DNA from: a virus
Strand: one strand, 5' to 3'
DNA: 64,000 nt
IMG/VR virus record: IMGVR_UViG_3300009964_000001
Span: 86,602-150,601 of that record
Part shown: piece after piece, positions 1 through 64,000 of the stretch
How the letters are laid out: each line of letters starts with the position of its first letter
Position numbering within the stretch: the stretch's first letter is position 1
The notes under the pieces: generated by a model
Seen by the model: the letters and a program-made list of their open reading frames with translations, nothing else
Told to the model about the DNA's origin: nothing
Database searches by the model: none
Made by a program: the position numbers and the translations under genes

Positions 1-95
1 CACCTCAGATTCTGTCGATGCTTTCGGGCGAGTTTGATGCAGAATCCTACGTAACAAAGCTCATCGAAGACTATAAGAAAAAGAGAAGTAGATAG
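1..95 (+). CDS. 3' end of an upstream CDS (partial, ...EDYKKKRSR*)
   Basis: Open frame running from window edge to TAG at 93-95; followed by hairpin. Confidence 0.3.
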   Translation, partial: PQILSMLSGEFDAESYVTKLIEDYKKKRSR

Positions 96-124
96 TTGCT
101 ATTCTTTATTTTAGTTTGTGCCCA

Positions 125-158
125 AGACCTCACCTTTGCTATAAGAAAGGTGAGGTCT
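125..158 (+). terminator. Stem-loop (agacctcaccttt / aaaggtgaggtct) between upstream gene and thyA
   Basis: 13-bp perfect inverted repeat with 8-nt loop seen in sequence; no strong T-tract. Confidence 0.45.
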
Positions 159-217
159 TAACGTATAAGAACAATTATTAATCAATAATCATCAACAATA
201 ATCAACATAGACGAAAA

Positions 218-1003
218 ATGCAGACTTATCTCGATTTGCTTAAGTATGTTCTCGAAAATGGAACTGAGAGAACAGATAGAACTGGGACTGGGACAATCTC
301 CGTGTTTGGTCATCAAGTGGAATATGACGTAAGTGAAAAATTCCCAATTCTCACCACGAAGAGAATTCATATGAGAAGCGTCATAATGGAACTTGCTTGG
401 ATGCTAAAAGGTGATACCAACGTGAAGTTCTTGAGAGACAATGGTGTGACCATTTGGGATGAATGGGCAGACGAAGAAGGAAACCTCGGAAAGATCTATG
501 GAAAGCAATGGAGAGATTTCGGAGGTGTTGATCAGATTCGGGATATCATCGATCAGATTCGGAACAACCCAGATTCACGGAGAATAATCGTCTCGGCTTG
601 GAATCCTGCAGAACTCTCGGAAATGGCACTTCCTCCGTGTCATTGTTTCTTCCAATTCTACGTTGAAGGTGATCGACTTTCACTGAAGTTGTATCAAAGA
701 TCTGCTGATCTCTTCTTGGGTGTTCCATTCAACCTTGCTCAATACTCACTCTTGCTCTATATTGTTGCAAAGATCTGTGGAAAGAAACCTCATAGATTTA
801 TCCACTCGTTTGGAGATCTTCACATCTACAAGAACCATTTAGATCAAGTAAAGCTACAGCTTTCGAGAAAACCATACGAACTCGCAGAGATAAAGATCGT
901 GGGAGATATCGACATCGACAACATCTCCGAAAATCTCATCGATCAAATCGTTATCGAGAACTACAAGCATCATCCATCGATCAAGGCGGATGTGAGTGTA
1001 TAA
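218..1003 (+). CDS. thyA: Thymidylate synthase
   Basis: Hallmark motifs [17 protein letters not shown] (catalytic Cys), DLFLGVPFN; 261 aa; uninterrupted (no intron). Confidence 0.95.
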
Positions 1004-1982
1004 AACAGATCAAGCTATGCAGAAGAAACTAAAAGTGGAATTCGTCGCATATATCGACAAGTCCTTGTGCGTCAACGACTACATCAATCCGTTCACAGAC
1101 GAGAAGTACAGAGAATCACTGAGAGATCTCATAAACGATGGTGGAGGTGCAATCATAGTGATGGACGGAGAATACTTCGAAATGATGGAAAGATCAAACT
1201 TTAGAGTTCCATCAATCGTTCTCTTTGACTATGAACATGAAGACACTAAAGATACGAAGTTCATCTATTCATATGAACAACTTTGTGATTTCCTCAGTTG
1301 TAGAAACGAGAAGGTCTTCGTGATTGGTGGATTTGACGCATGGTCATCGCTTGTCCAGTACGTTTCCAAAGTTCACTTCCTCGTCACCGATGAAAAATGG
1401 GGTGATGGGATGACAAGACCATTCTTGTTCGACGTTCGAGAAATGTGCAAAATAACAAGCTATTCAGAACTCGCCAACGGAATAACTCATCAAGAATACG
1501 AATTCCGTGAAGACGTTGTTATTTGTAATGGCGATATCGACAAGGACATGGAAGATGATGGCGATGGTGTTTGTTGTGGATGTGAACTCTTCTGTCAGGG
1601 CATTATTTCACATATCAACTTCGAAGGTGAACCTGTCGACAGAATACTTTCGAATGGGTTATCAACCTTGATAGAAAAAGGTGATAAATTAAAGATAGTC
1701 ACAGATTTCAAGATCTACAAAACACCCTCAAATATCAAGATCAATGTTACACAAAGCCATCATTCCAGAGTTCTTGATCTTGTTATAGAATCGTGTGAAA
1801 TCATAAACGGAAGCATCGTTATTACTCTCGTTAACAGGTTATCACATTACACAGTCTTAGACTATAAGAAAGTGATTGCTGTTGTGTATGCAACTGGGAA
1901 CTACAAACTTCTACGTTGTAATAACGATTTCTCAGAGAGCATGGAGATGGGAAAATGGGGAACTGAACTAACCAAACATTAA
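996..1982 (+). CDS. Divergent DHFR-like N-domain fused to dUTPase-like beta-barrel C-domain (paralog 1 of 3)
   Basis: N-half aligns to DHFR ([14 protein letters not shown] ~ VIMGRKTYESI; [14 protein letters not shown]...[16 protein letters not shown] ~ VFVIGGAxxY...LTxIxxxxEGDTxFP); C-half has dUTPase-like [26 protein letters not shown]. Confidence 0.5.
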
Positions 1983-2011
1983 TAATCATAATCACAAGCA
2001 TAAACGAAAAG

Positions 2012-3064
2012 ATGAAGAACAAGACCGAAATCGAAATGATCCTATTCGTCAATGACAAAGGTAGGACAATCAACGCCCAGAAGCTACTCTCTTCTCCCTC
2101 TGAAAGTGATCTCCGAGACTATATCGGAAAGATCACGACTGGGAACATCATCGTCTTTGATGAGGACACGTGTTCCACTCTCATATCACCACTTCCAAAC
2201 CGAATCTGTGTTGTCATCACCTCGAACAAAGACTTCAATCGAGAAGGGTTTGTTCGTGCAGAATCTATACGAGATTTCATCGACATGCTCGGCACGAAGT
2301 TCGACAGATATCGTGATGTTTACGTAATGGTCGACAACATCCACATAGCAAGAAGTTTCATGGGTTATGTCGATAGAGTAAAGATGGTGGAAGTCGAAGG
2401 AGCAGAATCTCACGATAGATACGAACTTTCTGACATTCCTCGAAAGACTATCCTCGATATTCGAAGGTCGACGAACGTTGCGAATGAATATTGGATCAAC
2501 GACTTTATCAATACCACTGACCACGAGTTCAAAGACAACGTCCTAATGTGTACAGCAAGTGTTGATGGCTTTGGCTGTTATGGTGTCTGTGCACGAGAAC
2601 CAAGGGTTCATGTCAACGGCTTTGGTGAAACTGTGAGAAGAAAGTCTGATCATCGTGAATCCATAGTTTTGCACAAGGGCGACGGAGTTTTCATGAAGAC
2701 TGATATCGAGATTTACAGAATCCCCAAGAACGTTTATGTTGAAGTCAAGACAATCTTACACTACTTTGTCTATAACGGAATCTCGATAGAATCATCAAGT
2801 ATTACTGATGGCGTTGTCTGTGTTGGTCTTGTAAACATGGGATCGAAACCTGTCACTATACACAAAGATCAGACGATTGCTGTGTTGGCTATTAGAGGTG
2901 AACACGAGTTCTTGAAAGTGGCACATAAGGAATTCCCATGTGAAAAAGTCGATGGTTGGGACAACTACGAAAGCAAAGAAGATCGTCGTCGACCATTAAA
3001 AGACGAACGTTGTATTGGCAACGATGGTGGTGACATGTCGGAATGTTGCTGTGATGGCTTTTAA
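2012..3064 (+). CDS. Divergent DHFR-like N-domain fused to dUTPase-like C-domain (paralog 2 of 3)
   Basis: IVFDEDTCSTLISPLPNRICVVITS and DVYVMVDNIHIARSF...VEVEGAESHDRYELSDIP resemble DHFR blocks; C-term VVCVGLVNMGSKPVTIHKDQTIAVLAI resembles dUTPase motif 3/4. Confidence 0.5.
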   Translation: MKNKTEIEMILFVNDKGRTINAQKLLSSPSESDLRDYIGKITTGNIIVFDEDTCSTLISPLPNRICVVITSNKDFNREGFVRAESIRDFIDMLGTKFDRYRDVYVMVDNIHIARSFMGYVDRVKMVEVEGAESHDRYELSDIPRKTILDIRRSTNVANEYWINDFINTTDHEFKDNVLMCTASVDGFGCYGVCAREPRVHVNGFGETVRRKSDHRESIVLHKGDGVFMKTDIEIYRIPKNVYVEVKTILHYFVYNGISIESSSITDGVVCVGLVNMGSKPVTIHKDQTIAVLAIRGEHEFLKVAHKEFPCEKVDGWDNYESKEDRRRPLKDERCIGNDGGDMSECCCDGF

Positions 3065-3075
3065 TAGAAGAATCG

Positions 3076-3954
3076 ATGATGAAAGTAAAGTTCATAGCAA
3101 GTGTTGATAAGAACTTCGCTGTTGGAAACGACGGCAAACTTCTATTCAGAATCCAAGAAGATATGAAACTGTTCCGTGAGATGACGATGGGGAATATTGT
3201 CATCATGGGCAGAAAGACATACGAAGAGATCGGAAAGCCACTTGAAGGAAGACTGAACATTGTCCTATCCCGAGATGACATTTCTATTGGAGGTGTTCAT
3301 GTGTTCAAGTCAATGGAAATGCTCAAAGCTTTCTGTGAATCTTCCACAAATCGACAAAAGGATGTGTTTGTGATTGGTGGTGCGGAAATGTGGAATCTCT
3401 TCAGAAGATATGTTTCACAAATCCACCTCACGAAAGTTCCAGATGATTGTCCCGAATACGACACCGTCTTCCCTTATGATCTTCTTAATGCTTTCACACT
3501 CGTTCATCGAAATCAGATCGGCTTCTATGAAAAGAACTATCAACCGATTGTTCACGAAGTTTATGATCGTCTGGGAGATGTGGTGGTGATGAATCGCAAG
3601 ACCGAAGAACTCTTGGTGGCCAGATTTGTTGATGTCTTGGAACACGTAGGTGGTAGTGGTGACGATATAAAAACTTATCGAGAAAATGACATGCTACTAA
3701 TGACGAACGACAGAATTGCTGTAAAGACTGATCTTCGTGTTTATGAACTTCCTCTTGGAACTCTTGTTAGTGTGAACGTCGTGCCGTCATTGTTCATGGA
3801 TAATGGACTGATGATTGCGGGGTGGGATATCGTCGACGACGATTTCATCGTCTACTTGACATTGACTGGGAAGAAGCCTATTTCTCTGAAACGTGGTGAT
3901 ATCATAGCAGATGTCAACTTCTATTCTCGTCATCCTCTGATGTACGCCCCTTAG
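3076..3954 (+). CDS. frd: Dihydrofolate reductase with C-terminal dUTPase-like extension (paralog 3 of 3)
   Basis: Canonical DHFR blocks: IASVDKNFAVGNDGKLLF, IVIMGRKTYEEIGKPLEGRLNIVLSR, VFVIGGAEMW, LTKVPDDCPEYDTVFP; then about 125 aa with TDLRVYELPLGTLV...AGWDIVDDDF...ISLKRGDIIADV (dUTPase-like). Confidence 0.85.
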   Translation: MMKVKFIASVDKNFAVGNDGKLLFRIQEDMKLFREMTMGNIVIMGRKTYEEIGKPLEGRLNIVLSRDDISIGGVHVFKSMEMLKAFCESSTNRQKDVFVIGGAEMWNLFRRYVSQIHLTKVPDDCPEYDTVFPYDLLNAFTLVHRNQIGFYEKNYQPIVHEVYDRLGDVVVMNRKTEELLVARFVDVLEHVGGSGDDIKTYRENDMLLMTNDRIAVKTDLRVYELPLGTLVSVNVVPSLFMDNGLMIAGWDIVDDDFIVYLTLTGKKPISLKRGDIIADVNFYSRHPLMYAP

Positions 3955-3967
3955 AAAATCAAGCATT

Positions 3968-4183
3968 ATGGATAAAAAGTACAGCGGTTATATCGTGATG
4001 AGTGATGGCTTGTTATCACCAAACGATGAGATCTCGTACAATGGTGACGTTTTCACGTATCTTGGGAAAACACTGAGTAAATCAAGCGGTGAACTTTGTG
4101 GTGTTTTCACAAATGGTAAAACAGAATGTTTTATCCCAGTCAGATTCATAAGAAGTATGAAGGACAAGAAGCTCGTGTACTAA
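3968..4183 (+). CDS. Hypothetical small protein
   Basis: ORF only. Confidence 0.3.
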   Translation: MDKKYSGYIVMSDGLLSPNDEISYNGDVFTYLGKTLSKSSGELCGVFTNGKTECFIPVRFIRSMKDKKLVY

Positions 4184-4374
4184 GAGAAATACTCTCCTTG
4201 GCTCTCCTTGGCATTTCCCTTGATTTCTGAACTATTCAAAGATATGAAAGCCTTCGAAAGTGGTTTTGAGATCAAGGGAAATACGTCTCTTGAAATCGTC
4301 TTTGTCTATTGAATCATAATCAATCCTCATATGATAGGAACTGTGGACATTAACAAAAAGCAAGAAGAATAGCA

Positions 4375-5100
4375 ATGGACATTATCAAAAATCTCGGTTA
4401 TAACCAACACGAGATTCTCGACAACATTCAGAAGTTGTACCTCGAAGGAAAGGGGATCGAATGTGACATCACTTATTCCAAAGGCGCATTCTACGGAAAG
4501 TTCAAAGTAAAAGACGCAGATGGTGAAGCACGTGATATCGTCATTGAGCAACCTCGACTGAAGTTCGATGTTTTCCCACTTTCCGAAGATGTCACAAAAA
4601 TAGAACCACTGACGGCACTTCCTCTCGATGATCTTTCGATCGAATCGATGATGATCGATCTGCCGTTCATCGTCAGACCAACAAAGCCAGATACGTCAGT
4701 CACTGATGAAACTGGGTCGAAGATGTTCAACAGATTTCAAGGTTTCCACACTCCAGACGACATGTATGAAACGTACTGGTTCTGGATCAATGAAGCCTAT
4801 CGTGTCTTGAAGGTCGGTGGAACGCTTTTGTTCAAGACACAGAACACGATTTATGGCGGTATCAACCACAACACTGAGTTTTTCTCATTCATGTGTGCCG
4901 AGAAAGCTGGATTTGTCACAGAAGACACCTTCGTTCTTGGCGCAAAGTCTCGCATGATCTCACCATTTATGACCAAGCAGTTACATGCTCGAAAGTTCAC
5001 CTCGACCTTCTTCGTTTTCAAGAAGCATAAATCTCAGAAGCACAAGAAGTTCAACTATTGGTCATTAATCCCAAAGCTTGAAGAATCTTTCAATAATTAA
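4375..5100 (+). CDS. Hypothetical protein (weak methyltransferase-like segment WFWINEAYRVLKVGGTLLF; no DPPY/FxGxG motifs)
   Basis: 241-aa ORF in operon context between frd and nrd; function not assignable. Confidence 0.5.
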   Translation: MDIIKNLGYNQHEILDNIQKLYLEGKGIECDITYSKGAFYGKFKVKDADGEARDIVIEQPRLKFDVFPLSEDVTKIEPLTALPLDDLSIESMMIDLPFIVRPTKPDTSVTDETGSKMFNRFQGFHTPDDMYETYWFWINEAYRVLKVGGTLLFKTQNTIYGGINHNTEFFSFMCAEKAGFVTEDTFVLGAKSRMISPFMTKQLHARKFTSTFFVFKKHKSQKHKKFNYWSLIPKLEESFNN

Positions 5101-5118
5101 TACAAGAAACTAAACCGT

Positions 5119-7161
5119 ATGTCAAAATCAGAAATCGCTAACGAGTTCTTAAGTGATCTCGTCGTGCATTCGAAGTATGCGAACATTGTCCCAGAGGAAC
5201 ATAGAAAGCAGACGTGGGAAGAATGTGTAGCAGAACTGGAGAAGATGTTCATCAATGATTATCCTCATCTTGAAGGAGAAATCCGTGAGAACATGAAGAT
5301 GGTGTACGCCAAGAAGGTGTTCCCATCAATGAGATCGATCCAATTCGGTGGTCTTCCTATCTCATATAACCCAACACGAATCTACAACTGCTCTGCACTT
5401 CTTCTCAACAATACAAAGTGCTTCTCGGAGATCATGCACATTCTCTTGAGTGGGACTGGAATCGGTGTTTCTATCCAAAAGCGACATATCAACAACCTAC
5501 CAGTGGTCAAGAAGCCATCAAAGAAGAAGCGTTTCCTCATCTCGGATTCTATCGAAGGTTGGGCAGATGCCGTTCGCATGCTCTGCTACTCTTATCTTCG
5601 TGGGAATCCTTATCCAGAGTTCGACTATCGTGACATTCGCCCAAAAGGATCGATCATCAAGAAGCTGAACTGCTATGCACCAGGTCATGAAAGACTCAAG
5701 AAGTCAATCGAACAGATCGACAAGGTCTTCAAGACTGCCGTAGGTCGAAAGCTCACACCTCTTGAATGTCTTGACATCTCTTGCTTCATTGGTGATGCCG
5801 TGGTAAGTGGTGGTGTGAGAATGGCTGCAATGATCATGTTCTTCGACAAGGATGATGAAGCAATTATGACTGCAAAGTCAAACGTTCCACTTCGAAGTGC
5901 AACAGTAGAATCGGAAGATGACAAGAACTGGTACATCAGAGTAGAACCGAAGAACATCGACGACTTCTATGGTGATGAATCTCGAATGCTAACTGTTCGC
6001 AAGAAGTTCGGTGACTTCGACAACTCTTGGGACTACGACAACATCTGCAAGAATCTCTCGGCAAGTTGGTACTACGTGCATCCTCAGCGAGCAATGAGTA
6101 ACAACTCTGCCGTGCTTCATCGTGATACCACCACACGTGAGGAACTCGAGAAGCTGATGAGAATTGCAGATGCTAACAAGTCTGGAGAACCAGGTCTCTT
6201 CTGGACGAACGATTATGACATGATCTCGAACCCATGTGGTGAGATTGCACTCAACGATTGTCAGTTCTGTAATCTTTCGACGATTGTGGCATATGACATA
6301 ACAACTCAAGAAGAGTTCAACCATCGTGCAAGAGTGGCATCATTCCTTGGAACTCTCCAAGCAGGTTACACCGACTTCCACTATCTCCGCCCAAAGTGGA
6401 AGGAACAGACCGAAAATGAAGCACTTCTCGGTGTATCTTTGACAGGTATTGCATCGGGAACTATTCTTTCTCTCAATGAAACTGAAGCTGCATTGTGTGC
6501 AGTGGAAGAAAACAAGAGAGTGGCAAAACTGATCGGTGTAAATGAAGCACAAAGAGTCACCACGATTAAGCCCGAAGGGACATCGACGATCGTTGCTGGT
6601 GTGTTCGGAAGTGGGATTCATTCTGCTCATGCGGAATATTACGTTCGTAACATCCGAATTCTGAAGTCTGATCCAGTTTACACTTATCTGAAGATCAACG
6701 CTCCAGATTTTCTCGATGATGAATATTCCGATAAGGATAAAGCCGTGTTCTCTGTTCCAATGCGTGCAAACCACGATTGTATCTTCAGAACGGAATCGAC
6801 GTTCGACCTCCTCGAGAGAATTAAGAGATTCAACGAGAATTGGATAGCACCAGGTCACATCTCTGGAGCAAACAAGCACAATGTCTCGTCGACTGTCTAT
6901 GTCAAAGATGGTGAGATCGATAAGGTCATCGAATGGATGTGGGACAATCGCAATTCCTACTCTGGTCTCACGATTCTCCCCTTCGATGGTGGTACTTACA
7001 AGCAAGCACCATTCCAAGATATCACCAAGGAAGAATATGAAGAGATGCTCGAGAGATTCCCAACTGATCTCGACCTTTCTAAGGTTTATATCGAAGACAT
7101 CAAGACTACTCAGTTTGAATACGCTTGCGCAGGGGGTGCTTGTGAAGTGAAGTCCGTTTAG
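5119..7161 (+). CDS. Ribonucleotide reductase catalytic subunit, NPCGE-type (class II NrdJ-like)
   Basis: 680 aa; active-site NPCGEIAL...CNLST; C-terminal Cys pair ACAGGACEV; typical RNR length. Confidence 0.8.
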   Translation: MSKSEIANEFLSDLVVHSKYANIVPEEHRKQTWEECVAELEKMFINDYPHLEGEIRENMKMVYAKKVFPSMRSIQFGGLPISYNPTRIYNCSALLLNNTKCFSEIMHILLSGTGIGVSIQKRHINNLPVVKKPSKKKRFLISDSIEGWADAVRMLCYSYLRGNPYPEFDYRDIRPKGSIIKKLNCYAPGHERLKKSIEQIDKVFKTAVGRKLTPLECLDISCFIGDAVVSGGVRMAAMIMFFDKDDEAIMTAKSNVPLRSATVESEDDKNWYIRVEPKNIDDFYGDESRMLTVRKKFGDFDNSWDYDNICKNLSASWYYVHPQRAMSNNSAVLHRDTTTREELEKLMRIADANKSGEPGLFWTNDYDMISNPCGEIALNDCQFCNLSTIVAYDITTQEEFNHRARVASFLGTLQAGYTDFHYLRPKWKEQTENEALLGVSLTGIASGTILSLNETEAALCAVEENKRVAKLIGVNEAQRVTTIKPEGTSTIVAGVFGSGIHSAHAEYYVRNIRILKSDPVYTYLKINAPDFLDDEYSDKDKAVFSVPMRANHDCIFRTESTFDLLERIKRFNENWIAPGHISGANKHNVSSTVYVKDGEIDKVIEWMWDNRNSYSGLTILPFDGGTYKQAPFQDITKEEYEEMLERFPTDLDLSKVYIEDIKTTQFEYACAGGACEVKSV

Positions 7162-7181
7162 TATTGATTATTGATTGTGTC

Positions 7182-7221
7182 GTCGACCTCCGTGGGATAA
7201 AAACCACGGAGGTCGATTTTT
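7182..7221 (+). terminator. Rho-independent terminator after RNR
   Basis: gtcgacctccgtgg-gataaaaa-ccacggaggtcga followed by TTTTT. Confidence 0.65.
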
Positions 7222-7243
7222 ATAAGATAATAAAAAACCCAGA

Positions 7244-7729
7244 ATGATTATCACATTTCTCATTATAATCGTCTCTTTCATCCTCTTGTTCTATAAGACG
7301 ATCAAGCTTTATAAGTACACTTCAGATTGTTTCACAAACATCGTCGAAAATGAAACAATCCAACTAAGGTACAAGATGAAAATCGATGGACAAGACGTGA
7401 AGAATGTAAGAAAGACAATGTTCAACGTGCTTTATGTCTTCGTGGTTATACCAGATGAAGTGAGAAAAAGTGATCACATAAGTTACATCATCAGTCATTT
7501 ACAACTGATCGAAGAATCCCTACAAGTTCAGAATCTTTATGGTCTTGTAAGTTCTTCACGTGAGCAGTTTGTAAGTGTAGAGAACGATAAAGAAAGAACG
7601 ATTTATCTCGTAAAGTTCAAGCCGATCATTTATGGTCTTGATCTCTGGAGAATCCTCGTCTTCTTGATGATGATAATCGTCGCAATTTATAATAAAGAAA
7701 TAGAAGAATTTGTATGGCTAATGTTTTAA
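7244..7729 (+). CDS. Hypothetical membrane protein (N- and C-terminal hydrophobic segments)
   Basis: ORF, hydrophobic stretches. Confidence 0.4.
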   Translation: MIITFLIIIVSFILLFYKTIKLYKYTSDCFTNIVENETIQLRYKMKIDGQDVKNVRKTMFNVLYVFVVIPDEVRKSDHISYIISHLQLIEESLQVQNLYGLVSSSREQFVSVENDKERTIYLVKFKPIIYGLDLWRILVFLMMIIVAIYNKEIEEFVWLMF

Positions 7730-8802
7730 GTGGGAACGATCCTTCCTACGTCCTTAATCCAAAGATAAGAACAAGAGAGCGGTCTATCGTTTTCTCGAAT
7801 AACTCTTTCATGGACAGTTTCGGGAGAACTTTCCTTGACATGACCAAGTTCTCTGTAAAATGTGAAAGATCGTCATCGACAATAATCACGATTGATCCAT
7901 ATGAAGAGGTGACAATCCCTGCGTTCAAGAACGTGATTTTCACGTGTTTCGATGGATCTGTTGCACATATGAACGATGCACAGATTCGAAGCAAGCAGAC
8001 TTTACATTTCAATGTGAATGTGGAAGTTGAAAATCCCAAAGATGCACTGTCGTGGAATTCCAAAACTACTCATCTGAACATAAGTTTTGTGTTCCCACCT
8101 TTAATGAGTGAAGGTATCGACGGAATAGCTAACCTCCAAACACAGCATATAAGCATTCAAAGATACCTCTCGAAATCTGGGAAATATGTCGGATATGTTG
8201 AAGATATCACTTTCGAGCATCTTCATACGCAGGTAAAGTTCAACATCCACTACGAATATGACGAGATTTTGAATGAACACGATCTGAAGATAAGCGACTT
8301 CAAAGTTGCTGGTAAGTTCAGTGGAGGTGGAGAAATCGACACCGAGTACAACGTCACGAAAAAGTCACGAGTTTTCATGCTCTCACCGAACATGGACTAT
8401 CAGTTAGATGGTGTGGAATCCGTTAGATTCCTTTACAACAGGGAAACATGGGAGAAGCTATGTGACAATGGAGCTATTCTGAGAAAGTACACCGCCCTTG
8501 GAAGTGAAGAAGACGTTCGATTAGATCACGACATGTTCCAATCGAAGTTCGATGTCGCTGGATTCCGTGGGATTTCTATCGTTGTCGAAAACAACGAGGA
8601 AATCGGAGAAATCCAAGAGGTTTCTGTGGAAAAGATCTACAAGAAGTATGATGAATCGTTTGATTGTTCAATCACGTGTGGTGCTCTCCGAGAACATGAC
8701 GTTTATCACAGCTTCGGTTTTGTAAGACCTCAAGGAAACAGCGTGTCTTTCAGAAATATAACAAGAAAAAATATCGATTTACAAGTTTTATCTTATGAAT
8801 AA
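7714..8802 (+). CDS. Hypothetical protein
   Basis: 362-aa ORF, no recognised motif. Confidence 0.5.
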   Translation: MANVLSGNDPSYVLNPKIRTRERSIVFSNNSFMDSFGRTFLDMTKFSVKCERSSSTIITIDPYEEVTIPAFKNVIFTCFDGSVAHMNDAQIRSKQTLHFNVNVEVENPKDALSWNSKTTHLNISFVFPPLMSEGIDGIANLQTQHISIQRYLSKSGKYVGYVEDITFEHLHTQVKFNIHYEYDEILNEHDLKISDFKVAGKFSGGGEIDTEYNVTKKSRVFMLSPNMDYQLDGVESVRFLYNRETWEKLCDNGAILRKYTALGSEEDVRLDHDMFQSKFDVAGFRGISIVVENNEEIGEIQEVSVEKIYKKYDESFDCSITCGALREHDVYHSFGFVRPQGNSVSFRNITRKNIDLQVLSYE

Positions 8803-9082
8803 ACTCAACCTTTTATCAATCCTTAAGGTGTTGGTAAAGCAGGAACTGGGAAATGTCACAGTCAATGGCAATCTCCTCAGTTATAACAGTGGCGTGGTGT
8901 CCAATAATGTCACAGGTCGTACATACAACGTCGTGGCAAACTACAATTCACTGAATCCAAATGTCGTATCTTGTATGTTCTCCACTTCACAGGGTACGAG
9001 CCATATGGTCTTCGTAAGAGGTCAAGAACGATTTGATCTTCTTCTGAAGCTCATGGAAGTATGTCAAGACAAGCAAATGTAA
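8795..9082 (+). CDS. Hypothetical protein
   Basis: ORF only. Confidence 0.3.
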   Translation: MNKLNLLSILKVLVKQELGNVTVNGNLLSYNSGVVSNNVTGRTYNVVANYNSLNPNVVSCMFSTSQGTSHMVFVRGQERFDLLLKLMEVCQDKQM

Positions 9083-9103
9083 CTTTTTAATTTCAATCCA
9101 AAT

Positions 9104-9367
9104 ATGACTAAGAAAGAATTCATCACAGCTCTCGCAGAGCAGACTGGTGCAACTAAGACGCAGGTAGAAGCCATCATCGGTGCTTATCACAAGACTATCA
9201 TCGAAAGTCTTAAGAAGGATGAGCCAGTGACCTTCGTTGGCTTCGGTACGTACTCATCCAGAGTTCGCCCAGAGCGTGAAGCCTTCAAGCCTGGTACTAA
9301 GGAAAAGATGACAGTACCTGCAAAGAAGGTCGGTAAGTTCAAGATGTCAAAGTCTGTAGAACTTTAG
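9104..9367 (+). CDS. hup: HU/IHF-family histone-like DNA-binding protein
   Basis: MTKKEFITALAEQTGATKTQVEAIIGAY...FGTYSSRVRPEREAFKPGT matches HU fold signature; 87 aa. Confidence 0.85.
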   Translation: MTKKEFITALAEQTGATKTQVEAIIGAYHKTIIESLKKDEPVTFVGFGTYSSRVRPEREAFKPGTKEKMTVPAKKVGKFKMSKSVEL

Positions 9368-9402
9368 TAGAAAAAGGAGATAAACGAATTCGCAATGAAC
9401 GG

Positions 9403-9440
9403 ATGGGCTGGTCTTTGGAAACATAGACCAGCCCATTTCG
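9403..9440 (+). terminator. Stem-loop after hup
   Basis: atgggctggtc...gaccagcccat. Confidence 0.5.
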
Positions 9441-9568
9441 TATAAAAATATCGACCAATCAGAAATATCGAAAATGACGACGGAATCGACACCGACGAAC
9501 ACATACGAATGCTTTCGATATAAAAATGGAAAGAACGAATTAATCAAATCAAACTTAATAAAGAACAA

Positions 9569-10990
9569 ATGAAAGCCAAGAAGCATCAAGTAGGCATGTT
9601 CGATCACATGTTCGAAAAGGGAAAGATCACGTTCTTGTTGGATGGTTATTCCGCAGGTTCATCTGGCAAAGGCAAGTGTGAATCTCTCATCGTAAAGAAC
9701 ACATCGTTCGGCACTGGGGATAAGCGTCTTGCAGTCTGTACCACGAACTCTGCAAATGCATCGCATTGGGTTTATGATGACGGCAAGAAGATGATGTTCG
9801 AAGTACTGCCTTCATCGGCTTATCTTCACGAAAAGCTCGAGTTCGTCGCTATCGGTCATGGTGCATCATTCTCCGTAGAAAGACTCTTCGAGGAAATCAA
9901 GATGAGTGGTCTTCCTCTCGATAAGCTCTTCATCCATCCCAAGGCAGGGATCATCACCAAGATCGATGAAGACTACGAAAAGGGTCTTTGTGATATCGAC
10001 GGCAACTATGGTTCATCCGATCACGATGGTACAATCGCAGGCGGATCTACTTGCTCTGGATCTGGTGCAGTTCGAGCAAAGAAGGTCGTAAGAAACAAGA
10101 CAGTGACTTATGCTTATCAAGTCCCAGAACTCAAGCAGTTCATCTGTGATGTCGAGAAGCGTCTTATGACGTTTATGCTTAACGGAGGATCAGTTCTTCT
10201 ACAGATTGGTCAAGGTTTCCCACTTTCGTATGGTCTCGGCTATAACAAGCAGAACTCAACAAGTCGAAACGTGACGATCAGTGCAGCTTTGGATGACATG
10301 AATCTTCCTCCATTTTTCGCAGGTGATGTTATCTTGAATGGTAGAACTTATCCGATCAAGATCAACAACAAGAAGTATCGTCTTCTCGGTGGGAAGCCAG
10401 TTGTCCGTCTTCACAAGAACTCGGAATCGACACTGAAGTATTATGCTCATAAGCATCTGTTCGACTTCATCGAAGGAGATGATCACGTTTCTATCGTCAC
10501 ACGTAAGGAATTCATTAACTTCTACGAAATGCGTGAGTTCCCCTACCTTGAATACGAGGTTATCGAATCGTTCAGTGGTACTGGCTATTCTCCAATCTGG
10601 AACGAAGAAAGTCACCAGCGAGAAATCACGTGGGAAGATGTCGAAAAGAACTATGGGAAGACGATTCCAGATGATGTAAAGTGCACGTCACTTACCAAGC
10701 TCCCTCGAAGAGTCTTTGAGTTTGATAAGAGCCTTCTGCACGACGGCATTCTCTACAATCTTTCTCCAAATGGCAAAACTCACATTGTCATCAACTTCGT
10801 CAACTGGGTAGATGGTGAAATGGACGGAGAACGTGAGAAGATCACGGAGAAGATAGAAGATTGGCTCTCCAAGAACATGTTCGCAGAAATCGACACTATC
10901 AACAAGCTGGTGGGTGATGAGAAGAAGGTAATACTTTCTGTACTCGGGACTGGTCGTGAATCCGACGACTTTGTCGCTGTAGAAGAGTAA
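9569..10990 (+). CDS. Adenylosuccinate synthetase (PurA)-family enzyme with variant P-loop; PurZ-like candidate
   Basis: Blocks align to PurA: LLDGYSAGSSGKGK (PurA GDEGKGK), NSANASHW (GGHNAGHT), GGSTCSGSGAVRAKKV (GTTGRGIGPAYEDKVAR), QIGQG (EGAQG); 473 aa. Confidence 0.8.
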   Translation: MKAKKHQVGMFDHMFEKGKITFLLDGYSAGSSGKGKCESLIVKNTSFGTGDKRLAVCTTNSANASHWVYDDGKKMMFEVLPSSAYLHEKLEFVAIGHGASFSVERLFEEIKMSGLPLDKLFIHPKAGIITKIDEDYEKGLCDIDGNYGSSDHDGTIAGGSTCSGSGAVRAKKVVRNKTVTYAYQVPELKQFICDVEKRLMTFMLNGGSVLLQIGQGFPLSYGLGYNKQNSTSRNVTISAALDDMNLPPFFAGDVILNGRTYPIKINNKKYRLLGGKPVVRLHKNSESTLKYYAHKHLFDFIEGDDHVSIVTRKEFINFYEMREFPYLEYEVIESFSGTGYSPIWNEESHQREITWEDVEKNYGKTIPDDVKCTSLTKLPRRVFEFDKSLLHDGILYNLSPNGKTHIVINFVNWVDGEMDGEREKITEKIEDWLSKNMFAEIDTINKLVGDEKKVILSVLGTGRESDDFVAVEE

Positions 10991-11017
10991 CTTCTTCTCC
11001 TTCAAGAACAATTAGAA

Positions 11018-11059
11018 AAATGAGGGTCATTGTGACAATAAGCACACAATGACCCTCAT
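11018..11059 (+). terminator. Stem-loop after PurA-like gene
   Basis: aatgagggtcattgtg...cacaatgaccctcatt. Confidence 0.55.
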
Positions 11060-11115
11060 TCTTGTTATAAGATTAATAAAAAACACAAGCCCACACCATT
11101 TCGAAAATCTTCATT

Positions 11116-11517
11116 ATGACAAAAGACGACTGCACAAGCATTAAGAAGATACTACGGATTTCTACGATAGTTTTCTTCGTTATCACAACGATCTACTTCA
11201 TTGTCGCAATTATGCGTATTGCGAACATAGGTGAAGAAAGCAAACCACACGAAATAATCGATTCGTTGAAATACACGAACTCTGTCTATGAACACGATGT
11301 TCGAAAGTTGAAAGCACAGATCGATTCACTTTCCATGCAAAACGAGATCTCTTCAAGAAAGATTGATTCACTTGAAAATGTCGTCGATGTGAAAACGTCT
11401 TCATTACGTAAAGCAGAGAGTGCAATGCGAGCAAAGAAGCTGAATTTCTCCAAAGACGTATTCGAAGTTGAACAAGAACTAAGACAAAACATAGCAGAAT
11501 ATGAAAAGAACAATTAG
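11116..11517 (+). CDS. Membrane-anchored coiled-coil protein (N-terminal TM helix)
   Basis: TM segment ISTIVFFVITTIYFIVAIM then heptad-rich region. Confidence 0.4.
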   Translation: MTKDDCTSIKKILRISTIVFFVITTIYFIVAIMRIANIGEESKPHEIIDSLKYTNSVYEHDVRKLKAQIDSLSMQNEISSRKIDSLENVVDVKTSSLRKAESAMRAKKLNFSKDVFEVEQELRQNIAEYEKNN

Positions 11518-11899
11518 CCTCTCGCTCTTGATACTTCTGTGTTGTACCACCAAAGCGTATTCTCAGAACATAGAAATCTCGAAGAAAGATGCTGTCATAA
11601 TCAACCACATGTTTGATCAACACAAGCAACTTCTGGAGATCTCCGCAATGAAGGATTCGATCATGCAGTCTTTGAGGGAAGTCGTGGACAACAATACACT
11701 CATCATCGAAAACCAACTTGAACAGCTCCGCAAATATGACGAGATGATGATGAAGAATGACACCATTATTTCCAATCATAAGAAGATGGCGGAGATCTAT
11801 GAAAAATCTCTGAAGAAGGAAAGACAGAAGTCAGCATTTTGGAAGTATGTCGGACTTCTTTCCTCTGCAGTGGCGATCACGTCATTTATCTTAAAGTAA
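11501..11899 (+). CDS. Secreted/lipoprotein-like coiled-coil protein with C-terminal TM
   Basis: Signal-like MKRTISLSLLILLCCTT, coiled coil, C-terminal hydrophobic tail. Confidence 0.4.
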   Translation: MKRTISLSLLILLCCTTKAYSQNIEISKKDAVIINHMFDQHKQLLEISAMKDSIMQSLREVVDNNTLIIENQLEQLRKYDEMMMKNDTIISNHKKMAEIYEKSLKKERQKSAFWKYVGLLSSAVAITSFILK

Positions 11900-11938
11900 C
11901 CTCTCCAGAGTGCAGGAAGGTATCTCCCTTGCACTCTG

Positions 11939-13276
11939 ATGTATACGAGAATATTTTCACCCCAATCAAATCAAGAAATGTCAAGGAACGTATCTCCTCT
12001 CGATCACAGGTATGCTGATGTCATACAGAACATGTCGAAAGTCTTTAATTCCGAAAGGTACTACAAGACGATGTGGAATGTAGAAGTCGAATACTTTCTT
12101 TACTTCTTAGAAAAGTTTGTACACCGAGAAGTGGACGGAGACCTCATAAGAAACAGTTGTAAGTTCGACAGTCTTGTCTACAACGAGATAATCTCCGAGG
12201 AAAGTGTAACACGGCACGATGTCAAGGCAGTTATCAATGTCTTACAGAACAAACTGGTCTTCCTTGAGAAATCTCAGAAAATCGAGAAAGTGTCGGTTTA
12301 TGTCCATTTCGGACTGACTTCCCAAGACATTGTTTCGTTATCGATGTCTATTCTCATGTCGGAAGCCATTGAAGTCATTGATCATGTCGTCAACTACACG
12401 GAAGCCATTCTCACAAATCTTCATCGAGAGACGAAGGATGTTTGGTCTCTATCAAGGACTCATGGACAATCTGCAGTTCCCCATCTTTTGAAAGACGACG
12501 TTTATAAGTGGAGGTACGATGTCTTGAAGTTTAGACGGCATATTGTCTATGATGTAGTCAAGTTCTCTGGGGCAGTTGGTAACAACTTCGCAATTTCGAG
12601 ACTTTTCAACATGGACGCTCGGAGAGTTGCGGAACTCATGGATTCGTTTGTGAAGAAGTTCGGAAGATTCACTGTTAGTGGAGAAGAATCGACACAAACC
12701 GACAGATGGGAATCGTTCTGTCAGAGATTTTCTGATTGGAATCTGGCCATTTCAAGGATCATCAGTGATGTGCAACAGATCTGGCAAATGTGCTCGGATG
12801 GTTATTTCAAACTGAAAGTGGACGATGGCTATTGCGGATCTTCGGCAATGCCACACAAGATCAACCCTATCAAGTTTGAAAACGCAGAAGGATGCTTCTG
12901 TAGATGTCAGAAAGACTTCGAGTTTTATATTAGTAAGTTATCGAAGTCAAGAATGCATCGTGATCTGTCGGATTCAGTGGTTATAAGAATGATCCCCGAG
13001 ACGTTGTCTTATCTTTATCTTGGATTCTCGTCGTTTGTAAGTGGTCTGAAAGCACTTGAGGTGAATACCGAGAAGATAAAAGACGACCTCGAAGAGAACT
13101 ATCAAGTGTTCTCCGAAATCGTACAGCTCTATCTGAAGTTGAAGGGAGATGAAGACGCATACGAAGAATCAAAGCGTGTGTTTAGAGGAAGCTCGATGAC
13201 ACTCTACGACTTCAAGAAAGCTATCAAAACTCTCGGTATTGAGTACGATGAAATCAAGAAGTTTATAGAACTTTAG
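11939..13276 (+). CDS. purB: Adenylosuccinate lyase
   Basis: Fumarate-lyase signature GSSAMPHKINPIKFENAEG (E. coli PurB GSSTMPHKVNPIDFENSEG); 445 aa. Confidence 0.85.
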   Translation: MYTRIFSPQSNQEMSRNVSPLDHRYADVIQNMSKVFNSERYYKTMWNVEVEYFLYFLEKFVHREVDGDLIRNSCKFDSLVYNEIISEESVTRHDVKAVINVLQNKLVFLEKSQKIEKVSVYVHFGLTSQDIVSLSMSILMSEAIEVIDHVVNYTEAILTNLHRETKDVWSLSRTHGQSAVPHLLKDDVYKWRYDVLKFRRHIVYDVVKFSGAVGNNFAISRLFNMDARRVAELMDSFVKKFGRFTVSGEESTQTDRWESFCQRFSDWNLAISRIISDVQQIWQMCSDGYFKLKVDDGYCGSSAMPHKINPIKFENAEGCFCRCQKDFEFYISKLSKSRMHRDLSDSVVIRMIPETLSYLYLGFSSFVSGLKALEVNTEKIKDDLEENYQVFSEIVQLYLKLKGDEDAYEESKRVFRGSSMTLYDFKKAIKTLGIEYDEIKKFIEL

Positions 13277-13293
13277 AGATTCACAAAACTCGT

Positions 13294-13345
13294 CGGTGAA
13301 GTCCTTTTGTTGGTGGTTACATAACAAAAGGACTTCACCGTTTTG
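13294..13345 (+). terminator. Rho-independent terminator after purB
   Basis: cggtgaagtcctttt...aaaaggacttcaccg + TTTTG. Confidence 0.6.
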
Positions 13346-13984
13346 TATATGGACTACCAACTCGTAATACCTTCACTAAAGCCAATATCTTACCAGTCAT
13401 TAGAAGCAAAGCAGACGATAAGGATTGATGATGAAGAAATCATCGACCTTTGTTCTGAATCGTTCTCAAAGACTGTTCCTATGGACTACACTTTACAGAT
13501 ATCGACGATTTCTGAAGATTTGAGTGGTAGACCTCATCTTGTCTCGAGGATTCTTATGGGATCAGAAGACGACGGAGATATCTTGATGCATTACAACCAC
13601 ATCTCGAATCCTTATTCAATGGATGGGACTTTCACATTCATAACACCAAACAGACAGACAGCAGTTGAAGCTATCAAGAAGTCAGCATCCTCTTCACAGA
13701 AGGAGAACGAATCTCAAGTAGAACTCAACAAGACTGTTGCGGAAAAGGATAAGAAGAGGATAATGGAACTCATAAGACAGTCCAATCCTCAGATGGTTTC
13801 GGAATCCACAACGCCAATCAGAACAACGAACATGACAACGAAGCCACAGACGGAAGAAAAGGATGGTGAAATCGTGTTTGGTACAAACGTTGTGTCGAAG
13901 AGATGTTCTGGTGACCTCTCTTCGACACAATCAAGAACGGAGATGATAAGAAGAACTATCCGTTCAATGGCTATTAAATCATAA
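13343..13984 (+). CDS. Hypothetical protein
   Basis: ORF only. Confidence 0.4.
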   Translation: MYMDYQLVIPSLKPISYQSLEAKQTIRIDDEEIIDLCSESFSKTVPMDYTLQISTISEDLSGRPHLVSRILMGSEDDGDILMHYNHISNPYSMDGTFTFITPNRQTAVEAIKKSASSSQKENESQVELNKTVAEKDKKRIMELIRQSNPQMVSESTTPIRTTNMTTKPQTEEKDGEIVFGTNVVSKRCSGDLSSTQSRTEMIRRTIRSMAIKS

Positions 13985-13990
13985 TAGCCG

Positions 13991-14470
13991 TTATTTTCCT
14001 TCTTCTTTCCAGAGTTCCTTTATTATTCCTTCGGAGAGGATCTCTTTTGCTTCATCCTCATCAAAAGAAAGCTCAACGATGTCTTTCACGACATCTTCTT
14101 TGGGTATGTTGTAAGATTGGGATAGGAAGTCGATGATGCTCTCGGGGATCATGTCGATTTCGACAGAAATGTTGAAAGAGATCTTTGACTTTACGCCATT
14201 CTTCACGATACCTATGACTTCATTCGGGAGGTTTAGCTTTCTTGGAGGAAGCTTGATGGCGTGAGATTCGTCACCACTTTCATAGATCATCATCTTCTGC
14301 CCATTGTTGTCTTCCTCTCCAGTTTCGTTTCTATGAAGCACTATCGTCTGACGAGGTTCTTCGTTTACAACCTCTCTTATATGTTCAGAAGGTGTCGTGA
14401 TTGGTATTCCGTTTTCATCAACTTCTAACGTGCTGTAGACATCCCACGCTTTGCTATTATTCTCTTCCAT
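13991..14470 (-). CDS. Hypothetical acidic protein (only sizeable minus-strand gene in this block)
   Basis: 159-aa ORF with clean intergenic boundaries. Confidence 0.45.
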   Translation of the reverse strand: MEENNSKAWDVYSTLEVDENGIPITTPSEHIREVVNEEPRQTIVLHRNETGEEDNNGQKMMIYESGDESHAIKLPPRKLNLPNEVIGIVKNGVKSKISFNISVEIDMIPESIIDFLSQSYNIPKEDVVKDIVELSFDEDEAKEILSEGIIKELWKEEGK

Positions 14471-14548
14471 ATTGATTGATCTTTCTTACTGGTTTCTTTT
14501 CTTATACTTTTAAATAATGAGAATTTTTGATCAAAAAAGAAACGAAAC

Positions 14549-15064
14549 ATGTTTGAACTTAGTAATATCAAGATCACAAAGTCTAAGGTCGATGAGAAAA
14601 GCATCGAATCTAACGGCTTTTGGTTTACACCTGTCAATGGTGAATTCAACACCGATGGTGTTGTAGAATTTATAACGAGTGAACTTGAAAGCCCTAAGTG
14701 GCTTGATGGTAAGACATTCTCATCTCTTAATCATCTCTTCGTCACGGAATCACAGACGAATCTCTTCATGGCTCTGTGTCCGTCTGTAGTCATTGATGGT
14801 TATTCGTTTGAACTGAAGTACAACCGCATCCTCGGTGGTCATCAGCTCCATGCCATAAAGGTAGAAGGTGAAGATATCGAAGAAGAACAGACTGAAACGG
14901 AAGATGCAAAGGAAGCAGAAGCCGTTAAGGAAACTGCAGAAGAAGCTAAGGAAAAGGAAGAAGAGACTGTAGAAGAATCTAAGGAAGTAGAAGAAAAGTC
15001 GGAAGAAAAGGTAGAAGAACCAAAGGAAAAGAAGACTACCGCACGCAAATCGACGAAGAAGTAA
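14549..15064 (+). CDS. Hypothetical protein with E/K-rich low-complexity C-terminal tail
   Basis: ORF; KEAEAVKETAEEAKEKEEETVEESKEVEEKSEEKVEEPKEKK tail. Confidence 0.45.
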   Translation: MFELSNIKITKSKVDEKSIESNGFWFTPVNGEFNTDGVVEFITSELESPKWLDGKTFSSLNHLFVTESQTNLFMALCPSVVIDGYSFELKYNRILGGHQLHAIKVEGEDIEEEQTETEDAKEAEAVKETAEEAKEKEEETVEESKEVEEKSEEKVEEPKEKKTTARKSTKK

Positions 15065-15186
15065 AAATCTCGTCGGTTTTGTTGATTGATTTGATTGATT
15101 AGTTTGAGGTCGCTATGTCGAGAAGATATGGCGACCTCGTCATATATAAGAATACCACAAATCAGTCATATTGATAACAATAAAAA

Positions 15187-15645
15187 ATGGATGAAAAAGT
15201 AAAAGAATACGAGCAATTTGTCGTTTCTTGCTTCAACGAGAATCCTACAAATAACAAGGTTCTCGACTTCATTCACATGACAATGGCACTTATGTCAGAA
15301 TCTGGTGAATTTGCTGATATAGTCAAGAAGGCGGTGTTCCATTCTAAGGAGATCTCGAAGGTTGATCTTGTAGACGAACTCGGTGATGTTCTGTTCTATT
15401 TCATGAACATTTGTCATTTCCTTGGTGTCACGATTGATGATGTCATGGAAGCAAACCTCATCAAGATCCGTGAAAGATATCCCGAAGGTCGTGGTAAGAA
15501 CTATAACTTCGGTACACGTAATAAGGCAGAAGAAAAGAAGAGAATAGAACAATTCTTGATGAAGATAAAGCAAGACGTGTCAATCGATATCAATATCAGC
15601 CAAATCAGCGGACATCAACATCAGTCTCAACACATAGGAAAGTAG
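15187..15645 (+). CDS. mazG: MazG-like nucleoside triphosphate pyrophosphohydrolase
   Basis: ESGEFADIVKK...ELGDVLFYFMNICHFLGVTIDDVMEANLIKIRERY matches MazG/NTP-PPase helix motifs (E..E...E..D). Confidence 0.8.
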   Translation: MDEKVKEYEQFVVSCFNENPTNNKVLDFIHMTMALMSESGEFADIVKKAVFHSKEISKVDLVDELGDVLFYFMNICHFLGVTIDDVMEANLIKIRERYPEGRGKNYNFGTRNKAEEKKRIEQFLMKIKQDVSIDINISQISGHQHQSQHIGK

Positions 15646-15647
15646 CC

Positions 15648-16475
15648 ATGATTCTTGTAACAATTCGGAACATCAACATAGAAGCATTCATCAGCTTCTT
15701 CAACGATATAGACATCAAGTCTAAGCAGGTGATTGATATCTACAAAACAGAAGATGGAAAGCATGAGATCGTCTCTCGTGGTCACACAATCACACGTGAC
15801 TTCGTGAAAGTCGTAGAATCAGACTTCGACGTAATGTGTCAAGAGATTGTCTCAAAGTCGGAATACAGCCACATCAAGATTCCGTTCATTGAAATCAAGA
15901 AGTTTGTGGAACTTCTAAAGATCTACACCGATGATGAGCAAGTGAACATCAATCTTTCGTGTGATGAAAAGGGAGAATCGCTTGTTGTGGTGAAACTTGA
16001 AGTGAAATCCAAGAGAAAGTCTTCGAGAATGCCAATGGCGGACATTTCTCTTGTTCCATATCTTCAGAAGGACATCTGGGAAAATCTGCTCCAAAGCACA
16101 GAAAGACTGTCATTCTTCGGTCTGTCTCAGAATGATGTCGTGGACGTGAAGAAGCTGATGAAGTATGCTTCGGAATCACAGGCATCAGCAAAGGTCAAGG
16201 AGATCTCAAAGTTTAGAGTGAAGTTCGAAGATGGACAGACCACGATTATGTCATATGAAGATCGATGGAACATTGACATCCCAACAGATGGTTCATTCAC
16301 TGGGGATTTCGTCTTCCCTGCTATTCTCTTCAAGCATCTCTCTTCAACGAACGTCTATAATTGCTCGTTCGTGAAAGCAATGGGTCGTGATACCAAGTTC
16401 CTAATCGTCTCGAATGAAACATTGAGAACCACGTGTGTTGTTATCGCAGAAAAATTCGATATCAACAAAAAATAA
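15648..16475 (+). CDS. Hypothetical protein immediately upstream of terminase (small-terminase position)
   Basis: Position only; no Walker A; 275 aa. Confidence 0.4.
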   Translation: MILVTIRNINIEAFISFFNDIDIKSKQVIDIYKTEDGKHEIVSRGHTITRDFVKVVESDFDVMCQEIVSKSEYSHIKIPFIEIKKFVELLKIYTDDEQVNINLSCDEKGESLVVVKLEVKSKRKSSRMPMADISLVPYLQKDIWENLLQSTERLSFFGLSQNDVVDVKKLMKYASESQASAKVKEISKFRVKFEDGQTTIMSYEDRWNIDIPTDGSFTGDFVFPAILFKHLSSTNVYNCSFVKAMGRDTKFLIVSNETLRTTCVVIAEKFDINKK

Positions 16476-16495
16476 GATAGATAACAATTTATAAG

Positions 16496-17638
16496 ATGAA
16501 TGAGGGTGTGCAAACTTTTGTGCATCCTCATTCATCTGTATTTTTCAAAGACTTCATGCGATACATTCTCGACAAACTGATAATAATCTTGACGATAATA
16601 CGATACAAACTTTGGAGATTTCCAATAAACGATGACGGAATAATTGATTCAGTCGTGCTTGATAACCACGAAACACTCACTATAAACGGTTGGAAGCCAC
16701 TTTCTTCAGTACACCTAAAAGCTGTTCATGACATTGTGGAAGTTGGTGCAGGTGAGTACAAGGTAAGTGGTTCTGTCAATCACCTCGTCTATTCTTCCAA
16801 GAACACGCTTGAAAGCTATCAGCCCACGAAAGTGAAGGATCTCTCTTTAGGTGATATCTTGATGACGATGGATGGTGCTCGCAAAGTCTCTTCACTCAAG
16901 AAGTCTCATCAGCAGATCGTGTTTGATTTATCTGTCGTGGATGAGACTTTGTCATATTTCTCGGACGGAATACTTTCCCACAACTCTGTAATGAGTGGTA
17001 TTTTTATTGCGTGGTACATCTTGACTAACTACGACAAGACCGTTCTTTGTACTAGTGCTAATGCAGACAAGGTCGATGAGCTTGTTGACAAGATTAACTC
17101 GATCTTCATGCATCTTCCGTTCTATATGAAGCTCGGGATTGAAGTTGATAATGTATCCAAGAAGAAATGGGACAACGGTTGCAAACTGATAGGTGAAACA
17201 GCGACTGAGAACTCTGGTGCAGGTGAAACCGCAGACCTCCTTTATGCTGACGAGTTTGCACTTATCGAACCTAACATAATCAACGAGTTCTTCCGTGTAG
17301 TTTATCCTACACTTTCGGCAAGTAAGAAATCGAAGATGATAATTACCAGCACGGCAAGAGGTATGAACAAGTTCTATCAGCTTTATCAAGATGCGCTTGA
17401 TGGTAAGAACAATTTCAACCCAATAAGAATCGACTGGTGGGAAGTAGAAGGCAGAGATGAACAATGGAGACTTGATCAGATAGCAGACCTCGGTTCTGAA
17501 GCAGACTTTAACCAAGAATACGGTAACTCGTTCATGAGCGGATCAACACTTCTTCTCTCCACTGCTGTCCTCAAGAAACTCGGGAAGTATCAGAAGAAGT
17601 TCGTAAATGGTGTGTTCTCGAATGACGGTTCTTTGTGA
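16496..17638 (+). CDS. Terminase large subunit, ATPase-domain fragment (gp17-like) preceded by intein-like Hint module
   Basis: After ...GILSHN|S the sequence aligns to T4 gp17 from residue 168 (SVMSGIFIAWYILTNYDK ~ TVVAIFLAHFVCFNKDK), Walker B LLYADEFA, C-motif IITSTARG; segment upstream of the P-loop is absent. Confidence 0.75.
   Translation: MNEGVQTFVHPHSSVFFKDFMRYILDKLIIILTIIRYKLWRFPINDDGIIDSVVLDNHETLTINGWKPLSSVHLKAVHDIVEVGAGEYKVSGSVNHLVYSSKNTLESYQPTKVKDLSLGDILMTMDGARKVSSLKKSHQQIVFDLSVVDETLSYFSDGILSHNSVMSGIFIAWYILTNYDKTVLCTSANADKVDELVDKINSIFMHLPFYMKLGIEVDNVSKKKWDNGCKLIGETATENSGAGETADLLYADEFALIEPNIINEFFRVVYPTLSASKKSKMIITSTARGMNKFYQLYQDALDGKNNFNPIRIDWWEVEGRDEQWRLDQIADLGSEADFNQEYGNSFMSGSTLLLSTAVLKKLGKYQKKFVNGVFSNDGSL
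16634..16984 (+). mobile_element. Mini-intein (Hint domain, about 117 aa) at terminase P-loop site
   Basis: Block A-like IIDSVVL, block B SGSVNHLVYS, block F VFDLSVVDETLSYF, block G GILSHN followed by Ser; no canonical Cys/Ser at position 1. Confidence 0.55.
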
Positions 17639-17679
17639 TGAAAATTGCACAGGTTTTTAATTTATAAAAATTAAAAGAT

Positions 17680-18507
17680 TTGCGGAAAATGGTAGAAGAT
17701 GTTCTCCTTGAATACGACCAGTACTTTTTCATACACCCCAACTTTGAACTTCAGTGGTTTAAAGATGAGCGCAATGCGTTCGTTCTATCAATAGACATTG
17801 CAGAAGGTAAAGGAGGTGACTACACGATCATCAACTTCTTCCAAGTCCTCCCAATGACACCTTCGGAAATTGAAGGTGTGAAAATCTTCAACGACGAAGA
17901 ATCATTCTTCAAGCTGGTGCAGGTTGCCATGTTTAGATCGAACATGGTAGAAACACCAGAATGTGCAAATTGGCTGTATCATTTCATAAACGGTTACATG
18001 ATACAGGACAACTTGAAGATCGTTATCGAGAACAACTTTGAAGGGAACTACTTCCGAAACACACTAATGAACATTTATGGAGAGCAGAATGAACTCGATG
18101 AAGATGTCATATTCTGCAAGTTTCTCTATAATGCTCGAGATGATAATGCTCGAACTTTCAGAGTCGGGATTTATCAAACAGAACCCCGAAAGCAACATTC
18201 TTGTAAGATATTCTCCGATCAACTGAAGAATAACCAGCTTGTTCTTACTGAGTTTATGACAATCCAAGAAGCTATGACCTTTGCACGATCAGAAAAATCA
18301 TCTTCATATCGTGCAAGCTCTGGCCATGACGACTGTGTTATGACGTGTGTCAACGTTGTAAACATTCGAGATATTGAAGAATGGTCAGAACTCGTGGAAA
18401 TTGTCAGTGAAAATTGCACAAACGAGTTTTGGAAACTGGTCGACAAGAAGCTCGGGAAACAAGCCGAAAGAAATGACGAACTCGACATATCAGACTATTA
18501 CGATTAA
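17680..18507 (+). CDS. Terminase large subunit nuclease domain (separate ORF)
   Basis: FVLSIDIAEGKGGDYTIINFF (gp17 [21 protein letters not shown]) and SSGHDDCVMTCV (gp17 GYHDDLVMSLV) RNaseH-like nuclease motifs. Confidence 0.75.
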   Translation: MRKMVEDVLLEYDQYFFIHPNFELQWFKDERNAFVLSIDIAEGKGGDYTIINFFQVLPMTPSEIEGVKIFNDEESFFKLVQVAMFRSNMVETPECANWLYHFINGYMIQDNLKIVIENNFEGNYFRNTLMNIYGEQNELDEDVIFCKFLYNARDDNARTFRVGIYQTEPRKQHSCKIFSDQLKNNQLVLTEFMTIQEAMTFARSEKSSSYRASSGHDDCVMTCVNVVNIRDIEEWSELVEIVSENCTNEFWKLVDKKLGKQAERNDELDISDYYD

Positions 18508-18511
18508 ACAT

Positions 18512-19162
18512 ATGGACAAAACAACTACTAACAATGTCTCATCGAAGGCGAAGATAGAAGATGAACAGCAGGAGGAGGACATGCTCTTCATACCACAGTC
18601 CAAGACTGGAGGTAACATGTATAAAGAGAACTCTTGTGGTACTTCTTTCTCTGCTGATCAAGATTATCAAGATCAATTCCTTGATGACATTTATAACCCA
18701 GATGAATACAGAACAAGACAGAACTTCTGTGAAAAGTTCTATTCATCTTTGCAGTCGATCATCAACAAACATAAGCGATTCTCGTATATACGATCGTTCG
18801 ATATGAATCACGTGAGATGTGGCGACAACGTTTGCCACCTCGATAAAACATCACCATTTATGATAAACTTTGTACTTCATAATGGTGATGTTGTTGTATC
18901 TGACGATTCTTGTACTTTCTCTCGTGAAGATAAGAGTCATCTGAAGCCATACGAAAAACTGATGAACTCGTTCTTCAAGAATGATCGTTCTGATCTTTAT
19001 GATGTCGTCTATCGGAAAATGGTCGATTTCGATTTCGATCATAAGCTCTATTTTTGCATCTATTGCGAATATTTCAAGATAACAGACCATGAAGCGTTTT
19101 TTGATTCTCTTCCAAAGTTCCACCAAGACAACATAGAACGAATGTATAGACGGAGACGATAA
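18512..19162 (+). CDS. Hypothetical Cys-rich protein (track ORF 18374..19162; start moved to first ATG after terminase stop)
   Basis: ORF; several C/H residues. Confidence 0.4.
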   Translation: MDKTTTNNVSSKAKIEDEQQEEDMLFIPQSKTGGNMYKENSCGTSFSADQDYQDQFLDDIYNPDEYRTRQNFCEKFYSSLQSIINKHKRFSYIRSFDMNHVRCGDNVCHLDKTSPFMINFVLHNGDVVVSDDSCTFSREDKSHLKPYEKLMNSFFKNDRSDLYDVVYRKMVDFDFDHKLYFCIYCEYFKITDHEAFFDSLPKFHQDNIERMYRRRR

Positions 19163-19193
19163 GAAAGAGGACAAAAAACAACAACATAGAGAA

Positions 19194-20690
19194 ATGATCA
19201 ATTGTAAACAGATCAGAGACAAGATGTCGGTGTCTTATTTCGACGAAAACGGAAACATTGCGATATCTGACATAACAATAGACGATCGTGAAAAGTACGT
19301 ATGGACAAAGACAACCGAAGATGACAAGTTTCGAGACAAGACTTACGTATCTCAAGACGGATTCCCTGTGAAAAAAGAACGTAAGTCCTATCTCGACAAA
19401 TATCGCAAGATCGAGTTCTTGCTGTCTCTACCAGAACGTTTACAAGCGAAGATTTTCTCAAACAATCAGCCACGTAAGTTCTTCTGGGATATTGAAACAG
19501 AAGTTTTTGATGACTTCCCCGATGCTGGGAATCCTGTTGGGAGAATCTTCACGCATCAGTATTGTGATGAGTTCGGCAATGGTACTGTCATGGGCATCAA
19601 GCCACTTTCACAGACACAAATCGACTCTATCGAACAGAAGATCAACGACTATCTCTCACAGATCACCGATAAGACGCTTCATCAGAGATATAAGTTCCGT
19701 TACATTTACTACCCCGATGAGTTCACGATGAACAAAGACTTCGTCGAGAATCATGCAACAAAGATGCCGTGTATTTTCGGATGGAACGTGCTGAAGTTCG
19801 ATACAAGATACCTCGTCAACAGGTGTAAAAAGACGAACATTGATCCTACAATTCTCTCACCAAAGAGAATGCTTTACTCGACGATTGCGAAAGATAAGTT
19901 CGACCATTCATCGAAAATTGAAATCGAACTTCCTCTTCATCGACCAATCATCGACTACATGCAAATCTTCGAATTCTTTGATAGATCGATTAAACAGAAG
20001 TCATCAATGTCGCTCGATTTCATCGCATCAGAAATCCTTGGTGTCAAGAAGATCCATCATTCCGAAACTCTGATGGAACTCTATGAGAAGGACTATGAAC
20101 GTTACGTGCTTTATGGTATCATCGATACGTTCCTCGTGGCATTGATCGACAAGAAGTGTAGAACATTTGAATCAATGAGCGTTCTTGCAAATCTCCTACG
20201 TGTCGAAGTTGCACAGTCTATGTTCGTTAGTGTCGGGATCGAAACACTCTTGTGTGACTACTATTACAAGCATTACAACAAGGTGTTTGTAAAGGACTAT
20301 GACAAGCAGATTCCCGAAGGTGAAACTTATAGCGCAGGATTCGTTCTACAACCAGGTATTGGTGTTTATGATGGTATCGTCATCTATGACTACGAATCAT
20401 TGTTCCCTTCAATCATGCAGATGTTGAACGTCGGTGAAGATGTTTACCTCGGTCATACCGATGATCAAGGGAAAACCTACGTGGACAAACTCGGAGAAGA
20501 ACACGAACTTGACGAGACGATGTGCTATTCATCCAGTGGTGCAGTTTACTCGAAAAACAGAGATTCCGCAATTCGAACGATGATTTCGAACATGTTCAAT
20601 AAACGAGTAGAAGCAAAACACAAGGAAGCAGAAATCAAAGCAGATATTAATCACTTAAAGCAGATATTAAAAGATAACTTCGGACATTAA
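19194..20690 (+). CDS. Family-B DNA polymerase, N-terminal part only (3'-5' exonuclease domain + motif A)
   Basis: Exo I FWDIETE, Exo II GWNVLKFDTRYL, Exo III YVLYGIIDT, motif A DYESLFPSIM; ORF stops about 90 aa after motif A, motifs B/C absent. Confidence 0.8.
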   Translation: MINCKQIRDKMSVSYFDENGNIAISDITIDDREKYVWTKTTEDDKFRDKTYVSQDGFPVKKERKSYLDKYRKIEFLLSLPERLQAKIFSNNQPRKFFWDIETEVFDDFPDAGNPVGRIFTHQYCDEFGNGTVMGIKPLSQTQIDSIEQKINDYLSQITDKTLHQRYKFRYIYYPDEFTMNKDFVENHATKMPCIFGWNVLKFDTRYLVNRCKKTNIDPTILSPKRMLYSTIAKDKFDHSSKIEIELPLHRPIIDYMQIFEFFDRSIKQKSSMSLDFIASEILGVKKIHHSETLMELYEKDYERYVLYGIIDTFLVALIDKKCRTFESMSVLANLLRVEVAQSMFVSVGIETLLCDYYYKHYNKVFVKDYDKQIPEGETYSAGFVLQPGIGVYDGIVIYDYESLFPSIMQMLNVGEDVYLGHTDDQGKTYVDKLGEEHELDETMCYSSSGAVYSKNRDSAIRTMISNMFNKRVEAKHKEAEIKADINHLKQILKDNFGH

Positions 20691-20693
20691 AAG

Positions 20694-20951
20694 ATGGAAA
20701 TAAAACTGTTAGGAAAGAAGATACTCATAAAGCTCAATGAGGTCGAAAAGCAGGTCGATGGCTTCGAACTGGTACAACACAACGATGTAGACCAAACCGC
20801 AGGTGTTGTCTCGAATGTTGGGATAGGTGTTACAGAAGTCAAAGTCGGTGACAAAGTGATCGTCAACAAGTTCTCTGGTATTGAGGTTCTTATCGAAGGT
20901 GATAAGTTCAAGGTAGTAGAGGAACACGAAATATTAATCATTGTAAGATAG
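20694..20951 (+). CDS. groES: Co-chaperonin GroES (Cpn10)
   Basis: KILIKLNEVEKQ...VKVGDKVIVNKFSGIEV...EHEILIIV aligns along full GroES. Confidence 0.8.
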   Translation: MEIKLLGKKILIKLNEVEKQVDGFELVQHNDVDQTAGVVSNVGIGVTEVKVGDKVIVNKFSGIEVLIEGDKFKVVEEHEILIIVR

Positions 20952-20956
20952 ACTGA

Positions 20957-22546
20957 ATGAACGCTGTAGACATTAAAAGCGGATCAGAAGCCAGAGAACT
21001 GATCCTTATTGGTGCAAAGAAGATCCATGACGCTGTAGGATCAACACTGGGACCTGGTGGTCGAAATGTCATCATCAAGCACAACACGTACGATGTACCA
21101 CAGGTCACTAAAGATGGTGTGACTGTAGCAAGAAAGATGAAGCTACAGAACTATTGGCACAACATTGGCTGTCAGCTCGTAAAGCAGGCATCAATGCGAA
21201 CAGCAGTTGATGCAGGTGATGGAACAACTTCCTCTGTCGTCATGGCGTACACGATGATGAAGCTGATCGATGAACTTCTTGAGGAAAATCCTGATATCGA
21301 TGTTCACCGACTTCGTCATGAGATGGAGAAGATGAAAGATGTCCTCATTGAACGACTTCGGGAAATCTCCACACCAATCGTTGATATTCAGCAGGTGTTC
21401 GATATTGCAAAGATCTCTACGAACAACGATGAGAAACTTGCAGGGTTACTTTCCGAGATTTATGGGAAGATTGGTAAAGATGGGATAATCGTTCTCGAAC
21501 AATCACAACTTTCGAATATCACCTATTCGATCGAATCTGGATTCCGATTTGACGGAGGATGGCAATCTCACTATTTCGTAAAGGACAAGTCAAAGATGTC
21601 GTTCGAATCTGACGATTGTGCAATCTTCATCACAAATCACAAGATCCAAGACGGCAAGACAATGCTGAATGCGCTTTCAAGGATCTACGGCACAGGTGTC
21701 CGTGATCTACTGATCATTGCGGAAAATATCGAAGGTGAAGCGTTATCGACTTTGATCGCCAATAATCAGAGTGGAAAGATGAACATTTGTCTTGTCAATC
21801 CTCCGTATTATGGACAGAAGCGTGAAGAATACCTCACTGACCTCTCCATTTCGCTTGGTATGAAGCCACTTATGGTGGGAGATCAGTCCGTGTCACCTCT
21901 CTCGTTTACAGAAGAGTACTTCTCTTGCGGTCGAAGCGTCTTTGTGGATAAAAGCACCACGACGATCAGAAATGACAAGGAAAGTGTATCGTCTGCAGTC
22001 GAAGAGCATATTTCGAATCTGAAGTCTCTTATGGATTCTGAAGATGAAGACAAGGAATGGATCGAAAAGAGAATAGCGACCTTAAGATCATCAGTTGCCG
22101 TCATAAAAGTTGGTGGTAATTCTGAATCTGAGGTTTATGAACACAAGGACAGACTTGAGGATGCGATTTGTGCTATAAGATCGGCATACAAGGACGGCAT
22201 AGTTGCAGGTTGTGGCATTACGTACATACGACTAATCTCTGCGCTTGATCCTTCTCTTGACACGTTCCATATCTTGAAATCTGGACTTGAATCCGTGTTC
22301 AAGAAGATAATGGACAACTCGTGCATATCAGAAGAAGAAAGATCATCGATTCTCTACTTTGTTGCCGAAGATGAAGGATACGGTTATGATGCCAAGAAGC
22401 GTGAGAAGTCGTACAATTCGATCAGAGATGGTATCATTGACTCGGCACGTGTTATAAAAAACTGTATCGAGAATTCGATATCTGTCGCTATCATGTTCAT
22501 GATCTCTGACAACATAGTCATGGAAATCGATGAATCGATAATCTAA
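20957..22546 (+). CDS. groEL: Chaperonin GroEL (Cpn60)-like
   Basis: AVGSTLGPGGRNVII, DAGDGTTSSVVMA (GroEL AGDGTTTATVLA), 529 aa. Confidence 0.85.
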   Translation: MNAVDIKSGSEARELILIGAKKIHDAVGSTLGPGGRNVIIKHNTYDVPQVTKDGVTVARKMKLQNYWHNIGCQLVKQASMRTAVDAGDGTTSSVVMAYTMMKLIDELLEENPDIDVHRLRHEMEKMKDVLIERLREISTPIVDIQQVFDIAKISTNNDEKLAGLLSEIYGKIGKDGIIVLEQSQLSNITYSIESGFRFDGGWQSHYFVKDKSKMSFESDDCAIFITNHKIQDGKTMLNALSRIYGTGVRDLLIIAENIEGEALSTLIANNQSGKMNICLVNPPYYGQKREEYLTDLSISLGMKPLMVGDQSVSPLSFTEEYFSCGRSVFVDKSTTTIRNDKESVSSAVEEHISNLKSLMDSEDEDKEWIEKRIATLRSSVAVIKVGGNSESEVYEHKDRLEDAICAIRSAYKDGIVAGCGITYIRLISALDPSLDTFHILKSGLESVFKKIMDNSCISEEERSSILYFVAEDEGYGYDAKKREKSYNSIRDGIIDSARVIKNCIENSISVAIMFMISDNIVMEIDESII

Positions 22547-22626
22547 AGAGAAACTATGACACCCAGTAGATTCATAAGAAACTCGAAAACAGAACTTTTA
22601 AACAACATCATCAGTCAATCATTATT

Positions 22627-23766
22627 ATGAGCAACGAAGTTTTTGATTTTGGTGGGATTTTCGACATGAAGTCCGATGACTTCAAGCAGAAGGAAACCAC
22701 CCAATTCTCCAACCCAGACTTTTACTCTCCTCGCATCGACGACGAGAATGTAAAGGACAACATCTATCAGTCAAAGCTGAGATTCCTGCCAAATGTCAAC
22801 GTCGCCCCCAACGGAGAGCGCACGAACATCGTAGTAAAGCACGTCTACTACGTTCCCGATCCAGACAACCCTGGGCAGAAGTGCTACATCGATGCTCCAT
22901 CGAACGAACCTAAGGCGAAGGATATCGCATCTGTGGCGTTCATGATGTTCGGCTACGATAAGAGCAAGATCTACAGGTCTGACGCTCCTGCAATCGTCAA
23001 GAAGAACGCAAAGCAATTGAAGCGCAACACCTACCACTACTCTTTGGTGCAGGTCATCAAGGACACACAGCACCCCGAACTCGAAGGATCTGTAAAGATC
23101 TTCAGATATGGTGGTGTGATCTACGAGAAGATCATGCAACTTATCAATGGTAACCCAGCTCTGGGGATTAACCCAATCATCCCCTTCGATCCTCTCAATG
23201 GTAAGGAATTCATCATGGTTCTTTCCAAGGGTCAGAATGATCAAGGTCAAGAGCTGAACACCTACATGCAGTCGAGATTCGTCGATGATCGTTCCGCAAT
23301 CACGATCGGTGGAAAGCAGATGACGGATTCCAATGAGGATAAGCAGGAAATCTTCAACTTCCTCAAGGAAAAGTCTCCCGATCTCTCGCAGACCATGTTC
23401 CAAAAGATGACGGAAGACGACGTTGAGCGTCTCAATCGGGCAGTCCGTGATGTTCTCGACGATGATAAGTACTTCGCTATGGCTTATCAAGCCTGCTATG
23501 GGAAGCCATTTACCCCCGATGCAGTCCGTGAATCTGTCGTGTCCACAGAGAAGTACGACGATGAAGAAGTCGAAGTCGAAGAAGAGATAGTCGAAGAACC
23601 AGTGAAGAAAGCTCCACGACGAGAAGAACCAGCATCTTCTACGATGTCCAAGTTCAAGTCCCTCAAGGACGAAGCTGAAAAGCCTGCACCTGCAAAGAAG
23701 CCGACCGATAAGCCATCGATCTCTGACATGATGGAAGATATCGATGACGATCTCGACTTTGAATAA
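22627..23766 (+). CDS. ssDNA-binding protein, T4 gp32-like, with acidic C-terminal tail
   Basis: SKLRFLPN...NIVVKHVYYVP (gp32 AVIRFLPSKN...AILVNHGF); C-terminus DMMEDIDDDLDFE. Confidence 0.5.
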   Translation: MSNEVFDFGGIFDMKSDDFKQKETTQFSNPDFYSPRIDDENVKDNIYQSKLRFLPNVNVAPNGERTNIVVKHVYYVPDPDNPGQKCYIDAPSNEPKAKDIASVAFMMFGYDKSKIYRSDAPAIVKKNAKQLKRNTYHYSLVQVIKDTQHPELEGSVKIFRYGGVIYEKIMQLINGNPALGINPIIPFDPLNGKEFIMVLSKGQNDQGQELNTYMQSRFVDDRSAITIGGKQMTDSNEDKQEIFNFLKEKSPDLSQTMFQKMTEDDVERLNRAVRDVLDDDKYFAMAYQACYGKPFTPDAVRESVVSTEKYDDEEVEVEEEIVEEPVKKAPRREEPASSTMSKFKSLKDEAEKPAPAKKPTDKPSISDMMEDIDDDLDFE

Positions 23767-23788
23767 CTGATTGATGTTTAGTTGAAGT

Positions 23789-25021
23789 TTGAAGTCCCCT
23801 TGGATGAATGAAAATCTCCAAGGGGACTTCTGTATAAGATGGATGATGGAAAATATGCAAGGAATCTTCGATTTTTCTACAGAGAACCAATCGTTTTCTC
23901 ATGATGAATTCATAAGAAAATTCATACCTCTGTTCAAATCTGTACTCGTATCCAAGTTCGGTACGTCATACAAAGCGAAGATAAGTATGACAAACCGTGA
24001 TATCAATTGTGGGTGTCCACATTGTGGAGATGGTAGCAGTTCATACAAGAGGAGATTTCACATATACTTCCAAAACTACTCATTTAAATGCTATAACGAT
24101 TGTCATAAGCCGTTTGGCTCTTTGTACAATCTCATACACGAGTACGGACTTCAGTACAGTTTCACTCATGTAGAACTTGCTCACATCAAGCGAGTTTTCG
24201 AGGACTTCATGAAAAGTGGTCTTGCGAAAACCGATAAATCGATCAAAGTCACTGGTCGTGACATAATCGACAAAGATGGTCACATATCGACGCAAGTCCC
24301 AGAAGTCAACGATTATGCATTTCCAAGAGAAGAGATAATGGGTGCAAAGCATCTCCGAGAAGTCAGAAGATCACCTGCACTTCTTGAATATCTCCGACGA
24401 AGAGCAGTGATCACGGACAAAACTGATCTCTATGAAGACAGGTTGAGAACGTTTGCCTATAACGAACGTTATGAAGACCTTTATGTTTTCAATCTTGCGA
24501 AGAACATGCGTGACATCATTGGTGTGCAAATCAAACACCTATCTCCGAAGTCACGGAGAAGGTTCACGACTATGTCATGGTCTAAAATATGGACTGACAT
24601 CTTCCAACTGCAACCGAAGGACTTCGAAGAGCTTTCCGTGAAGTTCGACAAGATATCAATGATATGGAACTCGTTACATATTGACTTCTCTCGAAGATAC
24701 AACATCCTTGAAGGGACTTTCGATGCCTACTTTGTGGATAACTCGATCGCATGTTGGGGACTTTCCAACTTTGTCTATAACAAGAGCGCATACTACATCA
24801 CCGACAACACGCTCCTTGATATGGCAGGCAAAAAGAAGTCATTGGAACTGATAAACGGTGGTTACAACACTTTCTTGTGGGCAAAGTTTGCAGAAGATTT
24901 CCCAGATGTGGCTTACTCGTGCAAAGATATGAACGACATCGTGAGAAAATTCCCAAACTTTAACATGAATGTTTTAGAGAAATACTTTGGTAGTGATGAA
25001 TTTGATACACTTTACATATGA
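23789..25021 (+). CDS. DNA primase (zinc-ribbon + TOPRIM; T4 gp61/T7 gp4-primase-like)
   Basis: CGCPHCGDG...FKCYNDCH Zn ribbon; TOPRIM ILEGTFDAYFVD and DNTLLDMAG. Confidence 0.6.
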   Translation: MKSPWMNENLQGDFCIRWMMENMQGIFDFSTENQSFSHDEFIRKFIPLFKSVLVSKFGTSYKAKISMTNRDINCGCPHCGDGSSSYKRRFHIYFQNYSFKCYNDCHKPFGSLYNLIHEYGLQYSFTHVELAHIKRVFEDFMKSGLAKTDKSIKVTGRDIIDKDGHISTQVPEVNDYAFPREEIMGAKHLREVRRSPALLEYLRRRAVITDKTDLYEDRLRTFAYNERYEDLYVFNLAKNMRDIIGVQIKHLSPKSRRRFTTMSWSKIWTDIFQLQPKDFEELSVKFDKISMIWNSLHIDFSRRYNILEGTFDAYFVDNSIACWGLSNFVYNKSAYYITDNTLLDMAGKKKSLELINGGYNTFLWAKFAEDFPDVAYSCKDMNDIVRKFPNFNMNVLEKYFGSDEFDTLYI

Positions 25022-25142
25022 ACAAGAAGAAAAGAAAGAAGAACGCTAATGTTGATGTGACGAAAATAGTCACCAACGGCATAATTGCGATTATTGTCTT
25101 GATGCTCGTGATGGTTATTATTCAATCGATCATTCTCATTTG
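25017..25142 (+). CDS. Possible 41-aa single-TM peptide (MNKKKRKKNANVDVTKIVTNGIIAIIVLMLVMVIIQSIILI)
   Basis: ATGA overlap with primase stop; hydrophobic core; below track size cutoff. Confidence 0.25.
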
Positions 25143-25289
25143 AGAAGACAAGGAAGAAGACAAGGAACGTTTTGATGATTAGAGATTGTGGAGGGTGGTC
25201 GGATGAGAAAATCTGGCCACTCTCCACGACATATAAAAACGACGAAAGAAACACATAAAAATCAACAACAAATAACAATAACCAACAAA

Positions 25290-25412
25290 ATGATCCGTAA
25301 GATCTTAAATACGTTAGTAGTGATCGGTGCATCACTTTTTCTCATCTTGATCATGTCCATGATCGTTTTCATCGTATCGTGTATTATGGTCATCATGAGT
25401 TTCTTCATGTAA
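25290..25412 (+). CDS. Small hydrophobic peptide (MIRKILNTLVVIGASLFLILIMSMIVFIVSCIMVIMSFFM)
   Basis: ATG within track ORF 25188..25412. Confidence 0.3.
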   Translation: MIRKILNTLVVIGASLFLILIMSMIVFIVSCIMVIMSFFM

Positions 25413-25435
25413 GTACTATAAAAGCACGCTGGAAA

Positions 25436-25648
25436 ATGGACGATTTAAAGCAAAACATAGTAATAGCGATAATCTCAATAATAATAACCGCAATATTCGG
25501 ACTTTTGGTTATCTCGATATCTGATTTCATAGATTCGAGGTCATCAAAAGACAATCTGATAAAGTACAACTATCACATATCAGAACCAGAACCTGCAATA
25601 GTTATTGGTGAAGGCGATGATGATAGTAGCAATTCGTGGTCGTTCTGA
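25436..25648 (+). CDS. Small membrane protein
   Basis: ATG within track ORF 25379..25648; TM segment IVIAIISIIITAIFGLLVISI. Confidence 0.35.
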   Translation: MDDLKQNIVIAIISIIITAIFGLLVISISDFIDSRSSKDNLIKYNYHISEPEPAIVIGEGDDDSSNSWSF

Positions 25649-25701
25649 AAATATGCCGTCTTTTAAATAACGAAACCTTTATACCTCGGTGTTGAAAGAC
25701 G

Positions 25702-25932
25702 ATGAAGATGACGATCAAAGATTGTATAATAGACGTTTGTAAGTCTATAGGAAAAGTCTCAATTTCTGATATCTTGAAGTATGTTCGGAACAGTGGATGG
25801 TTTGAGAAGGATCTTTCCATTGACATTGATGATGACGACAAGGTTAGTATCGGAAAAATACAAAAGTTCATAAGAGACGGCATAGACACCATAACAGAAT
25901 CAGAGGATGAAGAAGTAAACTCGGAGGAATAA
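25702..25932 (+). CDS. Small acidic protein; late-promoter-like motif upstream
   Basis: ORF + TTTTAAATAACGAAA at about 25661. Confidence 0.4.
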   Translation: MKMTIKDCIIDVCKSIGKVSISDILKYVRNSGWFEKDLSIDIDDDDKVSIGKIQKFIRDGIDTITESEDEEVNSEE

Positions 25933-25934
25933 CA

Positions 25935-26345
25935 ATGACGATCAAATCATACATCAATCAACTCGAAGACAGAGACATCATCCGAGCATATGTCGCCTGT
26001 GTAATTCATCAGTACGAGGATAAAGTCGGAACTAAAGATCCCGATGCGTTCGTGAAACTGGAATACGAAGATGTTTCCAAACATATCGATGAAATAATCA
26101 AGAGCGCAAGAGAGACGTTCATGTGTTACGCTACCGATGAGGAAGAAATGATAGAGTTCGTCAAGAACGACGGATATATCGAACTTCTCCGAGAAGGAGG
26201 TGACTATGAAGATGTCCTGCAAATGTACGGAGGTGATGAAAACGCCATGTTTGTCGCCTATTTCTATGACCTTATAGAAGATGGTGTGTTTGAACACGAC
26301 GGTTACTATTTCTACATGACGGCAAATGACTACGAACGTCAGTAA
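25935..26345 (+). CDS. Paralog array member 1 (about 130-aa acidic protein, C-terminal GYYF)
   Basis: Shares N-terminal Y-I-x-x-L/E-D and C-terminal DGYYF with members 2-10. Confidence 0.6.
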   Translation: MTIKSYINQLEDRDIIRAYVACVIHQYEDKVGTKDPDAFVKLEYEDVSKHIDEIIKSARETFMCYATDEEEMIEFVKNDGYIELLREGGDYEDVLQMYGGDENAMFVAYFYDLIEDGVFEHDGYYFYMTANDYERQ

Positions 26346-26384
26346 TAATCGTCACAAATAAAAAAATCATAATAGGAAAAGAAA

Positions 26385-26780
26385 ATGACTGCAGAAGAAT
26401 ATATCAGATCGTTATCAGACAAAGATCTCATCTTTGCGTATATCGAATGTATTATACAAGAAGCACTCACAGGTGTGGAATTTGAAGATTTTGACATTTT
26501 CATGTTTCACAAAGAATATGAAGATGTCAAAGATGATATCGATACACTTGTAGAACAGGCTCGTGATCGTGCGCTCACCGATTATCGAATCACATCTGAA
26601 GGAGATATTCTTAGATACTACGATGAAACCTGTCATGGTCATGAAAACGATCCAGATGTCCAAGAAGGAAGAAAGAGATTCGAAGATGATCCATTAGGAA
26701 TGCTCCACCAATTACTCGATACGATGAGTGATAACTGGGCTGAATACAATGGTTATTATTTCGTAGTTGGTGCTTGGTAG
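26385..26780 (+). CDS. Paralog array member 2
   Basis: MTAEEYIRSLSDKDLIFAYIECI...EQARDRA...NGYYF. Confidence 0.6.
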   Translation: MTAEEYIRSLSDKDLIFAYIECIIQEALTGVEFEDFDIFMFHKEYEDVKDDIDTLVEQARDRALTDYRITSEGDILRYYDETCHGHENDPDVQEGRKRFEDDPLGMLHQLLDTMSDNWAEYNGYYFVVGAW

Positions 26781-26813
26781 TCTCACGTTTGTACATAAAG
26801 AAATCGTAAAACA

Positions 26814-27203
26814 ATGACTGTAAGAGAATATATCAACACATTTGAAGACGCAGGTCTCATTCTTGCGCATATCGAACTTGTCAAAGATGGAAAGTATGGG
26901 AAAGAAACCGTGGATTTTGATATCGACAACGATGAAATCGAAGATGTTAAAGCGAAGGTCGATAAGCTCATATACAAATCATTCGATAGGTGCGTGTACC
27001 CAGATCCAATAAGAACTGAGGAAGACATCTATGAGTATCTCAAGACTTGTGTTTGTTATGGTACTGATGATGATCCAACATACTTAGAATATAAGGCGAT
27101 ATGGGAAAAAGATCCATGGACTAAGTTCTTCCAATCGGTTGACGAACAGTGCCCTTGGTTTGAACAAGATGGCTACTACTTCATGGACACTTATAACATG
27201 TAA
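26814..27203 (+). CDS. Paralog array member 3
   Basis: MTVREYINTFEDAGLILAHIELV...DPWTKF...DGYYF. Confidence 0.6.
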   Translation: MTVREYINTFEDAGLILAHIELVKDGKYGKETVDFDIDNDEIEDVKAKVDKLIYKSFDRCVYPDPIRTEEDIYEYLKTCVCYGTDDDPTYLEYKAIWEKDPWTKFFQSVDEQCPWFEQDGYYFMDTYNM

Positions 27204-27218
27204 AAGAGAAAAAGAAAC

Positions 27219-27620
27219 ATGACTGCAGAACAATACATCAAATCGTTACCTGATTCGGAGCTTATTCTCTCTTATATTGCGTTGGCAGTATCTGAAGACA
27301 TCGAAGGCACGGAAGGTATGGATGCCGACATCAACAACGATGAGTACGAAGATGTTAAAGATCAAGTCGATACACTTATCGAACAAGCTCGTGATCGTGC
27401 GATCACCAATTATCCCATAAGATCTGAAGAAGATACTCTCAAATACTTCGAAGACACCTATGGTGAATTTATTGAGAATAATGAGGATCTCCAAGAATAT
27501 GGGAAGAAATGGAAGGAAAATCCATGGAAGGAATTCCGAGATTCTCTTAATGAAGTGAAAGCTTATTACAAAAACGGTAAGTGGTACGAACATAATGACT
27601 ATTACTTCATAGTCTGGTAA
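27219..27620 (+). CDS. Paralog array member 4
   Basis: MTAEQYIKSLPDSELILSYIALA...EQARDRAITNYPIRSEEDTLKYFED...NPWKEF. Confidence 0.6.
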   Translation: MTAEQYIKSLPDSELILSYIALAVSEDIEGTEGMDADINNDEYEDVKDQVDTLIEQARDRAITNYPIRSEEDTLKYFEDTYGEFIENNEDLQEYGKKWKENPWKEFRDSLNEVKAYYKNGKWYEHNDYYFIVW

Positions 27621-27666
27621 CACAAGTTTGTATATAAAGAAATATTAATAAGAAGAAAGAAGAAAT

Positions 27667-28008
27667 ATGATGCTAATAGAATATATCAGGACGCTACCTA
27701 ATGGTGAACTCATCGAAGCGTATATGGGATCTCTCACAATTGGACAAATGAGAGATGAGGAAATTATTGATATGTACGAACAACATGCTCGTGAACGTCT
27801 AATCTTTGATTATCCAGTGCATAAGGGGGATATTATGAGAGTCTTTGACGAAATGTTTCCTAATTGGGAAAACGATCCAGATCTCGTAGAAGAAAGAAAG
27901 CAATGGGAAGAATATCCATGGTATAAGCTACGACAAGCACTTGATGCAGCGTATGGTAATAATTGGCATGAATACCAAAGTTATTATTTCGTTGATGATG
28001 TTCGATAG
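27667..28008 (+). CDS. Paralog array member 5
   Basis: IEYIRTLPNGELIEAYMGS...YPWYKL...SYYF. Confidence 0.55.
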   Translation: MMLIEYIRTLPNGELIEAYMGSLTIGQMRDEEIIDMYEQHARERLIFDYPVHKGDIMRVFDEMFPNWENDPDLVEERKQWEEYPWYKLRQALDAAYGNNWHEYQSYYFVDDVR

Positions 28009-28051
28009 CACAGTTCACTCACGAAAACACTAATAGAAAATAACAAGTCAA

Positions 28052-28096
28052 ATGTGGCGAAAGATTTGAATCTTTCGCCACATTTGTATATAAAAG
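28052..28096 (+). promoter_or_regulatory. Hairpin (atgtggcgaaagat/tctttcgccacat) fused to TTGTATATAAAAG promoter-like box upstream of array member 6
   Basis: Near-identical module recurs at 28992-29037 with compensatory stem changes. Confidence 0.45.
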
Positions 28097-28125
28097 AAAA
28101 AAACGATCTTAATAGAAAAGATAAA

Positions 28126-28518
28126 ATGACTGTAGAAGAATATATCAAGACGCTACCCGACGCAGAACTCATCTTTGCGTATATTGCATGCGCTGGAACA
28201 GAAGATATCGACGTAGGTGAAGACCTTCGTGAACTCGATATAGAGAACGATGAATATGAAGACTTTAGTTATGAAACCGAAGAACTCGTAGAACAAGCAC
28301 GTGACCGTGCCATAGCTGAATACCCTATCAGTTCTAAGGAAGATGCTCTGAGATACTTCGATGAGTGCTATGGTGAAGACCTCGAGTATGATGAAGATCT
28401 CGTAGAATGGAGAAAGAAATGGGAAGAAGATCCATGGAGTCAGTTCTATCACGTACTTGACGAAATGGGTGATTGGTATGAAGATAACGGTTATCACTTC
28501 AGAGCTGAAGAGTGGTAA
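28126..28518 (+). CDS. Paralog array member 6 (track ORF 28054..28518; probable start at MTVEEYIKTLPD)
   Basis: MTVEEYIKTLPDAELIFAYIACA...EQARDRAIAEYPISSKEDALRYFDE...DPWSQF. Confidence 0.6.
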   Translation: MTVEEYIKTLPDAELIFAYIACAGTEDIDVGEDLRELDIENDEYEDFSYETEELVEQARDRAIAEYPISSKEDALRYFDECYGEDLEYDEDLVEWRKKWEEDPWSQFYHVLDEMGDWYEDNGYHFRAEEW

Positions 28519-28536
28519 TAAGAAGAAAAGAGAAGT

Positions 28537-28980
28537 ATGATTGTAAAAGAGTATATCGAAAAGTCAGAGTACGCAGGTACAGTTTTTGCATATATCGAAT
28601 GTGTTACAAAAGAAGGCATCGATGATGAGCATTTACGTGGTCTCGATATAGAGAACGACGAATATGAAGATAATAAAAAACAAGTCGATGAACTCATAGA
28701 ACAGGCAACCTATTGTTCTATCGCTGATTATCCAATCCTCACCGAAAAAGATACTTGGAGGTACTTTGAGGATCGCTATTGGAGATACTATGGTGATGAC
28801 GGAGAGTACATAAAGCTCATAGAACAGAAGCCTAAATGGATGGAAGACCCATGGGGCAAGTTCCATCGATTGGTTGAGAGAACTATAGATGCTTTCAACA
28901 AGAAAACTAATGGTAACGATGCTTTGTATGAAAGCGGAGGTTACTACTTTATGATCGATGCTGGAAGAGTACGATCATAA
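28537..28980 (+). CDS. Paralog array member 7
   Basis: MIVKEYIEKSEYAGTVFAYIECV...DPWGKF...GGYYF. Confidence 0.55.
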   Translation: MIVKEYIEKSEYAGTVFAYIECVTKEGIDDEHLRGLDIENDEYEDNKKQVDELIEQATYCSIADYPILTEKDTWRYFEDRYWRYYGDDGEYIKLIEQKPKWMEDPWGKFHRLVERTIDAFNKKTNGNDALYESGGYYFMIDAGRVRS

Positions 28981-28991
28981 TAGAAAATCGA

Positions 28992-29037
28992 GATGTGGCG
29001 AAAGGTTCAAACCTTTCGCCACATCTGTATATAAAAG
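28992..29037 (+). promoter_or_regulatory. Second copy of hairpin + TGTATATAAAAG module upstream of array member 8
   Basis: gatgtggcgaaaggtt-caa-acctttcgccacatc then tgtatataaaag. Confidence 0.45.
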
Positions 29038-29062
29038 AAAAAAACAAAAACCTCACGAAAAT

Positions 29063-29398
29063 ATGACCATTAAAGAATACTTAGAAGGTCTCTTCGAATC
29101 GAAGATGTACTTCAAGTTTTACGAGTTGTTCGGTGATAGATTTGGGTTCTCTCTTGAAGACGATTATTCTCAGTTTGAGAAGAAAGTGAACTATTTCGTC
29201 GAAACTGCAGATATCGAGTTCTTCTGTCTTGAAGAAAACCTCGAAGATACTGTTGACAGATTCTTCATCATCCCAATGTTGAAGAACATGAGCGACATCA
29301 GCTATATTCGAAAGTTCTTCGATTATGAAGCTTATAAGCAGATGCTCATTGATCGTGGCTATACAATACGAGATAACTACGTGTTCTCACCATTCTAA
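29063..29398 (+). CDS. Paralog array member 8 (divergent; track ORF 28958..29398, probable start at MTIKEYLEGL)
   Basis: MTIKEYLEGLFESKMYFKFYELF; lacks GYYF. Confidence 0.45.
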   Translation: MTIKEYLEGLFESKMYFKFYELFGDRFGFSLEDDYSQFEKKVNYFVETADIEFFCLEENLEDTVDRFFIIPMLKNMSDISYIRKFFDYEAYKQMLIDRGYTIRDNYVFSPF

Positions 29399-29412
29399 AA
29401 GAAACCACGAAA

Positions 29413-29814
29413 ATGACTATTAAAGACTACATCAGAGAGAAAAGTGACATCGGTGATGCCGTGATCGTCTATGGTGAAAGTGGCTACTATAGTGGTGATG
29501 TCGATCTTGATTTCGAATGGGAAGAAAAGGACGAGGACGATTTCGACAATGAAGAAGACTATGACGATTACAATTCAGAAATCGAAGTTCAGAAGGAACT
29601 CGCTGATGCGCTCATAGAGAAAGCTCAAGAAGCATATCAATGCGATAGTGATGGGTTTGAAGATATGGTGAATGAAGTCTACCTCAATCCCTTCATCGAA
29701 GGTGCGGATAACCCAGAGTTCTTCTATGTTTATTTCGATTATGATAGTTTCAGATATGACCTCCTTAAAGGCGATCTCTTCTATCAAGATGGTTATTACT
29801 TCCTCACATATTAG
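29413..29814 (+). CDS. Paralog array member 9 (subfamily with member 10)
   Basis: MTIKDYIREK...ESGYYSGDVDLD...ELADALIEKAQEAYQCDSDGFEDMVNEVY...DGYYFLTY. Confidence 0.6.
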   Translation: MTIKDYIREKSDIGDAVIVYGESGYYSGDVDLDFEWEEKDEDDFDNEEDYDDYNSEIEVQKELADALIEKAQEAYQCDSDGFEDMVNEVYLNPFIEGADNPEFFYVYFDYDSFRYDLLKGDLFYQDGYYFLTY

Positions 29815-29848
29815 TTAAAGAAGCTGGTAAACGTAGGAATCGAACATC

Positions 29849-29891
29849 GGGGGGGGGGTCACGTGATTATCTTTTATCACGTGACCCCCCC
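29849..29891 (+). repeat. G10...C7 perfect palindromic hairpin (GGGGGGGGGGTCACGTGAT / ATCACGTGACCCCCCC) between array members 9 and 10
   Basis: Seen in sequence; contains CACGTG core and homopolymer G10 tract. Confidence 0.7.
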
Positions 29892-29934
29892 TCGTTCATT
29901 TAAATAACAAAATCTAAAAAACAAAGATAAGAAA

Positions 29935-30336
29935 ATGACTATTAGAGATTATATCAAGGACAACTGTCGCATCGACTATGAAGCAGTAATCGCTTATTAC
30001 GAAAGTGGTTACTACGACACCGAAATCGATCTTGACTTAAACGATGAAAAGGACGCAGGAGAATTCGAAAACCCAGAAGACTATGGTATGTACTTTGAGG
30101 AAGTAGACATACAGAAGGAACTTGCAGACGAACTCATAGAGAAGGCAGAAGAAAACTACCAGTGTGATGATGACACTTTTGAAGACATGGTAAACGAACT
30201 CTACATCGATCCATGTATTGAAGGTGCAGCTGATCCAGACACGATTTATCGTTACTTCGACTATGATAGATTCAGAAATGACCTTCTTATGGACAACTAC
30301 TTCTACAGTAACGGTTATTACTTCCTCGCTTATTAA
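29935..30336 (+). CDS. Paralog array member 10
   Basis: MTIRDYIKDN...ESGYYDTEIDLD...ELADELIEKAEENYQCDDDTFEDMVNELY...NGYYFLAY. Confidence 0.6.
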   Translation: MTIRDYIKDNCRIDYEAVIAYYESGYYDTEIDLDLNDEKDAGEFENPEDYGMYFEEVDIQKELADELIEKAEENYQCDDDTFEDMVNELYIDPCIEGAADPDTIYRYFDYDRFRNDLLMDNYFYSNGYYFLAY

Positions 30337-30376
30337 TAGTAATCGAAAGAAAAGATCCATAGAACTATAAAAATCA

Positions 30377-30410
30377 GAGAGGGCAAGGAAACTATTTCCT
30401 TGCCCTCTCG
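30377..30410 (+). terminator. Bidirectional terminator hairpin between paralog array and convergent minus gene
   Basis: gagagggcaaggaaa-ctat-ttccttgccctctc. Confidence 0.6.
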
Positions 30411-30482
30411 TTGTATTCGAGCCTATTTCTCCTTGTTTGAATACCTTTGTGAATATCAGAGATCAAGGAAAGTACCTCTCCG

Positions 30483-31190
30483 TCATTTCCTTGATTCTCT
30501 CTTCTTCACATAGTCTTGTACTTCCTTTATCTTCTTTTTTACAATTTCCACATTTTTGTGCTTTCCTATCCCACTTCCATCGATATTTCTCCAATATCTC
30601 CAATAGATTGCTCTTATCTGCATCTTTTCGATGTATCTTATCGGGAACGTGCAGATCTTGTACCAATCTTCATATGAAACGATCATTGGCTTTGATTGGA
30701 ATCTTTCAAGTCTGTATGATCTGATCGCAAACTCAAAACCGCTGTTTTGAAGGACTTTCTTTGCCACATCATAATAAAGCGGAATATCCAAGATCGGTGT
30801 TTCTCCAGCGTTTATCTTTTCTATGTTTGGACTTATAACTTGAGTATTCCAAAGTCTGATTATTGTGTCGAGAACCTTTATACGCATCGACGGAGGGATA
30901 AACGACAGGTTTATTCCATAAGGAAGAAGATGACCTCCCGATGTTACTTTGTAACCTATTATAAAAGTCAATGGACACCATGAGAAGAAGTCCATTTCAT
31001 CCTTAGTTAGAGGATCATAGAACCACGTGTAAATCTTACCAATCTTCGGGATAGGTGTCCGAGATTCTTCTCTGGGGTTCTTCTCTTTCATAACATAAAC
31101 ATCATCAAACCACTTCTTTGATCTACTAACGATAGTAGAGTAAGGTGTGGACTTGGACATTTTCATTATGGTTTCTGATACAAGCTCCAT
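30483..31190 (-). CDS. Hypothetical protein (minus strand, convergent to array)
   Basis: 235-aa ORF. Confidence 0.45.
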   Translation of the reverse strand: MELVSETIMKMSKSTPYSTIVSRSKKWFDDVYVMKEKNPREESRTPIPKIGKIYTWFYDPLTKDEMDFFSWCPLTFIIGYKVTSGGHLLPYGINLSFIPPSMRIKVLDTIIRLWNTQVISPNIEKINAGETPILDIPLYYDVAKKVLQNSGFEFAIRSYRLERFQSKPMIVSYEDWYKICTFPIRYIEKMQIRAIYWRYWRNIDGSGIGKHKNVEIVKKKIKEVQDYVKKRESRK

Positions 31191-31238
31191 CGTACTTTTC
31201 TTTTATTTGACGGTTAAATAAAAGAAACTCGGAAAAGA

Positions 31239-32846
31239 ATGATTGCGGATTTCTTATCAAAATTGAGAATTAAGGCATACGACACACTCAACGACACCAT
31301 AAACTTCCTCATCCAAAAATACAAGACTGATATTCGTTCATTCTCGTATTCATCACCATTTGGCCAGATTCTCATTGTTCTGCAGAACCACATGCAGAAC
31401 ATTTACTACTATATCACCGATTCCGCAAATCAGACAAACTTCCACACTGCAAACAGACAATCTTCGGTTTATGGACTTGCCAGACTTCAAGGTTATAACG
31501 CTTATCGTGGGAAATCGGCAACTGGTGTCATAAATCTGAAAGTCAAGCCAGATGCCAAGACAAATCTCATAACTGGGAATCGTGTTTTTATACCAAACTA
31601 TTCAAAGCTAACGTGCTTGCAGAATGGTCTCGTTTACATGCTCGATCTTGGTAAAGATTACGAGATCTTCGACATACAAAAAAGAGTAGACGTTTCCTTG
31701 AACATTATAGAGGGAAAACTCGAATATCAGTCGTTTACAGGGACAGGTGAAGATATTCAGTCCTATGAAGTTCATGCATCTCAATGGAACATGTTTGATA
31801 ACGACTTCGTTATAGTCACTGTAAATGGGAAAGAATACCCTCAATACGATTCACTTTACGATATTCCTTACGGAGAATGTGGATGTTTAGTGAAAACTGG
31901 AATGACTTCGGGGATTGATGTCATCTTCGGGAAATCATCACATAACGAAGTACCTCCGCTTGGTGCAGAAATACGAGTAGACTACATCACTACGAGTGGT
32001 TCTGTGGGGAACGTCTTTGAAGATACGGTCTTGTTCTCCCTCAATGACACTTGCTTTGACACGTATGGAAACGAGATAAACATGTCCGACATCTTTGTTG
32101 CCGTCAATGAGATCAATCCTTCATTTGGCGCAGATTCAGAACCAATGGAGATGACAAAGATTCTCGCACCGAACATTTCTCGAAACTTTGTAATACACGA
32201 CAAACGAACAATAGAGAACTTCTTCCGTCGTATGAATTACTTCTCTCTGATAGATGTTTTCAAAAGAGAAGTGAATCATCACAATGAATATTCCGTCGTT
32301 CTTGTCCCAAAGCTCAAGTCGCTCATACTTCGGAACGAAGACTACTTCGATTTCAATACTGATCACCTTTTTATAAAGGAAAATGAAAAGGTGAAACTGA
32401 TAAACGCTATAAAGTCGTATGGTAACAAATCGCTGGATATTTCAATAAGTATTGTAAATCCAGAGACCAGAAGATTTGTGGTTTATCTTTATGTTGAACT
32501 TTTCCGAGAAGTGAAGGGTAAACCCACGGACTTTGAACGTGTACAATCCGACATTCGTCATGCACTATCCGCTTATCTTCTCGATTCACAGAAGCTGACG
32601 AAGATAACTCATTCTGACATAGTTTCACAGATTGACGGCATTGTTGGTGTCGACAGTGTCAAAGTGGTGTTTGTGCCAGAGTACGAAGGTGATGTGGATG
32701 AAATCGGCAACATTTCTCTGAAGCCATCACAAATCGCAGTCCTTCGTGGAGGTTTTACAGATTCTCAAGGTATCTCTTACAAGGACACTTTCACGACACC
32801 AAACGAGATGTCATCGGTCAACATAGCAATAGAGTATTCCAAATAA
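31239..32846 (+). CDS. Hypothetical protein (likely virion/structural; late-gene context)
   Basis: 535-aa ORF. Confidence 0.5.
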   Translation: MIADFLSKLRIKAYDTLNDTINFLIQKYKTDIRSFSYSSPFGQILIVLQNHMQNIYYYITDSANQTNFHTANRQSSVYGLARLQGYNAYRGKSATGVINLKVKPDAKTNLITGNRVFIPNYSKLTCLQNGLVYMLDLGKDYEIFDIQKRVDVSLNIIEGKLEYQSFTGTGEDIQSYEVHASQWNMFDNDFVIVTVNGKEYPQYDSLYDIPYGECGCLVKTGMTSGIDVIFGKSSHNEVPPLGAEIRVDYITTSGSVGNVFEDTVLFSLNDTCFDTYGNEINMSDIFVAVNEINPSFGADSEPMEMTKILAPNISRNFVIHDKRTIENFFRRMNYFSLIDVFKREVNHHNEYSVVLVPKLKSLILRNEDYFDFNTDHLFIKENEKVKLINAIKSYGNKSLDISISIVNPETRRFVVYLYVELFREVKGKPTDFERVQSDIRHALSAYLLDSQKLTKITHSDIVSQIDGIVGVDSVKVVFVPEYEGDVDEIGNISLKPSQIAVLRGGFTDSQGISYKDTFTTPNEMSSVNIAIEYSK

Positions 32847-32852
32847 AGAAGA

Positions 32853-33224
32853 ATGGAAAAATCGATCAAATTAACAAGGAACAACTTTCTTGTAGAAGAA
32901 TTGTGTAAAGATGCGCTCATCGATTTCGATTCTCCGAGAAATGTTGGTGTTGTCGTATGTGGTAACGAGAAACATGAAGATGTGAAAGTCGGGGACAAGG
33001 TCTTCTTCGGTGAAACCAATGGTTACATAATAGAACTCAACGGCATTCGTTATTGTCTTCTATCATATCCAGAAATAATCGGTGTTATCGAGGGGGAATG
33101 TGGTCGGGAAGACATAGTCGTAGGAAGATATCACGACCTTGATGATTACATAGACAAACTCACACAGAAGAATCTTCTCGGTGACAATCCGATCAACATA
33201 CACGAAGGTATGTTTTATAAATAA
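32853..33224 (+). CDS. Second GroES/Cpn10-like (gp31-like co-chaperonin fold) protein
   Basis: NVGVVVCGNEK...VKVGDKVFFGETNGYIIELNGIRYCLLSYPEIIGVIE resembles GroES C-terminal half. Confidence 0.4.
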   Translation: MEKSIKLTRNNFLVEELCKDALIDFDSPRNVGVVVCGNEKHEDVKVGDKVFFGETNGYIIELNGIRYCLLSYPEIIGVIEGECGREDIVVGRYHDLDDYIDKLTQKNLLGDNPINIHEGMFYK

Positions 33225-33259
33225 CGAAATCATAAAAAAGAATTAAAACAAGAATAATT

Positions 33260-34102
33260 ATGCTTAGAAATAAATCACTAAAGCGATATTCAGCTGGTGC
33301 AAGAAGAGCATTCGAAAGCGCATCGAATCCTTCAGCAAAGGCGGTCAGCAGAGCATCTTCAAAGAAGCAGGTTACTGATGCATCTGTCAAGCAGGCTTCT
33401 TTCCGTGAAGCTGTAACACGCACGATTGAGAAACAGAAGGCATCTTCGAAGAGACAGGCTTCTCTTCGTGAAGCTGTTTCTCGTACGATTTCGAAGGAAG
33501 CATCTGCACGTCAGAAGTCACTTGCCAAGCAGGCTTCTCTTCGTGAAGCTGTTGTACGCTCGATGTCAAAGCAGAAAGCATCTACCAAGCAGTCATCAAT
33601 TCGTGAAGCTATCGCAGAAATGTCTGCAAAGCAGGCATCTTCCGCAAAGCAGGCAACGTCTGTAAGCCGTAAGACTCGTCTGTCTTATAAGGAAGCATCT
33701 GCAAAGCAGGCATCTCGTCAGTCTCAGAAGGCAGTATCATCTCTCAAGAGTGCTGATGAACTCGTACAGCAGGACATTCTCAACGCAGAAGATGTAGAAA
33801 ACGTACTGAAGCAGGCAGAACTCTCTACGAAGCAGATCGATGCAGTCATCGACGCTCTCCCAGAGAAGAAGGAAGTCTCACTTGAAGAAGTTGTAACTGA
33901 ACTTACCGAACAGAGCGTAGAAAAGGAAGTCATTGATGATGTCATTGAAATTGCAACTGAAGAAGCTGTCAAGGTTTCTGTCAAGGATACGCAGGTCAAC
34001 GAATCACAGGCTCGTCGACTTCGTAGAGCAATTAGAGAATCGCTCTCGAGAAAAGCTAATCGTGCAGTCTACGAAAAGCGTCTTTCAAGAATCCGTCGCT
34101 AA
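33260..34102 (+). CDS. Protein built of about 7 tandem ~20-aa repeats (KQASLREAVxRTIxKxxSA), late-promoter motif upstream
   Basis: Repeats visible in translation and as DNA periodicity (aagcaggcttctcttcgtgaagctgtt). Confidence 0.5.
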   Translation: MLRNKSLKRYSAGARRAFESASNPSAKAVSRASSKKQVTDASVKQASFREAVTRTIEKQKASSKRQASLREAVSRTISKEASARQKSLAKQASLREAVVRSMSKQKASTKQSSIREAIAEMSAKQASSAKQATSVSRKTRLSYKEASAKQASRQSQKAVSSLKSADELVQQDILNAEDVENVLKQAELSTKQIDAVIDALPEKKEVSLEEVVTELTEQSVEKEVIDDVIEIATEEAVKVSVKDTQVNESQARRLRRAIRESLSRKANRAVYEKRLSRIRR

Positions 34103-34128
34103 AGATAAGCCATAACATACAAGAAACT

Positions 34129-34172
34129 GTTTCAGCCCGACCATAATAAGAATGGTCGGGCTGAAACTTTTT
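34129..34172 (+). terminator. Rho-independent terminator
   Basis: gtttcagcccgacca...tggtcgggctgaaac + TTTTT. Confidence 0.65.
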
Positions 34173-34218
34173 ATATGGTTCAATTGATAAGAATCATATA
34201 AAAAAGGCGTATACACCA

Positions 34219-34965
34219 ATGGCTAAAAAATCACAGTACATAAACCCTTCGGAATACAATGATGAACTGGTTAGATGTGTGAAACAAGATAAGTTGTCGG
34301 CAAAGATGATAGAAATGTTCTCGATTCATGCGAAGAATGTCTGTAGACGTTTCTATTTCCCAGATGATGACGATAAGAATGATGCAGTTTCTACGTGCAT
34401 GGTCGACTTTCTTCACAATTGGAAATCTTTCGCTGTACAAAACAACGTTTTCTTGAAGTTCAATAGAAACTTTCAAATTGGTGAAAAACTTGAACTGATA
34501 ATCGAAAACTATGGAACGTTTATCTTTACCGCTGGAGAACATCTTGATAAGGAAACGATGACTTTCGAGATCAGAGATACTGCAAACAAGTCGATAAGAT
34601 CGCTTATGATACTCTGTCAAGAAAAGCCACTCTCTGATATCATAAGAGTCACGAACAACACCTCTAATCACAAGATGATGATTAGAGACCTTCACAATCA
34701 AGAAGATCTTACAGTGTTCTCAAAGTTGATCGTCCATGAGCTTCCAAATGAACAACCACTTATCCTTGAAGACGGTTATTATAACATCATTGGTGAAAAT
34801 GTCTACTCATTTGTCCCATTTTCTCCTGCATTCCAATTCTTAACATCTTTGTGTAACAATTCGATAAAGAAATCGCTTGACTACACATCACCCAAAGCCT
34901 TAAGAGGTGGGAATCAAGTAAGACTCTCGTGTAACGCAGAAGATAACGGAATCTACACGCTATAA
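34219..34965 (+). CDS. Late-transcription sigma factor, T4 gp55-like (N-terminal region)
   Basis: KSQYINPSEYNDELVRCV / MIEMFSIHAKNVCRRFYFPDDDDKNDAVSTCMVDFLHNWKSF resemble gp55 KPKYNYVNNKELLQAI / AIMLIAEGLSKRFNFSGY...GIEASIKGLHNF. Confidence 0.45.
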   Translation: MAKKSQYINPSEYNDELVRCVKQDKLSAKMIEMFSIHAKNVCRRFYFPDDDDKNDAVSTCMVDFLHNWKSFAVQNNVFLKFNRNFQIGEKLELIIENYGTFIFTAGEHLDKETMTFEIRDTANKSIRSLMILCQEKPLSDIIRVTNNTSNHKMMIRDLHNQEDLTVFSKLIVHELPNEQPLILEDGYYNIIGENVYSFVPFSPAFQFLTSLCNNSIKKSLDYTSPKALRGGNQVRLSCNAEDNGIYTL

Positions 34966-34980
34966 AAAGTCCAAAGAAAA

Positions 34981-35205
34981 ATGAAGATGAAGATTAATCT
35001 CGAAAGCATTAAAAACATCAAGATCAAGCCGATCCACATGCTACTGATCTCAGTACTTCTGATTATCTTATCAAGGTACGTGTTTGAATACATCAACCCA
35101 TGGCTGGGGTGGATGTCTTACGGAGGATCGGTTTATGTTCTCTACAAATCTCTGACAGGAATCTATAAAACTCATATCGAAAAAGAAGATGAAGAAGATC
35201 GCTAA
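34981..35205 (+). CDS. Small membrane protein (NfeD-like partner position upstream of SPFH gene)
   Basis: Two hydrophobic helices; adjacency to SPFH-like gene. Confidence 0.35.
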   Translation: MKMKINLESIKNIKIKPIHMLLISVLLIILSRYVFEYINPWLGWMSYGGSVYVLYKSLTGIYKTHIEKEDEEDR

Positions 35206-35992
35206 ACTTCTGTCTATCGGTGCACTTGCAACACTTTCCATCTCGTGTGAGAGAGTTGCACCAAACTATGCTGGTGTTCTCATGGAGAATTACGGCAAGA
35301 ATGGTAAATCCGACTTCAACATAGTGACTGGTCGTGTCAACACGTTTGTACCAGGTACTGAACTTTTCCAAGTCCCTCTGTTTGAACAGCGAGGTGAATT
35401 CTCGGAAAAGGTAACTCTGAAAAGTTCAGACAACACCGAGTTCACTGCTCGACCTACGTACTCTTACAAGGTTATCAAAGATCGTGCTATTGACGTTGTG
35501 TTTGATAACAAGCATATCGAATCAAGTCCTCTAAATGATTCCACCAACTTCATCTCATCAATCGAGGACAACATCATAGAACCAAGAATCTATGACCTCA
35601 TCAAGGAGGAATCTCGAAAGCATAAGACCGATGAACTCATGGCGGATGGTGGTTCACTATCGTTCGAAAAGTCGCTTGAAGATGTCATCCGTGAGGAATT
35701 CAAAAAGAGAGGTTTCGAACTATTGACTTTCTCTGCACAACTTGAGTTTTCTGAAAAAGTCCGAGAGAAGATAGATTCCCGAAATGAGGTCAACACCAAT
35801 CTTTCTGTCCTTGATCAACAGATTGAAGAACAAAAGAAAAGAAACCAACTCGAACAGCTTCGTGCAGAACAGAACAAGATCCGTTCGAGTGGAATCGATG
35901 AAAAACTGCTGATGAAGGAATTTATAGAAAAGTGGGATGGGAAAACACCAATCTACGGCAAAATTCCAGACATCATCAAGTTAGAGAAATAA
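35189..35992 (+). CDS. SPFH/band-7 (stomatin/prohibitin-like) lipoprotein
   Basis: Lipobox LSISC; GVLMENYGKNGKSDFNIVTGRVNTFVPGTELFQVPLFE resembles SPFH N-terminus; C-terminal coiled coil. Confidence 0.4.
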   Translation: MKKIAKLLSIGALATLSISCERVAPNYAGVLMENYGKNGKSDFNIVTGRVNTFVPGTELFQVPLFEQRGEFSEKVTLKSSDNTEFTARPTYSYKVIKDRAIDVVFDNKHIESSPLNDSTNFISSIEDNIIEPRIYDLIKEESRKHKTDELMADGGSLSFEKSLEDVIREEFKKRGFELLTFSAQLEFSEKVREKIDSRNEVNTNLSVLDQQIEEQKKRNQLEQLRAEQNKIRSSGIDEKLLMKEFIEKWDGKTPIYGKIPDIIKLEK

Positions 35993-36017
35993 CAGACAAA
36001 TCGCCCCCAGACGAGAA

Positions 36018-36057
36018 GAGAGCCGTGTTCCGAGGAACTTCCTTGAACACGGCTCTC
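36018..36057 (+). terminator. Stem-loop after SPFH gene
   Basis: gagagccgtgttc...gaacacggctctc. Confidence 0.5.
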
Positions 36058-36091
36058 GTGTATAGATGAAACCATGCTGATTATAAGATAG

Positions 36092-36394
36092 ATGAATGAT
36101 GAAGAAATATCAATCAGTCATAATCAATCAAAAACAAACAGAATGAAAAAGATAGGTCGCATAGGCTTTAGAGTGGTTTCCGTCTACGAAATAGAGGATT
36201 GCGAAGTTCCCGACCATGTCTACGATTCTTTCAAGAGACTCGAGGAATCGGGCGTGAGTGAAATAAGCAACTTCTCCTCAGATGATGATGAATGTCGTGT
36301 TTATGACTACATTATGAGAAACTATGACAGTCCGCACGAATCTATCACGTGTGAAGTAAAGCTCGATGAGATCTCTCTTGACGAGAACTATTAA
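36092..36394 (+). CDS. Hypothetical protein
   Basis: ORF only. Confidence 0.35.
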   Translation: MNDEEISISHNQSKTNRMKKIGRIGFRVVSVYEIEDCEVPDHVYDSFKRLEESGVSEISNFSSDDDECRVYDYIMRNYDSPHESITCEVKLDEISLDENY

Positions 36395-36411
36395 CAGACA
36401 AAAGATAAAAG

Positions 36412-37746
36412 ATGGAAAACTATCCAAAGATGCCGAATGGTCTCCTCCTTACCGAAGAGTTCAAGAAGGCTTATGATCTTCTTGAACACACGAAGGAATT
36501 CGTGTTTCTGACTGGGGATGCAGGATCTGGTAAGACTACATTCCTAAAATGGTGGTTAAGTAACACTTCAAAGAAGACAGTCGTATTGTCCCCAACTGGT
36601 ATGGGAGCTGTAAATCTTCTCCCAATCAAAGCATCAACCGTCCATAAGTTCTTCAAGTTTGGCAATAAGCCCTTGTTCACTTCGAACATTCCCCGACTTT
36701 CATCACAGAAATATAAGGAGAACAGACAGTTATATCTCAACGTCGATACGATCATCATTGATGAGTGTTCGATGGTGTCGTCGATGATGATGCAGGCAAT
36801 CGATGACTTTTATAGGATCAACTTTGATTCCGATGAACCATTTGGTGGAAAGCAGATAGTCCTTGTCGGTGATATGGCACAGCTCCCACCAGTTATTGGA
36901 TCTGATGCTGAAAGACAGTACACTAAGGACAGATTTGGTGGGAAATACTTCTTCGATGCTACAATCTTCAAGGAGGTAAGTATCAAGTTTGTCGAGTTCA
37001 CAGAAATCTTCAGACAGAATGATCCTGAGTTCATTGGATACCTCAACAAGATCAGAACTGGGACGATAACACAAAGTGATATCATAAAGCTCAACGATAT
37101 CTTCACATCAAACAAGGTGTCTGATGATGCTATGGTGATCTCGTTTAGAAATGATGTCGTCGACATGATCAACGACTATAAGCTCAACGAAATCAAAGCG
37201 GAAGATGTGTTCCTTTATTCTTCAATAAATGGCTTCTTCAATCCAAAGTCTTGTCCAGTCAAGGAAATCACACGTGTAAGACCTGGGTGCCGTATCATGT
37301 GCCGAAACAATGACAAGGACGAAAGATGGGTAAATGGAACGATCGCAAAGTTTGTCAAGAAGGTAAGCGATGAAAAGATCATAATCGAACTTGAAGGAGG
37401 TGATAAGCAGATCATGGAAAAAGTCGAGTTCACGGATTCCAAGTTCGAATATAACTCAAAAACTGGGGAAATCGAAGCCAAAGAAACGTCTTCAATGACT
37501 TGCTTCCCAATCGTCGTGTCGTACGCAATGACTGCACATAAATCGCAAGGGATTACACTTGACGAGGTGAAGATCGACATCGGTAAAGGTGCATTCGACA
37601 CAGGTCAGCTCTACGTTGCACTTTCGAGGTGTAGATCAATGCAAGGAATACAGCTTATCTCAAACATGTCGATACGTGACGTGAAGGTTGATGATAAGAT
37701 TTATGAATTCTATAAAAAAATGAGAGAAAACAATGGAGTACTTTAA
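36412..37746 (+). CDS. dda: SF1B DNA helicase, Dda/RecD/Pif1-like
   Basis: Walker A GDAGSGKTTFL, Walker B IIIDECSMV, LVGDMAQLPPV, C-terminal TAHKSQGITLDEV...LYVALSRCRS. Confidence 0.85.
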   Translation: MENYPKMPNGLLLTEEFKKAYDLLEHTKEFVFLTGDAGSGKTTFLKWWLSNTSKKTVVLSPTGMGAVNLLPIKASTVHKFFKFGNKPLFTSNIPRLSSQKYKENRQLYLNVDTIIIDECSMVSSMMMQAIDDFYRINFDSDEPFGGKQIVLVGDMAQLPPVIGSDAERQYTKDRFGGKYFFDATIFKEVSIKFVEFTEIFRQNDPEFIGYLNKIRTGTITQSDIIKLNDIFTSNKVSDDAMVISFRNDVVDMINDYKLNEIKAEDVFLYSSINGFFNPKSCPVKEITRVRPGCRIMCRNNDKDERWVNGTIAKFVKKVSDEKIIIELEGGDKQIMEKVEFTDSKFEYNSKTGEIEAKETSSMTCFPIVVSYAMTAHKSQGITLDEVKIDIGKGAFDTGQLYVALSRCRSMQGIQLISNMSIRDVKVDDKIYEFYKKMRENNGVL

Positions 37747-38155
37747 GGTAGTAGTAGCTTACCGTGCATCAGATGATGAAGGTAAGCTGAAGAAGTTCAC
37801 GAAGCAGATCATCGTGAATTCCAAGAACTTCGCAGAAGCAGAAAAGGACGCTATGCACGCCTTTGGGGAAGCAGTTCCAACAGGTCATGCCGAGTTCGAG
37901 ATGAAGTCAATCTCAAAGGTGCACTATGAGTACATCTTCGGCATGGACAATCAGAACATCCTCCACAAGCCACAATGGTACAAGGCGGTCGTAAAGACTG
38001 ATTCTGAGAAGTTCCAGATCCTAATCTGTGGTGATAACAACATCTCTGACATCTCTAACGACATCTCGGAGAGAATGAGTAACGAGGTGATTATTCCCTT
38101 TGGTGTAGTTCAAGTCACGAGCACCAACATTCTCACTGTAGAACTCACTGCATAA
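37733..38155 (+). CDS. Hypothetical protein
   Basis: ORF only. Confidence 0.4.
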   Translation: MEYFKVVVAYRASDDEGKLKKFTKQIIVNSKNFAEAEKDAMHAFGEAVPTGHAEFEMKSISKVHYEYIFGMDNQNILHKPQWYKAVVKTDSEKFQILICGDNNISDISNDISERMSNEVIIPFGVVQVTSTNILTVELTA

Positions 38156-38170
38156 ACCATCATAAGAAAG

Positions 38171-38224
38171 TATTCTTGAAGGCACAGAGAGGTATTTCCG
38201 TTGCGCTCTGTGCCTTCAAGAATA
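38171..38224 (+). terminator. Long stem-loop (19-bp stem)
   Basis: tattcttgaaggcacagag...ctctgtgccttcaagaata. Confidence 0.6.
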
Positions 38225-38243
38225 TAAAAAATCGATACGACAT

Positions 38244-39002
38244 ATGGGAAAAAGAAAGAAGATACAAGAAAAATTCAAGAAGCTGAAGAAATCTGGATGC
38301 CTTAAGGACATCGCATCGATCAGAAATACGAATCCCGAAATGATGGGCAAAGGAGTGACTGTTACAAATATGGCAGACACTTTCAACCTCTTCGATTTCA
38401 AGGCAGAGAACATAAACATTCATGCGATCGGAAGATCACTGTCGAATCAATGCAGATACAATGGATCGACGAACGGATTCTACTCTGTTGCACAACATTG
38501 CGTTCGTATGGCAGAATCGGCTTATCTCTCTTATGGTGATGTTCGACTTGCGCTTGCAATACTCATTCACGATGCGACAGAATGCTATGTTTCCGATATT
38601 CCTTACACGTTGAAGAGAGAACTTCCCGATCATATCAAGCAAATCGAAAAGGACATCGAAAAGGTGATTTTCTCACACTTTGGTGTTGAAGAATACTTTG
38701 ATTCAAAGCTAATCAAGTTCATCGACACACAAATCTGTAACGATGAACTTGAATTCCTTCTTGGTCAACAGATCGGAATCGACGAGTATCTTTCGGATAA
38801 ACTCAGAGATCTCGACAATCGTGATTGGTCACGTGGTGGTATTCATCCATACGAGAAACCACTCATGTTTGAGTTTGACTATTGGTCTCCAGAGAAAGCA
38901 TATGAACAGTTCATCTCTCACTTCTATAAGTACACTTACCTCGTCGAAAAATATAAGGACAAGGAAGTACTGACGAAGTTTGGGGTAAACACCGAGAAAT
39001 AA
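38244..39002 (+). CDS. HD-domain phosphohydrolase (YfbR/DatZ-like dNTP/dNMP hydrolase)
   Basis: First His in SVAQHCV, HD dyad in LAILIHDATECYVSDIP, downstream Asp residues. Confidence 0.75.
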   Translation: MGKRKKIQEKFKKLKKSGCLKDIASIRNTNPEMMGKGVTVTNMADTFNLFDFKAENINIHAIGRSLSNQCRYNGSTNGFYSVAQHCVRMAESAYLSYGDVRLALAILIHDATECYVSDIPYTLKRELPDHIKQIEKDIEKVIFSHFGVEEYFDSKLIKFIDTQICNDELEFLLGQQIGIDEYLSDKLRDLDNRDWSRGGIHPYEKPLMFEFDYWSPEKAYEQFISHFYKYTYLVEKYKDKEVLTKFGVNTEK

Positions 39003-39012
39003 GAAAACGTTT

Positions 39013-39984
39013 ATGATAGATCAGTTATTCGTATCAAAGTTCTCTCCGAAGAAACTTTCTGCGTTTGTCCTCCCTCAAAGGATAAAGGACATGTTCAAAG
39101 ATGAAGATGATCCGCTCAGACAGTCTATGATCTTCTATGGCTTACAGGGATGTGGGAAATCAAGTCTTGCGAAATATCTCGGTAAGAAATACGTCTTCTT
39201 GTACATTAACGCATCGACAAATGGGAGAATTGAAGATCTTCGTGATGTTGTCACAGAGTTCTGTGATTCTTCTCCACTTCTCTTTGATGAAGGTGTAAAC
39301 TCTGATCGAAAGGTAGTCCTTTTTGATGAGATAAATGGCGCATCTGCACAATTCTTCGAAGGACTTAAGGGCTTCATGGAAGAATACTCATCCGTGATCT
39401 TCCTTGCAACAACGAACCACTTCCACAAGATACCCGATCCGATCAAGTCAAGAATGGTCTCTGTCGACTTCACACCTCAGACGAAGGAAGAAGAAGAACA
39501 GGTAATGAAAGGGTACAAATCGAGAATTGGAAAGATTCTCGAAGGTTGTGGGATCGAGTGCAACGAAGAAGGATTCGAGATGTTGATGAAGAAGTATTAC
39601 CCAGACTTTAGGTCGACACTCAACTTCCTGCAGAGCGTCTACAACGGATCAAAGATAGTCGACAAGAACTCGATTTCTTCCTACGGTGACAGATTCTCCG
39701 AAATCTACGACATGATTCTTGATAAATCCTCAAATCCTGTCGAGATCCATAAGCTCTTGGGAGGTGATTATTCTTCAATGGCTTCCGAAATCATAGAATC
39801 GTTGGATACTGATTTCATCGAGTATATGACCGCAAAGCTCGGTTCTTCGATGACATCTGCAATCCCTACGATTTGTATTGTGGTTTGTGATCATCTCTAC
39901 AAGCTACAAATGTCGGTCGATCCGATGATCGTTCTCAAGTCGTGTGTGTTCACGCTAAACAACTATTATAAATCTCTGAAATGA
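39013..39984 (+). CDS. Clamp-loader AAA+ ATPase (T4 gp44/RFC-like)
   Basis: P-loop GLQGCGKSS, DEIN box, sensor PIKSRMVSVDF (SRC-like). Confidence 0.65.
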   Translation: MIDQLFVSKFSPKKLSAFVLPQRIKDMFKDEDDPLRQSMIFYGLQGCGKSSLAKYLGKKYVFLYINASTNGRIEDLRDVVTEFCDSSPLLFDEGVNSDRKVVLFDEINGASAQFFEGLKGFMEEYSSVIFLATTNHFHKIPDPIKSRMVSVDFTPQTKEEEEQVMKGYKSRIGKILEGCGIECNEEGFEMLMKKYYPDFRSTLNFLQSVYNGSKIVDKNSISSYGDRFSEIYDMILDKSSNPVEIHKLLGGDYSSMASEIIESLDTDFIEYMTAKLGSSMTSAIPTICIVVCDHLYKLQMSVDPMIVLKSCVFTLNNYYKSLK

Positions 39985-40283
39985 AAACAGCAGAATCTAT
40001 CAAGGTAAGGCAATCACTTCTTAAAGTCTACAAGAAGTATGCTTTATCGTGCAAGTATGAAAGTTCATCAATATCTTCTGGTATTATGAAGATACATCAA
40101 GAGACTAGTCACAAGCTGGGAAGTGTCGTCACGAATATCACTTTCGACGACAAATCTAACATCTGCACCATAACTCATAACAATGGTGAGAAGTGGTCTA
40201 CGAAGTCATTCAGATTCACGTCATCTGAAGAATTCTTATCATTGTACGACAAAACGATCGACGAGATGCTGAACGAAAAGTAG
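39981..40283 (+). CDS. Hypothetical protein
   Basis: ORF, translationally coupled to clamp loader (ATGA overlap). Confidence 0.35.
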   Translation: MKTAESIKVRQSLLKVYKKYALSCKYESSSISSGIMKIHQETSHKLGSVVTNITFDDKSNICTITHNNGEKWSTKSFRFTSSEEFLSLYDKTIDEMLNEK

Positions 40284-40305
40284 GCGATATCGATTCGAAA
40301 TAGAG

Positions 40306-40343
40306 GATGATGAGCAATGTTGGAAAAACATTGCTCATCATCT
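40306..40343 (+). terminator. Stem-loop
   Basis: gatgatgagcaatgtt...aacattgctcatcatc. Confidence 0.55.
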
Positions 40344-40386
40344 GTATTATAGAACTTATGGAAAAACTAATAACAAACAACAAGCA

Positions 40387-40680
40387 ATGATGAATAAGCA
40401 AGAACTCGAAAAGATCGTAAAGCCACTCTGTTGGAGAAGCTATGATAACGGAAGAGTTATCACTGCAGAAACAGTTTTGAAGTACAATCTGAAACTTGAA
40501 AAGGTGGGTGAATGTTACTTAGTTCACAGAATATACTCGGATAATGACTGTTTAGAGTATAACAAGCCAGTCTCCCTTGAAACCGCTAAAGATATCGCAT
40601 GGACTGCTTATCTTCATACGATAGGTTGCATTATGGAAACCATAACAAAAGACGAAGATGGCAAAAGCAAGACCAAGTAA
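40387..40680 (+). CDS. Hypothetical protein
   Basis: ORF only. Confidence 0.3.
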   Translation: MMNKQELEKIVKPLCWRSYDNGRVITAETVLKYNLKLEKVGECYLVHRIYSDNDCLEYNKPVSLETAKDIAWTAYLHTIGCIMETITKDEDGKSKTK

Positions 40681-41062
40681 TGGCATGCTCTCTTTTGTCA
40701 ACGATTTCCTCGACGAATGGCGAGAGATGGCAAAAGAAAAGCAGAACGACATCAATGAGGTCGTGTCATTTGTCAATGATTGTATCGACAAACTTCAATC
40801 GATGACAAACTTTGAAATCTACTCTCGAGAGACAAACGTTCGTGGCGGATCTTTCGATATGAACTGTGAAATGGAAAACGACGAATACGGATTCGTGAGA
40901 GTTTATGCACAATTCGACGGCAACGATTATTACGCATCTCTAACGTACATCGATGATAATCACGAGATCGTTGATAACACTGTATCAGTGAAAAAGAAAT
41001 CATCTATAATCTCGAAGATACAAGCATTTGTGGATAGTGTTGAACAGAAAATCAGGAAGTGA
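40658..41062 (+). CDS. Hypothetical protein
   Basis: ORF only. Confidence 0.35.
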   Translation: MAKARPSNGMLSFVNDFLDEWREMAKEKQNDINEVVSFVNDCIDKLQSMTNFEIYSRETNVRGGSFDMNCEMENDEYGFVRVYAQFDGNDYYASLTYIDDNHEIVDNTVSVKKKSSIISKIQAFVDSVEQKIRK

Positions 41063-41505
41063 TCATGGGACTTTTGAAAGCATTGAAGGAATTTGTGAAC
41101 AATAGAAAGATTGTGAACACGAAGAGGTCTTATGTTTCGCATGAAGATCTTCGTTATAATCCTTCTCATTTCCACCAGATACCAGAAGTCACAAAGTACG
41201 ACATCGTACCTCATAACATGGTCGTGATAGCTTCTCATGGGACTGGCTATTTTGTACACCATGAGGATTGTCACACATATAAAGCCACAAATACCACGTG
41301 CTATGAGTTCATGCTCGAAAACCAATACGATGGATCGTTCGTGGATATTGTCATAAACTACGAAAGTCACGAAAATGGGGAAGGTGAGATCATCAACATC
41401 AGTATGGCGTATGAATACGACACGGAAACATCAATCGGAAATGTATCAAGAGATGAAGCGATAAAGTTTATGGCTTCATTCCTTCAAAAAACTCTGTTAT
41501 TATGA
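41059..41505 (+). CDS. Hypothetical protein
   Basis: ORF only. Confidence 0.35.
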   Translation: MIMGLLKALKEFVNNRKIVNTKRSYVSHEDLRYNPSHFHQIPEVTKYDIVPHNMVVIASHGTGYFVHHEDCHTYKATNTTCYEFMLENQYDGSFVDIVINYESHENGEGEIINISMAYEYDTETSIGNVSRDEAIKFMASFLQKTLLL

Positions 41506-41554
41506 CAACTTTGTCATGACAAGAATGGCAGAATATGACAACTTTGTCATGACA
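41502..41554 (+). promoter_or_regulatory. Two copies of palindromic 20-mer ATGACAACTTTGTCATGACA (operator-like dyads TGACAA-N3-TTGTCA)
   Basis: Exact duplicate 33 bp apart, upstream of 41650 gene. Confidence 0.5.
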
Positions 41555-41649
41555 GTGATGATTTGGCACGATCTTTGTTATAACTGTTATGAAAGATCAC
41601 TCGGATCAATCAACCAATCAGATCAGTTCAACTAAACTCAACAACAATC

Positions 41650-42315
41650 ATGGCAACCATACAAGACAAGCTCGACAAGAACGTAGAATTCGTTTGTTCA
41701 TTGTACAAAGCACGATACGAAAAATCGAAGGCAGTACAGAACGAATCGTTATACCACGTAACATACACGATCACTTGCGAAGACGGTCATACGATCATCT
41801 TCCATGCGAACTGCTTTCCGAATATGTTCGGGATGGTCATCAACGATCTCTTCTCTGATAGTGAATCTTCGATGATCGTGGAAACACTTGAAAACGAAGA
41901 TGACTACGCAGAAAAGGTCGTATCGACGCTTTCGGGTCTCATGGCGTACAAGAAATCAGAAGATGAACATCAAGGACTTGTTGACGAGTATGATCTCGTA
42001 GGTTCTATCGTCGGTACAACAAAGAACGCCACGTGGGAACATAAGTACGGAAATGATAACATCCGTGGGACATTTTTCGATCACTTCATCGTCAATATCA
42101 ACTACGATGTAACAATGACTGTCACACTTGAACACTTCGACAAGGATCAGCGTGACAGTCACTCAGAAAAGGTCGACATCCTCACGTTCACTGTTCGTAC
42201 CATTACTGGGACTTATGAAAAGAAGATCCTCAGTACGACACTTCGAGAAGCGATGGTGGAATCAGTCGATTTCATAAATCTTGCCAACAGGTTCTGTGGT
42301 GGTAGAATGATCTGA
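41650..42315 (+). CDS. Hypothetical protein
   Basis: 221-aa ORF. Confidence 0.4.
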   Translation: MATIQDKLDKNVEFVCSLYKARYEKSKAVQNESLYHVTYTITCEDGHTIIFHANCFPNMFGMVINDLFSDSESSMIVETLENEDDYAEKVVSTLSGLMAYKKSEDEHQGLVDEYDLVGSIVGTTKNATWEHKYGNDNIRGTFFDHFIVNINYDVTMTVTLEHFDKDQRDSHSEKVDILTFTVRTITGTYEKKILSTTLREAMVESVDFINLANRFCGGRMI

Positions 42316-42367
42316 TAAGATAGCCGTCTCCGTCGAGATCGATATTTAAATAACAAAAGCAACAAAA

Positions 42368-42410
42368 GTGAAACCTCGTGATATTCGTTATCACGAGGTT
42401 TCACTTTTTT
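42368..42410 (+). terminator. Rho-independent terminator
   Basis: gtgaaacctcgtgata-ttcg-ttatcacgaggtttcac + TTTTTT. Confidence 0.7.
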
Positions 42411-43056
42411 GAAAATATCGATCATCAACATGTTAGAGGTAGATTTAGCAAAATTGATAGTCTCTCATTTCTCAAAAGACTATGACGTGTATCAAGAAGT
42501 GAAAGCTTGTTCTTCACGTGTCATTGATATTGTGGTTCGTAAGAAATCGGGACTTATGGCAATAGAAACCAAAGTGACGTTGAATATGAAACTTTGGGAA
42601 CAAGCATTCAAGAACAAGAAGTGGTGTAGTTATTCTTTCATTGCAATTCCACAAAACATATATCGGAAATCTCGACGAAAGATGATCTCTGGTATGTGCA
42701 GAGGTCTGAACATTGGTGTCATTGTTGTAGATTTCGATGGAAATGTGAGCATACAATACAACCCCACACAAGAAATCCCCACACAAACCTTAAAGTTGTA
42801 CGACGAACAGAAGTCGTTCGCTCTTGCAGGAAGTGGCGGTGTTCCATACTTCACACCATTCAAGAAGACCGTATCCGAGATCAAGAAGTATCTCGAAGAG
42901 CATGGGAAGTCAGAACTCACGACAGTTTTGTCATCAATAGATCATCATTACAAAACACAACAATCTGCAATATCCTCCATTCGCAAGTATGCCTTGAAAG
43001 GTGCTATCAGAGGTATTGTCTCATCGGAAGACGGTAAGTATTTAGAGCTTTCTTGA
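42409..43056 (+). CDS. PD-(D/E)xK-fold nuclease-like protein (track start is TTG; ATG at 42430 more likely)
   Basis: DIVVRKKSGLMAIETKVT resembles D-x(n)-E-x-K core. Confidence 0.4.
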   Translation: MKISIINMLEVDLAKLIVSHFSKDYDVYQEVKACSSRVIDIVVRKKSGLMAIETKVTLNMKLWEQAFKNKKWCSYSFIAIPQNIYRKSRRKMISGMCRGLNIGVIVVDFDGNVSIQYNPTQEIPTQTLKLYDEQKSFALAGSGGVPYFTPFKKTVSEIKKYLEEHGKSELTTVLSSIDHHYKTQQSAISSIRKYALKGAIRGIVSSEDGKYLELS

Positions 43057-43093
43057 ACCTTAAATAAGCAAACAATTCAAGAAAGACTATCCA

Positions 43094-45049
43094 ATGAGTA
43101 ACAATAAAAATGTTGTAATCTTTGAGAACCATAGCGTTCCGATGAATCGTGTAAATGAATCGTTGGAATCCACGAATGGTGTCAAGGATTACGTCTTTGA
43201 GGGTGTCTGTGCTACCTTTAATGGGAAAAATGAAAACGCAAGATTCTACGACAGAGATGAGTATCTTCGTCATGTCGAATACCTACAGAAGGAAATAGAA
43301 CAGAACTCGCTTGCAGGATCTCTTGATCATCCCGATGGTGATGAAGAGGACGAAACGAAGGACATCTTCACGCCAAAAATGAAAGACCTGTCCCACCTCA
43401 TCACAAAGCTTTGGTATAAGCCAGAGACTGATGAAGTCTGGATCAGAATCAAGCTTCTTGACACTGAATGGGGTAAGGATGCTAAGGCGTGTGTTGATGC
43501 TGGTATGCCACTGTTCATTAGCTCAAGATCATCTGGTTTCATTGACAAAGATGGACGAGTATGGTTGGCACAAATTCACACATACGATATCGTCTACAGA
43601 CCTGGGTTTGGGAACGCTAAACTTTCTCCAGTACTCGAATCATTCGATGGAAAGAACAGTTACCTTAGCGTTTACTCAAGACAGAAGGCGGTAGATGGTA
43701 CTGAATCTGAAAATATTAATATGGAAAATAAGACTTATAAGCTAAGCGAACTCACAAAGGAAGACGTACTCTCGCTTCTGTTCAACCCTAATGTGAAGGG
43801 AGCTTATGATTTCACGAGTGATGTGATCGAAAAACTCGACGAATTCTTCGATTATCCAAAGTTCATCGATTACTACAACGAAAACTATCCTATGCTTTCC
43901 GAAGCAATCGTGAACTACTTCATGGATTGTGGCAGATACGTTTACGATGACGGTACGTCTTGTGAAAATATTGGTGACTTCATCAAGATCGAAGTTGGTC
44001 GTGCATGTGACGACTATTTCGCAGAGATCAAGCAGGTCTTCAAGAACAACTTCGGAGATTTTGTTGAAGAAGGCGACGGTAAGGCAGATATCGATCGTTA
44101 TGCTCATATCATCGAAGAATGTAAGAAGTCGAAGAGAAATGTCCTGCGCAAGATCCAGTCGGTGAACGAATGTGAATCTGTGAAATATGTCGTTTCCGAC
44201 TTCTGCAATGATCCTTCTTGTGACATTGAAGATAAGTTCGAAGTTGCCAGAGAGTTCTTCGTCAAGTATCCCGAGTATGGCGTAATTGTCGATGATTGTT
44301 CTATGGAAGATGTTGTTCTCATCGCTTGTGATATGAAGAACGACTCTATCTATGACGAGATCGAGAACTCTGAAGTCAGAACGAAGAACGAAATCGCAGA
44401 TGTCAAGAATATCGTCAACAAGCTTTACGCTCAGATCAACCAAGATAGAGCAGAGTTCAAGAAATCGATAAATTCTCTCGTCGGAAATGTAAACCGAGTT
44501 CTCGAAGAATACAAGGCAGATATTGAAAGCGCATTCTGTACGATTGACGAAATCCGTGATGATGTTTACAACATTATCTCATGGATCGAATCGAACAACA
44601 CTGCACTTGACAAGTCCGCAGAAGTTGCACAGATCTCCAAGAGGTTGGATGGTGTCGCCCAAACCTTTAGTCAGAAGATTGACGAAATCGAATCATCACA
44701 GGAAGCAATGGTGTCTCACGTCGACAATATCGAAAGTGACGTTTCCTTTATTGCAGAATCTGCAAACAGAACGAAGCAGATGGTGAAGGAATCCGCAACC
44801 GCTCGAAAGATTGAAGATGCAACAAGCATTGGTTCAAGAATCGACAACGTCATCGAGACGATCAAGGCACAAGCACCCGCTTTCCGTGTGTTTGAATCTG
44901 ACGGCTCTCTCTACGTTCCTAACAGATTTGCAAAGCAGTACAACTCTCTTGATGAGGATCAGAAGACTTACGTGAAATCTGTTTTCGAAACAAAGAATCC
45001 GAGATCTAAATCGGAATTCTTCTCCATTTGGGAATCTCTCGGTCTTTAA
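43094..45049 (+). CDS. Prohead protease / scaffold (core) protein fusion upstream of major capsid gene
   Basis: Position before MCP; N-domain with candidate His/Ser (LDHP, SSRSSG); C-terminal half long coiled coil; late-promoter motif upstream. Confidence 0.45.
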   Translation: MSNNKNVVIFENHSVPMNRVNESLESTNGVKDYVFEGVCATFNGKNENARFYDRDEYLRHVEYLQKEIEQNSLAGSLDHPDGDEEDETKDIFTPKMKDLSHLITKLWYKPETDEVWIRIKLLDTEWGKDAKACVDAGMPLFISSRSSGFIDKDGRVWLAQIHTYDIVYRPGFGNAKLSPVLESFDGKNSYLSVYSRQKAVDGTESENINMENKTYKLSELTKEDVLSLLFNPNVKGAYDFTSDVIEKLDEFFDYPKFIDYYNENYPMLSEAIVNYFMDCGRYVYDDGTSCENIGDFIKIEVGRACDDYFAEIKQVFKNNFGDFVEEGDGKADIDRYAHIIEECKKSKRNVLRKIQSVNECESVKYVVSDFCNDPSCDIEDKFEVAREFFVKYPEYGVIVDDCSMEDVVLIACDMKNDSIYDEIENSEVRTKNEIADVKNIVNKLYAQINQDRAEFKKSINSLVGNVNRVLEEYKADIESAFCTIDEIRDDVYNIISWIESNNTALDKSAEVAQISKRLDGVAQTFSQKIDEIESSQEAMVSHVDNIESDVSFIAESANRTKQMVKESATARKIEDATSIGSRIDNVIETIKAQAPAFRVFESDGSLYVPNRFAKQYNSLDEDQKTYVKSVFETKNPRSKSEFFSIWESLGL

Positions 45050-45108
45050 TGACCGAGAGAAATCTCTCCTAAATAACGAAATCAAAATTATAACAAAAGA
45101 AGATTTAT

Positions 45109-46731
45109 ATGACTAAGATAAATGAAGGTCTTCTCAACAGAGTGGTCAATGAACACTCTTCTAAGTTGAGAAAGCTGTTTAAGGACAGAGGTTATTCTGT
45201 CAATGAGTCTCGACTTCGTGATATCGCACTCATGGCTCACACCAGAAAGATTTACGAAAGTGCTTCTAATGGTGCTAATGTCCCAGGTCGTGGTGCATTC
45301 TCATTCGGTTCTGCAACTGAACGTGGTTCTGCAGAAATGTTCGACAGACTGTTTACGGTATTCGTAGACACTGCAGCTACTAACGTTGGTTTCGACCTCC
45401 TGCACGTAGCTCCTATGACGAAGAGCAACATCACGATGGTTGTCGCAGAGCCAGTTTACGCTGGTGGTAAGAAGGAATCTGCAAATGGTAATCACCTGCA
45501 GGTATTCCAGATCAAGGCAAAGACCACGACGAGTGCTGATCCTCTGAAGGTAGGTACGAAGTACGAAATCAAGGAAACTGGTGGTGCTACGAAGGTTGCT
45601 GAAGTCAAGTTCATCGGTATCCATCAGTACAATGGTAATTTCATCTTCGACCTCGTAAGTGTTGAAGCTACCCACAAGGACAAGGTTCTTGCAGAAATCC
45701 TTGAAAACGCAGAAATCACCTCGGGTAGCGGTAAGTGGGTTCTCAGTGGTAACACTGTCGACTACGTAAACGGCTTCACGAACTTCATCGCTGGTTTCGC
45801 AGGTTCTGGTCTTCAGAACAACGATCCTTTCCACGTTGGTCGTAACAACGGCAAGTCCCTGTTCAAGCCAATGTCACGTGAAGTTGGTGAAACGCAGGGT
45901 GCTCGTACTCTCGGTACTAAGATGTGGAACAGAACGTTCTCTGCAGAAACCTTCCACGTTGATCTTTCGCTGACCACTGAGCAGATTCAGGATGCTCGTA
46001 TGGATCACGACTTCGACATGCTCGAATTCTCTGAAGAAATCATGAAGAATGACCTCGATCAGTCTATCAACGATCACATTCTTTCTATGATCTTCGCTTC
46101 GGGTTGGGATCACCACGTTGCTATCAACAAGCTCTCCAACATCAACCTCAACGCAAACTTCGGTACTGGTACTGGTGCAACGCAGGAATTCGTTGGTCTT
46201 GATGGTGAACTCAAGCAGATCTCTGGTGCAACCTCTGTTCTCCCTGCTGTTGGTGCAATCGCAGAAAACCTTTCCACCCTGCAGAAGAGAATCATCACGA
46301 GAATGTTCTTCGCTTCTACGATCATCAAGAATCGTGGTCGTGTAGGTGCAGGTAACACCGCTGTTGTCAATGGTACGAACTCTACGGCTATCCGTGATGT
46401 CCGTGGTTTTGCTATCGCTCCATTTGAAAACACGCTTCAGACGCAGTCTTCCCTCGCCCACCTCGGTCAGTTCTACGGAATTGATGTCTTCGAAGATGGT
46501 CTGATGGATCTGAACGACTGCCGTGTAGCTGTCTTCAACAAGGGTGGTGAAAAGACCCCAGGTCTCGCATTCTGCCCATACATCCTCGGTGAAAAGGTAG
46601 AAACCGTCGCTGAAGGTACGATGGAGAAGAAGTTCAGACTTAAGTCTCGCTACGTCATTGCTGAACGTGGTTCTCACCCAGAAGCTCAGTACATGACGTT
46701 CGTCGTAGAAGGTAGCGACAAGCTCGTCTAA
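45109..46731 (+). CDS. Major capsid protein, T4 gp23-like
   Basis: VGFDLLHVAPMTKSNITMVVAEPVY (gp23 IAFDICGVQPMNSPTGQVFALRAVY); 540 aa; late-promoter motif CCTAAATAACGAAA upstream; strong terminator downstream. Confidence 0.75.
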   Translation: MTKINEGLLNRVVNEHSSKLRKLFKDRGYSVNESRLRDIALMAHTRKIYESASNGANVPGRGAFSFGSATERGSAEMFDRLFTVFVDTAATNVGFDLLHVAPMTKSNITMVVAEPVYAGGKKESANGNHLQVFQIKAKTTTSADPLKVGTKYEIKETGGATKVAEVKFIGIHQYNGNFIFDLVSVEATHKDKVLAEILENAEITSGSGKWVLSGNTVDYVNGFTNFIAGFAGSGLQNNDPFHVGRNNGKSLFKPMSREVGETQGARTLGTKMWNRTFSAETFHVDLSLTTEQIQDARMDHDFDMLEFSEEIMKNDLDQSINDHILSMIFASGWDHHVAINKLSNINLNANFGTGTGATQEFVGLDGELKQISGATSVLPAVGAIAENLSTLQKRIITRMFFASTIIKNRGRVGAGNTAVVNGTNSTAIRDVRGFAIAPFENTLQTQSSLAHLGQFYGIDVFEDGLMDLNDCRVAVFNKGGEKTPGLAFCPYILGEKVETVAEGTMEKKFRLKSRYVIAERGSHPEAQYMTFVVEGSDKLV

Positions 46732-46764
46732 ACACGAAAGCCATAAAAATACACTCTCCTTTTT

Positions 46765-46807
46765 TTGAGGGGCTGATGAACCATTTGAGGTTTGTCAGCC
46801 CCTCAAA
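46765..46807 (+). terminator. Terminator after capsid gene
   Basis: TTTTTT-gaggggctgatgaa...tttgtcagcccctcaaa. Confidence 0.65.
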
Positions 46808-46866
46808 GTGTTTCTAAAATATAAGAAACATGGAGAAAAAATGGTAACATCCATTTATGAATTAAT

Positions 46867-48636
46867 ATGGCAAAAACTATCTTTAACGGAAACGCAAAGA
46901 GTTTTTCAGAGATCAACCAATTCATAGGAAACTTTGATAAATCTGGTGGTCTGCTCTCTGAACACACAACAGCAGAAATCCGAGAATGGGTTCACACAGG
47001 TTCGTATGTCCTCAACGCCTGCATATCGGGATCAATCCTCAAAGGTGTGCCTTCGGGGAGAATCATCACGATATCTGGTGATCCAAAGACTGGGAAATCC
47101 TTCGTTCTTCTGTCATGTATGGCACAGCTACAAAAGAAGGGCTATTTCTGCATCTACTTCGACACCGAAAACGCAACAAGCTATGACAGATTCATAGCAC
47201 AAGGTGTTGATCCTCAAGGTGTACGTGTGATTGTACCAGAGACTGTGGCAGACATCACTGTACAGCTCACACAGCTCACACAATCACTGCTTGATACCAA
47301 GAAGGAATACGAGCAGAAGAATAAGAAGCTGTCTGATGATGAAAAGCTCGAGATTCCAAAAGTGGCGGTGTTCATCGATTCACTTTCTGCACTGAACTCA
47401 TCGAAGCAATTCTCCGATGCTCTAAGTGGTGAAATGAAACAGGACATGGGGACAGTGGCAAAGGAAATCAAGCTTCTTTTCAACATGATCACACCTCGTC
47501 TTGGGAAGCTCGATATTCCAATGCTCTGTACCGCACACGAATACGAAGCCGATCAAGGATATCAGCGAGTTCGTGTAACAAGCGGTGGTAAGGGGATCAC
47601 TTACATGGCATCCGTTCTTGTATCTCTTCGTAAGAAGTTCGACAGAGATGAAAACAAGCAGAAGATGGGGGTCATTGTGACTGCAGGGATCAACGAATCT
47701 CGATTCTCGATTCACAGACCAGTAGAGTTTTACATCTCCTTCACAAAAGGGCTTAATGCTTACATGGGATTACAAGAATTCGTATCTTGGAACATCTGTG
47801 GGATCGACCGAGGGAGAATGGTGGCATATGTCGACACCGCATCAGAGATATCAAAGAAGATCGGTCTCGACAAGACAAGAGCATACTCGACGAAGGAAAT
47901 AGAACGAGAACTTGCACAAGCAAAGAAGCAAACGTTCTACCAATCTCTATCATACGACCTCTACAACGGCTACATTCGAATTGTGTCATCAGACAACACG
48001 ATTGTTCTTCCAGATCTTGTACGTATGTTCGAACAAGATGGATTCGACTTTACAGAAGATCTCGAAACAAGGACAATCAAGGACAAACTGATCGTTCTTG
48101 GGATCTACTCTGACGAAGCGATGACGAAGATGATCTCCAGTTACATTGACAGCGGTGATGCTTACATGGTCGGAAATGTGAAACTCGACGTTGCAAAGAA
48201 TCAGAAGCTGAAGTTCAAGAAGTCGATCATTCAATCGATAGGTGATGGAACGTATGTGGAAAGACTCTTGGAAGTTGAATCTGAGCAGACACAAGAGATC
48301 AACGAAAAGAAGGATCAGAAGTTCGTATTCACCGAGAAGTTCTTCACCGAGAGATTCGAAGATGGGAAGCTTATCCCCTCATCTACGGAGAAGGTCTGTT
48401 TCCCCACACCTACTGGGACTGAATGGGTAGTCCGTCATCTCAACAAGTCCTTCAAGAATCTGGAAATCTTCAACAAACACGTCTTTACTGACGAAATCTT
48501 GAAGACGCTTGATGAGAAGGTCATGATTCCTCTGTTCTCTTACAGAGATAAAGAATATGAGGACATGGACGGTGATCTTTCAAACACTGACATGGAAGAA
48601 CTTTCTGAAATGGACAAGATTATGAGCGGATTATGA
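46867..48636 (+). CDS. uvsX: RecA-family recombinase, T4 UvsX-like (with C-terminal extension)
   Basis: Walker A ISGDPKTGKS, Walker B AVFIDSLSAL, GTVAKEIKLLFNMITPRLGKLDIPMLCTAHEYE (UvsX MTRAKTMKSLFRIVTPYFSTKNIPCIAINHTYE). Confidence 0.85.
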   Translation: MAKTIFNGNAKSFSEINQFIGNFDKSGGLLSEHTTAEIREWVHTGSYVLNACISGSILKGVPSGRIITISGDPKTGKSFVLLSCMAQLQKKGYFCIYFDTENATSYDRFIAQGVDPQGVRVIVPETVADITVQLTQLTQSLLDTKKEYEQKNKKLSDDEKLEIPKVAVFIDSLSALNSSKQFSDALSGEMKQDMGTVAKEIKLLFNMITPRLGKLDIPMLCTAHEYEADQGYQRVRVTSGGKGITYMASVLVSLRKKFDRDENKQKMGVIVTAGINESRFSIHRPVEFYISFTKGLNAYMGLQEFVSWNICGIDRGRMVAYVDTASEISKKIGLDKTRAYSTKEIERELAQAKKQTFYQSLSYDLYNGYIRIVSSDNTIVLPDLVRMFEQDGFDFTEDLETRTIKDKLIVLGIYSDEAMTKMISSYIDSGDAYMVGNVKLDVAKNQKLKFKKSIIQSIGDGTYVERLLEVESEQTQEINEKKDQKFVFTEKFFTERFEDGKLIPSSTEKVCFPTPTGTEWVVRHLNKSFKNLEIFNKHVFTDEILKTLDEKVMIPLFSYRDKEYEDMDGDLSNTDMEELSEMDKIMSGL

Positions 48637-48896
48637 AGATCGATGAACTCGTAGATAAGCAAGATTTGAAGATAAAGCACATCTCTGGTGAATATCTTCA
48701 TTATACAAACCACTCTATTGATGATGTCGTTTATGCTATCTTATCCAAAGGTAGGAAATCGATGAAGTTCAACGACATCGTGAAAGTGTTCGGTGAAGAG
48801 AAACGTGATCAACTTTGGTCTCTTGTGGACGATATGGTCTCGCTTGGTTATGCTTCCGTGATAGGCGAAGAAGACAAGACGATTTCTCTCTTATAA
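48633..48896 (+). CDS. Hypothetical protein (between uvsX and helicase)
   Basis: ORF. Confidence 0.35.
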   Translation: MKIDELVDKQDLKIKHISGEYLHYTNHSIDDVVYAILSKGRKSMKFNDIVKVFGEEKRDQLWSLVDDMVSLGYASVIGEEDKTISLL

Positions 48897-48902
48897 AGAA
48901 TG

Positions 48903-48940
48903 TGGGGGCTTTTCTGGAAATAAAAAGCAGAAAGCCCCCA
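48903..48940 (+). terminator. Stem-loop
   Basis: tgggggcttttctg...cagaaagccccca. Confidence 0.6.
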
Positions 48941-48970
48941 CTAACTATCTTCAAAAACTACAACAAGAAA

Positions 48971-50368
48971 ATGGCTGTTGGATTTGGTCAGAACTTTGAG
49001 AACATAGCTTACGTTTACATAAACTCACAACCACACCTTTGGAAATCTGTTGATCATGAGTTCTTCAAATCTCCAACTCTAAAAGCTCTATCAAAGCTCA
49101 CCAAACAATTCTATGAAAGATTCCACGAGCAGATATTCTCTCCCGAAAATCCAAGTGTAGAACAGATCGAATATCTCGTAATGGAAGACAAAAAGTCGTT
49201 CATGATCGACTTGAATATGTCGGAGGACGACAATGCGAAGACTTTCATTGCGAACGCATCATATATCATCAAGACAAACATAAAAGCGTTTTCTGAGGAA
49301 TGGCTTGATGAGACCGTTGGTGCATGGATAATGTGGCAAAACAATCAGCGAGCATATAAAGAATCGATCTCTTATATGCAGACACAGAATATCACACCCG
49401 AGAATGTAAAGGAAGTGATCTCGAAAGCACGAGAGATTGTAGTTCGAGGTTCATCTTTATCGTTTGGTGATGAGGAGGTCTTCGACTTCTATGATCCTCA
49501 ATCTCACAAGCAGATTTCAATCGATGATTATATCGACACTGGTTATCAGATGCTCAACCAGATGCTCACTGAAGACAGACATAACGGATTCATACCTGGT
49601 ACTCTCAACATGTTCATGGGTTCTACAAACTCTGGGAAATCGGTGATCCTTGGAAATCTTGCACTCAACATTTCGAGATCGGGAAAAAATGTGCTGTTTG
49701 TGTCTGTCGAAATGTCAATCCCAAGAACTTTCCGACGAATCGGCTCTAACGCTTTCGACATTCCAATATCGGAATACGACACATTCTCGAACGATGACGC
49801 ACTTCTGTCGGAATCCATACAAAAGTTCAGAGCAAAGAACATGAACATTGGTGTACCACCAGGCAAGTTCCTCGCCTTGAAGTTCCCAAAGACTGGTGTC
49901 TCAAACATATACGGAACTGCAAAGCGACTGGAAGAGAAGCATGGGATCAAGTGGCACGCAATCGTGATTGACTATTTCACAGAATTACAGAACGATCACG
50001 GCACGGCACAAGATAAAACGTACCAATATCACAAGCAGAATGCTGATGATCTCTATCAAATGGCTTCAGAGACGAATTGGTGTGTGATAACTGCTCATCA
50101 GTTAAATCGAGGTGCTCTCAATGTCTCTGATATGACACTTTCATCAGTTGCTGAATCTTACGGTATTGTTTACAGATGTGATAGCGTTATCGGGATGATC
50201 GCCACCGAGAAGATGCAGGTCGAACACACGATGTACATGAAGAATCTAAAATGTCGTGATTCGAAATATAAGAACTTCTTCGCAAAGTTTGATACTGAGT
50301 TCTCAAAGATGAGAATCATAGAAACTGGGGAACTCATAAGCCCAGAAGATTATCAGATCTTCACATAG
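48971..50368 (+). CDS. DnaB-family replicative helicase (T4 gp41-like); track ORF 48815 start is inside the terminator, ATG at 48971 preferred
   Basis: Walker A MGSTNSGKS, Walker B AIVIDYFTE, H4 motif HQLNRG. Confidence 0.85.
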   Translation: MAVGFGQNFENIAYVYINSQPHLWKSVDHEFFKSPTLKALSKLTKQFYERFHEQIFSPENPSVEQIEYLVMEDKKSFMIDLNMSEDDNAKTFIANASYIIKTNIKAFSEEWLDETVGAWIMWQNNQRAYKESISYMQTQNITPENVKEVISKAREIVVRGSSLSFGDEEVFDFYDPQSHKQISIDDYIDTGYQMLNQMLTEDRHNGFIPGTLNMFMGSTNSGKSVILGNLALNISRSGKNVLFVSVEMSIPRTFRRIGSNAFDIPISEYDTFSNDDALLSESIQKFRAKNMNIGVPPGKFLALKFPKTGVSNIYGTAKRLEEKHGIKWHAIVIDYFTELQNDHGTAQDKTYQYHKQNADDLYQMASETNWCVITAHQLNRGALNVSDMTLSSVAESYGIVYRCDSVIGMIATEKMQVEHTMYMKNLKCRDSKYKNFFAKFDTEFSKMRIIETGELISPEDYQIFT

Positions 50369-50374
50369 GTCTTC

Positions 50375-50460
50375 CGATTACAGGAAGGTACTTTCCTTTC
50401 GATCTGATGGTCTTGGTGGTACTTATATAACATCGACAGCAAGAAAGCCCAAGGAAAAGG
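50375..50460. repeat. IR-bounded ~105-bp element, copy A (left arm GATTACAGGAAGGTACTTTCCTT; right arm degenerate)
   Basis: Shares arm and internal GGTGGTACTTA(T/C)ATAACATCGA with copy B. Confidence 0.55.
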
Positions 50461-50468
50461 CAAAGAAA

Positions 50469-50502
50469 AGCCCAACAACTTCTAATGGTTGTTGGGCTTT
50501 CT
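50469..50502 (+). terminator. Bidirectional terminator between helicase and convergent minus gene
   Basis: agcccaacaac...gttgttgggct + TTT. Confidence 0.6.
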
Positions 50503-50534
50503 GCTATTGATTATTGTCGGTTATTGGTTATTGG

Positions 50535-51881
50535 TTATTTTCCTCCACCTTCTTCTTCATCGTCACCTTTCCAAAAGTCACGTTTTACACACTTTAATCT
50601 TGTATAAAAACCTCTATCAGAACGATAGACATAAGAAAGGTCATCGGAGACGTATTGGCCAGATAGCATATTGTCGAATCTGATCCCTTCTTCTCTGTCT
50701 CCTGCTCTGTCTCTCTCTTCTCTCTCTCTTTGGATGAAAATCGGTATTTGTTGACATACTCGGACGTAGTTGTTTATATCCATCAAGTGGCATTCAAGAC
50801 CAAATCGTGAAGATGACTTTCTTTGCAAGAGGTTTGACATCTTTGAGAAGTAGTAGTTCTTGTGAACATTTTCGGAATATTGCTCGATGAAGTTCACTGA
50901 TTTATGAACTGTTCGATCAGTCAGTTTGTGACTATCACCTTCGGTTTCCAAGCTCTTTTGGAAGAACTCTTTATATTCTCGTGAATCGTGATCATAATAA
51001 TGACAGCTTATCTTGTTACCGTCTTCTGTCATATCTCCGATAGAGTTCACAACACGATAGTACGAGATTCCGTTCTCTGTCAAGAGCTTTATGTTAGCAT
51101 TAGACAAGAAGAATGGTGTCATCTCAGATTTTTCCTCATCACTTTCTGCAAAATCACGATCGCCATACTTGAGTGATTCTCTCACTTTCCGAAGATCAAT
51201 ATCAATATCAAAAAGCTCGTTGACCTCGACAACATTCAAGTAGTAGTATTGATCAACAAAAACTCTGAAGAAAGATTTGTCGTCTTTGTACATCGAAGGT
51301 ATAAGGTCAGTTTGCAAGAACTCTTGAACAGTGATGTTCGGACAGATTCTCGTCATCACATCATCAGTTTTCGTGTCGTTTGATGCAAATCCAAGACCGA
51401 ACAACTTTGCAATGTCCTGCAAAGTGTCGAAAGATGACTTCTTCCCGAACGATTTCACTATGTCATGGTGAAAATCTTCTATTTCAAGAATACCAAAGAT
51501 CGTGATTCTTGCGTTTTCTGATCCAGATGAAGATGACGAGTTTATGATTCTGAAGTTCTGTCTTATTGGTTTGAAGTCTTTGTTATCTGAACGAATGAAC
51601 AGCTTCAGTACATCATCTGTCAGAGTTCCATAAGATCTCATCACCCCGAAAGTGTCTTGGAGAGTACAAGAGATCGTAGGTAAAAAAGACTTCCCAATTG
51701 AAAGTTCGAAGCTCTCGATTGAACCGTGGTCAAATTGGAATCCGTTGATATCAATAAACGGAGCGTACCTGCCGACACGCTTCTTTGTTTCTATCGGAAT
51801 ATCCTTGATATCTGGGATTTTTATATCGCCATGCTTCTGGATATCAATCGTAGGATCAAAAATAACAACTACTTCTTTCAT
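50535..51881 (-). CDS. Hypothetical protein (minus strand)
   Basis: 448-aa ORF. Confidence 0.5.
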   Translation of the reverse strand: MKEVVVIFDPTIDIQKHGDIKIPDIKDIPIETKKRVGRYAPFIDINGFQFDHGSIESFELSIGKSFLPTISCTLQDTFGVMRSYGTLTDDVLKLFIRSDNKDFKPIRQNFRIINSSSSSGSENARITIFGILEIEDFHHDIVKSFGKKSSFDTLQDIAKLFGLGFASNDTKTDDVMTRICPNITVQEFLQTDLIPSMYKDDKSFFRVFVDQYYYLNVVEVNELFDIDIDLRKVRESLKYGDRDFAESDEEKSEMTPFFLSNANIKLLTENGISYYRVVNSIGDMTEDGNKISCHYYDHDSREYKEFFQKSLETEGDSHKLTDRTVHKSVNFIEQYSENVHKNYYFSKMSNLLQRKSSSRFGLECHLMDINNYVRVCQQIPIFIQREREERDRAGDREEGIRFDNMLSGQYVSDDLSYVYRSDRGFYTRLKCVKRDFWKGDDEEEGGGK

Positions 51882-52342
51882 CTCTTCTCACCCTTGAATT
51901 CGCTCTTGGGAATCTGCTCGATTATCGTCGACATTGCGATATCGGTCGATCCGTTATAACCTTTTCGATAGTATGAAAACTTTCGACGATGAACGTACAT
52001 GTTCGACATAGAATCGACCCTATAAAGTCTCCAGCCCGATTCGGCAGACCATTCACGTCTCCCACGTCTCCCAGACTTTGAAACAGAACGAATCTTTACC
52101 TTACCCTTGAGGTTGTCCTCTTTATCAGTTGAAGCTACCATCCACGCACGGAGATATTGACGAATCTTGCCGTCGACAACTGAATAACCATAACAGTATG
52201 GTTCTACAAATCTGGGACCTGGGAGCACACCGTCATCATCTCGAGAATAGTAGAATTGTACGTAGTATCTTTGCCGTATAGCAGATTGTAGAACACTTCC
52301 GTTTATGTCTCCGATCCCCTCAAAGATCTTCAATTTCTTCAT
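51878..52342 (-). CDS. Hypothetical basic protein (minus strand), minus-strand late-promoter motif upstream
   Basis: ORF; TGTAAATAACGAAATG on minus strand at about 52355-52372. Confidence 0.45.
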   Translation of the reverse strand: MKKLKIFEGIGDINGSVLQSAIRQRYYVQFYYSRDDDGVLPGPRFVEPYCYGYSVVDGKIRQYLRAWMVASTDKEDNLKGKVKIRSVSKSGRRGRREWSAESGWRLYRVDSMSNMYVHRRKFSYYRKGYNGSTDIAMSTIIEQIPKSEFKGEKR

Positions 52343-52427
52343 ACCTGTCGAATATACATTTCGTTATTTACAAATGTTTCCGAAATACGGTCAGAACGAA
52401 CACTTTTAAATAACGAAATCGCTTCTG

Positions 52428-54008
52428 ATGAATATCAAGAAACTATACGACGACATAACGGAAGGCAATCTCACAACAGGCATTGTCGATGATCTCTTAT
52501 GGAAAGATGCGGAGAGAATCAAGACTGGGAAAGATAAACCACAAGACGTGGATTCTCTGCTGGAGATGTACTCAAAGTGGTATCTTTCAAAGAAATCTTT
52601 GATCAGAATCGAAGATCCAACATTCCTCTCTTTCAAGATAATCATCGACTGGACATCACCACTCTTTAGGAACAACGACAAGCGTGTTCAAGTACGGAAG
52701 GAGAAAATGGGCGGTGGTGAAAGTCTGTCATATTACTTAGAATCTGTAAATCAGACTTGGAGAAAGGAAAAACTTCTGAGTTTCCAAGGAAAGATGCGAG
52801 AACTGATGACCACAAGATTCCACTACATGAAGTCAATGGATGGTCTTGGGAGCTTTTGGAAGATACAGCCAAAAGTCGCATTTCTCCCTCAAGAAATAAC
52901 GATCAGCACGATAGAATCGATGGACATGTTCGTATCTTCGATGGCGGACGACTATCTTCATGCAACATACGACTATCAGAACATGAAGAATGTTGCACCG
53001 ATCAACCTTCGACGGTTTGATATGATCATCGTTATCCATGAAGTCAGAAACATAAAGTCGATGCTTTCGAACTATTTCAACAATGATGAGAAGTACAAGA
53101 AGATAATGGAAGAACATGGTGGTGAATCCGACAGATTCATAAAAGACAAGGATGGAATGGTCTTCCTCAATCCTTATCTTGGAACTCATGCCTACAAGTT
53201 TACAGATTGCGAGTTCGACTTCTCAGAAACTTTCTCTTATCTTTCCAGTGTCTCCAATGAAGGAGGTAAAGAAGTGTCCACAAAGTTCAAGATATCGCTC
53301 GGTCGTATGGACTTTAGGTATCACGATCTTGATGTGTTCTCGGAATCGGCAAGAAAGAAGAGATTCCTTGAGGAAGTAGAACCTCACATTTATCAGAGAT
53401 CAGAGAAACAATCTGAAATCTCGAGAGAGGTCAGAAGATTTACCGTAGGTGGAGAGAAATCTTCATCTTCGGGGATTGGTGATATCCTCAAGAAGGTAGC
53501 AATTGAAGAAGCTCGTAAAACATCCTCGGCTGTTACAAGAGCAATTGATAACCAAATCAAGGGGACTGCTTCACATGCAACGAAAGCTCTGAAAAAGAAG
53601 CTCGATGAACTTGAAACCGAGTTCAGACCTTCGAATGTTGCAGGAAGATTTGCAAACAAGCAAGCAAAGAAAGCAGGTGATGTTGCCAAACGTGCAATCG
53701 ATAAAGTAGAATCTGGTGCAGATACTGCTATTTCAAAGTTGAAAGCTTTCATGGGTGACACAGGCAGTGCAGGGAATGATTCCGAACAAGGTGGGCAGGT
53801 CATCAAGAGCCATAACGATCAGTTCGGCACGTCAAAGGAAGAGACTGTAAAAGCACTGAAATCAATAAAGGAGAATTCCGAATTCGAATTCCCAAGACAC
53901 CAAGAAGATGACACTCGTGAACAGCTCCGAGAAATAATAACCGAGAATAAATCGAAGTTTGAGTATGTTCGATCTGTTCTTGAAGAATCGATGAGACAAA
54001 ATGGATAA
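52428..54008 (+). CDS. Hypothetical protein (late/structural context)
   Basis: 526-aa ORF; TTTTAAATAACGAAATC at 52403. Confidence 0.5.
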   Translation: MNIKKLYDDITEGNLTTGIVDDLLWKDAERIKTGKDKPQDVDSLLEMYSKWYLSKKSLIRIEDPTFLSFKIIIDWTSPLFRNNDKRVQVRKEKMGGGESLSYYLESVNQTWRKEKLLSFQGKMRELMTTRFHYMKSMDGLGSFWKIQPKVAFLPQEITISTIESMDMFVSSMADDYLHATYDYQNMKNVAPINLRRFDMIIVIHEVRNIKSMLSNYFNNDEKYKKIMEEHGGESDRFIKDKDGMVFLNPYLGTHAYKFTDCEFDFSETFSYLSSVSNEGGKEVSTKFKISLGRMDFRYHDLDVFSESARKKRFLEEVEPHIYQRSEKQSEISREVRRFTVGGEKSSSSGIGDILKKVAIEEARKTSSAVTRAIDNQIKGTASHATKALKKKLDELETEFRPSNVAGRFANKQAKKAGDVAKRAIDKVESGADTAISKLKAFMGDTGSAGNDSEQGGQVIKSHNDQFGTSKEETVKALKSIKENSEFEFPRHQEDDTREQLREIITENKSKFEYVRSVLEESMRQNG

Positions 54009-54234
54009 CTACAAGGCACTTCATAGAAGAAAGACAAAGCTGAAGAATCTCGGGTACGATTATAGAGGAAAGATCATGCAAAGGTCGCTTTCTTCTATAA
54101 TCTACCTTAATGAAAATGTTGAAGGATTCTTGAAGTATATCGAAGACATAATGACACATCTTGTCTATTCCGTGAAATCTATCAAGAAGAGAGTGAACTT
54201 CCTTGTCGACAAAGATGAAGACTACATCAATTAA
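54001..54234 (+). CDS. Hypothetical small protein
   Basis: ORF. Confidence 0.3.
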   Translation: MDNYKALHRRKTKLKNLGYDYRGKIMQRSLSSIIYLNENVEGFLKYIEDIMTHLVYSVKSIKKRVNFLVDKDEDYIN

Positions 54235-55612
54235 AGATATCCTCGGGGATGATCTTTTCAAGGAATATGAGCGTGTGATGAGGAGCACGGCAGAAGTCGA
54301 TATGTGCAAGATACACTTCGACGAGATTCCTGCATGTCCTCTGGAAGGATGTCACTTGACGATACCGACAGAGATAAAGCCGATGATTGATAAATCGTTA
54401 TTAGATGCTGTTGACAAACTTACAAAGCAAGAAGAACCACCCTTTTCGATTGATGAGTGTTTGTCTTCGATTAGTTCTACTATAAGTAACGTATCTGCAA
54501 GAGTAGACAAAGATAAGGGAACGATCCGAAGAATCCTTGAACTTTGTAAAGATCTACCTTTGATTTATGCTTGTTCTTTTATTCATGAGAGATCTTTAAA
54601 AGACAGAATGAAGATAACTGGACTTGAAGCGGGTATCCCTTCAAAGGTCTATGATGTGATCAAAAATGCTCATAATAAAACTGCATCTCCAATAGAGCGT
54701 GTTGAAGATCTCTCTCGAAAACTCAACTTTGAAAGTTTGGACAAACTTCTGGAATCTCTCGATTATGCTCTTCGTATATTCAACAACTGTCTGAATAACA
54801 AGAGGAAGTATGATTCGAAGAATGCGATAAAGATCTTCGGGAAGAAAGATGGTAAAAGACTAAAATCGAGAATCTTCCACCAATCTTACGTAGAGCACTT
54901 CATTATAGACTTTTGTAACAAGTTCGTAGTTTTTGATACAGAACTCAAAGAAAAGCAGATCGTCGACGACTTGAGAAGTGTGAAATGTGTGATGCAGTCA
55001 ATGATCGGTGACGATGATGTTAAAAATGAAAATCCGTCAACAAATCAAGATGCTGATATGTCTTTACGTGAAATCTCCAGAAATCCAAAGGCTTATGATA
55101 TCACAAAGCCTGCATATTGGAGGAAGTTCACGAGTTTCTTGAACATTGTCTCGGTGATCCCTACGTATTGGACAACTGGTATAATCATTCCACCTTCCAC
55201 ACCTATCAAGCTTCCGATAATTCATAAGTTTATGGTGGTCATTCCTGCAGTGATTATTGGGAAGATCTTCGTGATATGGTTGACTATTAATGGTGTCGTA
55301 GTTTTCCCCACGATGCTTGAAATAGACCTTAATCGAAAAGTCTCCTCGACGTGGAGGATTCTCTTCCGTGGAGGATCTGTGAAGATAAAGGACAACGGAG
55401 GATCGATTGTTATAAACACAAACCTGAAGACGGAAACGGAAAATGGAGGATCTGCAATAGTCGACACCGATCCTTCCTCATTCCAATCTCTTGCGATCCA
55501 ATCTGACGATTTTCCACCTTTTGAGAGAATGGGGATGAACAATTTACAATTCATAGCTTTCCTCAACGAGATGATGAGGAAGCAGACACCTTACATGGGC
55601 TTCCCTGCATAA
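54203..55612 (+). CDS. Hypothetical protein with hydrophobic C-terminal region
   Basis: 469-aa ORF. Confidence 0.45.
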   Translation: MSTKMKTTSIKDILGDDLFKEYERVMRSTAEVDMCKIHFDEIPACPLEGCHLTIPTEIKPMIDKSLLDAVDKLTKQEEPPFSIDECLSSISSTISNVSARVDKDKGTIRRILELCKDLPLIYACSFIHERSLKDRMKITGLEAGIPSKVYDVIKNAHNKTASPIERVEDLSRKLNFESLDKLLESLDYALRIFNNCLNNKRKYDSKNAIKIFGKKDGKRLKSRIFHQSYVEHFIIDFCNKFVVFDTELKEKQIVDDLRSVKCVMQSMIGDDDVKNENPSTNQDADMSLREISRNPKAYDITKPAYWRKFTSFLNIVSVIPTYWTTGIIIPPSTPIKLPIIHKFMVVIPAVIIGKIFVIWLTINGVVVFPTMLEIDLNRKVSSTWRILFRGGSVKIKDNGGSIVINTNLKTETENGGSAIVDTDPSSFQSLAIQSDDFPPFERMGMNNLQFIAFLNEMMRKQTPYMGFPA

Positions 55613-55625
55613 TTAAAAAGAACAG

Positions 55626-56102
55626 ATGCTTCAGAATCCAAATCCTAATAACACAAGAGGTTATAAACAAGGCTACTACATTCCAACCAACAAAGAGAAG
55701 TTTGTTGGACATTTGAACAAAGAAGGTGTTCCGTACAGATCATCTTTGGAACTCAAGTTCATGCGACTTATCGATGCGAATCCAAATGTTGAAAAATGGA
55801 CATATGAGCACCCCGATACAAAGATCTCATACTTCGATCCAATGATGCAAAAACAGAGGACTTACTATCCAGATTTCTGGATGCAGATGAGAGTGAAGGG
55901 AGAACTCAAAACGTTCCTCATAGAAGTAAAACCTTACTCTCAAACTCAGATTCCGAAGAGATCAGCAAAGAAATCGAAATCGACATATAGCAGAGAACTG
56001 CAGACGAATCTGAATGTTGAAGTAAAAAGAAGATTTGCAGAAAAGTTCTGTGCAGAGAGAGGTTGGAAATATCTGTTTGTGACAGAGAAGTTCTTCGCAT
56101 AA
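55626..56102 (+). CDS. PD-(D/E)xK nuclease-fold protein
   Basis: YYPDFWMQMRVKGELKTFLIEVKP gives PD...E-V-K arrangement. Confidence 0.4.
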   Translation: MLQNPNPNNTRGYKQGYYIPTNKEKFVGHLNKEGVPYRSSLELKFMRLIDANPNVEKWTYEHPDTKISYFDPMMQKQRTYYPDFWMQMRVKGELKTFLIEVKPYSQTQIPKRSAKKSKSTYSRELQTNLNVEVKRRFAEKFCAERGWKYLFVTEKFFA

Positions 56103-56110
56103 GAAAATAC

Positions 56111-56214
56111 TCTTCTGATTAAAGAGAGGTACTTTCCTTGAGCTTGGAGGTATTGAGTGGTACTTACATAACATCGATAATTCTCGAGGACAAGGGAAGT
56201 ACCTTCCTTTAATT
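56111..56214. repeat. IR-bounded ~105-bp element, copy B
   Basis: Arms AAAGAGAGGTACTTTCCTTG / CAAGGGAAGTACCTTCCTTT. Confidence 0.65.
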
Positions 56215-56326
56215 CGACAAATAAGAACACTTATAAAGATTTCAATCCCAATATACACGAAAGGCGACAACTCGATAATAGAGAGTTGTCGCCTTTCTCG
56301 TTTTTTTTTCAAAGACAATGATCAGA

Positions 56327-56629
56327 TCACCATTCTCCAAATGCTTCTGCCTTCTCGTTTATCTTTTTCGTCTTGTGTTGGATAACACGCTTTCTTCTCC
56401 ATTCACACAATGAGCAATTGCATCTTCCAACGCATATTTGCTTATGTTTAAAGACACGGATATAACGAGGATTCTTCCCACGAACTTCTGCTAAAAATCT
56501 ACCACGGTATTTGAACAATTTATAGCCATTTCCACGAGCAACTTTCTCAGTATCGCAATATCTATCTCGTTCAAATGTGATAGATAGTTGTCCGTCGGTA
56601 AGCGTCTTACGCTTTAAAGTCTTCTTCAT
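56327..56629 (-). CDS. Small Cys/His-rich basic protein (possible free-standing Zn-finger/HNH-like gene) flanked by near-identical hairpins
   Basis: CVGRCNCSLC and H residues; hairpins gaaaggcgacaac... at 56259-56300 and 56655-56700. Confidence 0.4.
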   Translation of the reverse strand: MKKTLKRKTLTDGQLSITFERDRYCDTEKVARGNGYKLFKYRGRFLAEVRGKNPRYIRVFKHKQICVGRCNCSLCEWRRKRVIQHKTKKINEKAEAFGEW

Positions 56630-56951
56630 CGTATACGGAAAATCTTCGATTTATCTAAACGAAAGGCGACAACCCGATTAAAGAGTTATCACCTTTTCGC
56701 TAACAACAAAAAAGTGGTGTCATATGTGATGTTGTCACTCATTGATTCGAACAAAGACTAACAGAGCCAAGGTCTGTTGTGCTACCATTACACCAAATGA
56801 CAAGGCGAGCACCTTTTTCTGCATAAGCGAGATTAAGGTAGTGCTCATGAGTAGTGCCCCCATGAAGAGATCGCACCACAACCTCCCGATCACCGCTTTT
56901 GTAGCAAGCCCATCGAGTGTCCCTCTGCTATCTACATTCAAGGGACTGGTG

Positions 56952-57026
56952 GGTGATGGATGGGACTTGAACCCACAACCAATAGAACCACAACCCATTG
57001 CTCTGACCAATTTGAGCTACCATCAC
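56952..57026 (-). tRNA. tRNA-His (anticodon GTG), no encoded G-1
   Basis: Cloverleaf folded by hand from reverse complement: acceptor GTGATGG/CCATCAC, D GCTC/GAGC, anticodon stem ATGGG/TCTAT (2 GU), loop TTGTGGT, T-arm GTGGG-TTCAAGT-CCCAT, discriminator C. Confidence 0.6.
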
Positions 57027-57124
57027 AGACGTAGTGAGAGGTTTCGCTCCTCTGAGTATCTTCATCAAGAAGCACTACGTTTAATAAAAATGTGGGGGGG
57101 AAAGGTGGCGAGTTGTCCATACTC

Positions 57125-57200
57125 TTCTCAGTCGGGTAGGATTCGAACCTACATCATTTAAGAACCACCTTATAGATTCCGATCATTCTACAGATTTTTT
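57125..57200 (-). pseudogene. tRNA-like fragment (intact T-arm GTAGG-TTCGAAT-CCTAC, no complete cloverleaf found)
   Basis: GGATTCGAACC on plus strand; acceptor/D/anticodon arms could not be closed. Confidence 0.25.
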
Positions 57201-57213
57201 AACACGTAGACTG

Positions 57214-57435
57214 TACGATAATGAAGATTCTTGCTGAATATCTACAAATCAGAAACTATGATTGATAACCGTTTAGATGTCTACAGACAGTGCCGACAGG
57301 AGCACCAAGCCATTAACCGTAAAATTTTCAATGCTATAAATCTGTAATCTAAACGGATGTTTCGTCGAAATCTTTACTACAGACGGTCTATGAGCCAATT
57401 ATGAAGATTCTGTTTGCTGTATGTCTATAAATCTC
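57214..57435. repeat. Two copies of ~40-nt direct repeat (ATGAAGATTCT[T/G]..GCTG.ATATCTA(C/T)AAATC) plus TCTACAGA motifs in tRNA-cluster spacer
   Basis: 57214-57250 and 57393-57435. Confidence 0.5.
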
Positions 57436-57552
57436 GACATTGAGAATTCTTTAAAAGAACGCTTTTGTTTTGATGACTTCCCAGTGGACTACGTAATTTT
57501 TAGGAGCAATTGCGATATCTTCTTGCTGTGAATCCAAAACATCATCATTTTG

Positions 57553-57637
57553 AGGAGAGAGTGGGATTCGAACCCACGGATCGTTTCCGACCTTCAGTTT
57601 TCAAGACTGATGCGATAGACCGCTCTGCCATCTCTCC
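57553..57637 (-). tRNA. tRNA-Ser (anticodon TGA), type II with long variable arm
   Basis: Acceptor GGAGAGA/TCTCTCC, anticodon stem TCAGT/ACTGA loop CTTGAAA, variable arm GGTCGGAAACGATCC, T-arm GTGGG-TTCGAAT-CCCAC. Confidence 0.8.
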
Positions 57638-57996
57638 AACGAGTTTTTTACTTATCCAGAGAGGTTGGTGGAGCATCACTATAAATCCTAAACGCTCTCT
57701 CAATCTACCCACAGCCGTATCATCATCATGGTTCAAACCACTAGGGATTTTAGCTTCTCCGATGAGGGCTTTGTCGCTCTGTACAAGAGACTTTTCTGAT
57801 AATCTTACACGCTACCAAGGTTGTTCTTTACCTATCGACCTATAGCCCCATTAATCAAAGACCAAGTCGAGCGATAGAGTTGTTGTTCAATATCACGATA
57901 CCTTCAAGAAAATCCCAACTCTATAAAAGACTTCTTAAAGATAGCTACTGTGTATCTTTTCAAGTAGCCTTCAAGTCGCTTTTCTTTTTATTTTTG

Positions 57997-58080
57997 TAGA
58001 GGTGGTAGGACTCGAACCTACGAAGCCTTTTAAGACGAGTGATCTACAGTCACTTGCAATTGCCACTATGCGACACCTCT
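57997..58080 (-). tRNA. tRNA-Tyr (anticodon GTA), type II
   Basis: Acceptor AGAGGTG/CACCTCT, D GCA-TAGTGGCAAT-TGC, anticodon AGTGA-CTGTAGA-TCACT, long variable arm, T-arm GTAGG-TTCGAGT-CCTAC. Confidence 0.8.
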
Positions 58081-58097
58081 GTTTCTTTTTATTTTTG

Positions 58098-58169
58098 CGA
58101 AGAGAAGAGGATTCGAACCTCTCTGATCTTTATGGCTAGATCATCAGACCTTTTTCTGAATCTCTTCAT
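58098..58169 (-). tRNA. tRNA-like gene with canonical acceptor/D/T arms but anomalous anticodon arm (anticodon not assignable)
   Basis: Acceptor GAAGAGA/TCTCTTC, D CAGA/TCTG, T-arm AGAGG-TTCGAAT-CCTCT; anticodon region TGATCTAGCCATAAAGATCAG pairs only as GATCT/AGATC with 8-nt loop. Confidence 0.4.
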
Positions 58170-58241
58170 TTATCTTATTATTTGATCTTCCTATCGGTTT
58201 CGTTTCCTTCTTTTTATCATCGTTGATCTCTATTGATCAGA

Positions 58242-59207
58242 TCATTTAGTCGTAGTTTGTTTCTTCTTGATGATTATCCTAAAATAAGAACATTTCCCAT
58301 TCACAGATAAACATTTCCCATCGTTTCCCTTTCTGGAACCCACAATCTCAAATTGGCGTGGATCGAATTTATGTAAGAATGTTATCGGAACTCCCATATA
58401 ACCACTGTAATCTCGTGGTATGTCCTTAGTCCTATCAACATTTATACCATCATAATTGTCATATTTGGGATATTCATGTTCATGTCCATAGTAGCTTTTG
58501 GTAAGCGAGATCTCTTTATGTCGCATAAAGTTGTCCAAATTCGTAAGCCACAGACAATTGTTGGTAGATACAATCCTGTTACCAGATTCGTCTATCCTTG
58601 TTTCTGTTCCGTAGAGTTCATAATGAGCTGGTACAACAAACCCAGAAAATCCTCTCGCAATATTCACACCAAGCCATGCCTTACCCTCTTGAATGAGCTT
58701 GAAAATCTCTTTATAAGTGATGGCGTTGATATTCCCAATAATGAGAAAGAGCTTATCGTATATGACTAATTGTGCCACATACTCACGGAACAACGAAAAT
58801 GGTGGATTGGTAACAACTATGTCAGATTGTTCCAGCAAGTCGATACTTTCTTGACTACGAAAGTCGCCATCGCCCTTGAAGTGGACAACATTGGCGGTCT
58901 TAGGATCTGCATCAACAAGTTCTGTCCCTGTGTATTCAAAGAAAAAGCCACGACTGTTTTCCTTATAACAAGATGCAATTACCTTCTTAAGTCCCAATTC
59001 TTTGAAATTAGAAACGAAGTATCTGAAAAAGTTACTCGTCAAAGGATCATCACAATTGCAATACACAACTTTCCCCTTAAAATGGCTTTCATAATGTCGC
59101 AATTCTCTTTCGATATCAATAAGTTGCGTGTAGAACTCGTCGTTCTTCTGCTTTTTAGCCTTCTGAAGCAACTCGTTAGTAACCTTTCTTACCATACTTC
59201 GATTCAA
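58242..59207 (-). CDS. N6-adenine DNA methyltransferase (gamma-class-like)
   Basis: NDEFYTQ (xEFYTP-like) near N-terminus and catalytic IVVTNPPFSL motif. Confidence 0.6.
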   Translation of the reverse strand: MNRSMVRKVTNELLQKAKKQKNDEFYTQLIDIERELRHYESHFKGKVVYCNCDDPLTSNFFRYFVSNFKELGLKKVIASCYKENSRGFFFEYTGTELVDADPKTANVVHFKGDGDFRSQESIDLLEQSDIVVTNPPFSLFREYVAQLVIYDKLFLIIGNINAITYKEIFKLIQEGKAWLGVNIARGFSGFVVPAHYELYGTETRIDESGNRIVSTNNCLWLTNLDNFMRHKEISLTKSYYGHEHEYPKYDNYDGINVDRTKDIPRDYSGYMGVPITFLHKFDPRQFEIVGSRKGNDGKCLSVNGKCSYFRIIIKKKQTTTK

Positions 59208-59252
59208 GTTTTAATTATTCTTCTGTTTGGAGACATGTGCATGGAAGACTTA

Positions 59253-59720
59253 CTAAGTCCGTACAATGTAAGCATCATAACCATATCGCAAATCGTCGAA
59301 ATGCGAGCTTAGATGTTTATAGCAACCACTTATGGTCAGATATGCGTAATAGTCCGACCTTGAGTTGTAGTTACCATTTTGATAGTCATAACAAGCATTA
59401 ATGAAGTTGTTTATAACCTTCTTCAATTTGGCGATAGTCTTGTCAACCTCTTCAGCGGACTTCCAACGTAAACTACGTAGTTTCACCCACATAATGAAGT
59501 CATCGATCTCTCGTTGATTCCTTTTTATAGTGAGCTTAAACTCATAGGGACTGTCATAAGGATCATCTTTGATTGGTGTCCGTGTCTTTGTTGTTGTTAT
59601 CTCAACTTCAAACATCGGTTCTCCATCGTAGTATGTCGTCTGTGATGATTGATATATCTTGATATTCGTCTTGTACACACCTTTATCAAGACCTTCGTAA
59701 AACTCTGTAGGACTAATCAT
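59253..59720 (-). CDS. Hypothetical protein
   Basis: 155-aa ORF. Confidence 0.4.
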   Translation of the reverse strand: MISPTEFYEGLDKGVYKTNIKIYQSSQTTYYDGEPMFEVEITTTKTRTPIKDDPYDSPYEFKLTIKRNQREIDDFIMWVKLRSLRWKSAEEVDKTIAKLKKVINNFINACYDYQNGNYNSRSDYYAYLTISGCYKHLSSHFDDLRYGYDAYIVRT

Positions 59721-60014
59721 CGATCTTTTGGTTTAGTAGAGGTCTTCAGAATAAAGAATCGTCTTTTCATCATCGACCTCTATTTGACCAGCCATCTTTG
59801 CTATCTTACAAGCTTCATGCCTATCAACAAATCTCCCAAAGGAAGTGTAAAAGCCTTGATCTTCTGGTTTTTTGGAGACTTCACCTTTAAACCTTATGAA
59901 TATGTCGTGGTGACGATATCCGATTTCTATGAGGTGGATGTCATTGCAGTGATAGTTTCACTTCTCTCTCGGTACTATCCTCTTTATTGCAGAACAGAGA
60001 ATACGTTCCATTAC

Positions 60015-60233
60015 CTATGATTGATTGTCGATGACCTTTGTGACAGCTCCAAACTTTTTCAACTTTTCTCCGAGATCAAGAACATCTTGCTCGTTCTCTG
60101 ATTCATAAAGAACTTGCTCATTTTGTCGAACAAGTTCCATTGCAATACTAAGTGAGATCTTTCGGTGATCCATTAAGCACTTTATAACTTGAAGAGGTGC
60201 TTGACCTTTGTCTATGAGAATCAACTTGATCAT
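60015..60233 (-). CDS. Ribosomal protein L7/L12 C-terminal-domain-like (or ClpS-like) small protein
   Basis: APLQVIKCLMDHRKISLSIAMELV...DVLDLGEKLKKFGAVTKV matches L7/L12 CTD pattern K-V-I-K...G-L-S-L-x-E-A-K...A-x-x-L-K-x-K-L-E-x-A-G-A. Confidence 0.4.
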   Translation of the reverse strand: MIKLILIDKGQAPLQVIKCLMDHRKISLSIAMELVRQNEQVLYESENEQDVLDLGEKLKKFGAVTKVIDNQS

Positions 60234-60246
60234 GTTGTTGATATTT

Positions 60247-61263
60247 TTATTGTTTCTCTAACTGATTTCTAACCGCCGTCTCGAAGAAGGTCAAGAAGGT
60301 GATCGCATCTTCTCTTCTTGCAAACAAGAAATAACCAATATCCACACCTTCAAAAGTCACCATATGTTTATACTTCTCGATTGATCTGATAATCATCCTT
60401 GGAGGGGATGAGAAGAAATATTCATTGAGGATATGGTGGGTGATGATATTACATGCTTCGGAAACAGCATTGTTATGATCTTCGCCTAGATTGTGACAAA
60501 TATCTTTTATCTTTCCGCTAATCCCTAGACATCCGTAACATGTTAAGATTATATCATCAGTGATGGTGGACTTCTTCAGATATGCATTGAGGTTCACTTT
60601 AGGTCTGTCTGAATCTGTGTAATCTCCCCATTTTCCATCATAGAGCCTTCTATAAAATATGATGGATTCATATAAACCGATATGTGGAGTAACGCAATCT
60701 TGTGTTGATTTATCGAAGTGACTATTGATTGTTTGGTATGCATTGCAGATGCGGTGTGCAACAATCCTATATCCTACATTGATATATCCAAGGATTGTGC
60801 TTTCATCATAAGGTGTTACAGCAGAGATCCAGCGGACACAATCGTCGTCATCATCACTTGCATATTGGATTTCGAAGTCAAACTCTGGGATGAATTTATC
60901 GCTGTGTTCCTTGCATCTCTCGAAGATCTTTCGCATAGCATAGGAAACACATTCATAGACATTGCCATATAGTTTCTCTGACCTATCAATGTACTTACCA
61001 CCTTCATACAGATAGGTCTTGTAATAGACATTCTCATTCCCAGTCATGGTCTCTTCTGTGCAGTCGATAGATAGTTCATTTTCATCACCCAATGAACGTG
61101 GTGTCTGCACATGGAAAACTGCTTTTCGAGAAACAGTTTTCCCTTCACCAATTTCTACCTCACCAATTTCTACCTCATCGTTTGCAACAAAAATGTCATA
61201 ACAATATGGAGCTGTGTTATACATGAGGAGATTTGGGATTGAACCATTTTCCAGATTGTTCAT
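60247..61263 (-). CDS. Hypothetical protein
   Basis: 338-aa ORF. Confidence 0.45.
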   Translation of the reverse strand: MNNLENGSIPNLLMYNTAPYCYDIFVANDEVEIGEVEIGEGKTVSRKAVFHVQTPRSLGDENELSIDCTEETMTGNENVYYKTYLYEGGKYIDRSEKLYGNVYECVSYAMRKIFERCKEHSDKFIPEFDFEIQYASDDDDDCVRWISAVTPYDESTILGYINVGYRIVAHRICNAYQTINSHFDKSTQDCVTPHIGLYESIIFYRRLYDGKWGDYTDSDRPKVNLNAYLKKSTITDDIILTCYGCLGISGKIKDICHNLGEDHNNAVSEACNIITHHILNEYFFSSPPRMIIRSIEKYKHMVTFEGVDIGYFLFARREDAITFLTFFETAVRNQLEKQ

Positions 61264-61286
61264 GATTGTTCATGATTTTTCTTGAG

Positions 61287-61360
61287 TGTTCCAAGTAGGC
61301 TTTGAACCTACGACCTACTGATTATGAGTCAGTTGCTCTGACCGACTGAGCTATTGGAAC
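61287..61360 (-). tRNA. tRNA-Met (anticodon CAT; could be elongator Met, initiator or Ile-lysidine)
   Basis: Acceptor GTTCCAA/TTGGAAC, D GCTC-AGTCGGTCA-GAGC, anticodon ACTGA-CTCATAA-TCAGT, T-arm GTAGG-TTCAAAG-CCTAC. Confidence 0.8.
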
Positions 61361-61389
61361 ATTTTTCATCTTTCTTATTAACAGTGTTT

Positions 61390-61935
61390 TTAGAACGTTT
61401 TACTGTATCCAAAAACATCGCAAAGATCCACCAATGAATCATTCTCGAGTATCTCGTGGACATTGTTGTAAACAGTGCCAAGAAGATTCGATCCTCTCCA
61501 CTTTGATTTGTCCAAGATACGAAGATCATTTTCTGCAAGTCCACATCCCCAGATTTTGTCATAAGGACTAGCTTCTACAAATTCATAACCTTCATCGATC
61601 AGTTTCTTGTAGTGATCTCGGATTTCCTTAGAAGATCTCAACTTCATCATCACCACAAAGAGCATCACGTCATATCTCACTGATGACCATTTTCCGTCAT
61701 TGTAATTCCGAACAAGTCTTCCAAGCTCTTTACAAAAACGAGGATTATATGAGTTCTTGAGGATTTCCATTACGATATCTTCATCTCCGAAGTACTTCGC
61801 TTTCAAGAACATGAACAAAGATTCACCACAGTGAAACACAAGACCTTCGTAGAAAATCTCGGATTTGTAAAAGTTACTATAAAAATCCGAACCTGTAAAG
61901 AAAGCTACCAATTTCTGGTCTTTGAAAATCTTCAT
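61390..61935 (-). CDS. NADAR-domain (YbiA/DUF1768) protein; track ORF extended to 61980 overlaps tRNA-Lys, start trimmed to MKIFKDQ
   Basis: FYEGLVFHCGESLFMFLKAKYF...ASPYDKIWGCGL...GSNLLGTVY matches NADAR motifs. Confidence 0.7.
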   Translation of the reverse strand: MKIFKDQKLVAFFTGSDFYSNFYKSEIFYEGLVFHCGESLFMFLKAKYFGDEDIVMEILKNSYNPRFCKELGRLVRNYNDGKWSSVRYDVMLFVVMMKLRSSKEIRDHYKKLIDEGYEFVEASPYDKIWGCGLAENDLRILDKSKWRGSNLLGTVYNNVHEILENDSLVDLCDVFGYSKTF

Positions 61936-61953
61936 CGAGTTTTTTTTCTTTTG

Positions 61954-62026
61954 TGATTCCAGTGGGGATCGAACCCACAACCCCTACATTAAAAGTGTAG
62001 TGCTCTACCTGTTGAGCTATGAAATC
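61954..62026 (-). tRNA. tRNA-Lys (anticodon TTT)
   Basis: Acceptor GATTTCA/TGGAATC (one GU), D GCTC-AACAGGTA-GAGC, anticodon CTACA-CTTTTAA-TGTAG, T-arm GTGGG-TTCGATC-CCCAC. Confidence 0.8.
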
Positions 62027-62203
62027 TGAACCAGTATTAAGCAATCTCTCAATAACCAATGATTGATCAATGATTGATCGTTTCGATGTTCTTATTGTAG
62101 ATGTCAAGATGTTAGTTTCATTGATGATTTTCGAGGATTTTTGGAGGTTGTTGTTTTAGAGATTGAAGAAATGTGTCATGATGTATTATTGAATTGATAT
62201 GCT

Positions 62204-62307
62204 TTAAAGGAAGGTACTTTCCTTGTCCTCGAAGACATTGGGTGGGGTAGAAATAGCGGAAAGTATATCAGAGTGCAAGGAAAGTACCTTCCTGTAATCA
62301 GAAGAGG
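62204..62307. repeat. IR-bounded ~105-bp element, copy C (inverted relative to E)
   Basis: Arms TTAAAGGAAGGTACTTTCCTTG / CAAGGAAAGTACCTTCCTGTAATCAGAAGAGG; core AATAGCGGAAAGTATATCAGAG. Confidence 0.7.
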
Positions 62308-62473
62308 TATTCTGTCCAATGATGGGTTTCTGTCGGAAGACAATGATTATTTCCAAGGACTATTGGAAGACTATGACTAACAATGAAAGACTATGACTAA
62401 CAATGATTGATAATGGAAAGCAATCAAGGATCATCAAAGGGCTATTGGAAGATAATAGTTAGCAATTATCGAA

Positions 62474-62580
62474 TTAAAGGAAGATACTTTCCTTGCACTC
62501 GAAGCTATTCAAGAATATGAAAATAGCGGAGACCATATCAGAGCGCAAGGAAAGTACCAAGGAGAGCCAAGGAGAGGTAT
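62474..62580. repeat. IR-bounded ~105-bp element, copy D (right arm truncated)
   Basis: TTAAAGGAAGATACTTTCCTTG ... AATAGCGGAGACCATATCAGAGCGCAAGGAAAGTACC. Confidence 0.65.
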
Positions 62581-62679
62581 TTGAGAAGGTTATGGTCTCC
62601 TTGCCACATTTATGAATATTGGTTCAGTATTAGTTGGAAGATATTGATTAATCGGTTCGGGGGATTTAGTGAAGGTCTT

Positions 62680-62760
62680 TTTTAAAGTTTTACATGCGTT
62701 TTTTAAAGTTTTACATGCGTGCGCTTTTTTTGGAGTTTTACGTGCGTTTTTTTAGAAGTT
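62680..62760. repeat. Short direct repeats TTTTAAAGTTTTACATGCGT x2 and variants GAGTTTTACGTGCGT, AAGTTTCGTAACACGCAC
   Basis: Seen in sequence; further variant at about 62974. Confidence 0.6.
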
Positions 62761-62840
62761 TCGTAACACGCACCTGGTACTATTGGTTTAAACTGGAAAT
62801 TTAAAAACATGCGCTAAACATGTTCCTGCGCACAATGTAT

Positions 62841-62891
62841 GGTTTGGGGCAGCCTGGCTTGGCACTATCGTGCCAAGGCTGACCCCAAACC
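62841..62891. repeat. GC-rich long imperfect hairpin (GGTTTGGGGCAGCCTGGCTTGGCAC-tatc-GTGCCAAGGCTGACCCCAAACC) in AT-rich non-coding region
   Basis: 9-bp and 8-bp perfect segments flanking imperfect middle. Confidence 0.6.
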
Positions 62892-63379
62892 AGTTGTAAA
62901 TACTTCGTATTTACGATAAAAATTTTAAAAAATAACGCATGCGTATACGGGTATACACGGGAATACACGCGTTTTTTAAAGTTTCGTGTGTGCGCACGGT
63001 GTGTCGACTTTCGAAGATTAATCTGATGAATCCTCCAATTTTCAACTTTCCATTCAAAATCAGTCATAATCTTTGATGATGATCTTTCAATTTCAATCTC
63101 TCTTTGATTAATAGCCATTGTCTTTCCAAAGAATCATAAATATTGTGGAATCAATAGCTTTCTTCTTGGATTTCCAGTATTCTGGGATTCATAAAGAGAC
63201 TGATTTTGATTTGTCAACTTTCCTTTCCACAATAGAACCATTTAATGATTGTCTTTTGTCTTCAAAACGATTATTATTAAATGGGCGGAAATCTATGATT
63301 CAGACGAGAAAGTCATCTTCTATTAATCAATCTTTCAATCTTTGTATAGAAAGTTTCTACTTTGTGGACTGATATCGAT

Positions 63380-63640
63380 TCTTTGTATTTCAATGATCAA
63401 TCATTAATCTTTCAAAGTCTTCAAAGAATCATCAATGATCAGTCATTGTCTTTGATTGTCTTCCACAGTCTTTGATGATCAGTCATTGTCTTCCACAGTC
63501 TTTGATTATCCTTTGTTATCAGTCATTGTCTTTGATAATCCTTCATAATCCTTGGAAATGACCATTGTCCTTCAATAGTCCTTCAAAGTCTTCCCATAAT
63601 CCTTGGGAAATGGTCGATAATGACCCATTGTCTTCCGACA
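63380..63640. repeat. Degenerate short direct repeats (CATTGTCTT, AGTCTTTGAT, TCAGTCATTGTCTTCCACAGTCTTTGAT variants; iteron-like)
   Basis: Seen in sequence. Confidence 0.5.
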
Positions 63641-63663
63641 GAAACCCACCATTTAACAGAATA

Positions 63664-63770
63664 CCTCTTCTGATTACAGGAAGGTACTTTCCTTGAGCTT
63701 GAGTATAGTTTCCGCTATTTTCATATTCTTAAACCACTTCGAGGACAAGGAAAGTACCTTCCTTTAATTC
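63664..63770. repeat. IR-bounded ~105-bp element, copy E
   Basis: CCTCTTCTGATTACAGGAAGGTACTTTCCTTG ... CAAGGAAAGTACCTTCCTTTAATTC; core is reverse complement of C/D core. Confidence 0.7.
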
Positions 63771-63804
63771 AACCATTGTCGATTATTGTCTTTCAATGAT
63801 CCTT

Positions 63805-64000
63805 GATTGTTGTCATAGTCTTTGATTGTTGTCATAGTCTTTGATTGTTGTCATAGTCTTTGATTGTTGTCATAGTCTTCCATTGTTGTCATAGTCTTTG
63901 ATTGTTGTCATAGTCTTTGATTGTTGTCATAGTCTTTGATTGTTGTCATAGTCTTTGATTGTTGTCATAGTCTTTGATTGTTGTCATAGTCTTTGATTGT
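63805..64000. repeat. Perfect 19-bp tandem repeat GATTGTTGTCATAGTCTTT, at least 10 copies (one variant), running to window end
   Basis: Period confirmed at 63805, 63824, 63843, 63862, 63900, 63919, 63938, 63957, 63976. Confidence 0.9.

Follow-up and report, generated by a model that had tools for sequence, protein, structure and literature searches.

In this study, we analysed a 64,000-nt window of the genome of an uncultured ~150-kb phage and found, directly 3′ of thyA, three tandem genes (P1, P2 and P3), each joining a dihydrofolate reductase (DHFR) domain to a β-barrel of the dUTPase fold whose catalytic residues have been replaced. Our searches found no earlier description of the DHFR and dUTPase folds fused within a single protein, and none of a phage that keeps three such fusions, two of them apparently dead in both halves. 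The reading that we favour, tentatively and with a probability of about 40%, is that P3 is an active DHFR carrying its barrel as an assembly module, while P1 and P2 are its pseudoenzyme partners in a thymidylate-synthesis complex.

The thyA gene (218–1003) and the four ORFs that follow it lie on the plus strand. Its product scored 375.8 bits with the Pfam thymidylate synthase (TS) model PF00303 (Thymidylat_synt) and 400 bits with the NCBIfam TS equivalog (cut-off 327), and its position is unchanged in five related loci (L001 to L005). The gene has a stop codon of its own at 1003, and P1–P3 contain no TS domain. Their ORFs run from 996 to 1982 (P1, 328 aa counted from a GTG), from 2012 to 3064 (P2, 350 aa) and from 3076 to 3954 (P3, 292 aa); since P1 orthologues begin with MQKKL.VEFVAYV, P1 most likely starts at the ATG at 1017 and not at the GTG at 996. 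The intergenic gaps in thyA-P1-P2-P3 are only 11–29 nt, which is consistent with co-expression of P1–P3 with TS, the enzyme that generates the dihydrofolate that DHFR must recycle. A sigma-70 promoter scan gave fewer matches than shuffled sequence; the host is probably a gut member of the Bacteroidota, which would use a different promoter type. Judged by the capsid, the phage's nearest relatives in culture infect Flavobacterium, Tenacibaculum and Prevotella.

Pairwise BLASTP linked the N-terminal halves of P1 and P3 (E = 3.6e-9) and of P2 and P3 (E = 2.4e-5), as well as the C-terminal halves of P1 and P2 (E = 5.7e-14), P2 and P3 (E = 9.7e-13) and P1 and P3 (E = 4e-4). Judged by these scores, the paralogy of the three genes is well above chance, and the matches in both halves point to triplication of the entire two-domain gene. 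The coordinates, the identity of thyA and the BLASTP results thus agree with the initial annotation, which had described three tandem paralogues of a DHFR plus dUTPase-like barrel after thyA.

The N-terminal domain of P3 (3076–3576) is a canonical DHFR, which scored 126.7 bits with Pfam DHFR_1 (PF00186; gathering score 25) over profile positions 2–159 of 159 and matched the solved Bacillus anthracis DHFR 3jw3 at E = 3.8e-25. In the numbering of what we take to be the E. coli DHFR reference sequence, D27, F31, L54, R57, G43-R44-x-T46, G95-G96 and T113 are kept in 10 out of 10 P3 orthologues, the deviations of P3 being M20L, P21L, W22F and Y100W, of which the last two are unusual. The dN/dS of this domain is 0.057, and it is probably a working dihydrofolate reductase (EC 1.5.1.3). 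The corresponding domain of P1 (1017–1511) also belongs to the DHFR fold and is predicted to be catalytically dead; it carries the substitutions D27S (27/27 sequences), R57V/I, R44G, T46Y/M, T113L and W22E and retains, among the cofactor and catalytic positions, only I94-G95-G96 (the IGG loop) and R52. That of P2 (2012–2533) exceeded the DHFR_1 gathering score (31.8 bits against 25) and matched PHROG 316 at E = 4.5e-6, and a P2-family profile searched against solved structures returned only DHFRs, 37 sequences in all (best E = 1.7e-8). On its folate side the domain retains D27, L54, R57 and T46, but the NADPH motifs are lost, with G43-R44 changed to D-E (12/12) and G95-G96 to D-N (11–12/12), in addition to T113V, F31I and W22S. 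The residues lost therefore differ between P1 and P2. The Pfam scores and the residue-by-residue comparison bear out the earlier proposal that canonical DHFR blocks are confined to the third gene and support the view that the upstream two, DHFR folds nonetheless, are non-catalytic.

The C-terminal domains of P1 (1512–1982, with a Cys-rich linker before the barrel and a disordered tail after it), P2 (2534–3064, with an acidic Cys-rich tail ending in SECCCDGF) and P3 (3577–3954, 125 aa) are jelly-roll β-barrels of the dUTPase/DCD superfamily, and structural comparison confirmed the likeness to dUTPase and dCTP deaminase barrels that had been supposed from motifs. This kinship is visible solely by family-built profiles or structure. 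Searches by plain sequence gave no match for the barrels in Pfam (E ≤ 10), PHROGs or PDB sequences; this includes PF00692 (dUTPase, EC 3.6.1.23) and PF22769 (DCD), the latter unmatched even though dCTP deaminases are among the top structural matches; distant relatives (P0034 and P0036 to P0039) do pass the Pfam dUTPase/DCD models. The barrel of P2 is the most conserved of the three (dN/dS 0.10) and was matched by a small dUTPase HMM at E = 3.6e-11; besides P2 and P3, that HMM found no other dUTPase in the window, which holds all but ~86 kb of the genome.

What the barrels share, namely a GD turn, a T-D...Y strand and an I-A strand, is the structural core of the dUTPase fold and not its ligand contacts. 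In E. coli Dut numbering, R71 and S72 of motif 2 are replaced by V/I/N and P/L/H, D90 and Y93 of motif 3 by W/S/C and V/T/S, and R116 and Q119 of motif 4 by I/T/V and D/I/V; this mapping comes from one hhalign alignment, in which a shift of ±1 is possible at motif 3 of P3. Motif 3, the uracil/sugar-gate hairpin, also has a five-residue deletion, and D32 of motif 1 is replaced in all three families, just 5 out of 10 P3 orthologues still having it. The motif-2 Arg/Ser, the motif-4 Arg/Gln and the P-loop-like motif 5, the arm of which is missing from P3, were absent from all 49 sequences examined. By these residues, all three barrels are catalytically dead as dUTPases. The segment G..VNxGxKPVxIxKGDxIAxL, which had been likened to dUTPase motifs 3 and 4, does correspond to the part of dUTPase that begins with the strand following motif 3 and runs on to include motif 4, but the functional residues are not those of a dUTPase; TDLRV, taken for motif 1, instead lines up with the T53-G54 strand in the conserved core of E. 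coli Dut. A bifunctional DHFR-dUTPase in the ordinary sense is thus contradicted by the residues. Each barrel does keep a terminal β-strand after the motif-4 strand (PLMYAP, HEFLKV and YKLLRC), which we take to be the strand that is swapped between subunits in trimeric dUTPases.

Three pairwise comparisons gave dN/dS values of 0.12–0.26 per gene and below 0.32 for every domain, so that P1–P3 are functional genes and all six domains are under purifying selection. For P1 and P2 the values were 0.15–0.26, with synonymous sites near saturation (dS ~1.1–1.9), and 3–6 times those of thyA or the ribonucleotide reductase gene. More than 100 columns of P2 are invariant across 12 orthologues, and the triplet after thyA is kept in 9 of 11 loci, the most divergent lineage included. 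Two loci, on contigs of 150 and 146 kb, have independent in-frame deletions in P1/P2 (L003, corresponding to window positions 1170–2485, and L005, 1153–2813), each with P3 intact.

Under the favoured reading, P3 would regenerate tetrahydrofolate for the adjacent TS as the phage's working DHFR, and its dead barrel would have been retained for non-catalytic roles, such as self-assembly into trimers and possibly docking of partner enzymes. Judging by the fold, trimers of the barrel would yield a multivalent DHFR particle; some dUTPase-fold proteins, such as the EBV dUTPase and the herpesvirus dUTPase-related proteins (DURPs), are monomeric. P1 and P2, as pseudoenzymes dead in both domains, may join or modulate the assembly as mixed oligomers through their barrels and act as scaffold or regulatory subunits of the thymidylate-synthesis complex. 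P1 and P2 would be accessory, not essential, since P3 persists in natural variants that have lost them. A stricter version, in which a 1:1:1 P1-P2-P3 heterotrimer held together by the dead barrels presents one live and two dead DHFR lobes and docks TS, either to channel dihydrofolate or to have DHFR controlled through dead lobes that bind folate or nucleotides, appears distinctly unlikely. The folate-side residues kept by P2 and the NADPH-loop glycines kept by P1 form the basis of the dead-lobe idea; yet an obligate heterotrimer predicts that no natural P1/P2 deletion variants should occur, and these exist. If true, it would make the particle a viral metabolon of a novel type, in which a recycled enzyme fold serves solely as the hub of assembly.

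Several observations fit other explanations. The WD(I/V)VDD cluster conserved at the motif-3 position of P3 orthologues, in which a one-residue shift would put an Asp on the catalytic D90, and the conserved GETVRRKS of the P2 family, with its invariant basic V-R-R-K-S near the motif-1 position, hint at ligand binding more than at pure scaffolding. The barrels might then have kept the ability to bind a pyrimidine nucleotide (dUMP, dUTP or dCTP), acting as allosteric sensors that couple DHFR/TS output to the nucleotide pool or using a non-canonical catalytic site, and together the genes would specify a truly bifunctional complex of nucleotide metabolism. That dUTPase, TS and DHFR perform consecutive steps, that the genes abut thyA and that the window holds no canonical dUTPase elsewhere would suit such a role, but we consider it unlikely: the phosphate-binding Arg/Ser and the other missing residues were lost throughout the sequences examined, Tyr93 and part of the gate hairpin are gone, around motif 1 the P3 orthologues are hypervariable and carry indels, and neither the Pfam dUTPase nor the DCD model matches. 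Moreover, the dut search covered the 64-kb window, with ~86 kb of the genome outside it, and a MazG pyrophosphohydrolase gene at 15187–15645 could cover dUTP clearance.

The higher dN/dS of P1 and P2 relative to their neighbours is as compatible with a conflict-type or relaxed function as with scaffolding. They may have been recruited outside thymidylate synthesis, for host take-over, anti-defence or as decoys, with the DHFR and dUTPase shells serving as protein-binding surfaces; dUTPase-fold proteins are known to moonlight in this way, as in the staphylococcal phage Dut that de-represses SaPIs and in the herpesvirus DURPs. Such recruitment seems unlikely, given that P1 and P2 match no anti-defence or other functional family in Pfam or PHROGs, that their place in a thyA-DHFR operon and the architecture common with P3 point to a shared context, and that whole-gene dN/dS gives no sign of positive selection. 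The same relaxed constraint, together with the loss of catalytic residues from both domains, the different sets of DHFR residues lost by P1 and P2 and the two independent deletions, would be expected of P3 duplicates with little or no function that are heading for loss. We rank such decay low because of the dN/dS values, which were obtained across lineages with near-saturated synonymous sites; the intact frames, the invariant columns of P2 and the retention of the triplet even in the most divergent lineage also speak against it, and useless DNA is quickly purged from phage genomes. Least probable is a place in the virion. For T4 Frd and Td a baseplate role has been proposed in the past, and the initial annotation raised one for these genes; this finds no support here, the genes being in a thyA/methyltransferase/ribonucleotide reductase block ~27 kb from the baseplate gene.

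The arrangement differs from known systems in several respects. In the bifunctional DHFR-TS of protozoa and plants the partner of DHFR is TS, whereas here it is a dead dUTPase-fold barrel, TS is encoded by a separate upstream gene, and the fusion is triplicated with two copies dead. From homotrimeric dUTPase (Dut) and DCD the phage barrels differ in the replaced residues of motifs 2, 3 and 4 and in the absence of motif 5; in addition they fall below all Pfam thresholds and are fused to DHFR. The herpesvirus DURPs (such as MHV-68 ORF10 and HCMV pp71) are tandem-duplicated monomeric barrels of eukaryotic viruses without DHFR fusion or thyA linkage, and they have no specific sequence relationship to the phage barrels. 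T4 Frd is a single-domain protein encoded by one copy, without a dUTPase-fold appendage, and the T4 dNTP-synthesising complex is a non-covalent association of active enzymes. Precedents for pseudoenzyme partners are the 'prozymes', such as the trypanosomatid AdoMetDC prozyme, and for heterotrimers of three paralogues the crenarchaeal PCNA1-3. By analogy, P1 and P2 resemble prozymes in being apparently dead paralogues under selection beside an active one, and P1–P3 resemble PCNA1-3 in being three paralogues, here of a fold that is normally trimeric; a difference is that natural variants without P1/P2 exist.

The architecture appears to be confined to one clade. Searched as DNA at near identity, the region matched none of 50,697 records of cultured phages; tblastn of these records with the P2 barrel likewise gave nothing at E ≤ 1, and a profile search of 1.8 billion protein representatives together with an IMG/VR scan returned only this clade and no ancestral single-copy form. 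A literature search found no published DHFR-dUTPase-fold fusion, in keeping with the earlier remark that no such family is known. Xanthomonas phage XacN1, which appeared as a second fusion in tblastn with full-length P3 (92% query coverage), was a read-through artefact: its DHFR is followed in the same frame by a separate 190-aa ORF with two H-x-T motifs typical of 2H phosphoesterases and no dUTPase barrel. In Erwinia phage AH06, the ORF matched by tblastn with P3 is a long 'DHFR' whose extension is a different one and lies at the N-terminus.

The thymidylate pathway has DHFR and dUTPase among its textbook enzymes. Should the barrel serve as an assembly hub, these genes would clearly exemplify how a virus can turn a trimeric enzyme fold into a scaffold that organises nucleotide synthesis, and they would offer a tractable model of phage pseudoenzyme evolution, with the natural deletion variants as ready controls. 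If the dead copies act on the host, viral dUTPase-fold moonlighting would extend from SaPI induction and herpes DURPs to phages probably infecting gut Bacteroidota. As for annotation, such proteins now either go unnamed or simply bear the label 'dihydrofolate reductase'; P1 and P2 should be left out of any count of DHFR activity.

At the end of the tightly packed thyA-P1-P2-P3 block lies a small conserved ORF of 71 aa (3968–4183), whose membership in the P1–P3 system is uncertain. It has no match in Pfam or PHROG; its dN/dS is 0.17, and counterparts of 61–72 aa occupy the equivalent place in four related loci (L001, L003, L004 and L005). A weakly terminator-like hairpin (4272–4293) is located 3′ of this ORF.

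In the window, thyA (218-1003, 261 aa), whose product reaches 375.8 bits with Pfam Thymidylat_synt and 400 bits with the NCBIfam thymidylate synthase equivalog (cut-off 327), is followed by three genes sharing one orientation, P1 (996/1017-1982), P2 (2012-3064) and P3 (3076-3954), whose ORFs are separated by 11-29 nt. Beyond them lie a conserved small ORF of 71 aa (3968-4183), a DNA methyltransferase gene (4375-5100) and a class II-like ribonucleotide reductase (RNR) gene (5119-7161). P1 is likely to start at ATG 1017 rather than at GTG 996, because its orthologues open with MQKKL.VEFVAYV. Pairwise BLASTP of the separate halves gave E-values of 3.6e-9 (P1 vs P3) and 2.4e-5 (P2 vs P3) for the N-terminal halves, and of 5.7e-14 (P1 vs P2), 9.7e-13 (P2 vs P3) and 4e-4 (P1 vs P3) for the C-terminal halves. 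The similarity in both halves indicates that P1, P2 and P3 are whole-length paralogues and that a gene already consisting of two domains underwent triplication.

The N-terminal half of P3 matched Pfam DHFR_1 from end to end (126.7 bits) and the solved Bacillus anthracis DHFR with an E-value of 3.8e-25. That of P2 also exceeded the Pfam threshold (31.8 bits vs 25), and a profile built from 12 P2 orthologues had 37 matches, all of them solved DHFR sequences, in keeping with the initial annotation, which had taken this upstream copy for a DHFR homologue. Key residues, in E. coli FolA numbering, were tabulated for 27 P1, 12 P2 and 10 P3 sequences. All 10 P3 orthologues keep D27, F31, R44, T46, L54, R57, G95-G96 and T113, and P3 departs from FolA at M20L, P21L, W22F and Y100W. 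P1 keeps I94-G95-G96 and carries D27S, W22E, R44G, T46Y/M, R57V and T113L; P2 retains D27, L54, R57 and mostly T46, with G43-R44 replaced by D-E and G95-G96 by D-N. By these patterns P3 alone has the look of an enzyme, and the DHFR domains of P1 and P2 have decayed in a complementary manner, different residues being lost in each. The earlier view that canonical DHFR blocks occur in the third gene only is confirmed by catalytic and NADPH residues that are complete in P3 and partly replaced in P1 and P2.

Single barrel sequences, used as queries, had no match in Pfam (at a limit as loose as E<=10), in PHROGs or among PDB sequences. The AlphaFold2 model of the P3 C-terminal half (125 aa, alignment of 11 sequences) was confident (pLDDT 81.9, pTM 0.76) and nearly all beta. 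Its top Foldseek match among viral predicted structures was its own orthologue, UniProt A0A8S5VTG7, labelled 'dihydrofolate reductase, Ackermannviridae sp.', and all named matches below it but one were dUTPases. An HMM of the P3 barrel, run against 1.84 billion representatives, found extra-clade proteins at E-values of 3e-5 to 1e-3 that exceed the Pfam dUTPase threshold. Alignment of the barrel family with these proteins and E. coli Dut by hhalign covered 98 columns (97.2% probability, E 3e-11), a figure that is somewhat favourable because the comparison alignment consists partly of proteins picked by similarity to the query; the structural result is free of that bias. AlphaFold2 with Foldseek, HMM and hhalign thus agree on the proposed likeness of the C-terminal halves to the dUTPase barrel. 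The structural interpretation first given, three tandem two-domain DHFR and dUTPase-like paralogues after thyA, proved essentially correct, being borne out by ORFs, BLASTP, profiles and the fold model. No description of a fusion of DHFR with dUTPase or a 'dUTPase-like' domain was found in the literature searched, and this is a new domain architecture made from two known folds. It is relevant to the fields of phage nucleotide metabolism and pseudoenzymes and settles no long-standing question. The representative search also yielded P0037 (149 aa), a stand-alone dUTPase-family protein above the Pfam threshold but lacking motif 5; as its motif 3 carries the same short deletion as the phage barrels, it may be an evolutionary intermediate.

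Catalytic residues were mapped by laying the hhalign alignment over 49 family members. Those of E. coli Dut are replaced in the barrel family as follows: R71 by V/I/N/S, S72 by P/L/H, D90 by W/S/C, Y93 by V/T/S, R116 by I/T/V and Q119 by D/I/V. Five residues are deleted from motif 3, among P3 orthologues the region of motif 1 is hypervariable and has indels, and the Gly-rich C-terminal motif 5 is absent from all 49 proteins. What the barrels of all three paralogues have in common, a GD turn, a T-D...Y strand and an I-A strand, is the structural core of the fold. TDLRV, previously assigned to motif 1, aligns instead with the T53-G54 strand of E. coli Dut; VNxGxKPVxIxKGDxIAxL does match the motif-4 region, as proposed, but without its Arg and Gln. 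Judged by sequence, the barrels are pseudoenzymes and not dUTPases in the enzymatic sense. The P1 linker (1530-1620) contains the Cys-rich VCCGCELFC, and the P2 tail (2990-3064) is acidic and Cys-rich, ending in ...SECCCDGF (...EDDDF in relatives); the P2 family also conserves C-Y-G-V-C-A-R-E-P. The P2 tail has the appearance of a docking peptide or of a metal site.

The family is restricted to a clade. A search of 5.8 billion proteins gave ~25 P3-type, ~35 P1-type and ~14 P2-type clusters, many members being carried by contigs of 144-151 kb; only four full-length 50%-identity clusters occur among the 1.84 billion representatives, and six IMG/VR loci carry the family. The barrel was present in none of 50,697 records of cultured phages. 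Xanthomonas phage XacN1 was rejected as a full-length fusion, the match being a read-through into an adjoining 2H-phosphoesterase-like ORF. This ORF185 (2071-2643 of the XacN1 locus, L006), directly 3' of the DHFR gene and annotated as hypothetical, has two H-x-T motifs (HCT, HAT), a pair typical of 2H phosphoesterases. The order thyA-P1-P2-P3-small ORF-methyltransferase-RNR is unbroken in nine related loci (L001, L002, L004 and L008-L013). In two others, both on near-complete contigs, independent in-frame deletions have fused P1 with P2, so that the initial ~46 codons of P1 run on into the end of P2. In L003 (150,036-bp contig) the missing stretch is window 1170-2485, and its fusion gene (L003 5001-5747) codes for a stand-alone P2 barrel, P0001; L005 (146,054-bp contig) lacks window 1153-2813, and its fusion gene (L005 5001-5387) codes for a 128-aa stub, P0029. 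P3 is intact in both, as is the P2 C-terminal tail; P1 and P2 therefore appear to be dispensable, and P3 is kept throughout.

Nei-Gojobori dN/dS between the window and L001 was 0.26 for P1, 0.17 for P2 and 0.12 for P3, compared with 0.075 for thyA and 0.04 for the RNR gene; single domains of P1-P3 gave 0.06-0.32, and two more pairs with the most divergent locus, L004, gave 0.15-0.25. P1-P3 are under purifying selection, though with a constraint 3-6 times looser than on the metabolic genes beside them. That P1 and P2 are redundant copies in slow decay seems quite improbable. Our preferred reading, tentative at a probability of about 0.4, is that P3 would be the phage DHFR serving the adjacent thymidylate synthase, that its dead barrel would be retained for a non-catalytic property of the fold, assembly and/or docking, and that P1 and P2 would be accessory pseudoenzyme subunits. 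Assembly is proposed because nearly all enzymes of the dUTPase-type fold are trimers. The barrels might instead retain nucleotide binding or perform non-canonical catalysis, which we consider unlikely. The Asp of the conserved W-D-I-V-D-D in P3 would fall on D90 given a one-residue alignment shift, and an invariant V-R-R-K-S adjoins motif 1 in the P2 family, so that some residual ligand binding is conceivable. Recruitment of P1 and P2 to a host-directed or anti-defence role, which would liken them to staphylococcal phage Dut and herpes DURPs, is doubtful as well, and a role of P1-P3 in the virion is very improbable.

The window also codes for DNA polymerase, SSB, primase, a UvsX-like recombinase, a baseplate wedge protein, a head protease, a capsid protein and a GroEL-like chaperonin (20957-22546; PHROG 5725, E 1e-114), and a minus-strand cluster at 56731-62026 comprises six tRNA genes (Gln, His, Ser, Tyr, Met, Lys) interspersed with ORFs of that strand. 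The closest cultured relatives of the capsid protein (45109-46731) are from phages of Flavobacterium (39.5% identity), Tenacibaculum, Prevotella (Lak) and Chryseobacterium, and no Shine-Dalgarno motif was found 5' of the starts at 218, 1017, 2012, 3076, 4375 and 5119, where leaders are A-rich; the host is therefore probably a member of the Bacteroidota, although one orthologue bears the UniRef label 'Ackermannviridae sp.'.

No further dUTPase-like gene was detectable within the 64-kb window, and a MazG pyrophosphohydrolase is encoded at 15187-15645. Near it are an adenylosuccinate-synthetase-like gene, with close scores for PurZ (85 bits, cut-off 300) and archaeal-type PurA (82 bits), and a gene for a PurB-like adenylosuccinate lyase (267 bits); this purine-type group (9569-10990, 11939-13276 and 15187-15645) could represent a 2-aminoadenine (Z-base) or other purine pathway. 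The family B DNA polymerase seems to be encoded in two pieces: the gene at 19194-20690 aligns with no more than the N-terminal half of the PHROG model (12-496 of 856), and in relatives a separate PF00136 gene of 400 aa lies ~4 kb upstream of thyA (L005 1-156), a position that would precede the window start. The RNR resembles the adenosylcobalamin-dependent RTPR-type class II enzymes only below threshold (211 bits, cut-off 340). Among its closest phage homologues, some carry the annotation 'recombinase', apparently in error.

Follow-up and report, generated by a model that had tools for sequence, protein, structure and literature searches.

The 473-aa protein encoded at positions 9569 to 10990 of the window (the whole stretch of viral DNA analysed, 64,000 nucleotides) is, judged by its residues, its phylogeny and its best solved relative, an enzyme of the PurZ lineage and not a PurA. 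We call this protein PurZ-L. The clade to which it belongs seems to be a long-form PurZ subfamily not characterised before, which would act in a pathway to dZ (2-aminoadenine) together with the phage's own PurB; we give these two proposals jointly a probability of about 0.6. Because a divergent PurZ is found next to the phage's own PurB, Z-DNA may exist in large phages, and the virion DNA of this T4-like phage is likely to contain Z. If this idea is correct, Z-DNA occurs in a class of large phages without an earlier report of Z. The gene and its diagnostic segments are as follows.

9569..10990, plus strand: long-form PurZ-like synthetase PurZ-L, 473 aa (Pfam PF00709, phrog_1211 PurZ, signature residues, NJ placement, AF2/Foldseek)
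9656..9676, plus strand: P-loop GSSGKGK (aa 30-36), with Ser31 in place of the PurA catalytic Asp13, corresponding to phiVC8 PurZ S14
10367..10573, plus strand: insertion of about 70 aa (aa 267-335), a small alpha/beta subdomain (alignment; AF2 secondary structure)
10685..10711, plus strand: TSLTKLPRR motif, in which T373 corresponds to phiVC8 T262 and S-2L T273, and L378 lies at the PurA Arg303 position
10793..10807, plus strand: N-F-V-N-W nucleotide-base pocket (N409-F410-V-N412-W413), corresponding to phiVC8 N294-F295-C296-N297-Y298

The protein matches Pfam Adenylsucc_synt (PF00709) with 34 bits (cut-off, 27). The original prediction described it as a PurA homologue with an altered P-loop, and GSSGKGK is indeed present at aa 30-36. 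Ser occupies the PurA Asp13 position in all 97 long-clade members, and the GDEGKG motif was found in none of the 264 sequences examined (205 with a detectable P-loop). In PurA, Arg303 contacts the 2′-OH of IMP (residue roles: PMC8342488; bioRxiv 10.1101/2025.10.22.683976). When this contact was inspected as the original prediction had suggested, Leu (L378) was found at the Arg303 position of PurZ-L; the surrounding TKLPRR sequence is the same in S-2L and PMBT28. Furthermore, T373, W355 and Y340 of PurZ-L correspond to T262, W252 and Y244 of PurZ. Judging from its residues, the N-F-x-N-W pocket is of the ATP type and replaces the Lys331/Asp333 guanine (GTP) pocket of PurA. Within the long clade, the first Asn, the Phe and the second Asn are conserved in 95, 96 and 94 of the 97 members, respectively, and all 97 have an aromatic residue or His at the last position. 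In canonical PurZ, the site of the 70-aa insertion holds an insert of 9 aa that is specific to PurZ and follows the Val/Ile abutting C2′ of dGMP; in S-2L PurZ, this short insert has been described as A242-W250 (PMC8342488).

The pocket departs from canonical PurZ at several positions: Ala replaces F12, Lys replaces P144, N-A-S-H has Ser, and there is the 70-aa insertion. The substrate could therefore differ. Ala for F12 and N-A-S-H are each present in 69/97 long-clade members. Two further changes by the base pocket are specific to the clade: 12 aa are inserted ahead of the GST loop, and another 30-70 aa after the Val/Ile gating the 2′ position. The NCBIfam PurZ model gave only 85 bits (cut-off, 300) as compared with 82 bits for the archaeal-type PurA model. 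This low score and the altered pocket positions count against the proposed PurZ role of PurZ-L.

The closest solved relatives of PurZ-L are phiVC8 PurZ (62.7 bits, 2.6e-16) and S-2L PurZ (44 bits), followed by archaeal PurA (36.8 bits); among solved structures, no bacterial PurA was matched at E < 0.01. The matches in the phage collection were MaF61, a cultured Flavobacterium myovirus, and otherwise only known PurZ phages. As shown by the phylogeny that the original prediction had called for, with PurA, archaeal PurA and PurZ, the window protein joins ATP-type PurZ, and PurZ0 and PurA remain outside, in 98/100 neighbour-joining (NJ) bootstraps. The long clade itself is monophyletic in 100/100 NJ bootstraps. 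Its members, which include a protein of MaF61, are found only in phages, are 401-500 aa in length with extra insertions, and are encoded on contigs of 45-340 kb. In 185,579 cellular genomes, the long family is missing except for six weak matches in MAGs. The AF2 model of PurZ-L has a pLDDT of 95.5, and its top Foldseek match is dGMP-bound phiVC8 PurZ (6tnh). Across 88 sequences of about 40% identity, 33 columns are invariant and about 40 are nearly invariant, and all phosphate- and base-binding positions are among them.

All four reading frames of the original prediction (PurA-like, PurB, MazG and HD) are found at the stated coordinates. The three partners of PurZ-L are as follows.

11939..13276, plus strand: phage adenylosuccinate lyase PurB, 445 aa (Pfam Lyase_1 and ASL_C; NCBIfam purB models are the best matches)
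15187..15645, plus strand: MazG-family NTP pyrophosphohydrolase (Pfam MazG, 40.8 bits, cut-off 22; phrog_229, 3.9e-30)
38244..39002, plus strand: HD-domain phosphohydrolase of the YfbR-like dNMP phosphatase family (phrog_318, 7.8e-45)

The lyase is intact, as had been proposed from GSSAMPHKINP: this motif (aa 300-310) and SRTHGQ (aa 172-177) are both present, the Pfam domains agree, and among solved structures it is closest to adenylosuccinate lyases (E = 2e-53). The purB gene is located two genes downstream of purZ-L. The two also adjoin in six IMG/VR contigs that are nearly identical and in a relative with 66% identity, lie less than 10 kb apart in loci L026-30, L033-35 and L058, and are 10 kb apart in MaF61, the only one of the real phages in the phage collection that has PurB. 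A guanylate kinase gene is found less than 10 kb from purZ-L in six loci and is also encoded in MaF61, and an adenosine deaminase gene directly adjoins purZ-L in L012 and lies nearby in L013, L070 and L075. In the locus scan, DatZ, MazZ/DUF550, DutZ/DmtZ and DpoZ were found near no long-clade gene, whereas DatZ, MazZ/DUF550 and DpoZ were almost always present at canonical PurZ loci. This absence counts against the Z reading. At long-clade loci, PurB, a guanylate kinase or an adenosine deaminase takes the place of the canonical Z accessory genes.

The original prediction held that the set mirrors PurZ/PurB/MazZ/DatZ. The part concerning a PurZ-lineage enzyme with an intact PurB stood, and this pairing recurs in relatives; in contrast, MazG and HD belong to generic phage families. 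The window MazG possesses the ExxE and ExxD metal motifs, and its synteny is kept in L011 and L020-L025, but its nearest relatives within phrog_229 are in cyanophages and other non-Z phages. It was rejected as a MazZ orthologue, since MazZ belongs to phrog_9147/4826/801. The HD protein scores below the Pfam HD threshold (18.8; cut-off, 22) and has the H..HD motifs; its orthologue in MaF61 is ORF97 (37.5% identity). It was likewise rejected as DatZ, because every tested DatZ falls in phrog_7076, whereas phrog_318, a family of dNMP phosphatases, is often found in non-Z phages (for example, SfV and Stx phages). Pairwise similarity of HD and MazG to DatZ and MazZ is confined to the metal-binding motifs. 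Moreover, the HD gene, although it exists as predicted, is separated from the purZ/purB pair by about 27 kb and does not form a cluster with them. Because both families are common in phages with ordinary DNA, their presence counts against the Z reading. Nevertheless, the MazG protein is a candidate dGMP supplier and/or dATP scavenger, and the HD protein is a candidate dAMP remover.

The phage is a T4-like myovirus of about 150 kb with PolB, and its host is probably a member of the Bacteroidota. The original prediction of a T4-like phage with a family-B polymerase was borne out by the gp23 major capsid protein, gp32, a gp41-type helicase, the gp44 clamp loader, UvsX, T4-type TerL and the N-terminal half of PolB; a Dda/PIF1 helicase is also encoded. 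The polymerase and two modification genes are as follows.

19194..20690, plus strand: T4-type family-B DNA polymerase, N-terminal half, with the exonuclease domain and the beginning of the polymerase domain (Pfam DNA_pol_B, DNA_pol_B_exo1)
58242..59207, minus strand: EcoRI-type N6-adenine DNA methyltransferase (Pfam PF13651, 413 bits)
4375..5100, plus strand: second DNA methyltransferase, N6/N4 type (Pfam N6_N4_Mtase, weak; phrog_24333, 1.9e-32)

The PolB fragment aligns to aa 16-543 of the 994-aa MaF61 PolB, and none of PolA, DpoZ, DatZ and DUF550 was found in the window. GAATTC is not avoided (34 observed; 27 expected).

The gene identities, the PurZ signature residues, the position in the trees and the recurrent neighbours (PurB, guanylate kinase, adenosine deaminase) are observed, and from there we infer the substrates of these enzymes, what MazG and HD do, and Z in the virion DNA. 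PurZ-L is predicted to convert dGMP, Asp and ATP to N6-succino-2-amino-dAMP (dSMP), from which PurB would remove fumarate to give dZMP. Guanylate kinase and nucleoside diphosphate kinase would then form dZTP; these would be host enzymes in the window phage, and the guanylate kinase is encoded by the phage itself in MaF61 and other relatives. The T4-type PolB, as the replicase, would need to accept dZTP and would place dZ opposite T. The lowering of adenine nucleotides probably takes another route than in known Z phages; the candidates for it are the HD dNMP phosphatase and MazG (dNTP to dNMP) here, and adenosine deaminase in some relatives. Because this route is non-canonical, replacement of A by Z could be complete or partial. 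In a preprint (10.1101/2025.10.22.683976), a dZ phage genome is defined as one with a PurZ homologue carrying S14; under this definition, the genome of the window phage counts as a dZ genome. The absence of a known dATPase and the two DNA methyltransferases are caveats. Both methyltransferases would be mostly superfluous if Z replaced A fully, and they argue against, or complicate, complete replacement. The ribonucleotide reductase encoded by the phage would go on making dADP, which also counts against the Z reading.

A less probable alternative, to which we give about one chance in four, is that a PurZ-derived enzyme has altered chemistry or purpose: it may act on a purine nucleotide other than dGMP (GMP, dIMP or one with another 2-substituted purine), or it may make dZ nucleotides to replace only part of the adenine or mainly to reshape nucleotide pools, and the genome would not be a classical fully substituted Z genome. 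The clade-specific changes beside the base pocket (Ala for F12, N-A-S-H, the 12-aa and 30-70 aa inserts), the methyltransferases and the ribonucleotide reductase fit this idea, as does the failure to find any known dATP-removing enzyme or Z-selective polymerase. Furthermore, purZ/mazZ/datZ alone gave just 9-28% substitution in E. coli, so incomplete machinery gives partial replacement. However, the counterparts of S14 and T262, which have been reported to recognise the 2-amino group, vary little or not at all, and the recurrent neighbours, PurB and guanylate kinase, are the next steps towards dZTP. In addition, S-2L reaches full substitution with a non-selective PrimPol polymerase (PMC8065100).

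The original prediction offered a purine salvage booster instead: phage PurA would convert IMP to adenylosuccinate, PurB would complete AMP, and DNA would contain ordinary adenine. PurA and PurB are the canonical IMP-to-AMP pair, sources label the protein "adenylosuccinate synthetase", DatZ and DpoZ were not found, and the phage encodes adenine methyltransferases; the adenosine-deaminase family gene beside the synthetase in some relatives would close a purine nucleotide cycle. This explanation is nevertheless unlikely, because every examined PurA-specific catalytic or specificity residue is replaced (Asp13 by Ser, Arg303 by Leu, Lys331/Asp333 by Phe/Asn). The lack of a GDEGKG-type protein among the 260 closest relatives, taken from billions of proteins, and the grouping with PurZ without PurA also oppose it, and the neighbouring kinase is a guanylate kinase, not an adenylate kinase, which does not fit AMP synthesis. 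Finally, a decaying, non-functional PurA relic passively carried by the phage would explain the low scores against curated models, but is very improbable given the conserved columns (33 invariant, about 40 nearly so), the confident AF2 model and a gene that is intact across hundreds of metagenomic genomes.

Archaeal short PurA (Pyrococcus horikoshii, PDB 2D7U / 5K7X) is an equally good fold match (TM 0.86), and its NCBIfam model scores near the PurZ model, but it keeps GDEGKG, the Arg303 equivalent and the guanine pocket (TMLD). PurZ0 (Arthrobacter phage Wayne, Gordonia phages; PDB 7VF6) uses GTP. It shares the P-loop Ser and the W252 and T262 equivalents with PurZ-L, but differs in its PurA-type Asp in the nucleotide-base pocket, in GSEAKG and in lying outside the ATP-type PurZ group. 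PurZ0 phages, like the window phage, have a non-canonical accessory set without DatZ or MazZ, and thus different enzymes can complete Z pathways. In the "Z-cluster" of S-2L, phiVC8, PMBT28 and SH-Ab 15497-like phages (DatZ/MazZ/DpoZ), as in the window genome, an HD hydrolase and a MazG-fold pyrophosphohydrolase occur. However, these belong to phrog_7076 and phrog_9147/4826/801, as opposed to phrog_318 and phrog_229 in the window, where the pair is not clustered with purZ and PolA is absent.

The best sequence and fold matches are phiVC8 PurZ (deoxyguanylosuccinate synthase; PDB 6FM1, 6FKO, 6TNH) and S-2L PurZ (PDB 7ODX). They share with PurZ-L the fold and short archaeal-type architecture, the P-loop Ser, the T262/W252/Y244 equivalents, the N-F-x-N-aromatic ATP-type pocket, TK(L/K)(P/V)RR without PurA Arg303, and an insertion after the Val/Ile facing C2′. 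In contrast, identity is 27-31%, with BLAST alignment over the N-terminal half only, and PurZ-L is 100-130 aa longer (70-aa subdomain, 12-aa insert, longer C-terminal helix), has Ala for F12 and Ser in N-A-S-H, and falls below the NCBIfam PurZ cut-off. Its genome is that of a 150-kb PolB myovirus without flanking DatZ, MazZ or DpoZ, as compared with 40-80 kb PolA/PrimPol siphoviruses or podoviruses. Another close system is Flavobacterium phage MaF61 (PQ858689, a 167.8 kb myovirus), the record and paper of which name the genes only "putative adenosuccinate synthetase/lyase" and do not mention Z. Unlike the window phage, MaF61 keeps Phe at F12, encodes a guanylate kinase, has purB 10 kb from purZ-L, and yielded no orthologues of the window methyltransferases. 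However, its ORF141 (PurZ-like) belongs to the same long clade, with 39.5% identity to PurZ-L over 97% of the length. Like the window phage, MaF61 is T4-like, with PolB, its own PurB (ORF149), a MazG-like gene and an HD hydrolase orthologous to that of the window, and CCGG, CGCG and GGCC are avoided to the same extreme degree in both phages.

The genes concerned are as follows.

9569-10990, plus strand: long PurZ-like synthetase (PurZ-L)
11939-13276, plus strand: adenylosuccinate lyase (PurB)
15187-15645, plus strand: MazG-domain protein
38244-39002, plus strand: HD-type hydrolase

All four ORFs are present as the original prediction described. The first encodes a PurA-like protein of 473 aa, in which GSSGKGK lies at residues 30-36. 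The closest relatives of this protein are PurZ enzymes. The match to the Pfam adenylosuccinate synthetase family (PF00709) is significant but weak (34 bits), and this match, an AlphaFold (AF2) model and Foldseek together assign PurZ-L the adenylosuccinate-synthetase fold of the short archaeal-like type. Among solved structures, the closest relatives were the phiVC8 PurZ entries (2.6e-16), which are described as "deoxyguanylosuccinate synthase", followed by S-2L PurZ and then Pyrococcus PurA; no bacterial PurA was present among these matches at E < 0.01. In a collection of 50,697 phage records, the top match was Flavobacterium phage MaF61 (39.5% identity over 97% of the length), and all remaining matches belonged to known Z-genome phages (Z, 2-aminoadenine). 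PHROGs assigned the protein to the PurZ family. The NCBIfam model NF038379 (amino_Aden_PurZ) ranked first at 85.4 bits, a lead of only 3.5 bits over archaeal-type PurA (NF003295, 82 bits). Because the cut-off of NF038379 is 300, PurZ-L is not a PurZ by the curated criterion of NCBIfam. The MaF61 protein scored 145 bits with the same model. With TIGR00184 purA, PurZ-L reached 45 bits, whose cut-off is 395.

We aligned PurZ-L with twelve references (among them E. coli and P. horikoshii PurA, two PurZ0 and six PurZ) and 191 database relatives, and read the positions reported to discriminate PurZ from PurA (PMC8342488; bioRxiv 10.1101/2025.10.22.683976). At the catalytic Asp13 of PurA, PurZ-L has a serine (S31, within GSSGKGK), equivalent to S14 of phiVC8 and S23 of S-2L; this serine is present in 97/97 members of the surrounding clade of long phage proteins (the long clade). 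The equivalents of phiVC8 T262, W252 and Y244 are T373, W355 and Y340, and T373 is kept in 95/97 members. The position of phiVC8 F12 is Ala in PurZ-L, and in the clade it is Ala in 69/97 and Phe in 17/97; in S-2L, the equivalent residue touches the base via the backbone only (PMC8342488). The aspartate loop is followed by TKLPRR, the same as in S-2L and PMBT28. The base pocket, N409-F410-V-N412-W413, is of the ATP type and is conserved in 94-96 of the 97 members. It resembles N-F-C-N-Y of phiVC8 (N294-F295-x-N/Q297-Y298) and differs from T-K-L-D of PurA (Lys331/Asp333) and T-M-L-D of PurZ0. At the PurA set of GDEGKG Asp13, Arg303 and Lys331/Asp333, the window protein has Ser, Leu and Phe/Asn, respectively. 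A GDEGKG-type protein was not found among the sequences examined, which came from libraries of billions of proteins. The contacts to the 2′-OH had been proposed as a check of the lineage, and in the alignment they follow PurZ: L378 of TKLPRR occupies the site of Arg303, which contacts the 2′-OH of IMP in PurA, and Ile265, at the position of the Val next to C2′ in PurZ, is followed by an insertion.

A word-index search placed 259 proteins in the long clade, and a further count gave 44 clusters at 50% identity (E < 1e-30). Members have 401-500 aa, in contrast to 330-390 aa in canonical PurZ. In PurZ-L the extra length has three sources: a 12-aa insert ahead of the GST loop, a 70-aa alpha/beta subdomain (aa 267-335 in the alignment and AF2 model) and a longer C-terminal helix. 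The subdomain is inserted at the exact site of the 9-residue PurZ-specific insert of canonical PurZ, and the Val before that insert, which abuts C2′ of dGMP in canonical PurZ, corresponds to Ile265. Clade-specific positions near the pocket are the Ala for F12, the Ser in N-A-S-H and a Lys for P144. A scan of 185,579 cellular genomes showed the family to be essentially absent there, with six weak matches to MAGs and no host. Several long-clade homologues (P0073, P0126-P0139 and similar) are intein-containing synthetases of 750-820 aa with LAGLIDADG and intein-splicing Pfam matches.

Trees were constructed by neighbour-joining, a distance method, from 358 columns with 100 bootstraps on 69 taxa, with only two PurA outgroups. 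The long proteins formed one clade in 100/100 bootstraps. The phylogeny that the original prediction had called for placed the window protein with ATP-type PurZ, apart from PurZ0 and PurA, in 98/100 bootstraps by this method. The AF2 model, built from 88 clade sequences, had a pLDDT of 95.5, and its best Foldseek match was phiVC8 PurZ bound to dGMP (6tnh, TM 0.86). Pyrococcus PurA matched equally well (TM 0.86). Therefore, the fold alone does not tell PurZ from archaeal PurA.

The lyase expected downstream is present and full-length: the product of 11939-13276 possesses the Lyase_1 and ASL_C domains with SRTHGQ and GSSAMPHKINP intact, and solved PurB structures match it at E = 2e-53. Its best NCBIfam matches are the purB models (267.5 against an equivalog cut-off of 446). 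Because the scores are under the equivalog cut-offs, this PurB is a divergent member of the family. Outside the long-clade phages, MaF61 included, no PurB was found in real phage records, the other matches being unannotated fragments or bacterial-looking records. The gap between the two genes contains two small ORFs of 133 and 132 aa (11116-11899, plus strand), predicted to be membrane or coiled-coil proteins. A longer minus-strand ORF that overlaps this pair is probably spurious.

We scanned IMG/VR with a profile of the clade, kept 79 loci with 10-kb flanks plus further loci, and searched them with a protein panel. Gene context is the most informative contrast with known PurZ loci. Among canonical short PurZ loci (L082-L098), 14 of 17 have DatZ and/or DUF550/MazZ, and most also have PolA (DpoZ). 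In contrast, DatZ, MazZ/DUF550 and DpoZ are absent within 10 kb from all of the approximately 66 long-clade loci (L011-L080). Instead, PurB lies within 10 kb of the synthetase gene in the window lineage and in L011, L026-30, L033-35 and L058. A guanylate-kinase family gene is found within 10 kb in L034, L035, L050 and L056-58, and Pfam confirms those in L034, L056 and L058. MaF61 encodes the long PurZ, with PurB at a distance of 10 kb, together with guanylate kinase, a MazG-like protein and a protein orthologous to the window HD protein. In known Z phages, the steps from dSMP (N6-succino-2-amino-dAMP) via dZMP to dZTP are carried out by the host after PurZ. The enzymes from dSMP to dZTP are reportedly PurB, guanylate kinase and nucleoside diphosphate kinase. 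Because PurB and guanylate kinase recur in the long clade and are host enzymes in known Z phages, long-clade phages repeatedly encode the next steps of the pathway.

Four long-clade loci have a dCMP deaminase gene near the synthetase gene. Adenosine-deaminase family genes (PF00962, up to 185 bits) lie beside it in L012 (9006-9998), L013 (1206-2159), L070 and L075; the gene is directly upstream in L012 and nearby in the other three. The L012 and L013 contigs are phage-like, 260-277 kb long, and belong to NCBI assemblies GCA_040384425.1 and GCA_040384245.1. In these relatives, adenosine deaminase is a possible alternative step for removal of adenine. Profile searches of the ORFs of the 64-kb window detected neither guanylate kinase nor adenosine deaminase.

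The original prediction compared PurZ-L, PurB, the MazG protein and the HD protein with the PurZ/PurB/MazZ/DatZ set. The parallel stands for PurZ and PurB but not for the other two, which belong to different families. The product of 15187-15645 is a MazG-domain protein (Pfam) and that of 38244-39002 is an HD-type hydrolase (sub-threshold in Pfam, phrog_318 at 7.8e-45), both with their metal-binding motifs retained. We defined DatZ as an HD protein of phrog_7076, of about 170-195 aa, encoded adjacent to purZ. Four DatZ proteins fall in phrog_7076, to which the window HD protein has no match; BLASTP aligned it with DatZ only around the HD motif, and its gene is 27 kb from the PurZ-L gene. Its family, phrog_318, is annotated "deoxyribonucleoside 5′-monophosphate phosphatase", contains the MaF61 orthologue and frequently occurs in phages that have ordinary DNA, for example SfV and Stx phages. 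Similarly, the MazG protein belongs to the generic phrog_229, in contrast to phrog_9147/4826/801 for S-2L MazZ and PMBT28 DUF550. Its nearest relatives are MazG proteins of cyanophages and of Alteromonas and Bacillus phages, and the pairwise match with S-2L MazZ spans 34 residues. Comparison with DatZ and MazZ of S-2L and phiVC8 and with solved structures gave motif-level similarity only, and orthology was rejected. The MazG and HD proteins could still play a role in the pathway, in a manner comparable to that of the DutZ/DmtZ pair in PurZ0 phages: MazG would convert dGTP to dGMP, or dATP to dAMP, and the HD protein would remove dAMP.

The window derives from a T4-like myovirus with a family-B polymerase, as had been proposed: it encodes gp23, gp32, a gp41-type helicase, the gp44 clamp loader, UvsX and a T4-type terminase. 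A Dda/PIF1 helicase, thymidylate synthase, DHFR, ribonucleotide reductase, GroEL/GroES and two DNA methyltransferases are also present. IMG/VR contains six near-identical contigs of 145-151 kb, and members of the 90% protein cluster of PurZ-L occur on many metagenomic contigs of 143-150 kb, where the source annotation is "adenylosuccinate synthetase". Since a megablast search of the phage collection with the segment 9000-17000 gave no match, there is no close sequenced isolate. The only cultured relative is MaF61, a 167.8-kb myovirus whose host is Flavobacterium sp. B330. Shine-Dalgarno motifs precede 7% of window genes against a background of 8.8%, and leaders are A-rich. Given the host of MaF61 and these leaders without Shine-Dalgarno motifs, the window phage likely infects Bacteroidota.

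Several other features of the window were observed. The polymerase ORF (19194-20690, plus strand) is an N-terminal half that matches aa 16-543 of the 994-aa MaF61 PolB; because the window lacks the C-terminal half, the gene for the polymerase is split. It is directly followed by GroES-like (85 aa) and GroEL-like (529 aa) genes (20694-22546, plus strand), both of which MaF61 has. TerL is encoded by two consecutive plus-strand ORFs, 16496-17638 (N-terminal ATPase) and 17680-18507 (C-terminal nuclease), which match the single 623-aa TerL of MaF61. A relative's N-terminal part has a faint intein-splicing match, and the arrangement may reflect a split gene, an intron or the remnant of an intein. 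Two DHFR-related ORFs are adjacent on the plus strand: 2012-3064 (350 aa) has a weak N-terminal DHFR match, and 3076-3954 (292 aa) has a full DHFR domain with a C-terminal extension of about 125 aa. At 25935-30336 (plus strand), a region of unusually high GC skew, ten tandem paralogous ORFs encode small acidic proteins (113-154 aa, 25-59% pairwise identity) that share N-terminal "MTxxEYI..L.D..LI.AYI" and C-terminal "GYYF". Three of these ORFs were tested and had no Pfam match; the paralogues may act as DNA mimics or in anti-defence. Six tRNA genes (Gln, His, Ser, Tyr, Met and Lys; 56731-62026, minus strand) flank an EcoRI-type adenine methyltransferase gene (58242-59207). This minus-strand block has lower GC, and because MaF61 has no orthologue of the methyltransferase, an accessory island is suggested.

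From its residues, PurZ-L is predicted to form dSMP from dGMP, Asp and ATP. The long PurZ and PurB would then constitute a two-step route from dGMP to dZMP that feeds a T4-type replisome. We propose, with a probability of roughly 0.6, that the phage encodes this route and that 2-aminoadenine takes the place of at least part of the adenine in its DNA. The enzyme signature, the phage-encoded PurB and the guanylate kinase of relatives argue for a Z genome. So does the published working definition of a dZ phage as one with an S14-bearing PurZ homologue (10.1101/2025.10.22.683976), and so does the example of S-2L, in which a non-selective polymerase is enough (PMC8065100).

Other observations argue against a Z genome or complicate this reading. 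No known dATP-removing enzyme was found, and the encoded ribonucleotide reductase will continue to supply dADP. The EcoRI-type N6-adenine methyltransferase (413 bits) and the second DNA methyltransferase point in the same direction, and GAATTC is not avoided in the window (34 observed, 27 expected). In E. coli, incomplete gene sets gave partial substitution only. It is rather unlikely that PurZ-L is a PurZ-derived enzyme with an altered substrate or with only a partial or pool-level effect. A PurA-type enzyme that boosts salvage is improbable: an AMP-making enzyme is hard to square with the recurrence of PurB and guanylate kinase in long-clade phages. A non-functional relic is rejected because of the strong conservation.

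Restriction-site counts bear on the proposed replacement of adenine in both directions. In the window, CCGG (0 observed/42 expected), CGCG (1/37), GGCC (6/31) and CTAG (7/80) are almost eliminated, and MaF61 gave 1/122 for CCGG, 0/78 for CGCG and 1/148 for GGCC. GCGC and most palindromic 4-mers containing A/T are not avoided in the window. This pattern is as modification of A/T predicts, yet in the same two genomes several A-containing 6-mers are absent: GACGTC, GAGCTC and GGTACC from both, and GGATCC from the window. According to published reports, dZ blocks AatII and BamHI at least in part. Because MaF61, a clade member, is in culture, the proposed replacement is testable now.

A broader proposal, possible but on balance doubtful, is that T4-like PolB phages of Bacteroidota (~150-190 kb, including recurrent human-associated phages) package fully Z-substituted genomes by means of the long PurZ, PurB and, in some, guanylate kinase, with adenine excluded by MazG and the HD dNMP phosphatase or by adenosine deaminase, and without DatZ or DpoZ. 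If this phage has a Z genome, the known range of the alternative base would grow to include large myoviruses whose replisomes are of the T4 type, hosts in Bacteroidota and phages that recur in metagenomes. Such a genome would also yield a dZTP-tolerant family-B polymerase and T4-type replication proteins, which would be useful for making Z-DNA. Even with partial or no substitution, several hundred viral "adenylosuccinate synthetase" annotations are misleading and need revisiting.

The phages in which Z DNA has been demonstrated so far are all small siphoviruses or podoviruses, with hosts in Pseudomonadota, Cyanobacteriota and Actinomycetota, and they replicate with PolA-type DpoZ or PrimPol polymerases. 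We found no relevant literature on PurZ in myoviruses, T4-like phages or Flavobacterium phages, and the MaF61 paper does not discuss the PurZ-like and PurB genes or DNA modification. Compared with the known systems, the enzyme lineage and chemistry are the known part, and novelty lies in the architecture of the subfamily, the type of virus, the family of the polymerase, the phylum of the host and the accessory genes. A Z genome in this phage would mean that the pathway is workable with phage PurB and guanylate kinase, without DatZ or DpoZ, and full substitution, if true, would be a third independent way to build such a genome and the first known from large myoviruses.

Follow-up and report, generated by a model that had tools for sequence, protein, structure and literature searches.

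The question raised by this locus is whether a large terminase (TerL) that appears in fragments, without its Walker A motif, is an artefact, a relic or an enzyme encoded in pieces. Our analysis indicates that the large terminase of this T4-like myovirus, whose genome is about 150 kb (~145-151 kb), is probably encoded by three genes, the first of which would lie outside the window (the 64-kb stretch of viral DNA analysed here).

Layout of the terminase locus

A first-pass annotation had described two ORFs in different frames (16496-17638 and 17680-18507) with a 41-nt gap between them, and inspection of the ORFs agreed with this. The start at 16496, however, proved to be an artefact: the true start is the ATG at 16556, and the first 20 codons of the longer ORF overlie a terminator-like hairpin with a strain indel. 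The features of the locus are as follows:

16494..16537, + strand: terminator-like hairpin, 20-bp stem followed by a T-run (hairpin scan)
16556..16639, + strand: N-terminal head of IntC, hydrophobic and helix-like, ~28 aa, MRYILDKLIIILTIIRYKLWRFP... (family conservation)
16556..16984, + strand: intein C-fragment (IntC, 143 aa), with block B SVNH, block F VFDLSV and block G GILSHN
16985..17638, + strand: C-extein, the remaining TerL ATPase domain, starting after the Walker A GK (stop codon included)
17639..17688, + strand: non-coding ATPase/nuclease spacer (non-triplet strain indels)
17654-17677, inside the spacer: conserved AT-rich palindrome
17689..18507, + strand: stand-alone TerL nuclease (RNase H-like) gene, 272 aa (gene call, phrog_24361, gp17/RB49 alignment)

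The hairpin follows the upstream ORF and ends before the ATG at which the TerL middle piece truly begins; it overlaps the spurious ATG at 16496. Its stem was kept in 5 aligned strains, between which the loop carries a 2-nt indel, so this region is incompatible with coding. The palindrome in the inter-ORF gap, which had also been reported earlier, is real.

An intein C-fragment at the Walker A site

The sequence ...FDLSVVDETLSYFSDGILSHN ahead of the +1 Ser aligned to the annotated intein of the Klebsiella phage Magnus TerL and also to solved inteins. When compared with solved inteins, the IntC profile matched VidaL (1e-16), gp41-1 (1e-15) and CatC (PDB 6dsl_B, 1.7e-9), a consensus C-fragment of the atypical TerL inteins, and Pfam Intein_splicing matched 18 of the 19 family members. 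Block B is SVNH (residues 73-76, numbered from the M at 16556) and aligns to cadnH/seeH of the solved inteins, while blocks F and G read VFDLSV...YFSDGILSHN↓S, where the arrow marks the splice junction. The block B His, the block F Asp, the terminal SHN and the +1 Ser were invariant in 13 and in 19 homologs.

The intein C-terminal junction, SHN↓S, is followed by gp17-like sequence, as had been claimed: the ORF at 16496-17638 (ORF1) aligns to T4 gp17 from residue 169 (PDB 3ezk, E 1e-17). From this the +1 Ser (16985-16987) corresponds to T167 of the gp17 GKT, and the insertion point lies between K166 and T167 in T4 gp17 numbering. Homologs lacking the intein have SRQIGK↓S(I/W)(T/V)... at the same Walker A site, for example SRQIGK↓SITVAIFIVWY.

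Both block A and Cys1 are missing from IntC. Since its alignment to cis-inteins begins at about residue 22, it is block A alone that is lacking, and the ORF by itself is not a complete intein. The match to CatC pairs CatC residues 6-111 with IntC profile positions 30-144 only, so the break point is the same in IntC. These sequence comparisons support the reading of the window ORF as the C-fragment of a known kind of atypically split TerL intein, that of GOS-TerL, AceL-TerL and Cat-TerL; block A would be missing because IntC is the long half of such an intein. The earlier assignment of Asp/Gly to intein position 1 was a mis-registration, because block A sits on the other fragment and the ORF begins past the first ~20-25 intein residues.

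The ATPase remainder and the stand-alone nuclease

Residues ~162-357 of ORF1 matched the TerL ATPase domain (Pfam Terminase_6N, 7e-8; phrog_2, 5e-21). The C-extein begins with SVMSGIFIAWY, contains Walker B (LLYADE, aligned to gp17 MIYIDE) and the C-motif (ITSTARG; IITSTARG aligned to gp17 IITTTPNG), and ends in the inter-domain linker. The Walker A P-loop (SRQxGKT/S) is missing from this ORF and from the whole window, and would exist only after splicing.

The placing of the nuclease domain in a separate downstream ORF was also correct, as this ORF matches the gp17/RB49 nuclease domain with its catalytic Asp motifs intact (LSIDIAEG...GDY and GHDDCVMT). It is not fused to the ATPase and forms a separate cistron, a state which is conserved within the clade. 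The split between ATPase and nuclease was kept across spacers of different length (1, 50, 56 and 82 nt), and every nuclease ORF starts at an ATG of its own. One paper describes tailed-phage TerL proteins as universally carrying a C-terminal nuclease (PMC7824862); in the literature we found no tested precedent for a TerL with its nuclease as a separate polypeptide, and no description of a large terminase cut between motor and nuclease.

N-terminal partners in relatives and the search in this phage

In relatives, a separate family of 160-195-aa ORFs carries ...LRxYQ...SRQxGK-C followed by a short IntN. The N-fragment gene directly adjoins the C-fragment at one locus (L025), lies 2 kb upstream of it with two genes between at another (L013) and 6.6 kb downstream of it at a third (L004), while in IMGVR_UViG_3300031918_000005 the two halves are 40 kb apart on opposite strands. 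In LR756500.1 the order is N-fragment, a 366-aa ORF with weak Vsr/DUF559-type matches, and C-fragment. Family members have an IntC of 127-174 aa and an IntN of 42-72 aa, with both Cys1 and Ser1 variants present. Together with the identity of IntC, these separate N-extein and IntN genes favour a trans-spliced or multi-piece terminase, which was among the explanations first offered. It should also be noted that L013 has a Vsr-like endonuclease-type ORF exactly at the ATPase end. We rejected the idea that the IntN tail and IntC head are a duplicated segment: cognate pairs gave 183 versus 175±11 for shuffles, a value reached by 130 of the 500 shuffles.

The N-extein had been said to be lacking upstream in any frame, and this held for the entire 64-kb window when searched by tblastn, a six-frame Walker A regex and three profile HMMs (with --max). 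A gp17-like N-extein ORF, which might have been expected elsewhere in the genome, was absent from the ~102 kb of ~145-151 kb scanned with N-fragment HMMs, comprising the window together with 30 kb on the left flank and about 8-10 kb on the right, both flanks being reached by genome walking using edge proteins. No N-fragment for the window's own clade (P0001-P0009) was returned by two word-indexed protein searches or by pattern scans, and when IMG/VR was scanned for N-fragments by pattern and by profile, sister-clade loci came back, never contigs of this phage. PolB-C served as a synteny anchor because it precedes the N-fragment in two sister genomes; located by walking in this phage, it does not have the N-fragment next after it, and no N-fragment stands ahead of the sheath gene, the T4-like position, either. 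The PolB of this phage is likewise in two pieces. An intron was dropped as an explanation, as no Rfam intron family was found in the window, and blastn against GenBank phages gave no match. The partner was thus not found in ~102 kb of the ~150-kb genome, and its presence in this phage is inferred.

Conservation and alternative readings

The architecture was common to 12 homolog clusters spanning 47-98% identity, and in strain alignments both spacers contained indels that are not multiples of three. Comparison with three close strains gave dN/dS values of 0.03-0.06 (IntC), 0.01-0.055 (ATPase) and 0.008-0.04 (nuclease). Judged from these alignments, the locus is not an error, a frameshift or a pseudogene, and is under purifying selection.

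We consider it unlikely that the C-fragment and nuclease ORF are an orphaned or decaying remnant without a partner, with packaging carried out by another, intact terminase in the unseen part of the genome. Such a reading would account for the lack of an N-fragment in the ~102 kb and in all members of the window's clade which were searched. LR756500.1 also has a second TerL-like ATPase ORF (L002 7844-8656) beside its fractured TerL, which means that paralogs do occur. However, a remnant does not agree with the dN/dS values, which do not exceed 0.055 on either extein piece, nor with the retention of all splicing and ATPase/nuclease catalytic residues across 47-98% identity. No second match to a TerL ATPase, intein or nuclease was present in the 102 kb scanned, and sister-clade genomes with the same type of C-fragment carry the N-fragment on the same contig.

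It is very unlikely that the intein fragment acts alone, either by C-terminal cleavage (Asn cyclisation) only or as a non-splicing docking domain, so as to release or tether an ATPase fragment lacking the P-loop, with the P-loop supplied non-covalently. The partner was not identified in the ~102 kb of this genome which were scanned, and the conserved hydrophobic N-terminal head of IntC is absent from the characterised CatC, both of which would fit. Against this, ligation, but not cleavage, requires the +1 Ser nucleophile and the block B His, and both are invariant; close relatives, moreover, have canonical Cys1-bearing partners. In ASCE ATPases the Walker A motif belongs to the first strand-loop-helix unit of the core, and for this reason we know of no precedent for a non-covalently supplied P-loop, which also counts against this reading.

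Translational recoding, by a programmed frameshift or a T4 gene-60-like bypass which fuses ATPase and nuclease into one chain, is highly improbable. The last sense codon, TTG (17633), does have a matching codon 47 nt further on, the in-frame TTG at 17680, and the gap between them opens with a UGA stop and contains the palindrome. However, near-identical strains differ by +1, +2, +3 and +4 nt in the spacer and lose the landing TTG, which effectively rules out a frameshift and a gene-60-like bypass alike. Programmed frameshifting, as proposed in the first-pass annotation, is also opposed by the relatives, with TAA-T-ATG at the ATPase/nuclease boundary in L006 and gaps of 82 nt in L438 and 56 nt in L439, and by the sister clade, in which no nuclease ORF was found within 10 kb of the ATPase piece.

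A sequencing or assembly artefact, in which indels split one continuous TerL gene and its 5' part was deleted, has a negligible chance of being correct: two ORFs in different frames just 41-50 nt apart might suggest it, but the identical layout occurs in independent JGI, ENA, Logan and IMG/VR assemblies and in homologs at 74%, 55% and ~50% identity (down to 47% for the architecture), which have other spacer lengths, their own start codons and a syntenic upstream neighbour ORF. That neighbour, the ORF at 15648-16475, had been suggested as a mobile insertion splitting the gene, but this found no support: it is conserved in relatives and lacks an endonuclease signature, and it was rejected as a homing endonuclease as it had no family match.

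Proposed assembly of a three-piece terminase

Under the reading we prefer, that of a terminase in three pieces, piece 1 would be an ORF of ~160-195 aa which runs from the TerL N-terminus to ...SRQxGK and continues with Cys1 (or Ser1) and an N-intein of ~45-70 aa. Piece 2 (16556-17638) would contribute IntC (143 aa) and the ATPase remainder, and piece 3 (17689-18507) the nuclease domain. After translation, the short IntN would dock on the large, incomplete IntC and thereby complete the Hint fold. Protein trans-splicing would then link ...SRQxGK to SVMSGIFIAWY..., giving the junction ...RQxGK-SVMSGIFIAWYILTNYDK, and only at this point would the Walker A P-loop be present, the ATPase domain (~330 aa) now being intact. 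The evidence bearing on this splicing step is indirect, namely the conserved catalytic residues and the low dN/dS. Piece 3, the nuclease, has its own ATG and would have to join the ATPase non-covalently. We put forward tentatively, as plausible rather than probable, that the terminase is built from three gene products, with the P-loop made only by trans-splicing of two polypeptides whose genes are separated by tens of kb and may belong to different transcription classes, and with the nuclease acting as a free subunit.

If this is true, splicing would be a post-translational switch which licenses packaging ATPase activity, and the motor would work without the covalent ATPase-nuclease hinge which current T4 motor models use for force transmission. 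The conserved stand-alone nuclease cistron would offer a natural experiment on whether the TerL motor needs ATPase and nuclease in a single chain. For inteins, the rare atypically split TerL inteins used in protein labelling gain a natural family that is large, diverse and strongly conserved, and it appears that intein halves need not remain in a 'fractured gene' locus and can drift to 40 kb apart and to opposite strands. It should also be noted that such TerL pieces will be miscalled in annotation as truncated genes or pseudogenes.

Comparison with known systems

A gp17-like terminase split intein has been described as 'fractured at an unusual point', its long C-terminal part missing motif N1 only (PMC2677866, Dassa 2009), and AceL-TerL, GOS-TerL and Cat-TerL are active, atypically split inteins (PMC11766414, summarising Thiel 2014 and Bachmann & Mootz 2015). 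The window shares with these the gp17-type TerL host protein, the insertion at Walker A GK↓T/S, the terminal HN and a break directly after block A, which leaves the C-fragment with all motifs but N1; CatC aligns end to end with the window IntC, at low sequence identity (profile E 1.7e-9). Unlike them, the window has an IntC of ~143 aa (versus 104-122 aa), extended by a hydrophobic head of ~28 aa, which is conserved in the family and missing from the engineered CatC. The partner IntN is also longer in the window's family (42-72 aa versus 25-37 aa), the +1 residue in the window is Ser, the halves are non-adjacent in its clade, and a second break separates its C-extein from the nuclease domain.

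In the 'fractured gene' arrangement, the N-half is followed by a free-standing homing endonuclease and then the C-half (Dassa et al. 2009, PMC2677866). The relative LR756500.1 shows exactly this, whereas in the window neither an N-half nor an endonuclease-like ORF adjoins 16556. In sister genomes the halves are separated by 2-40 kb; either one may come first, and in one case they are on opposite strands.

The cis mini-intein of the Magnus TerL (Ackermannviridae, NC_049462.1) occupies the same insertion site (...ARQSGK↓C...SHN↓T) and is homologous to the window IntC from after block A through block G. It differs in being a one-piece intein, whose polypeptide also contains Cys1 and block A, within a TerL which is a single chain of 736 aa.

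T4-like phages also have intein-less 'genes in pieces' produced by homing-endonuclease insertion, including Aeh1 nrdA (split by mobE), T4 gene 39/60 and the split gene 43 of Aeromonas phages. These resemble the window in that the cut falls at a domain boundary of an essential enzyme, whose parts are translated separately and would have to assemble non-covalently; in the window, however, the protein cut is the large terminase, at the boundary of motor and nuclease, and no endonuclease gene is left at the break. Across these systems, the kind of intein is itself known, and the less ordinary parts are the dispersal of its halves and the stand-alone nuclease cistron.

Large terminase genes

Two ORFs in the window carry large terminase (TerL) domains, and both were located as the first-pass annotation had claimed, in different frames and separated by a 41-nt gap:

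16496-17638, + strand, TerL ATPase ORF as first read, 380 aa
17680-18507, + strand, TerL nuclease ORF as first read, 275 aa

The T4-type TerL ATPase occupies residues ~162-357 of the first ORF (Pfam Terminase_6N, 7e-8; phrog_2, 5e-21), with both Walker B (LLYADE, MIYIDE in gp17) and the C-motif (IITSTARG, IITTTPNG in gp17) present. When aligned to solved structures this ORF matches T4 gp17 from residue 169 on, so the Ser after ...GILSHN is equivalent to T167 in the Walker A GKT of gp17; this agrees with the earlier reading of a C-terminal splice junction followed by gp17 sequence at the Walker A site. The second ORF matches phrog_24361 and aligns with the nuclease domain of gp17 from both RB49 and T4, an alignment that takes in the LDxSEG..DY and HDD motifs. 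The TerL N-terminus (Q motif, Walker A) was absent from the whole 64-kb window by tblastn, six-frame regex and three unfiltered profile HMMs, bearing out the claim that the ~165 gp17 residues before the intein are not encoded upstream.

The start at 16496 had to be corrected: the TerL middle piece, comprising the intein C-fragment (IntC) and the ATPase remainder, starts at ATG 16556 and excludes 16496. The intervening 60 nt form a 20-bp-stem hairpin (16494-16537) followed by a T-run. This hairpin is kept in five strains with a 2-nt loop indel and further indels ahead of the ATG, so the segment cannot be coding, and all homologs start near the equivalent of M21. The position of this terminator-like hairpin just 5' of the middle piece suggests that the TerL pieces begin a separate transcription unit.

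Judged by their conservation, the TerL pieces appear to be functional genes, neither debris nor errors. The IntC+ATPase-only architecture is common to twelve 90%-identity clusters (346-379 aa, 47-98% identical). Compared with three close strains, IntC has 6-12 non-synonymous and 34-49 synonymous changes (dN/dS 0.03-0.06), a range similar to that of the ATPase (0.01-0.055) and of the nuclease (0.008-0.04). An assembly error, one of the explanations offered earlier, is contradicted by a gene order found again in other, independent assemblies with 74% and 55% identity: MazG, a 271-275-aa ORF, the TerL middle piece, nuclease, a ~215-aa ORF, PolB-N, GroES, GroEL and gp32.

Intein C-fragment and insertion site

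The N-terminal 143 residues of the middle piece constitute the C-fragment of an intein with an atypical split. Pfam Intein_splicing matches 18/19 IntC family members, and residues 6-111 of CatC, an engineered consensus C-fragment of atypically split TerL inteins (PDB 6dsl_B), align with positions 30-144 of the family profile (E 1.7e-9), so that intein identity held up when checked by profile. In the family, neither SHN|S nor the block B His or the block F Asp varies. Solved cis-inteins are matched by the profile from about residue 22 (gp41-1, 1e-15; VidaL, 1e-16), and the window matches the annotated TerL cis-intein of Klebsiella phage Magnus only in the part past block A and the next helix (tblastn). 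The Asp/Gly previously assigned to intein position 1 was thus a mis-registration, as the window aligns to inteins only past block A. Intein-less homologs read ...SRQIGK|SITVAIFIVWY at this point, which is the junction that splicing would make here (...GK + SVMSGIFIAWY), confirming the insertion point.

Partner N-fragment in relatives and in this genome

In LR756500.1, an uncultured phage of 462 kb, TerL is laid out as three ORFs.

TerL ORFs of LR756500.1
ORF 1, 191 aa, ending ...AARQTGK-C-FFHNILITIKL...
ORF 2, 366 aa, weak Vsr/DUF559-type matches
ORF 3, 628 aa, IntC+ATPase+nuclease

Directly 3' of this fractured TerL there is a 270-aa TerL-ATPase-like paralog (7844-8656 of the extracted locus, L002) with a degenerate Walker A (SRQMGIS), followed by a 615-aa Vsr/REase-like ORF with DUF7487 repeats.

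N-fragment queries recovered a family of 160-195-aa proteins, consisting of an N-extein with an invariant YQ...RQxGK, then Cys (rarely Ser), then an intein N-part (IntN) of 42-72 aa. Ser replaces Cys at intein position 1 in P0203 (...RQCGK-SLVG...) and P0233 (...RQIGK-SLSI...).

Arrangement of the intein halves in relatives
L025, adjacent
Many loci, one ORF between
L013, 2 kb apart, a clamp-loader gene and one further gene intervening
L004, 6.6 kb apart, order reversed
IMGVR_UViG_3300031918_000005, about 40 kb apart (C-fragment ~129.2 kb, + strand; N-fragment ~89 kb, - strand)

Further N and C halves could be paired because their contigs agree in length. The sister clade (P0010, P0011, P0014) could be linked to an N-fragment; the clade of the window itself (P0001-P0009) could not, for any of its members. 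The window is identical in sequence to JGI contig Ga0248010_1052 (150,577 bp), and the same phage is represented in IMG/VR by circularly permuted contigs of ~145-151 kb. The search extended 30 kb leftward, over genes for the PolB C-half, a 1039-aa protein, portal, sheath and a 1278-aa protein, and about 8-10 kb rightward. In this ~102 kb of the ~145-151-kb genome, N-fragment HMMs found no N-fragment, including the gp17-like N-extein ORF which the first-pass annotation had proposed seeking, and there was no second TerL ATPase, intein or nuclease. The missing partner is the main weakness of the split-intein interpretation.

Family knowledge and conservation together point to the following mechanism. 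The N-extein+IntN protein (piece 1) and the IntC+ATPase remainder (piece 2) would be translated separately, and the short IntN would complete the Hint fold of the large IntC. Standard class-1 splicing (Cys1 or Ser1, +1 Ser, terminal Asn) would then ligate the exteins and create the P-loop, giving an ATPase domain of about 330 aa (~ gp17 residues 1-~390), to which the 272-aa nuclease would then have to bind non-covalently to form a working terminase.

The ATPase-nuclease break

Comparison with fused homologs, P0012 among them, places the break exactly within the inter-domain linker. Measured from stop to ATG, the spacer has 50 nt in the window (ATG 17689); relatives at 74% have 82 and 56 nt, and one at 55% has a single nucleotide (TAA-T-ATG). 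Among near-identical strains it varies by +1, +2, +3 and +4 nt; the frame relation is therefore not fixed, which rules out both the programmed frameshifting put forward earlier and a gene-60-type bypass, considered because of a TTG...47 nt...TTG coincidence. At locus L013 a 424-aa ORF homologous (E 4e-36) to a Vsr/REase-like ORF of LR756500.1 lies exactly at the ATPase end, and the sister clade has no nuclease ORF within 10 kb of the ATPase piece. We infer that insertion of a homing endonuclease made the break and that this insertion was later lost in the window's lineage.

Within the spacer lies an AT-rich palindrome, TTTTTAATTTATAAAAATTAAAA (17654-17677), which occurs once in the window and is invariant in five strains, with indels in its flanks. 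It could be a promoter or operator.

Neighbouring genes and other elements

The family B DNA polymerase, too, is divided. Its 498-aa N-part (19194-20690), without the DTDS motif, is just 5' of GroES, and its 400-aa C-part (KxxxNSxYG, YADTDS) is on the same strand about 23 kb upstream, some 5 kb beyond the left end of the window (4747-5949 of the left-flank locus, L248). This split is kept in relatives (PolB-N of 493-497 aa, then GroES), and no intein motifs were visible at the break. The adjoining GroES/GroEL pair (20694-20951 and 20957-22546; Pfam Cpn10 and Cpn60 in gene calls) is likewise kept in relatives. A dense nucleotide-metabolism block (218-13276: thymidylate synthase, two DHFR-domain genes, HU-like protein, adenylosuccinate synthetase, adenylosuccinate lyase) is followed by MazG (15187-15645), just upstream of the TerL pieces.

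The 589-aa UvsX-like recombinase (46867-48636) has a PHROG match of 428 protein residues to 325 profile positions, suggesting that about 100 aa are inserted; this protein was not matched by the TerL IntC profile. Six tRNA genes (Gln, His, Ser, Tyr, Met, Lys) cluster on the minus strand at 56731-62026. The gene-poor right end carries a repeat of about 190 nt (62179-62371 and, inverted, 63626-63767) whose dispersed copies, 82-92% identical, recur at L248 3464-3655 and 4007-4103, in a 1.4-kb stretch that lies upstream of PolB-C and has no gene calls; no Rfam family matched the repeat at gathering threshold within the window, nor is it a tRNA.

Comparison with known systems

The intein is a divergent new member of a known, experimentally validated kind, of which AceL-TerL, GOS-TerL and Cat-TerL are biochemically active representatives (summarised in PMC11766414). 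Dassa et al. (PMC2677866) had described a split intein of a gp17-like terminase that is broken at an unusual place and whose long C part has every motif but N1. The Ser1 of some N-fragments is reminiscent of GOS-TerL, for which a Ser1 nucleophile has been reported. In the comparative literature the C-terminal nuclease counts as a universal part of TerL (PMC7824862), whereas here it is a conserved stand-alone cistron; no description of a natural ATPase/nuclease-split TerL was found in the literature searched, which is no proof of absence. Along with this cistron, the less ordinary features are the halves dispersed in relatives' loci, in contrast to a "fractured gene" locus of the known kind, and the conserved hydrophobic IntC head (about 28 aa) and longer IntN tail with a helix-like end, which showed no detectable homology to each other and are both missing from characterised split TerL intein fragments.
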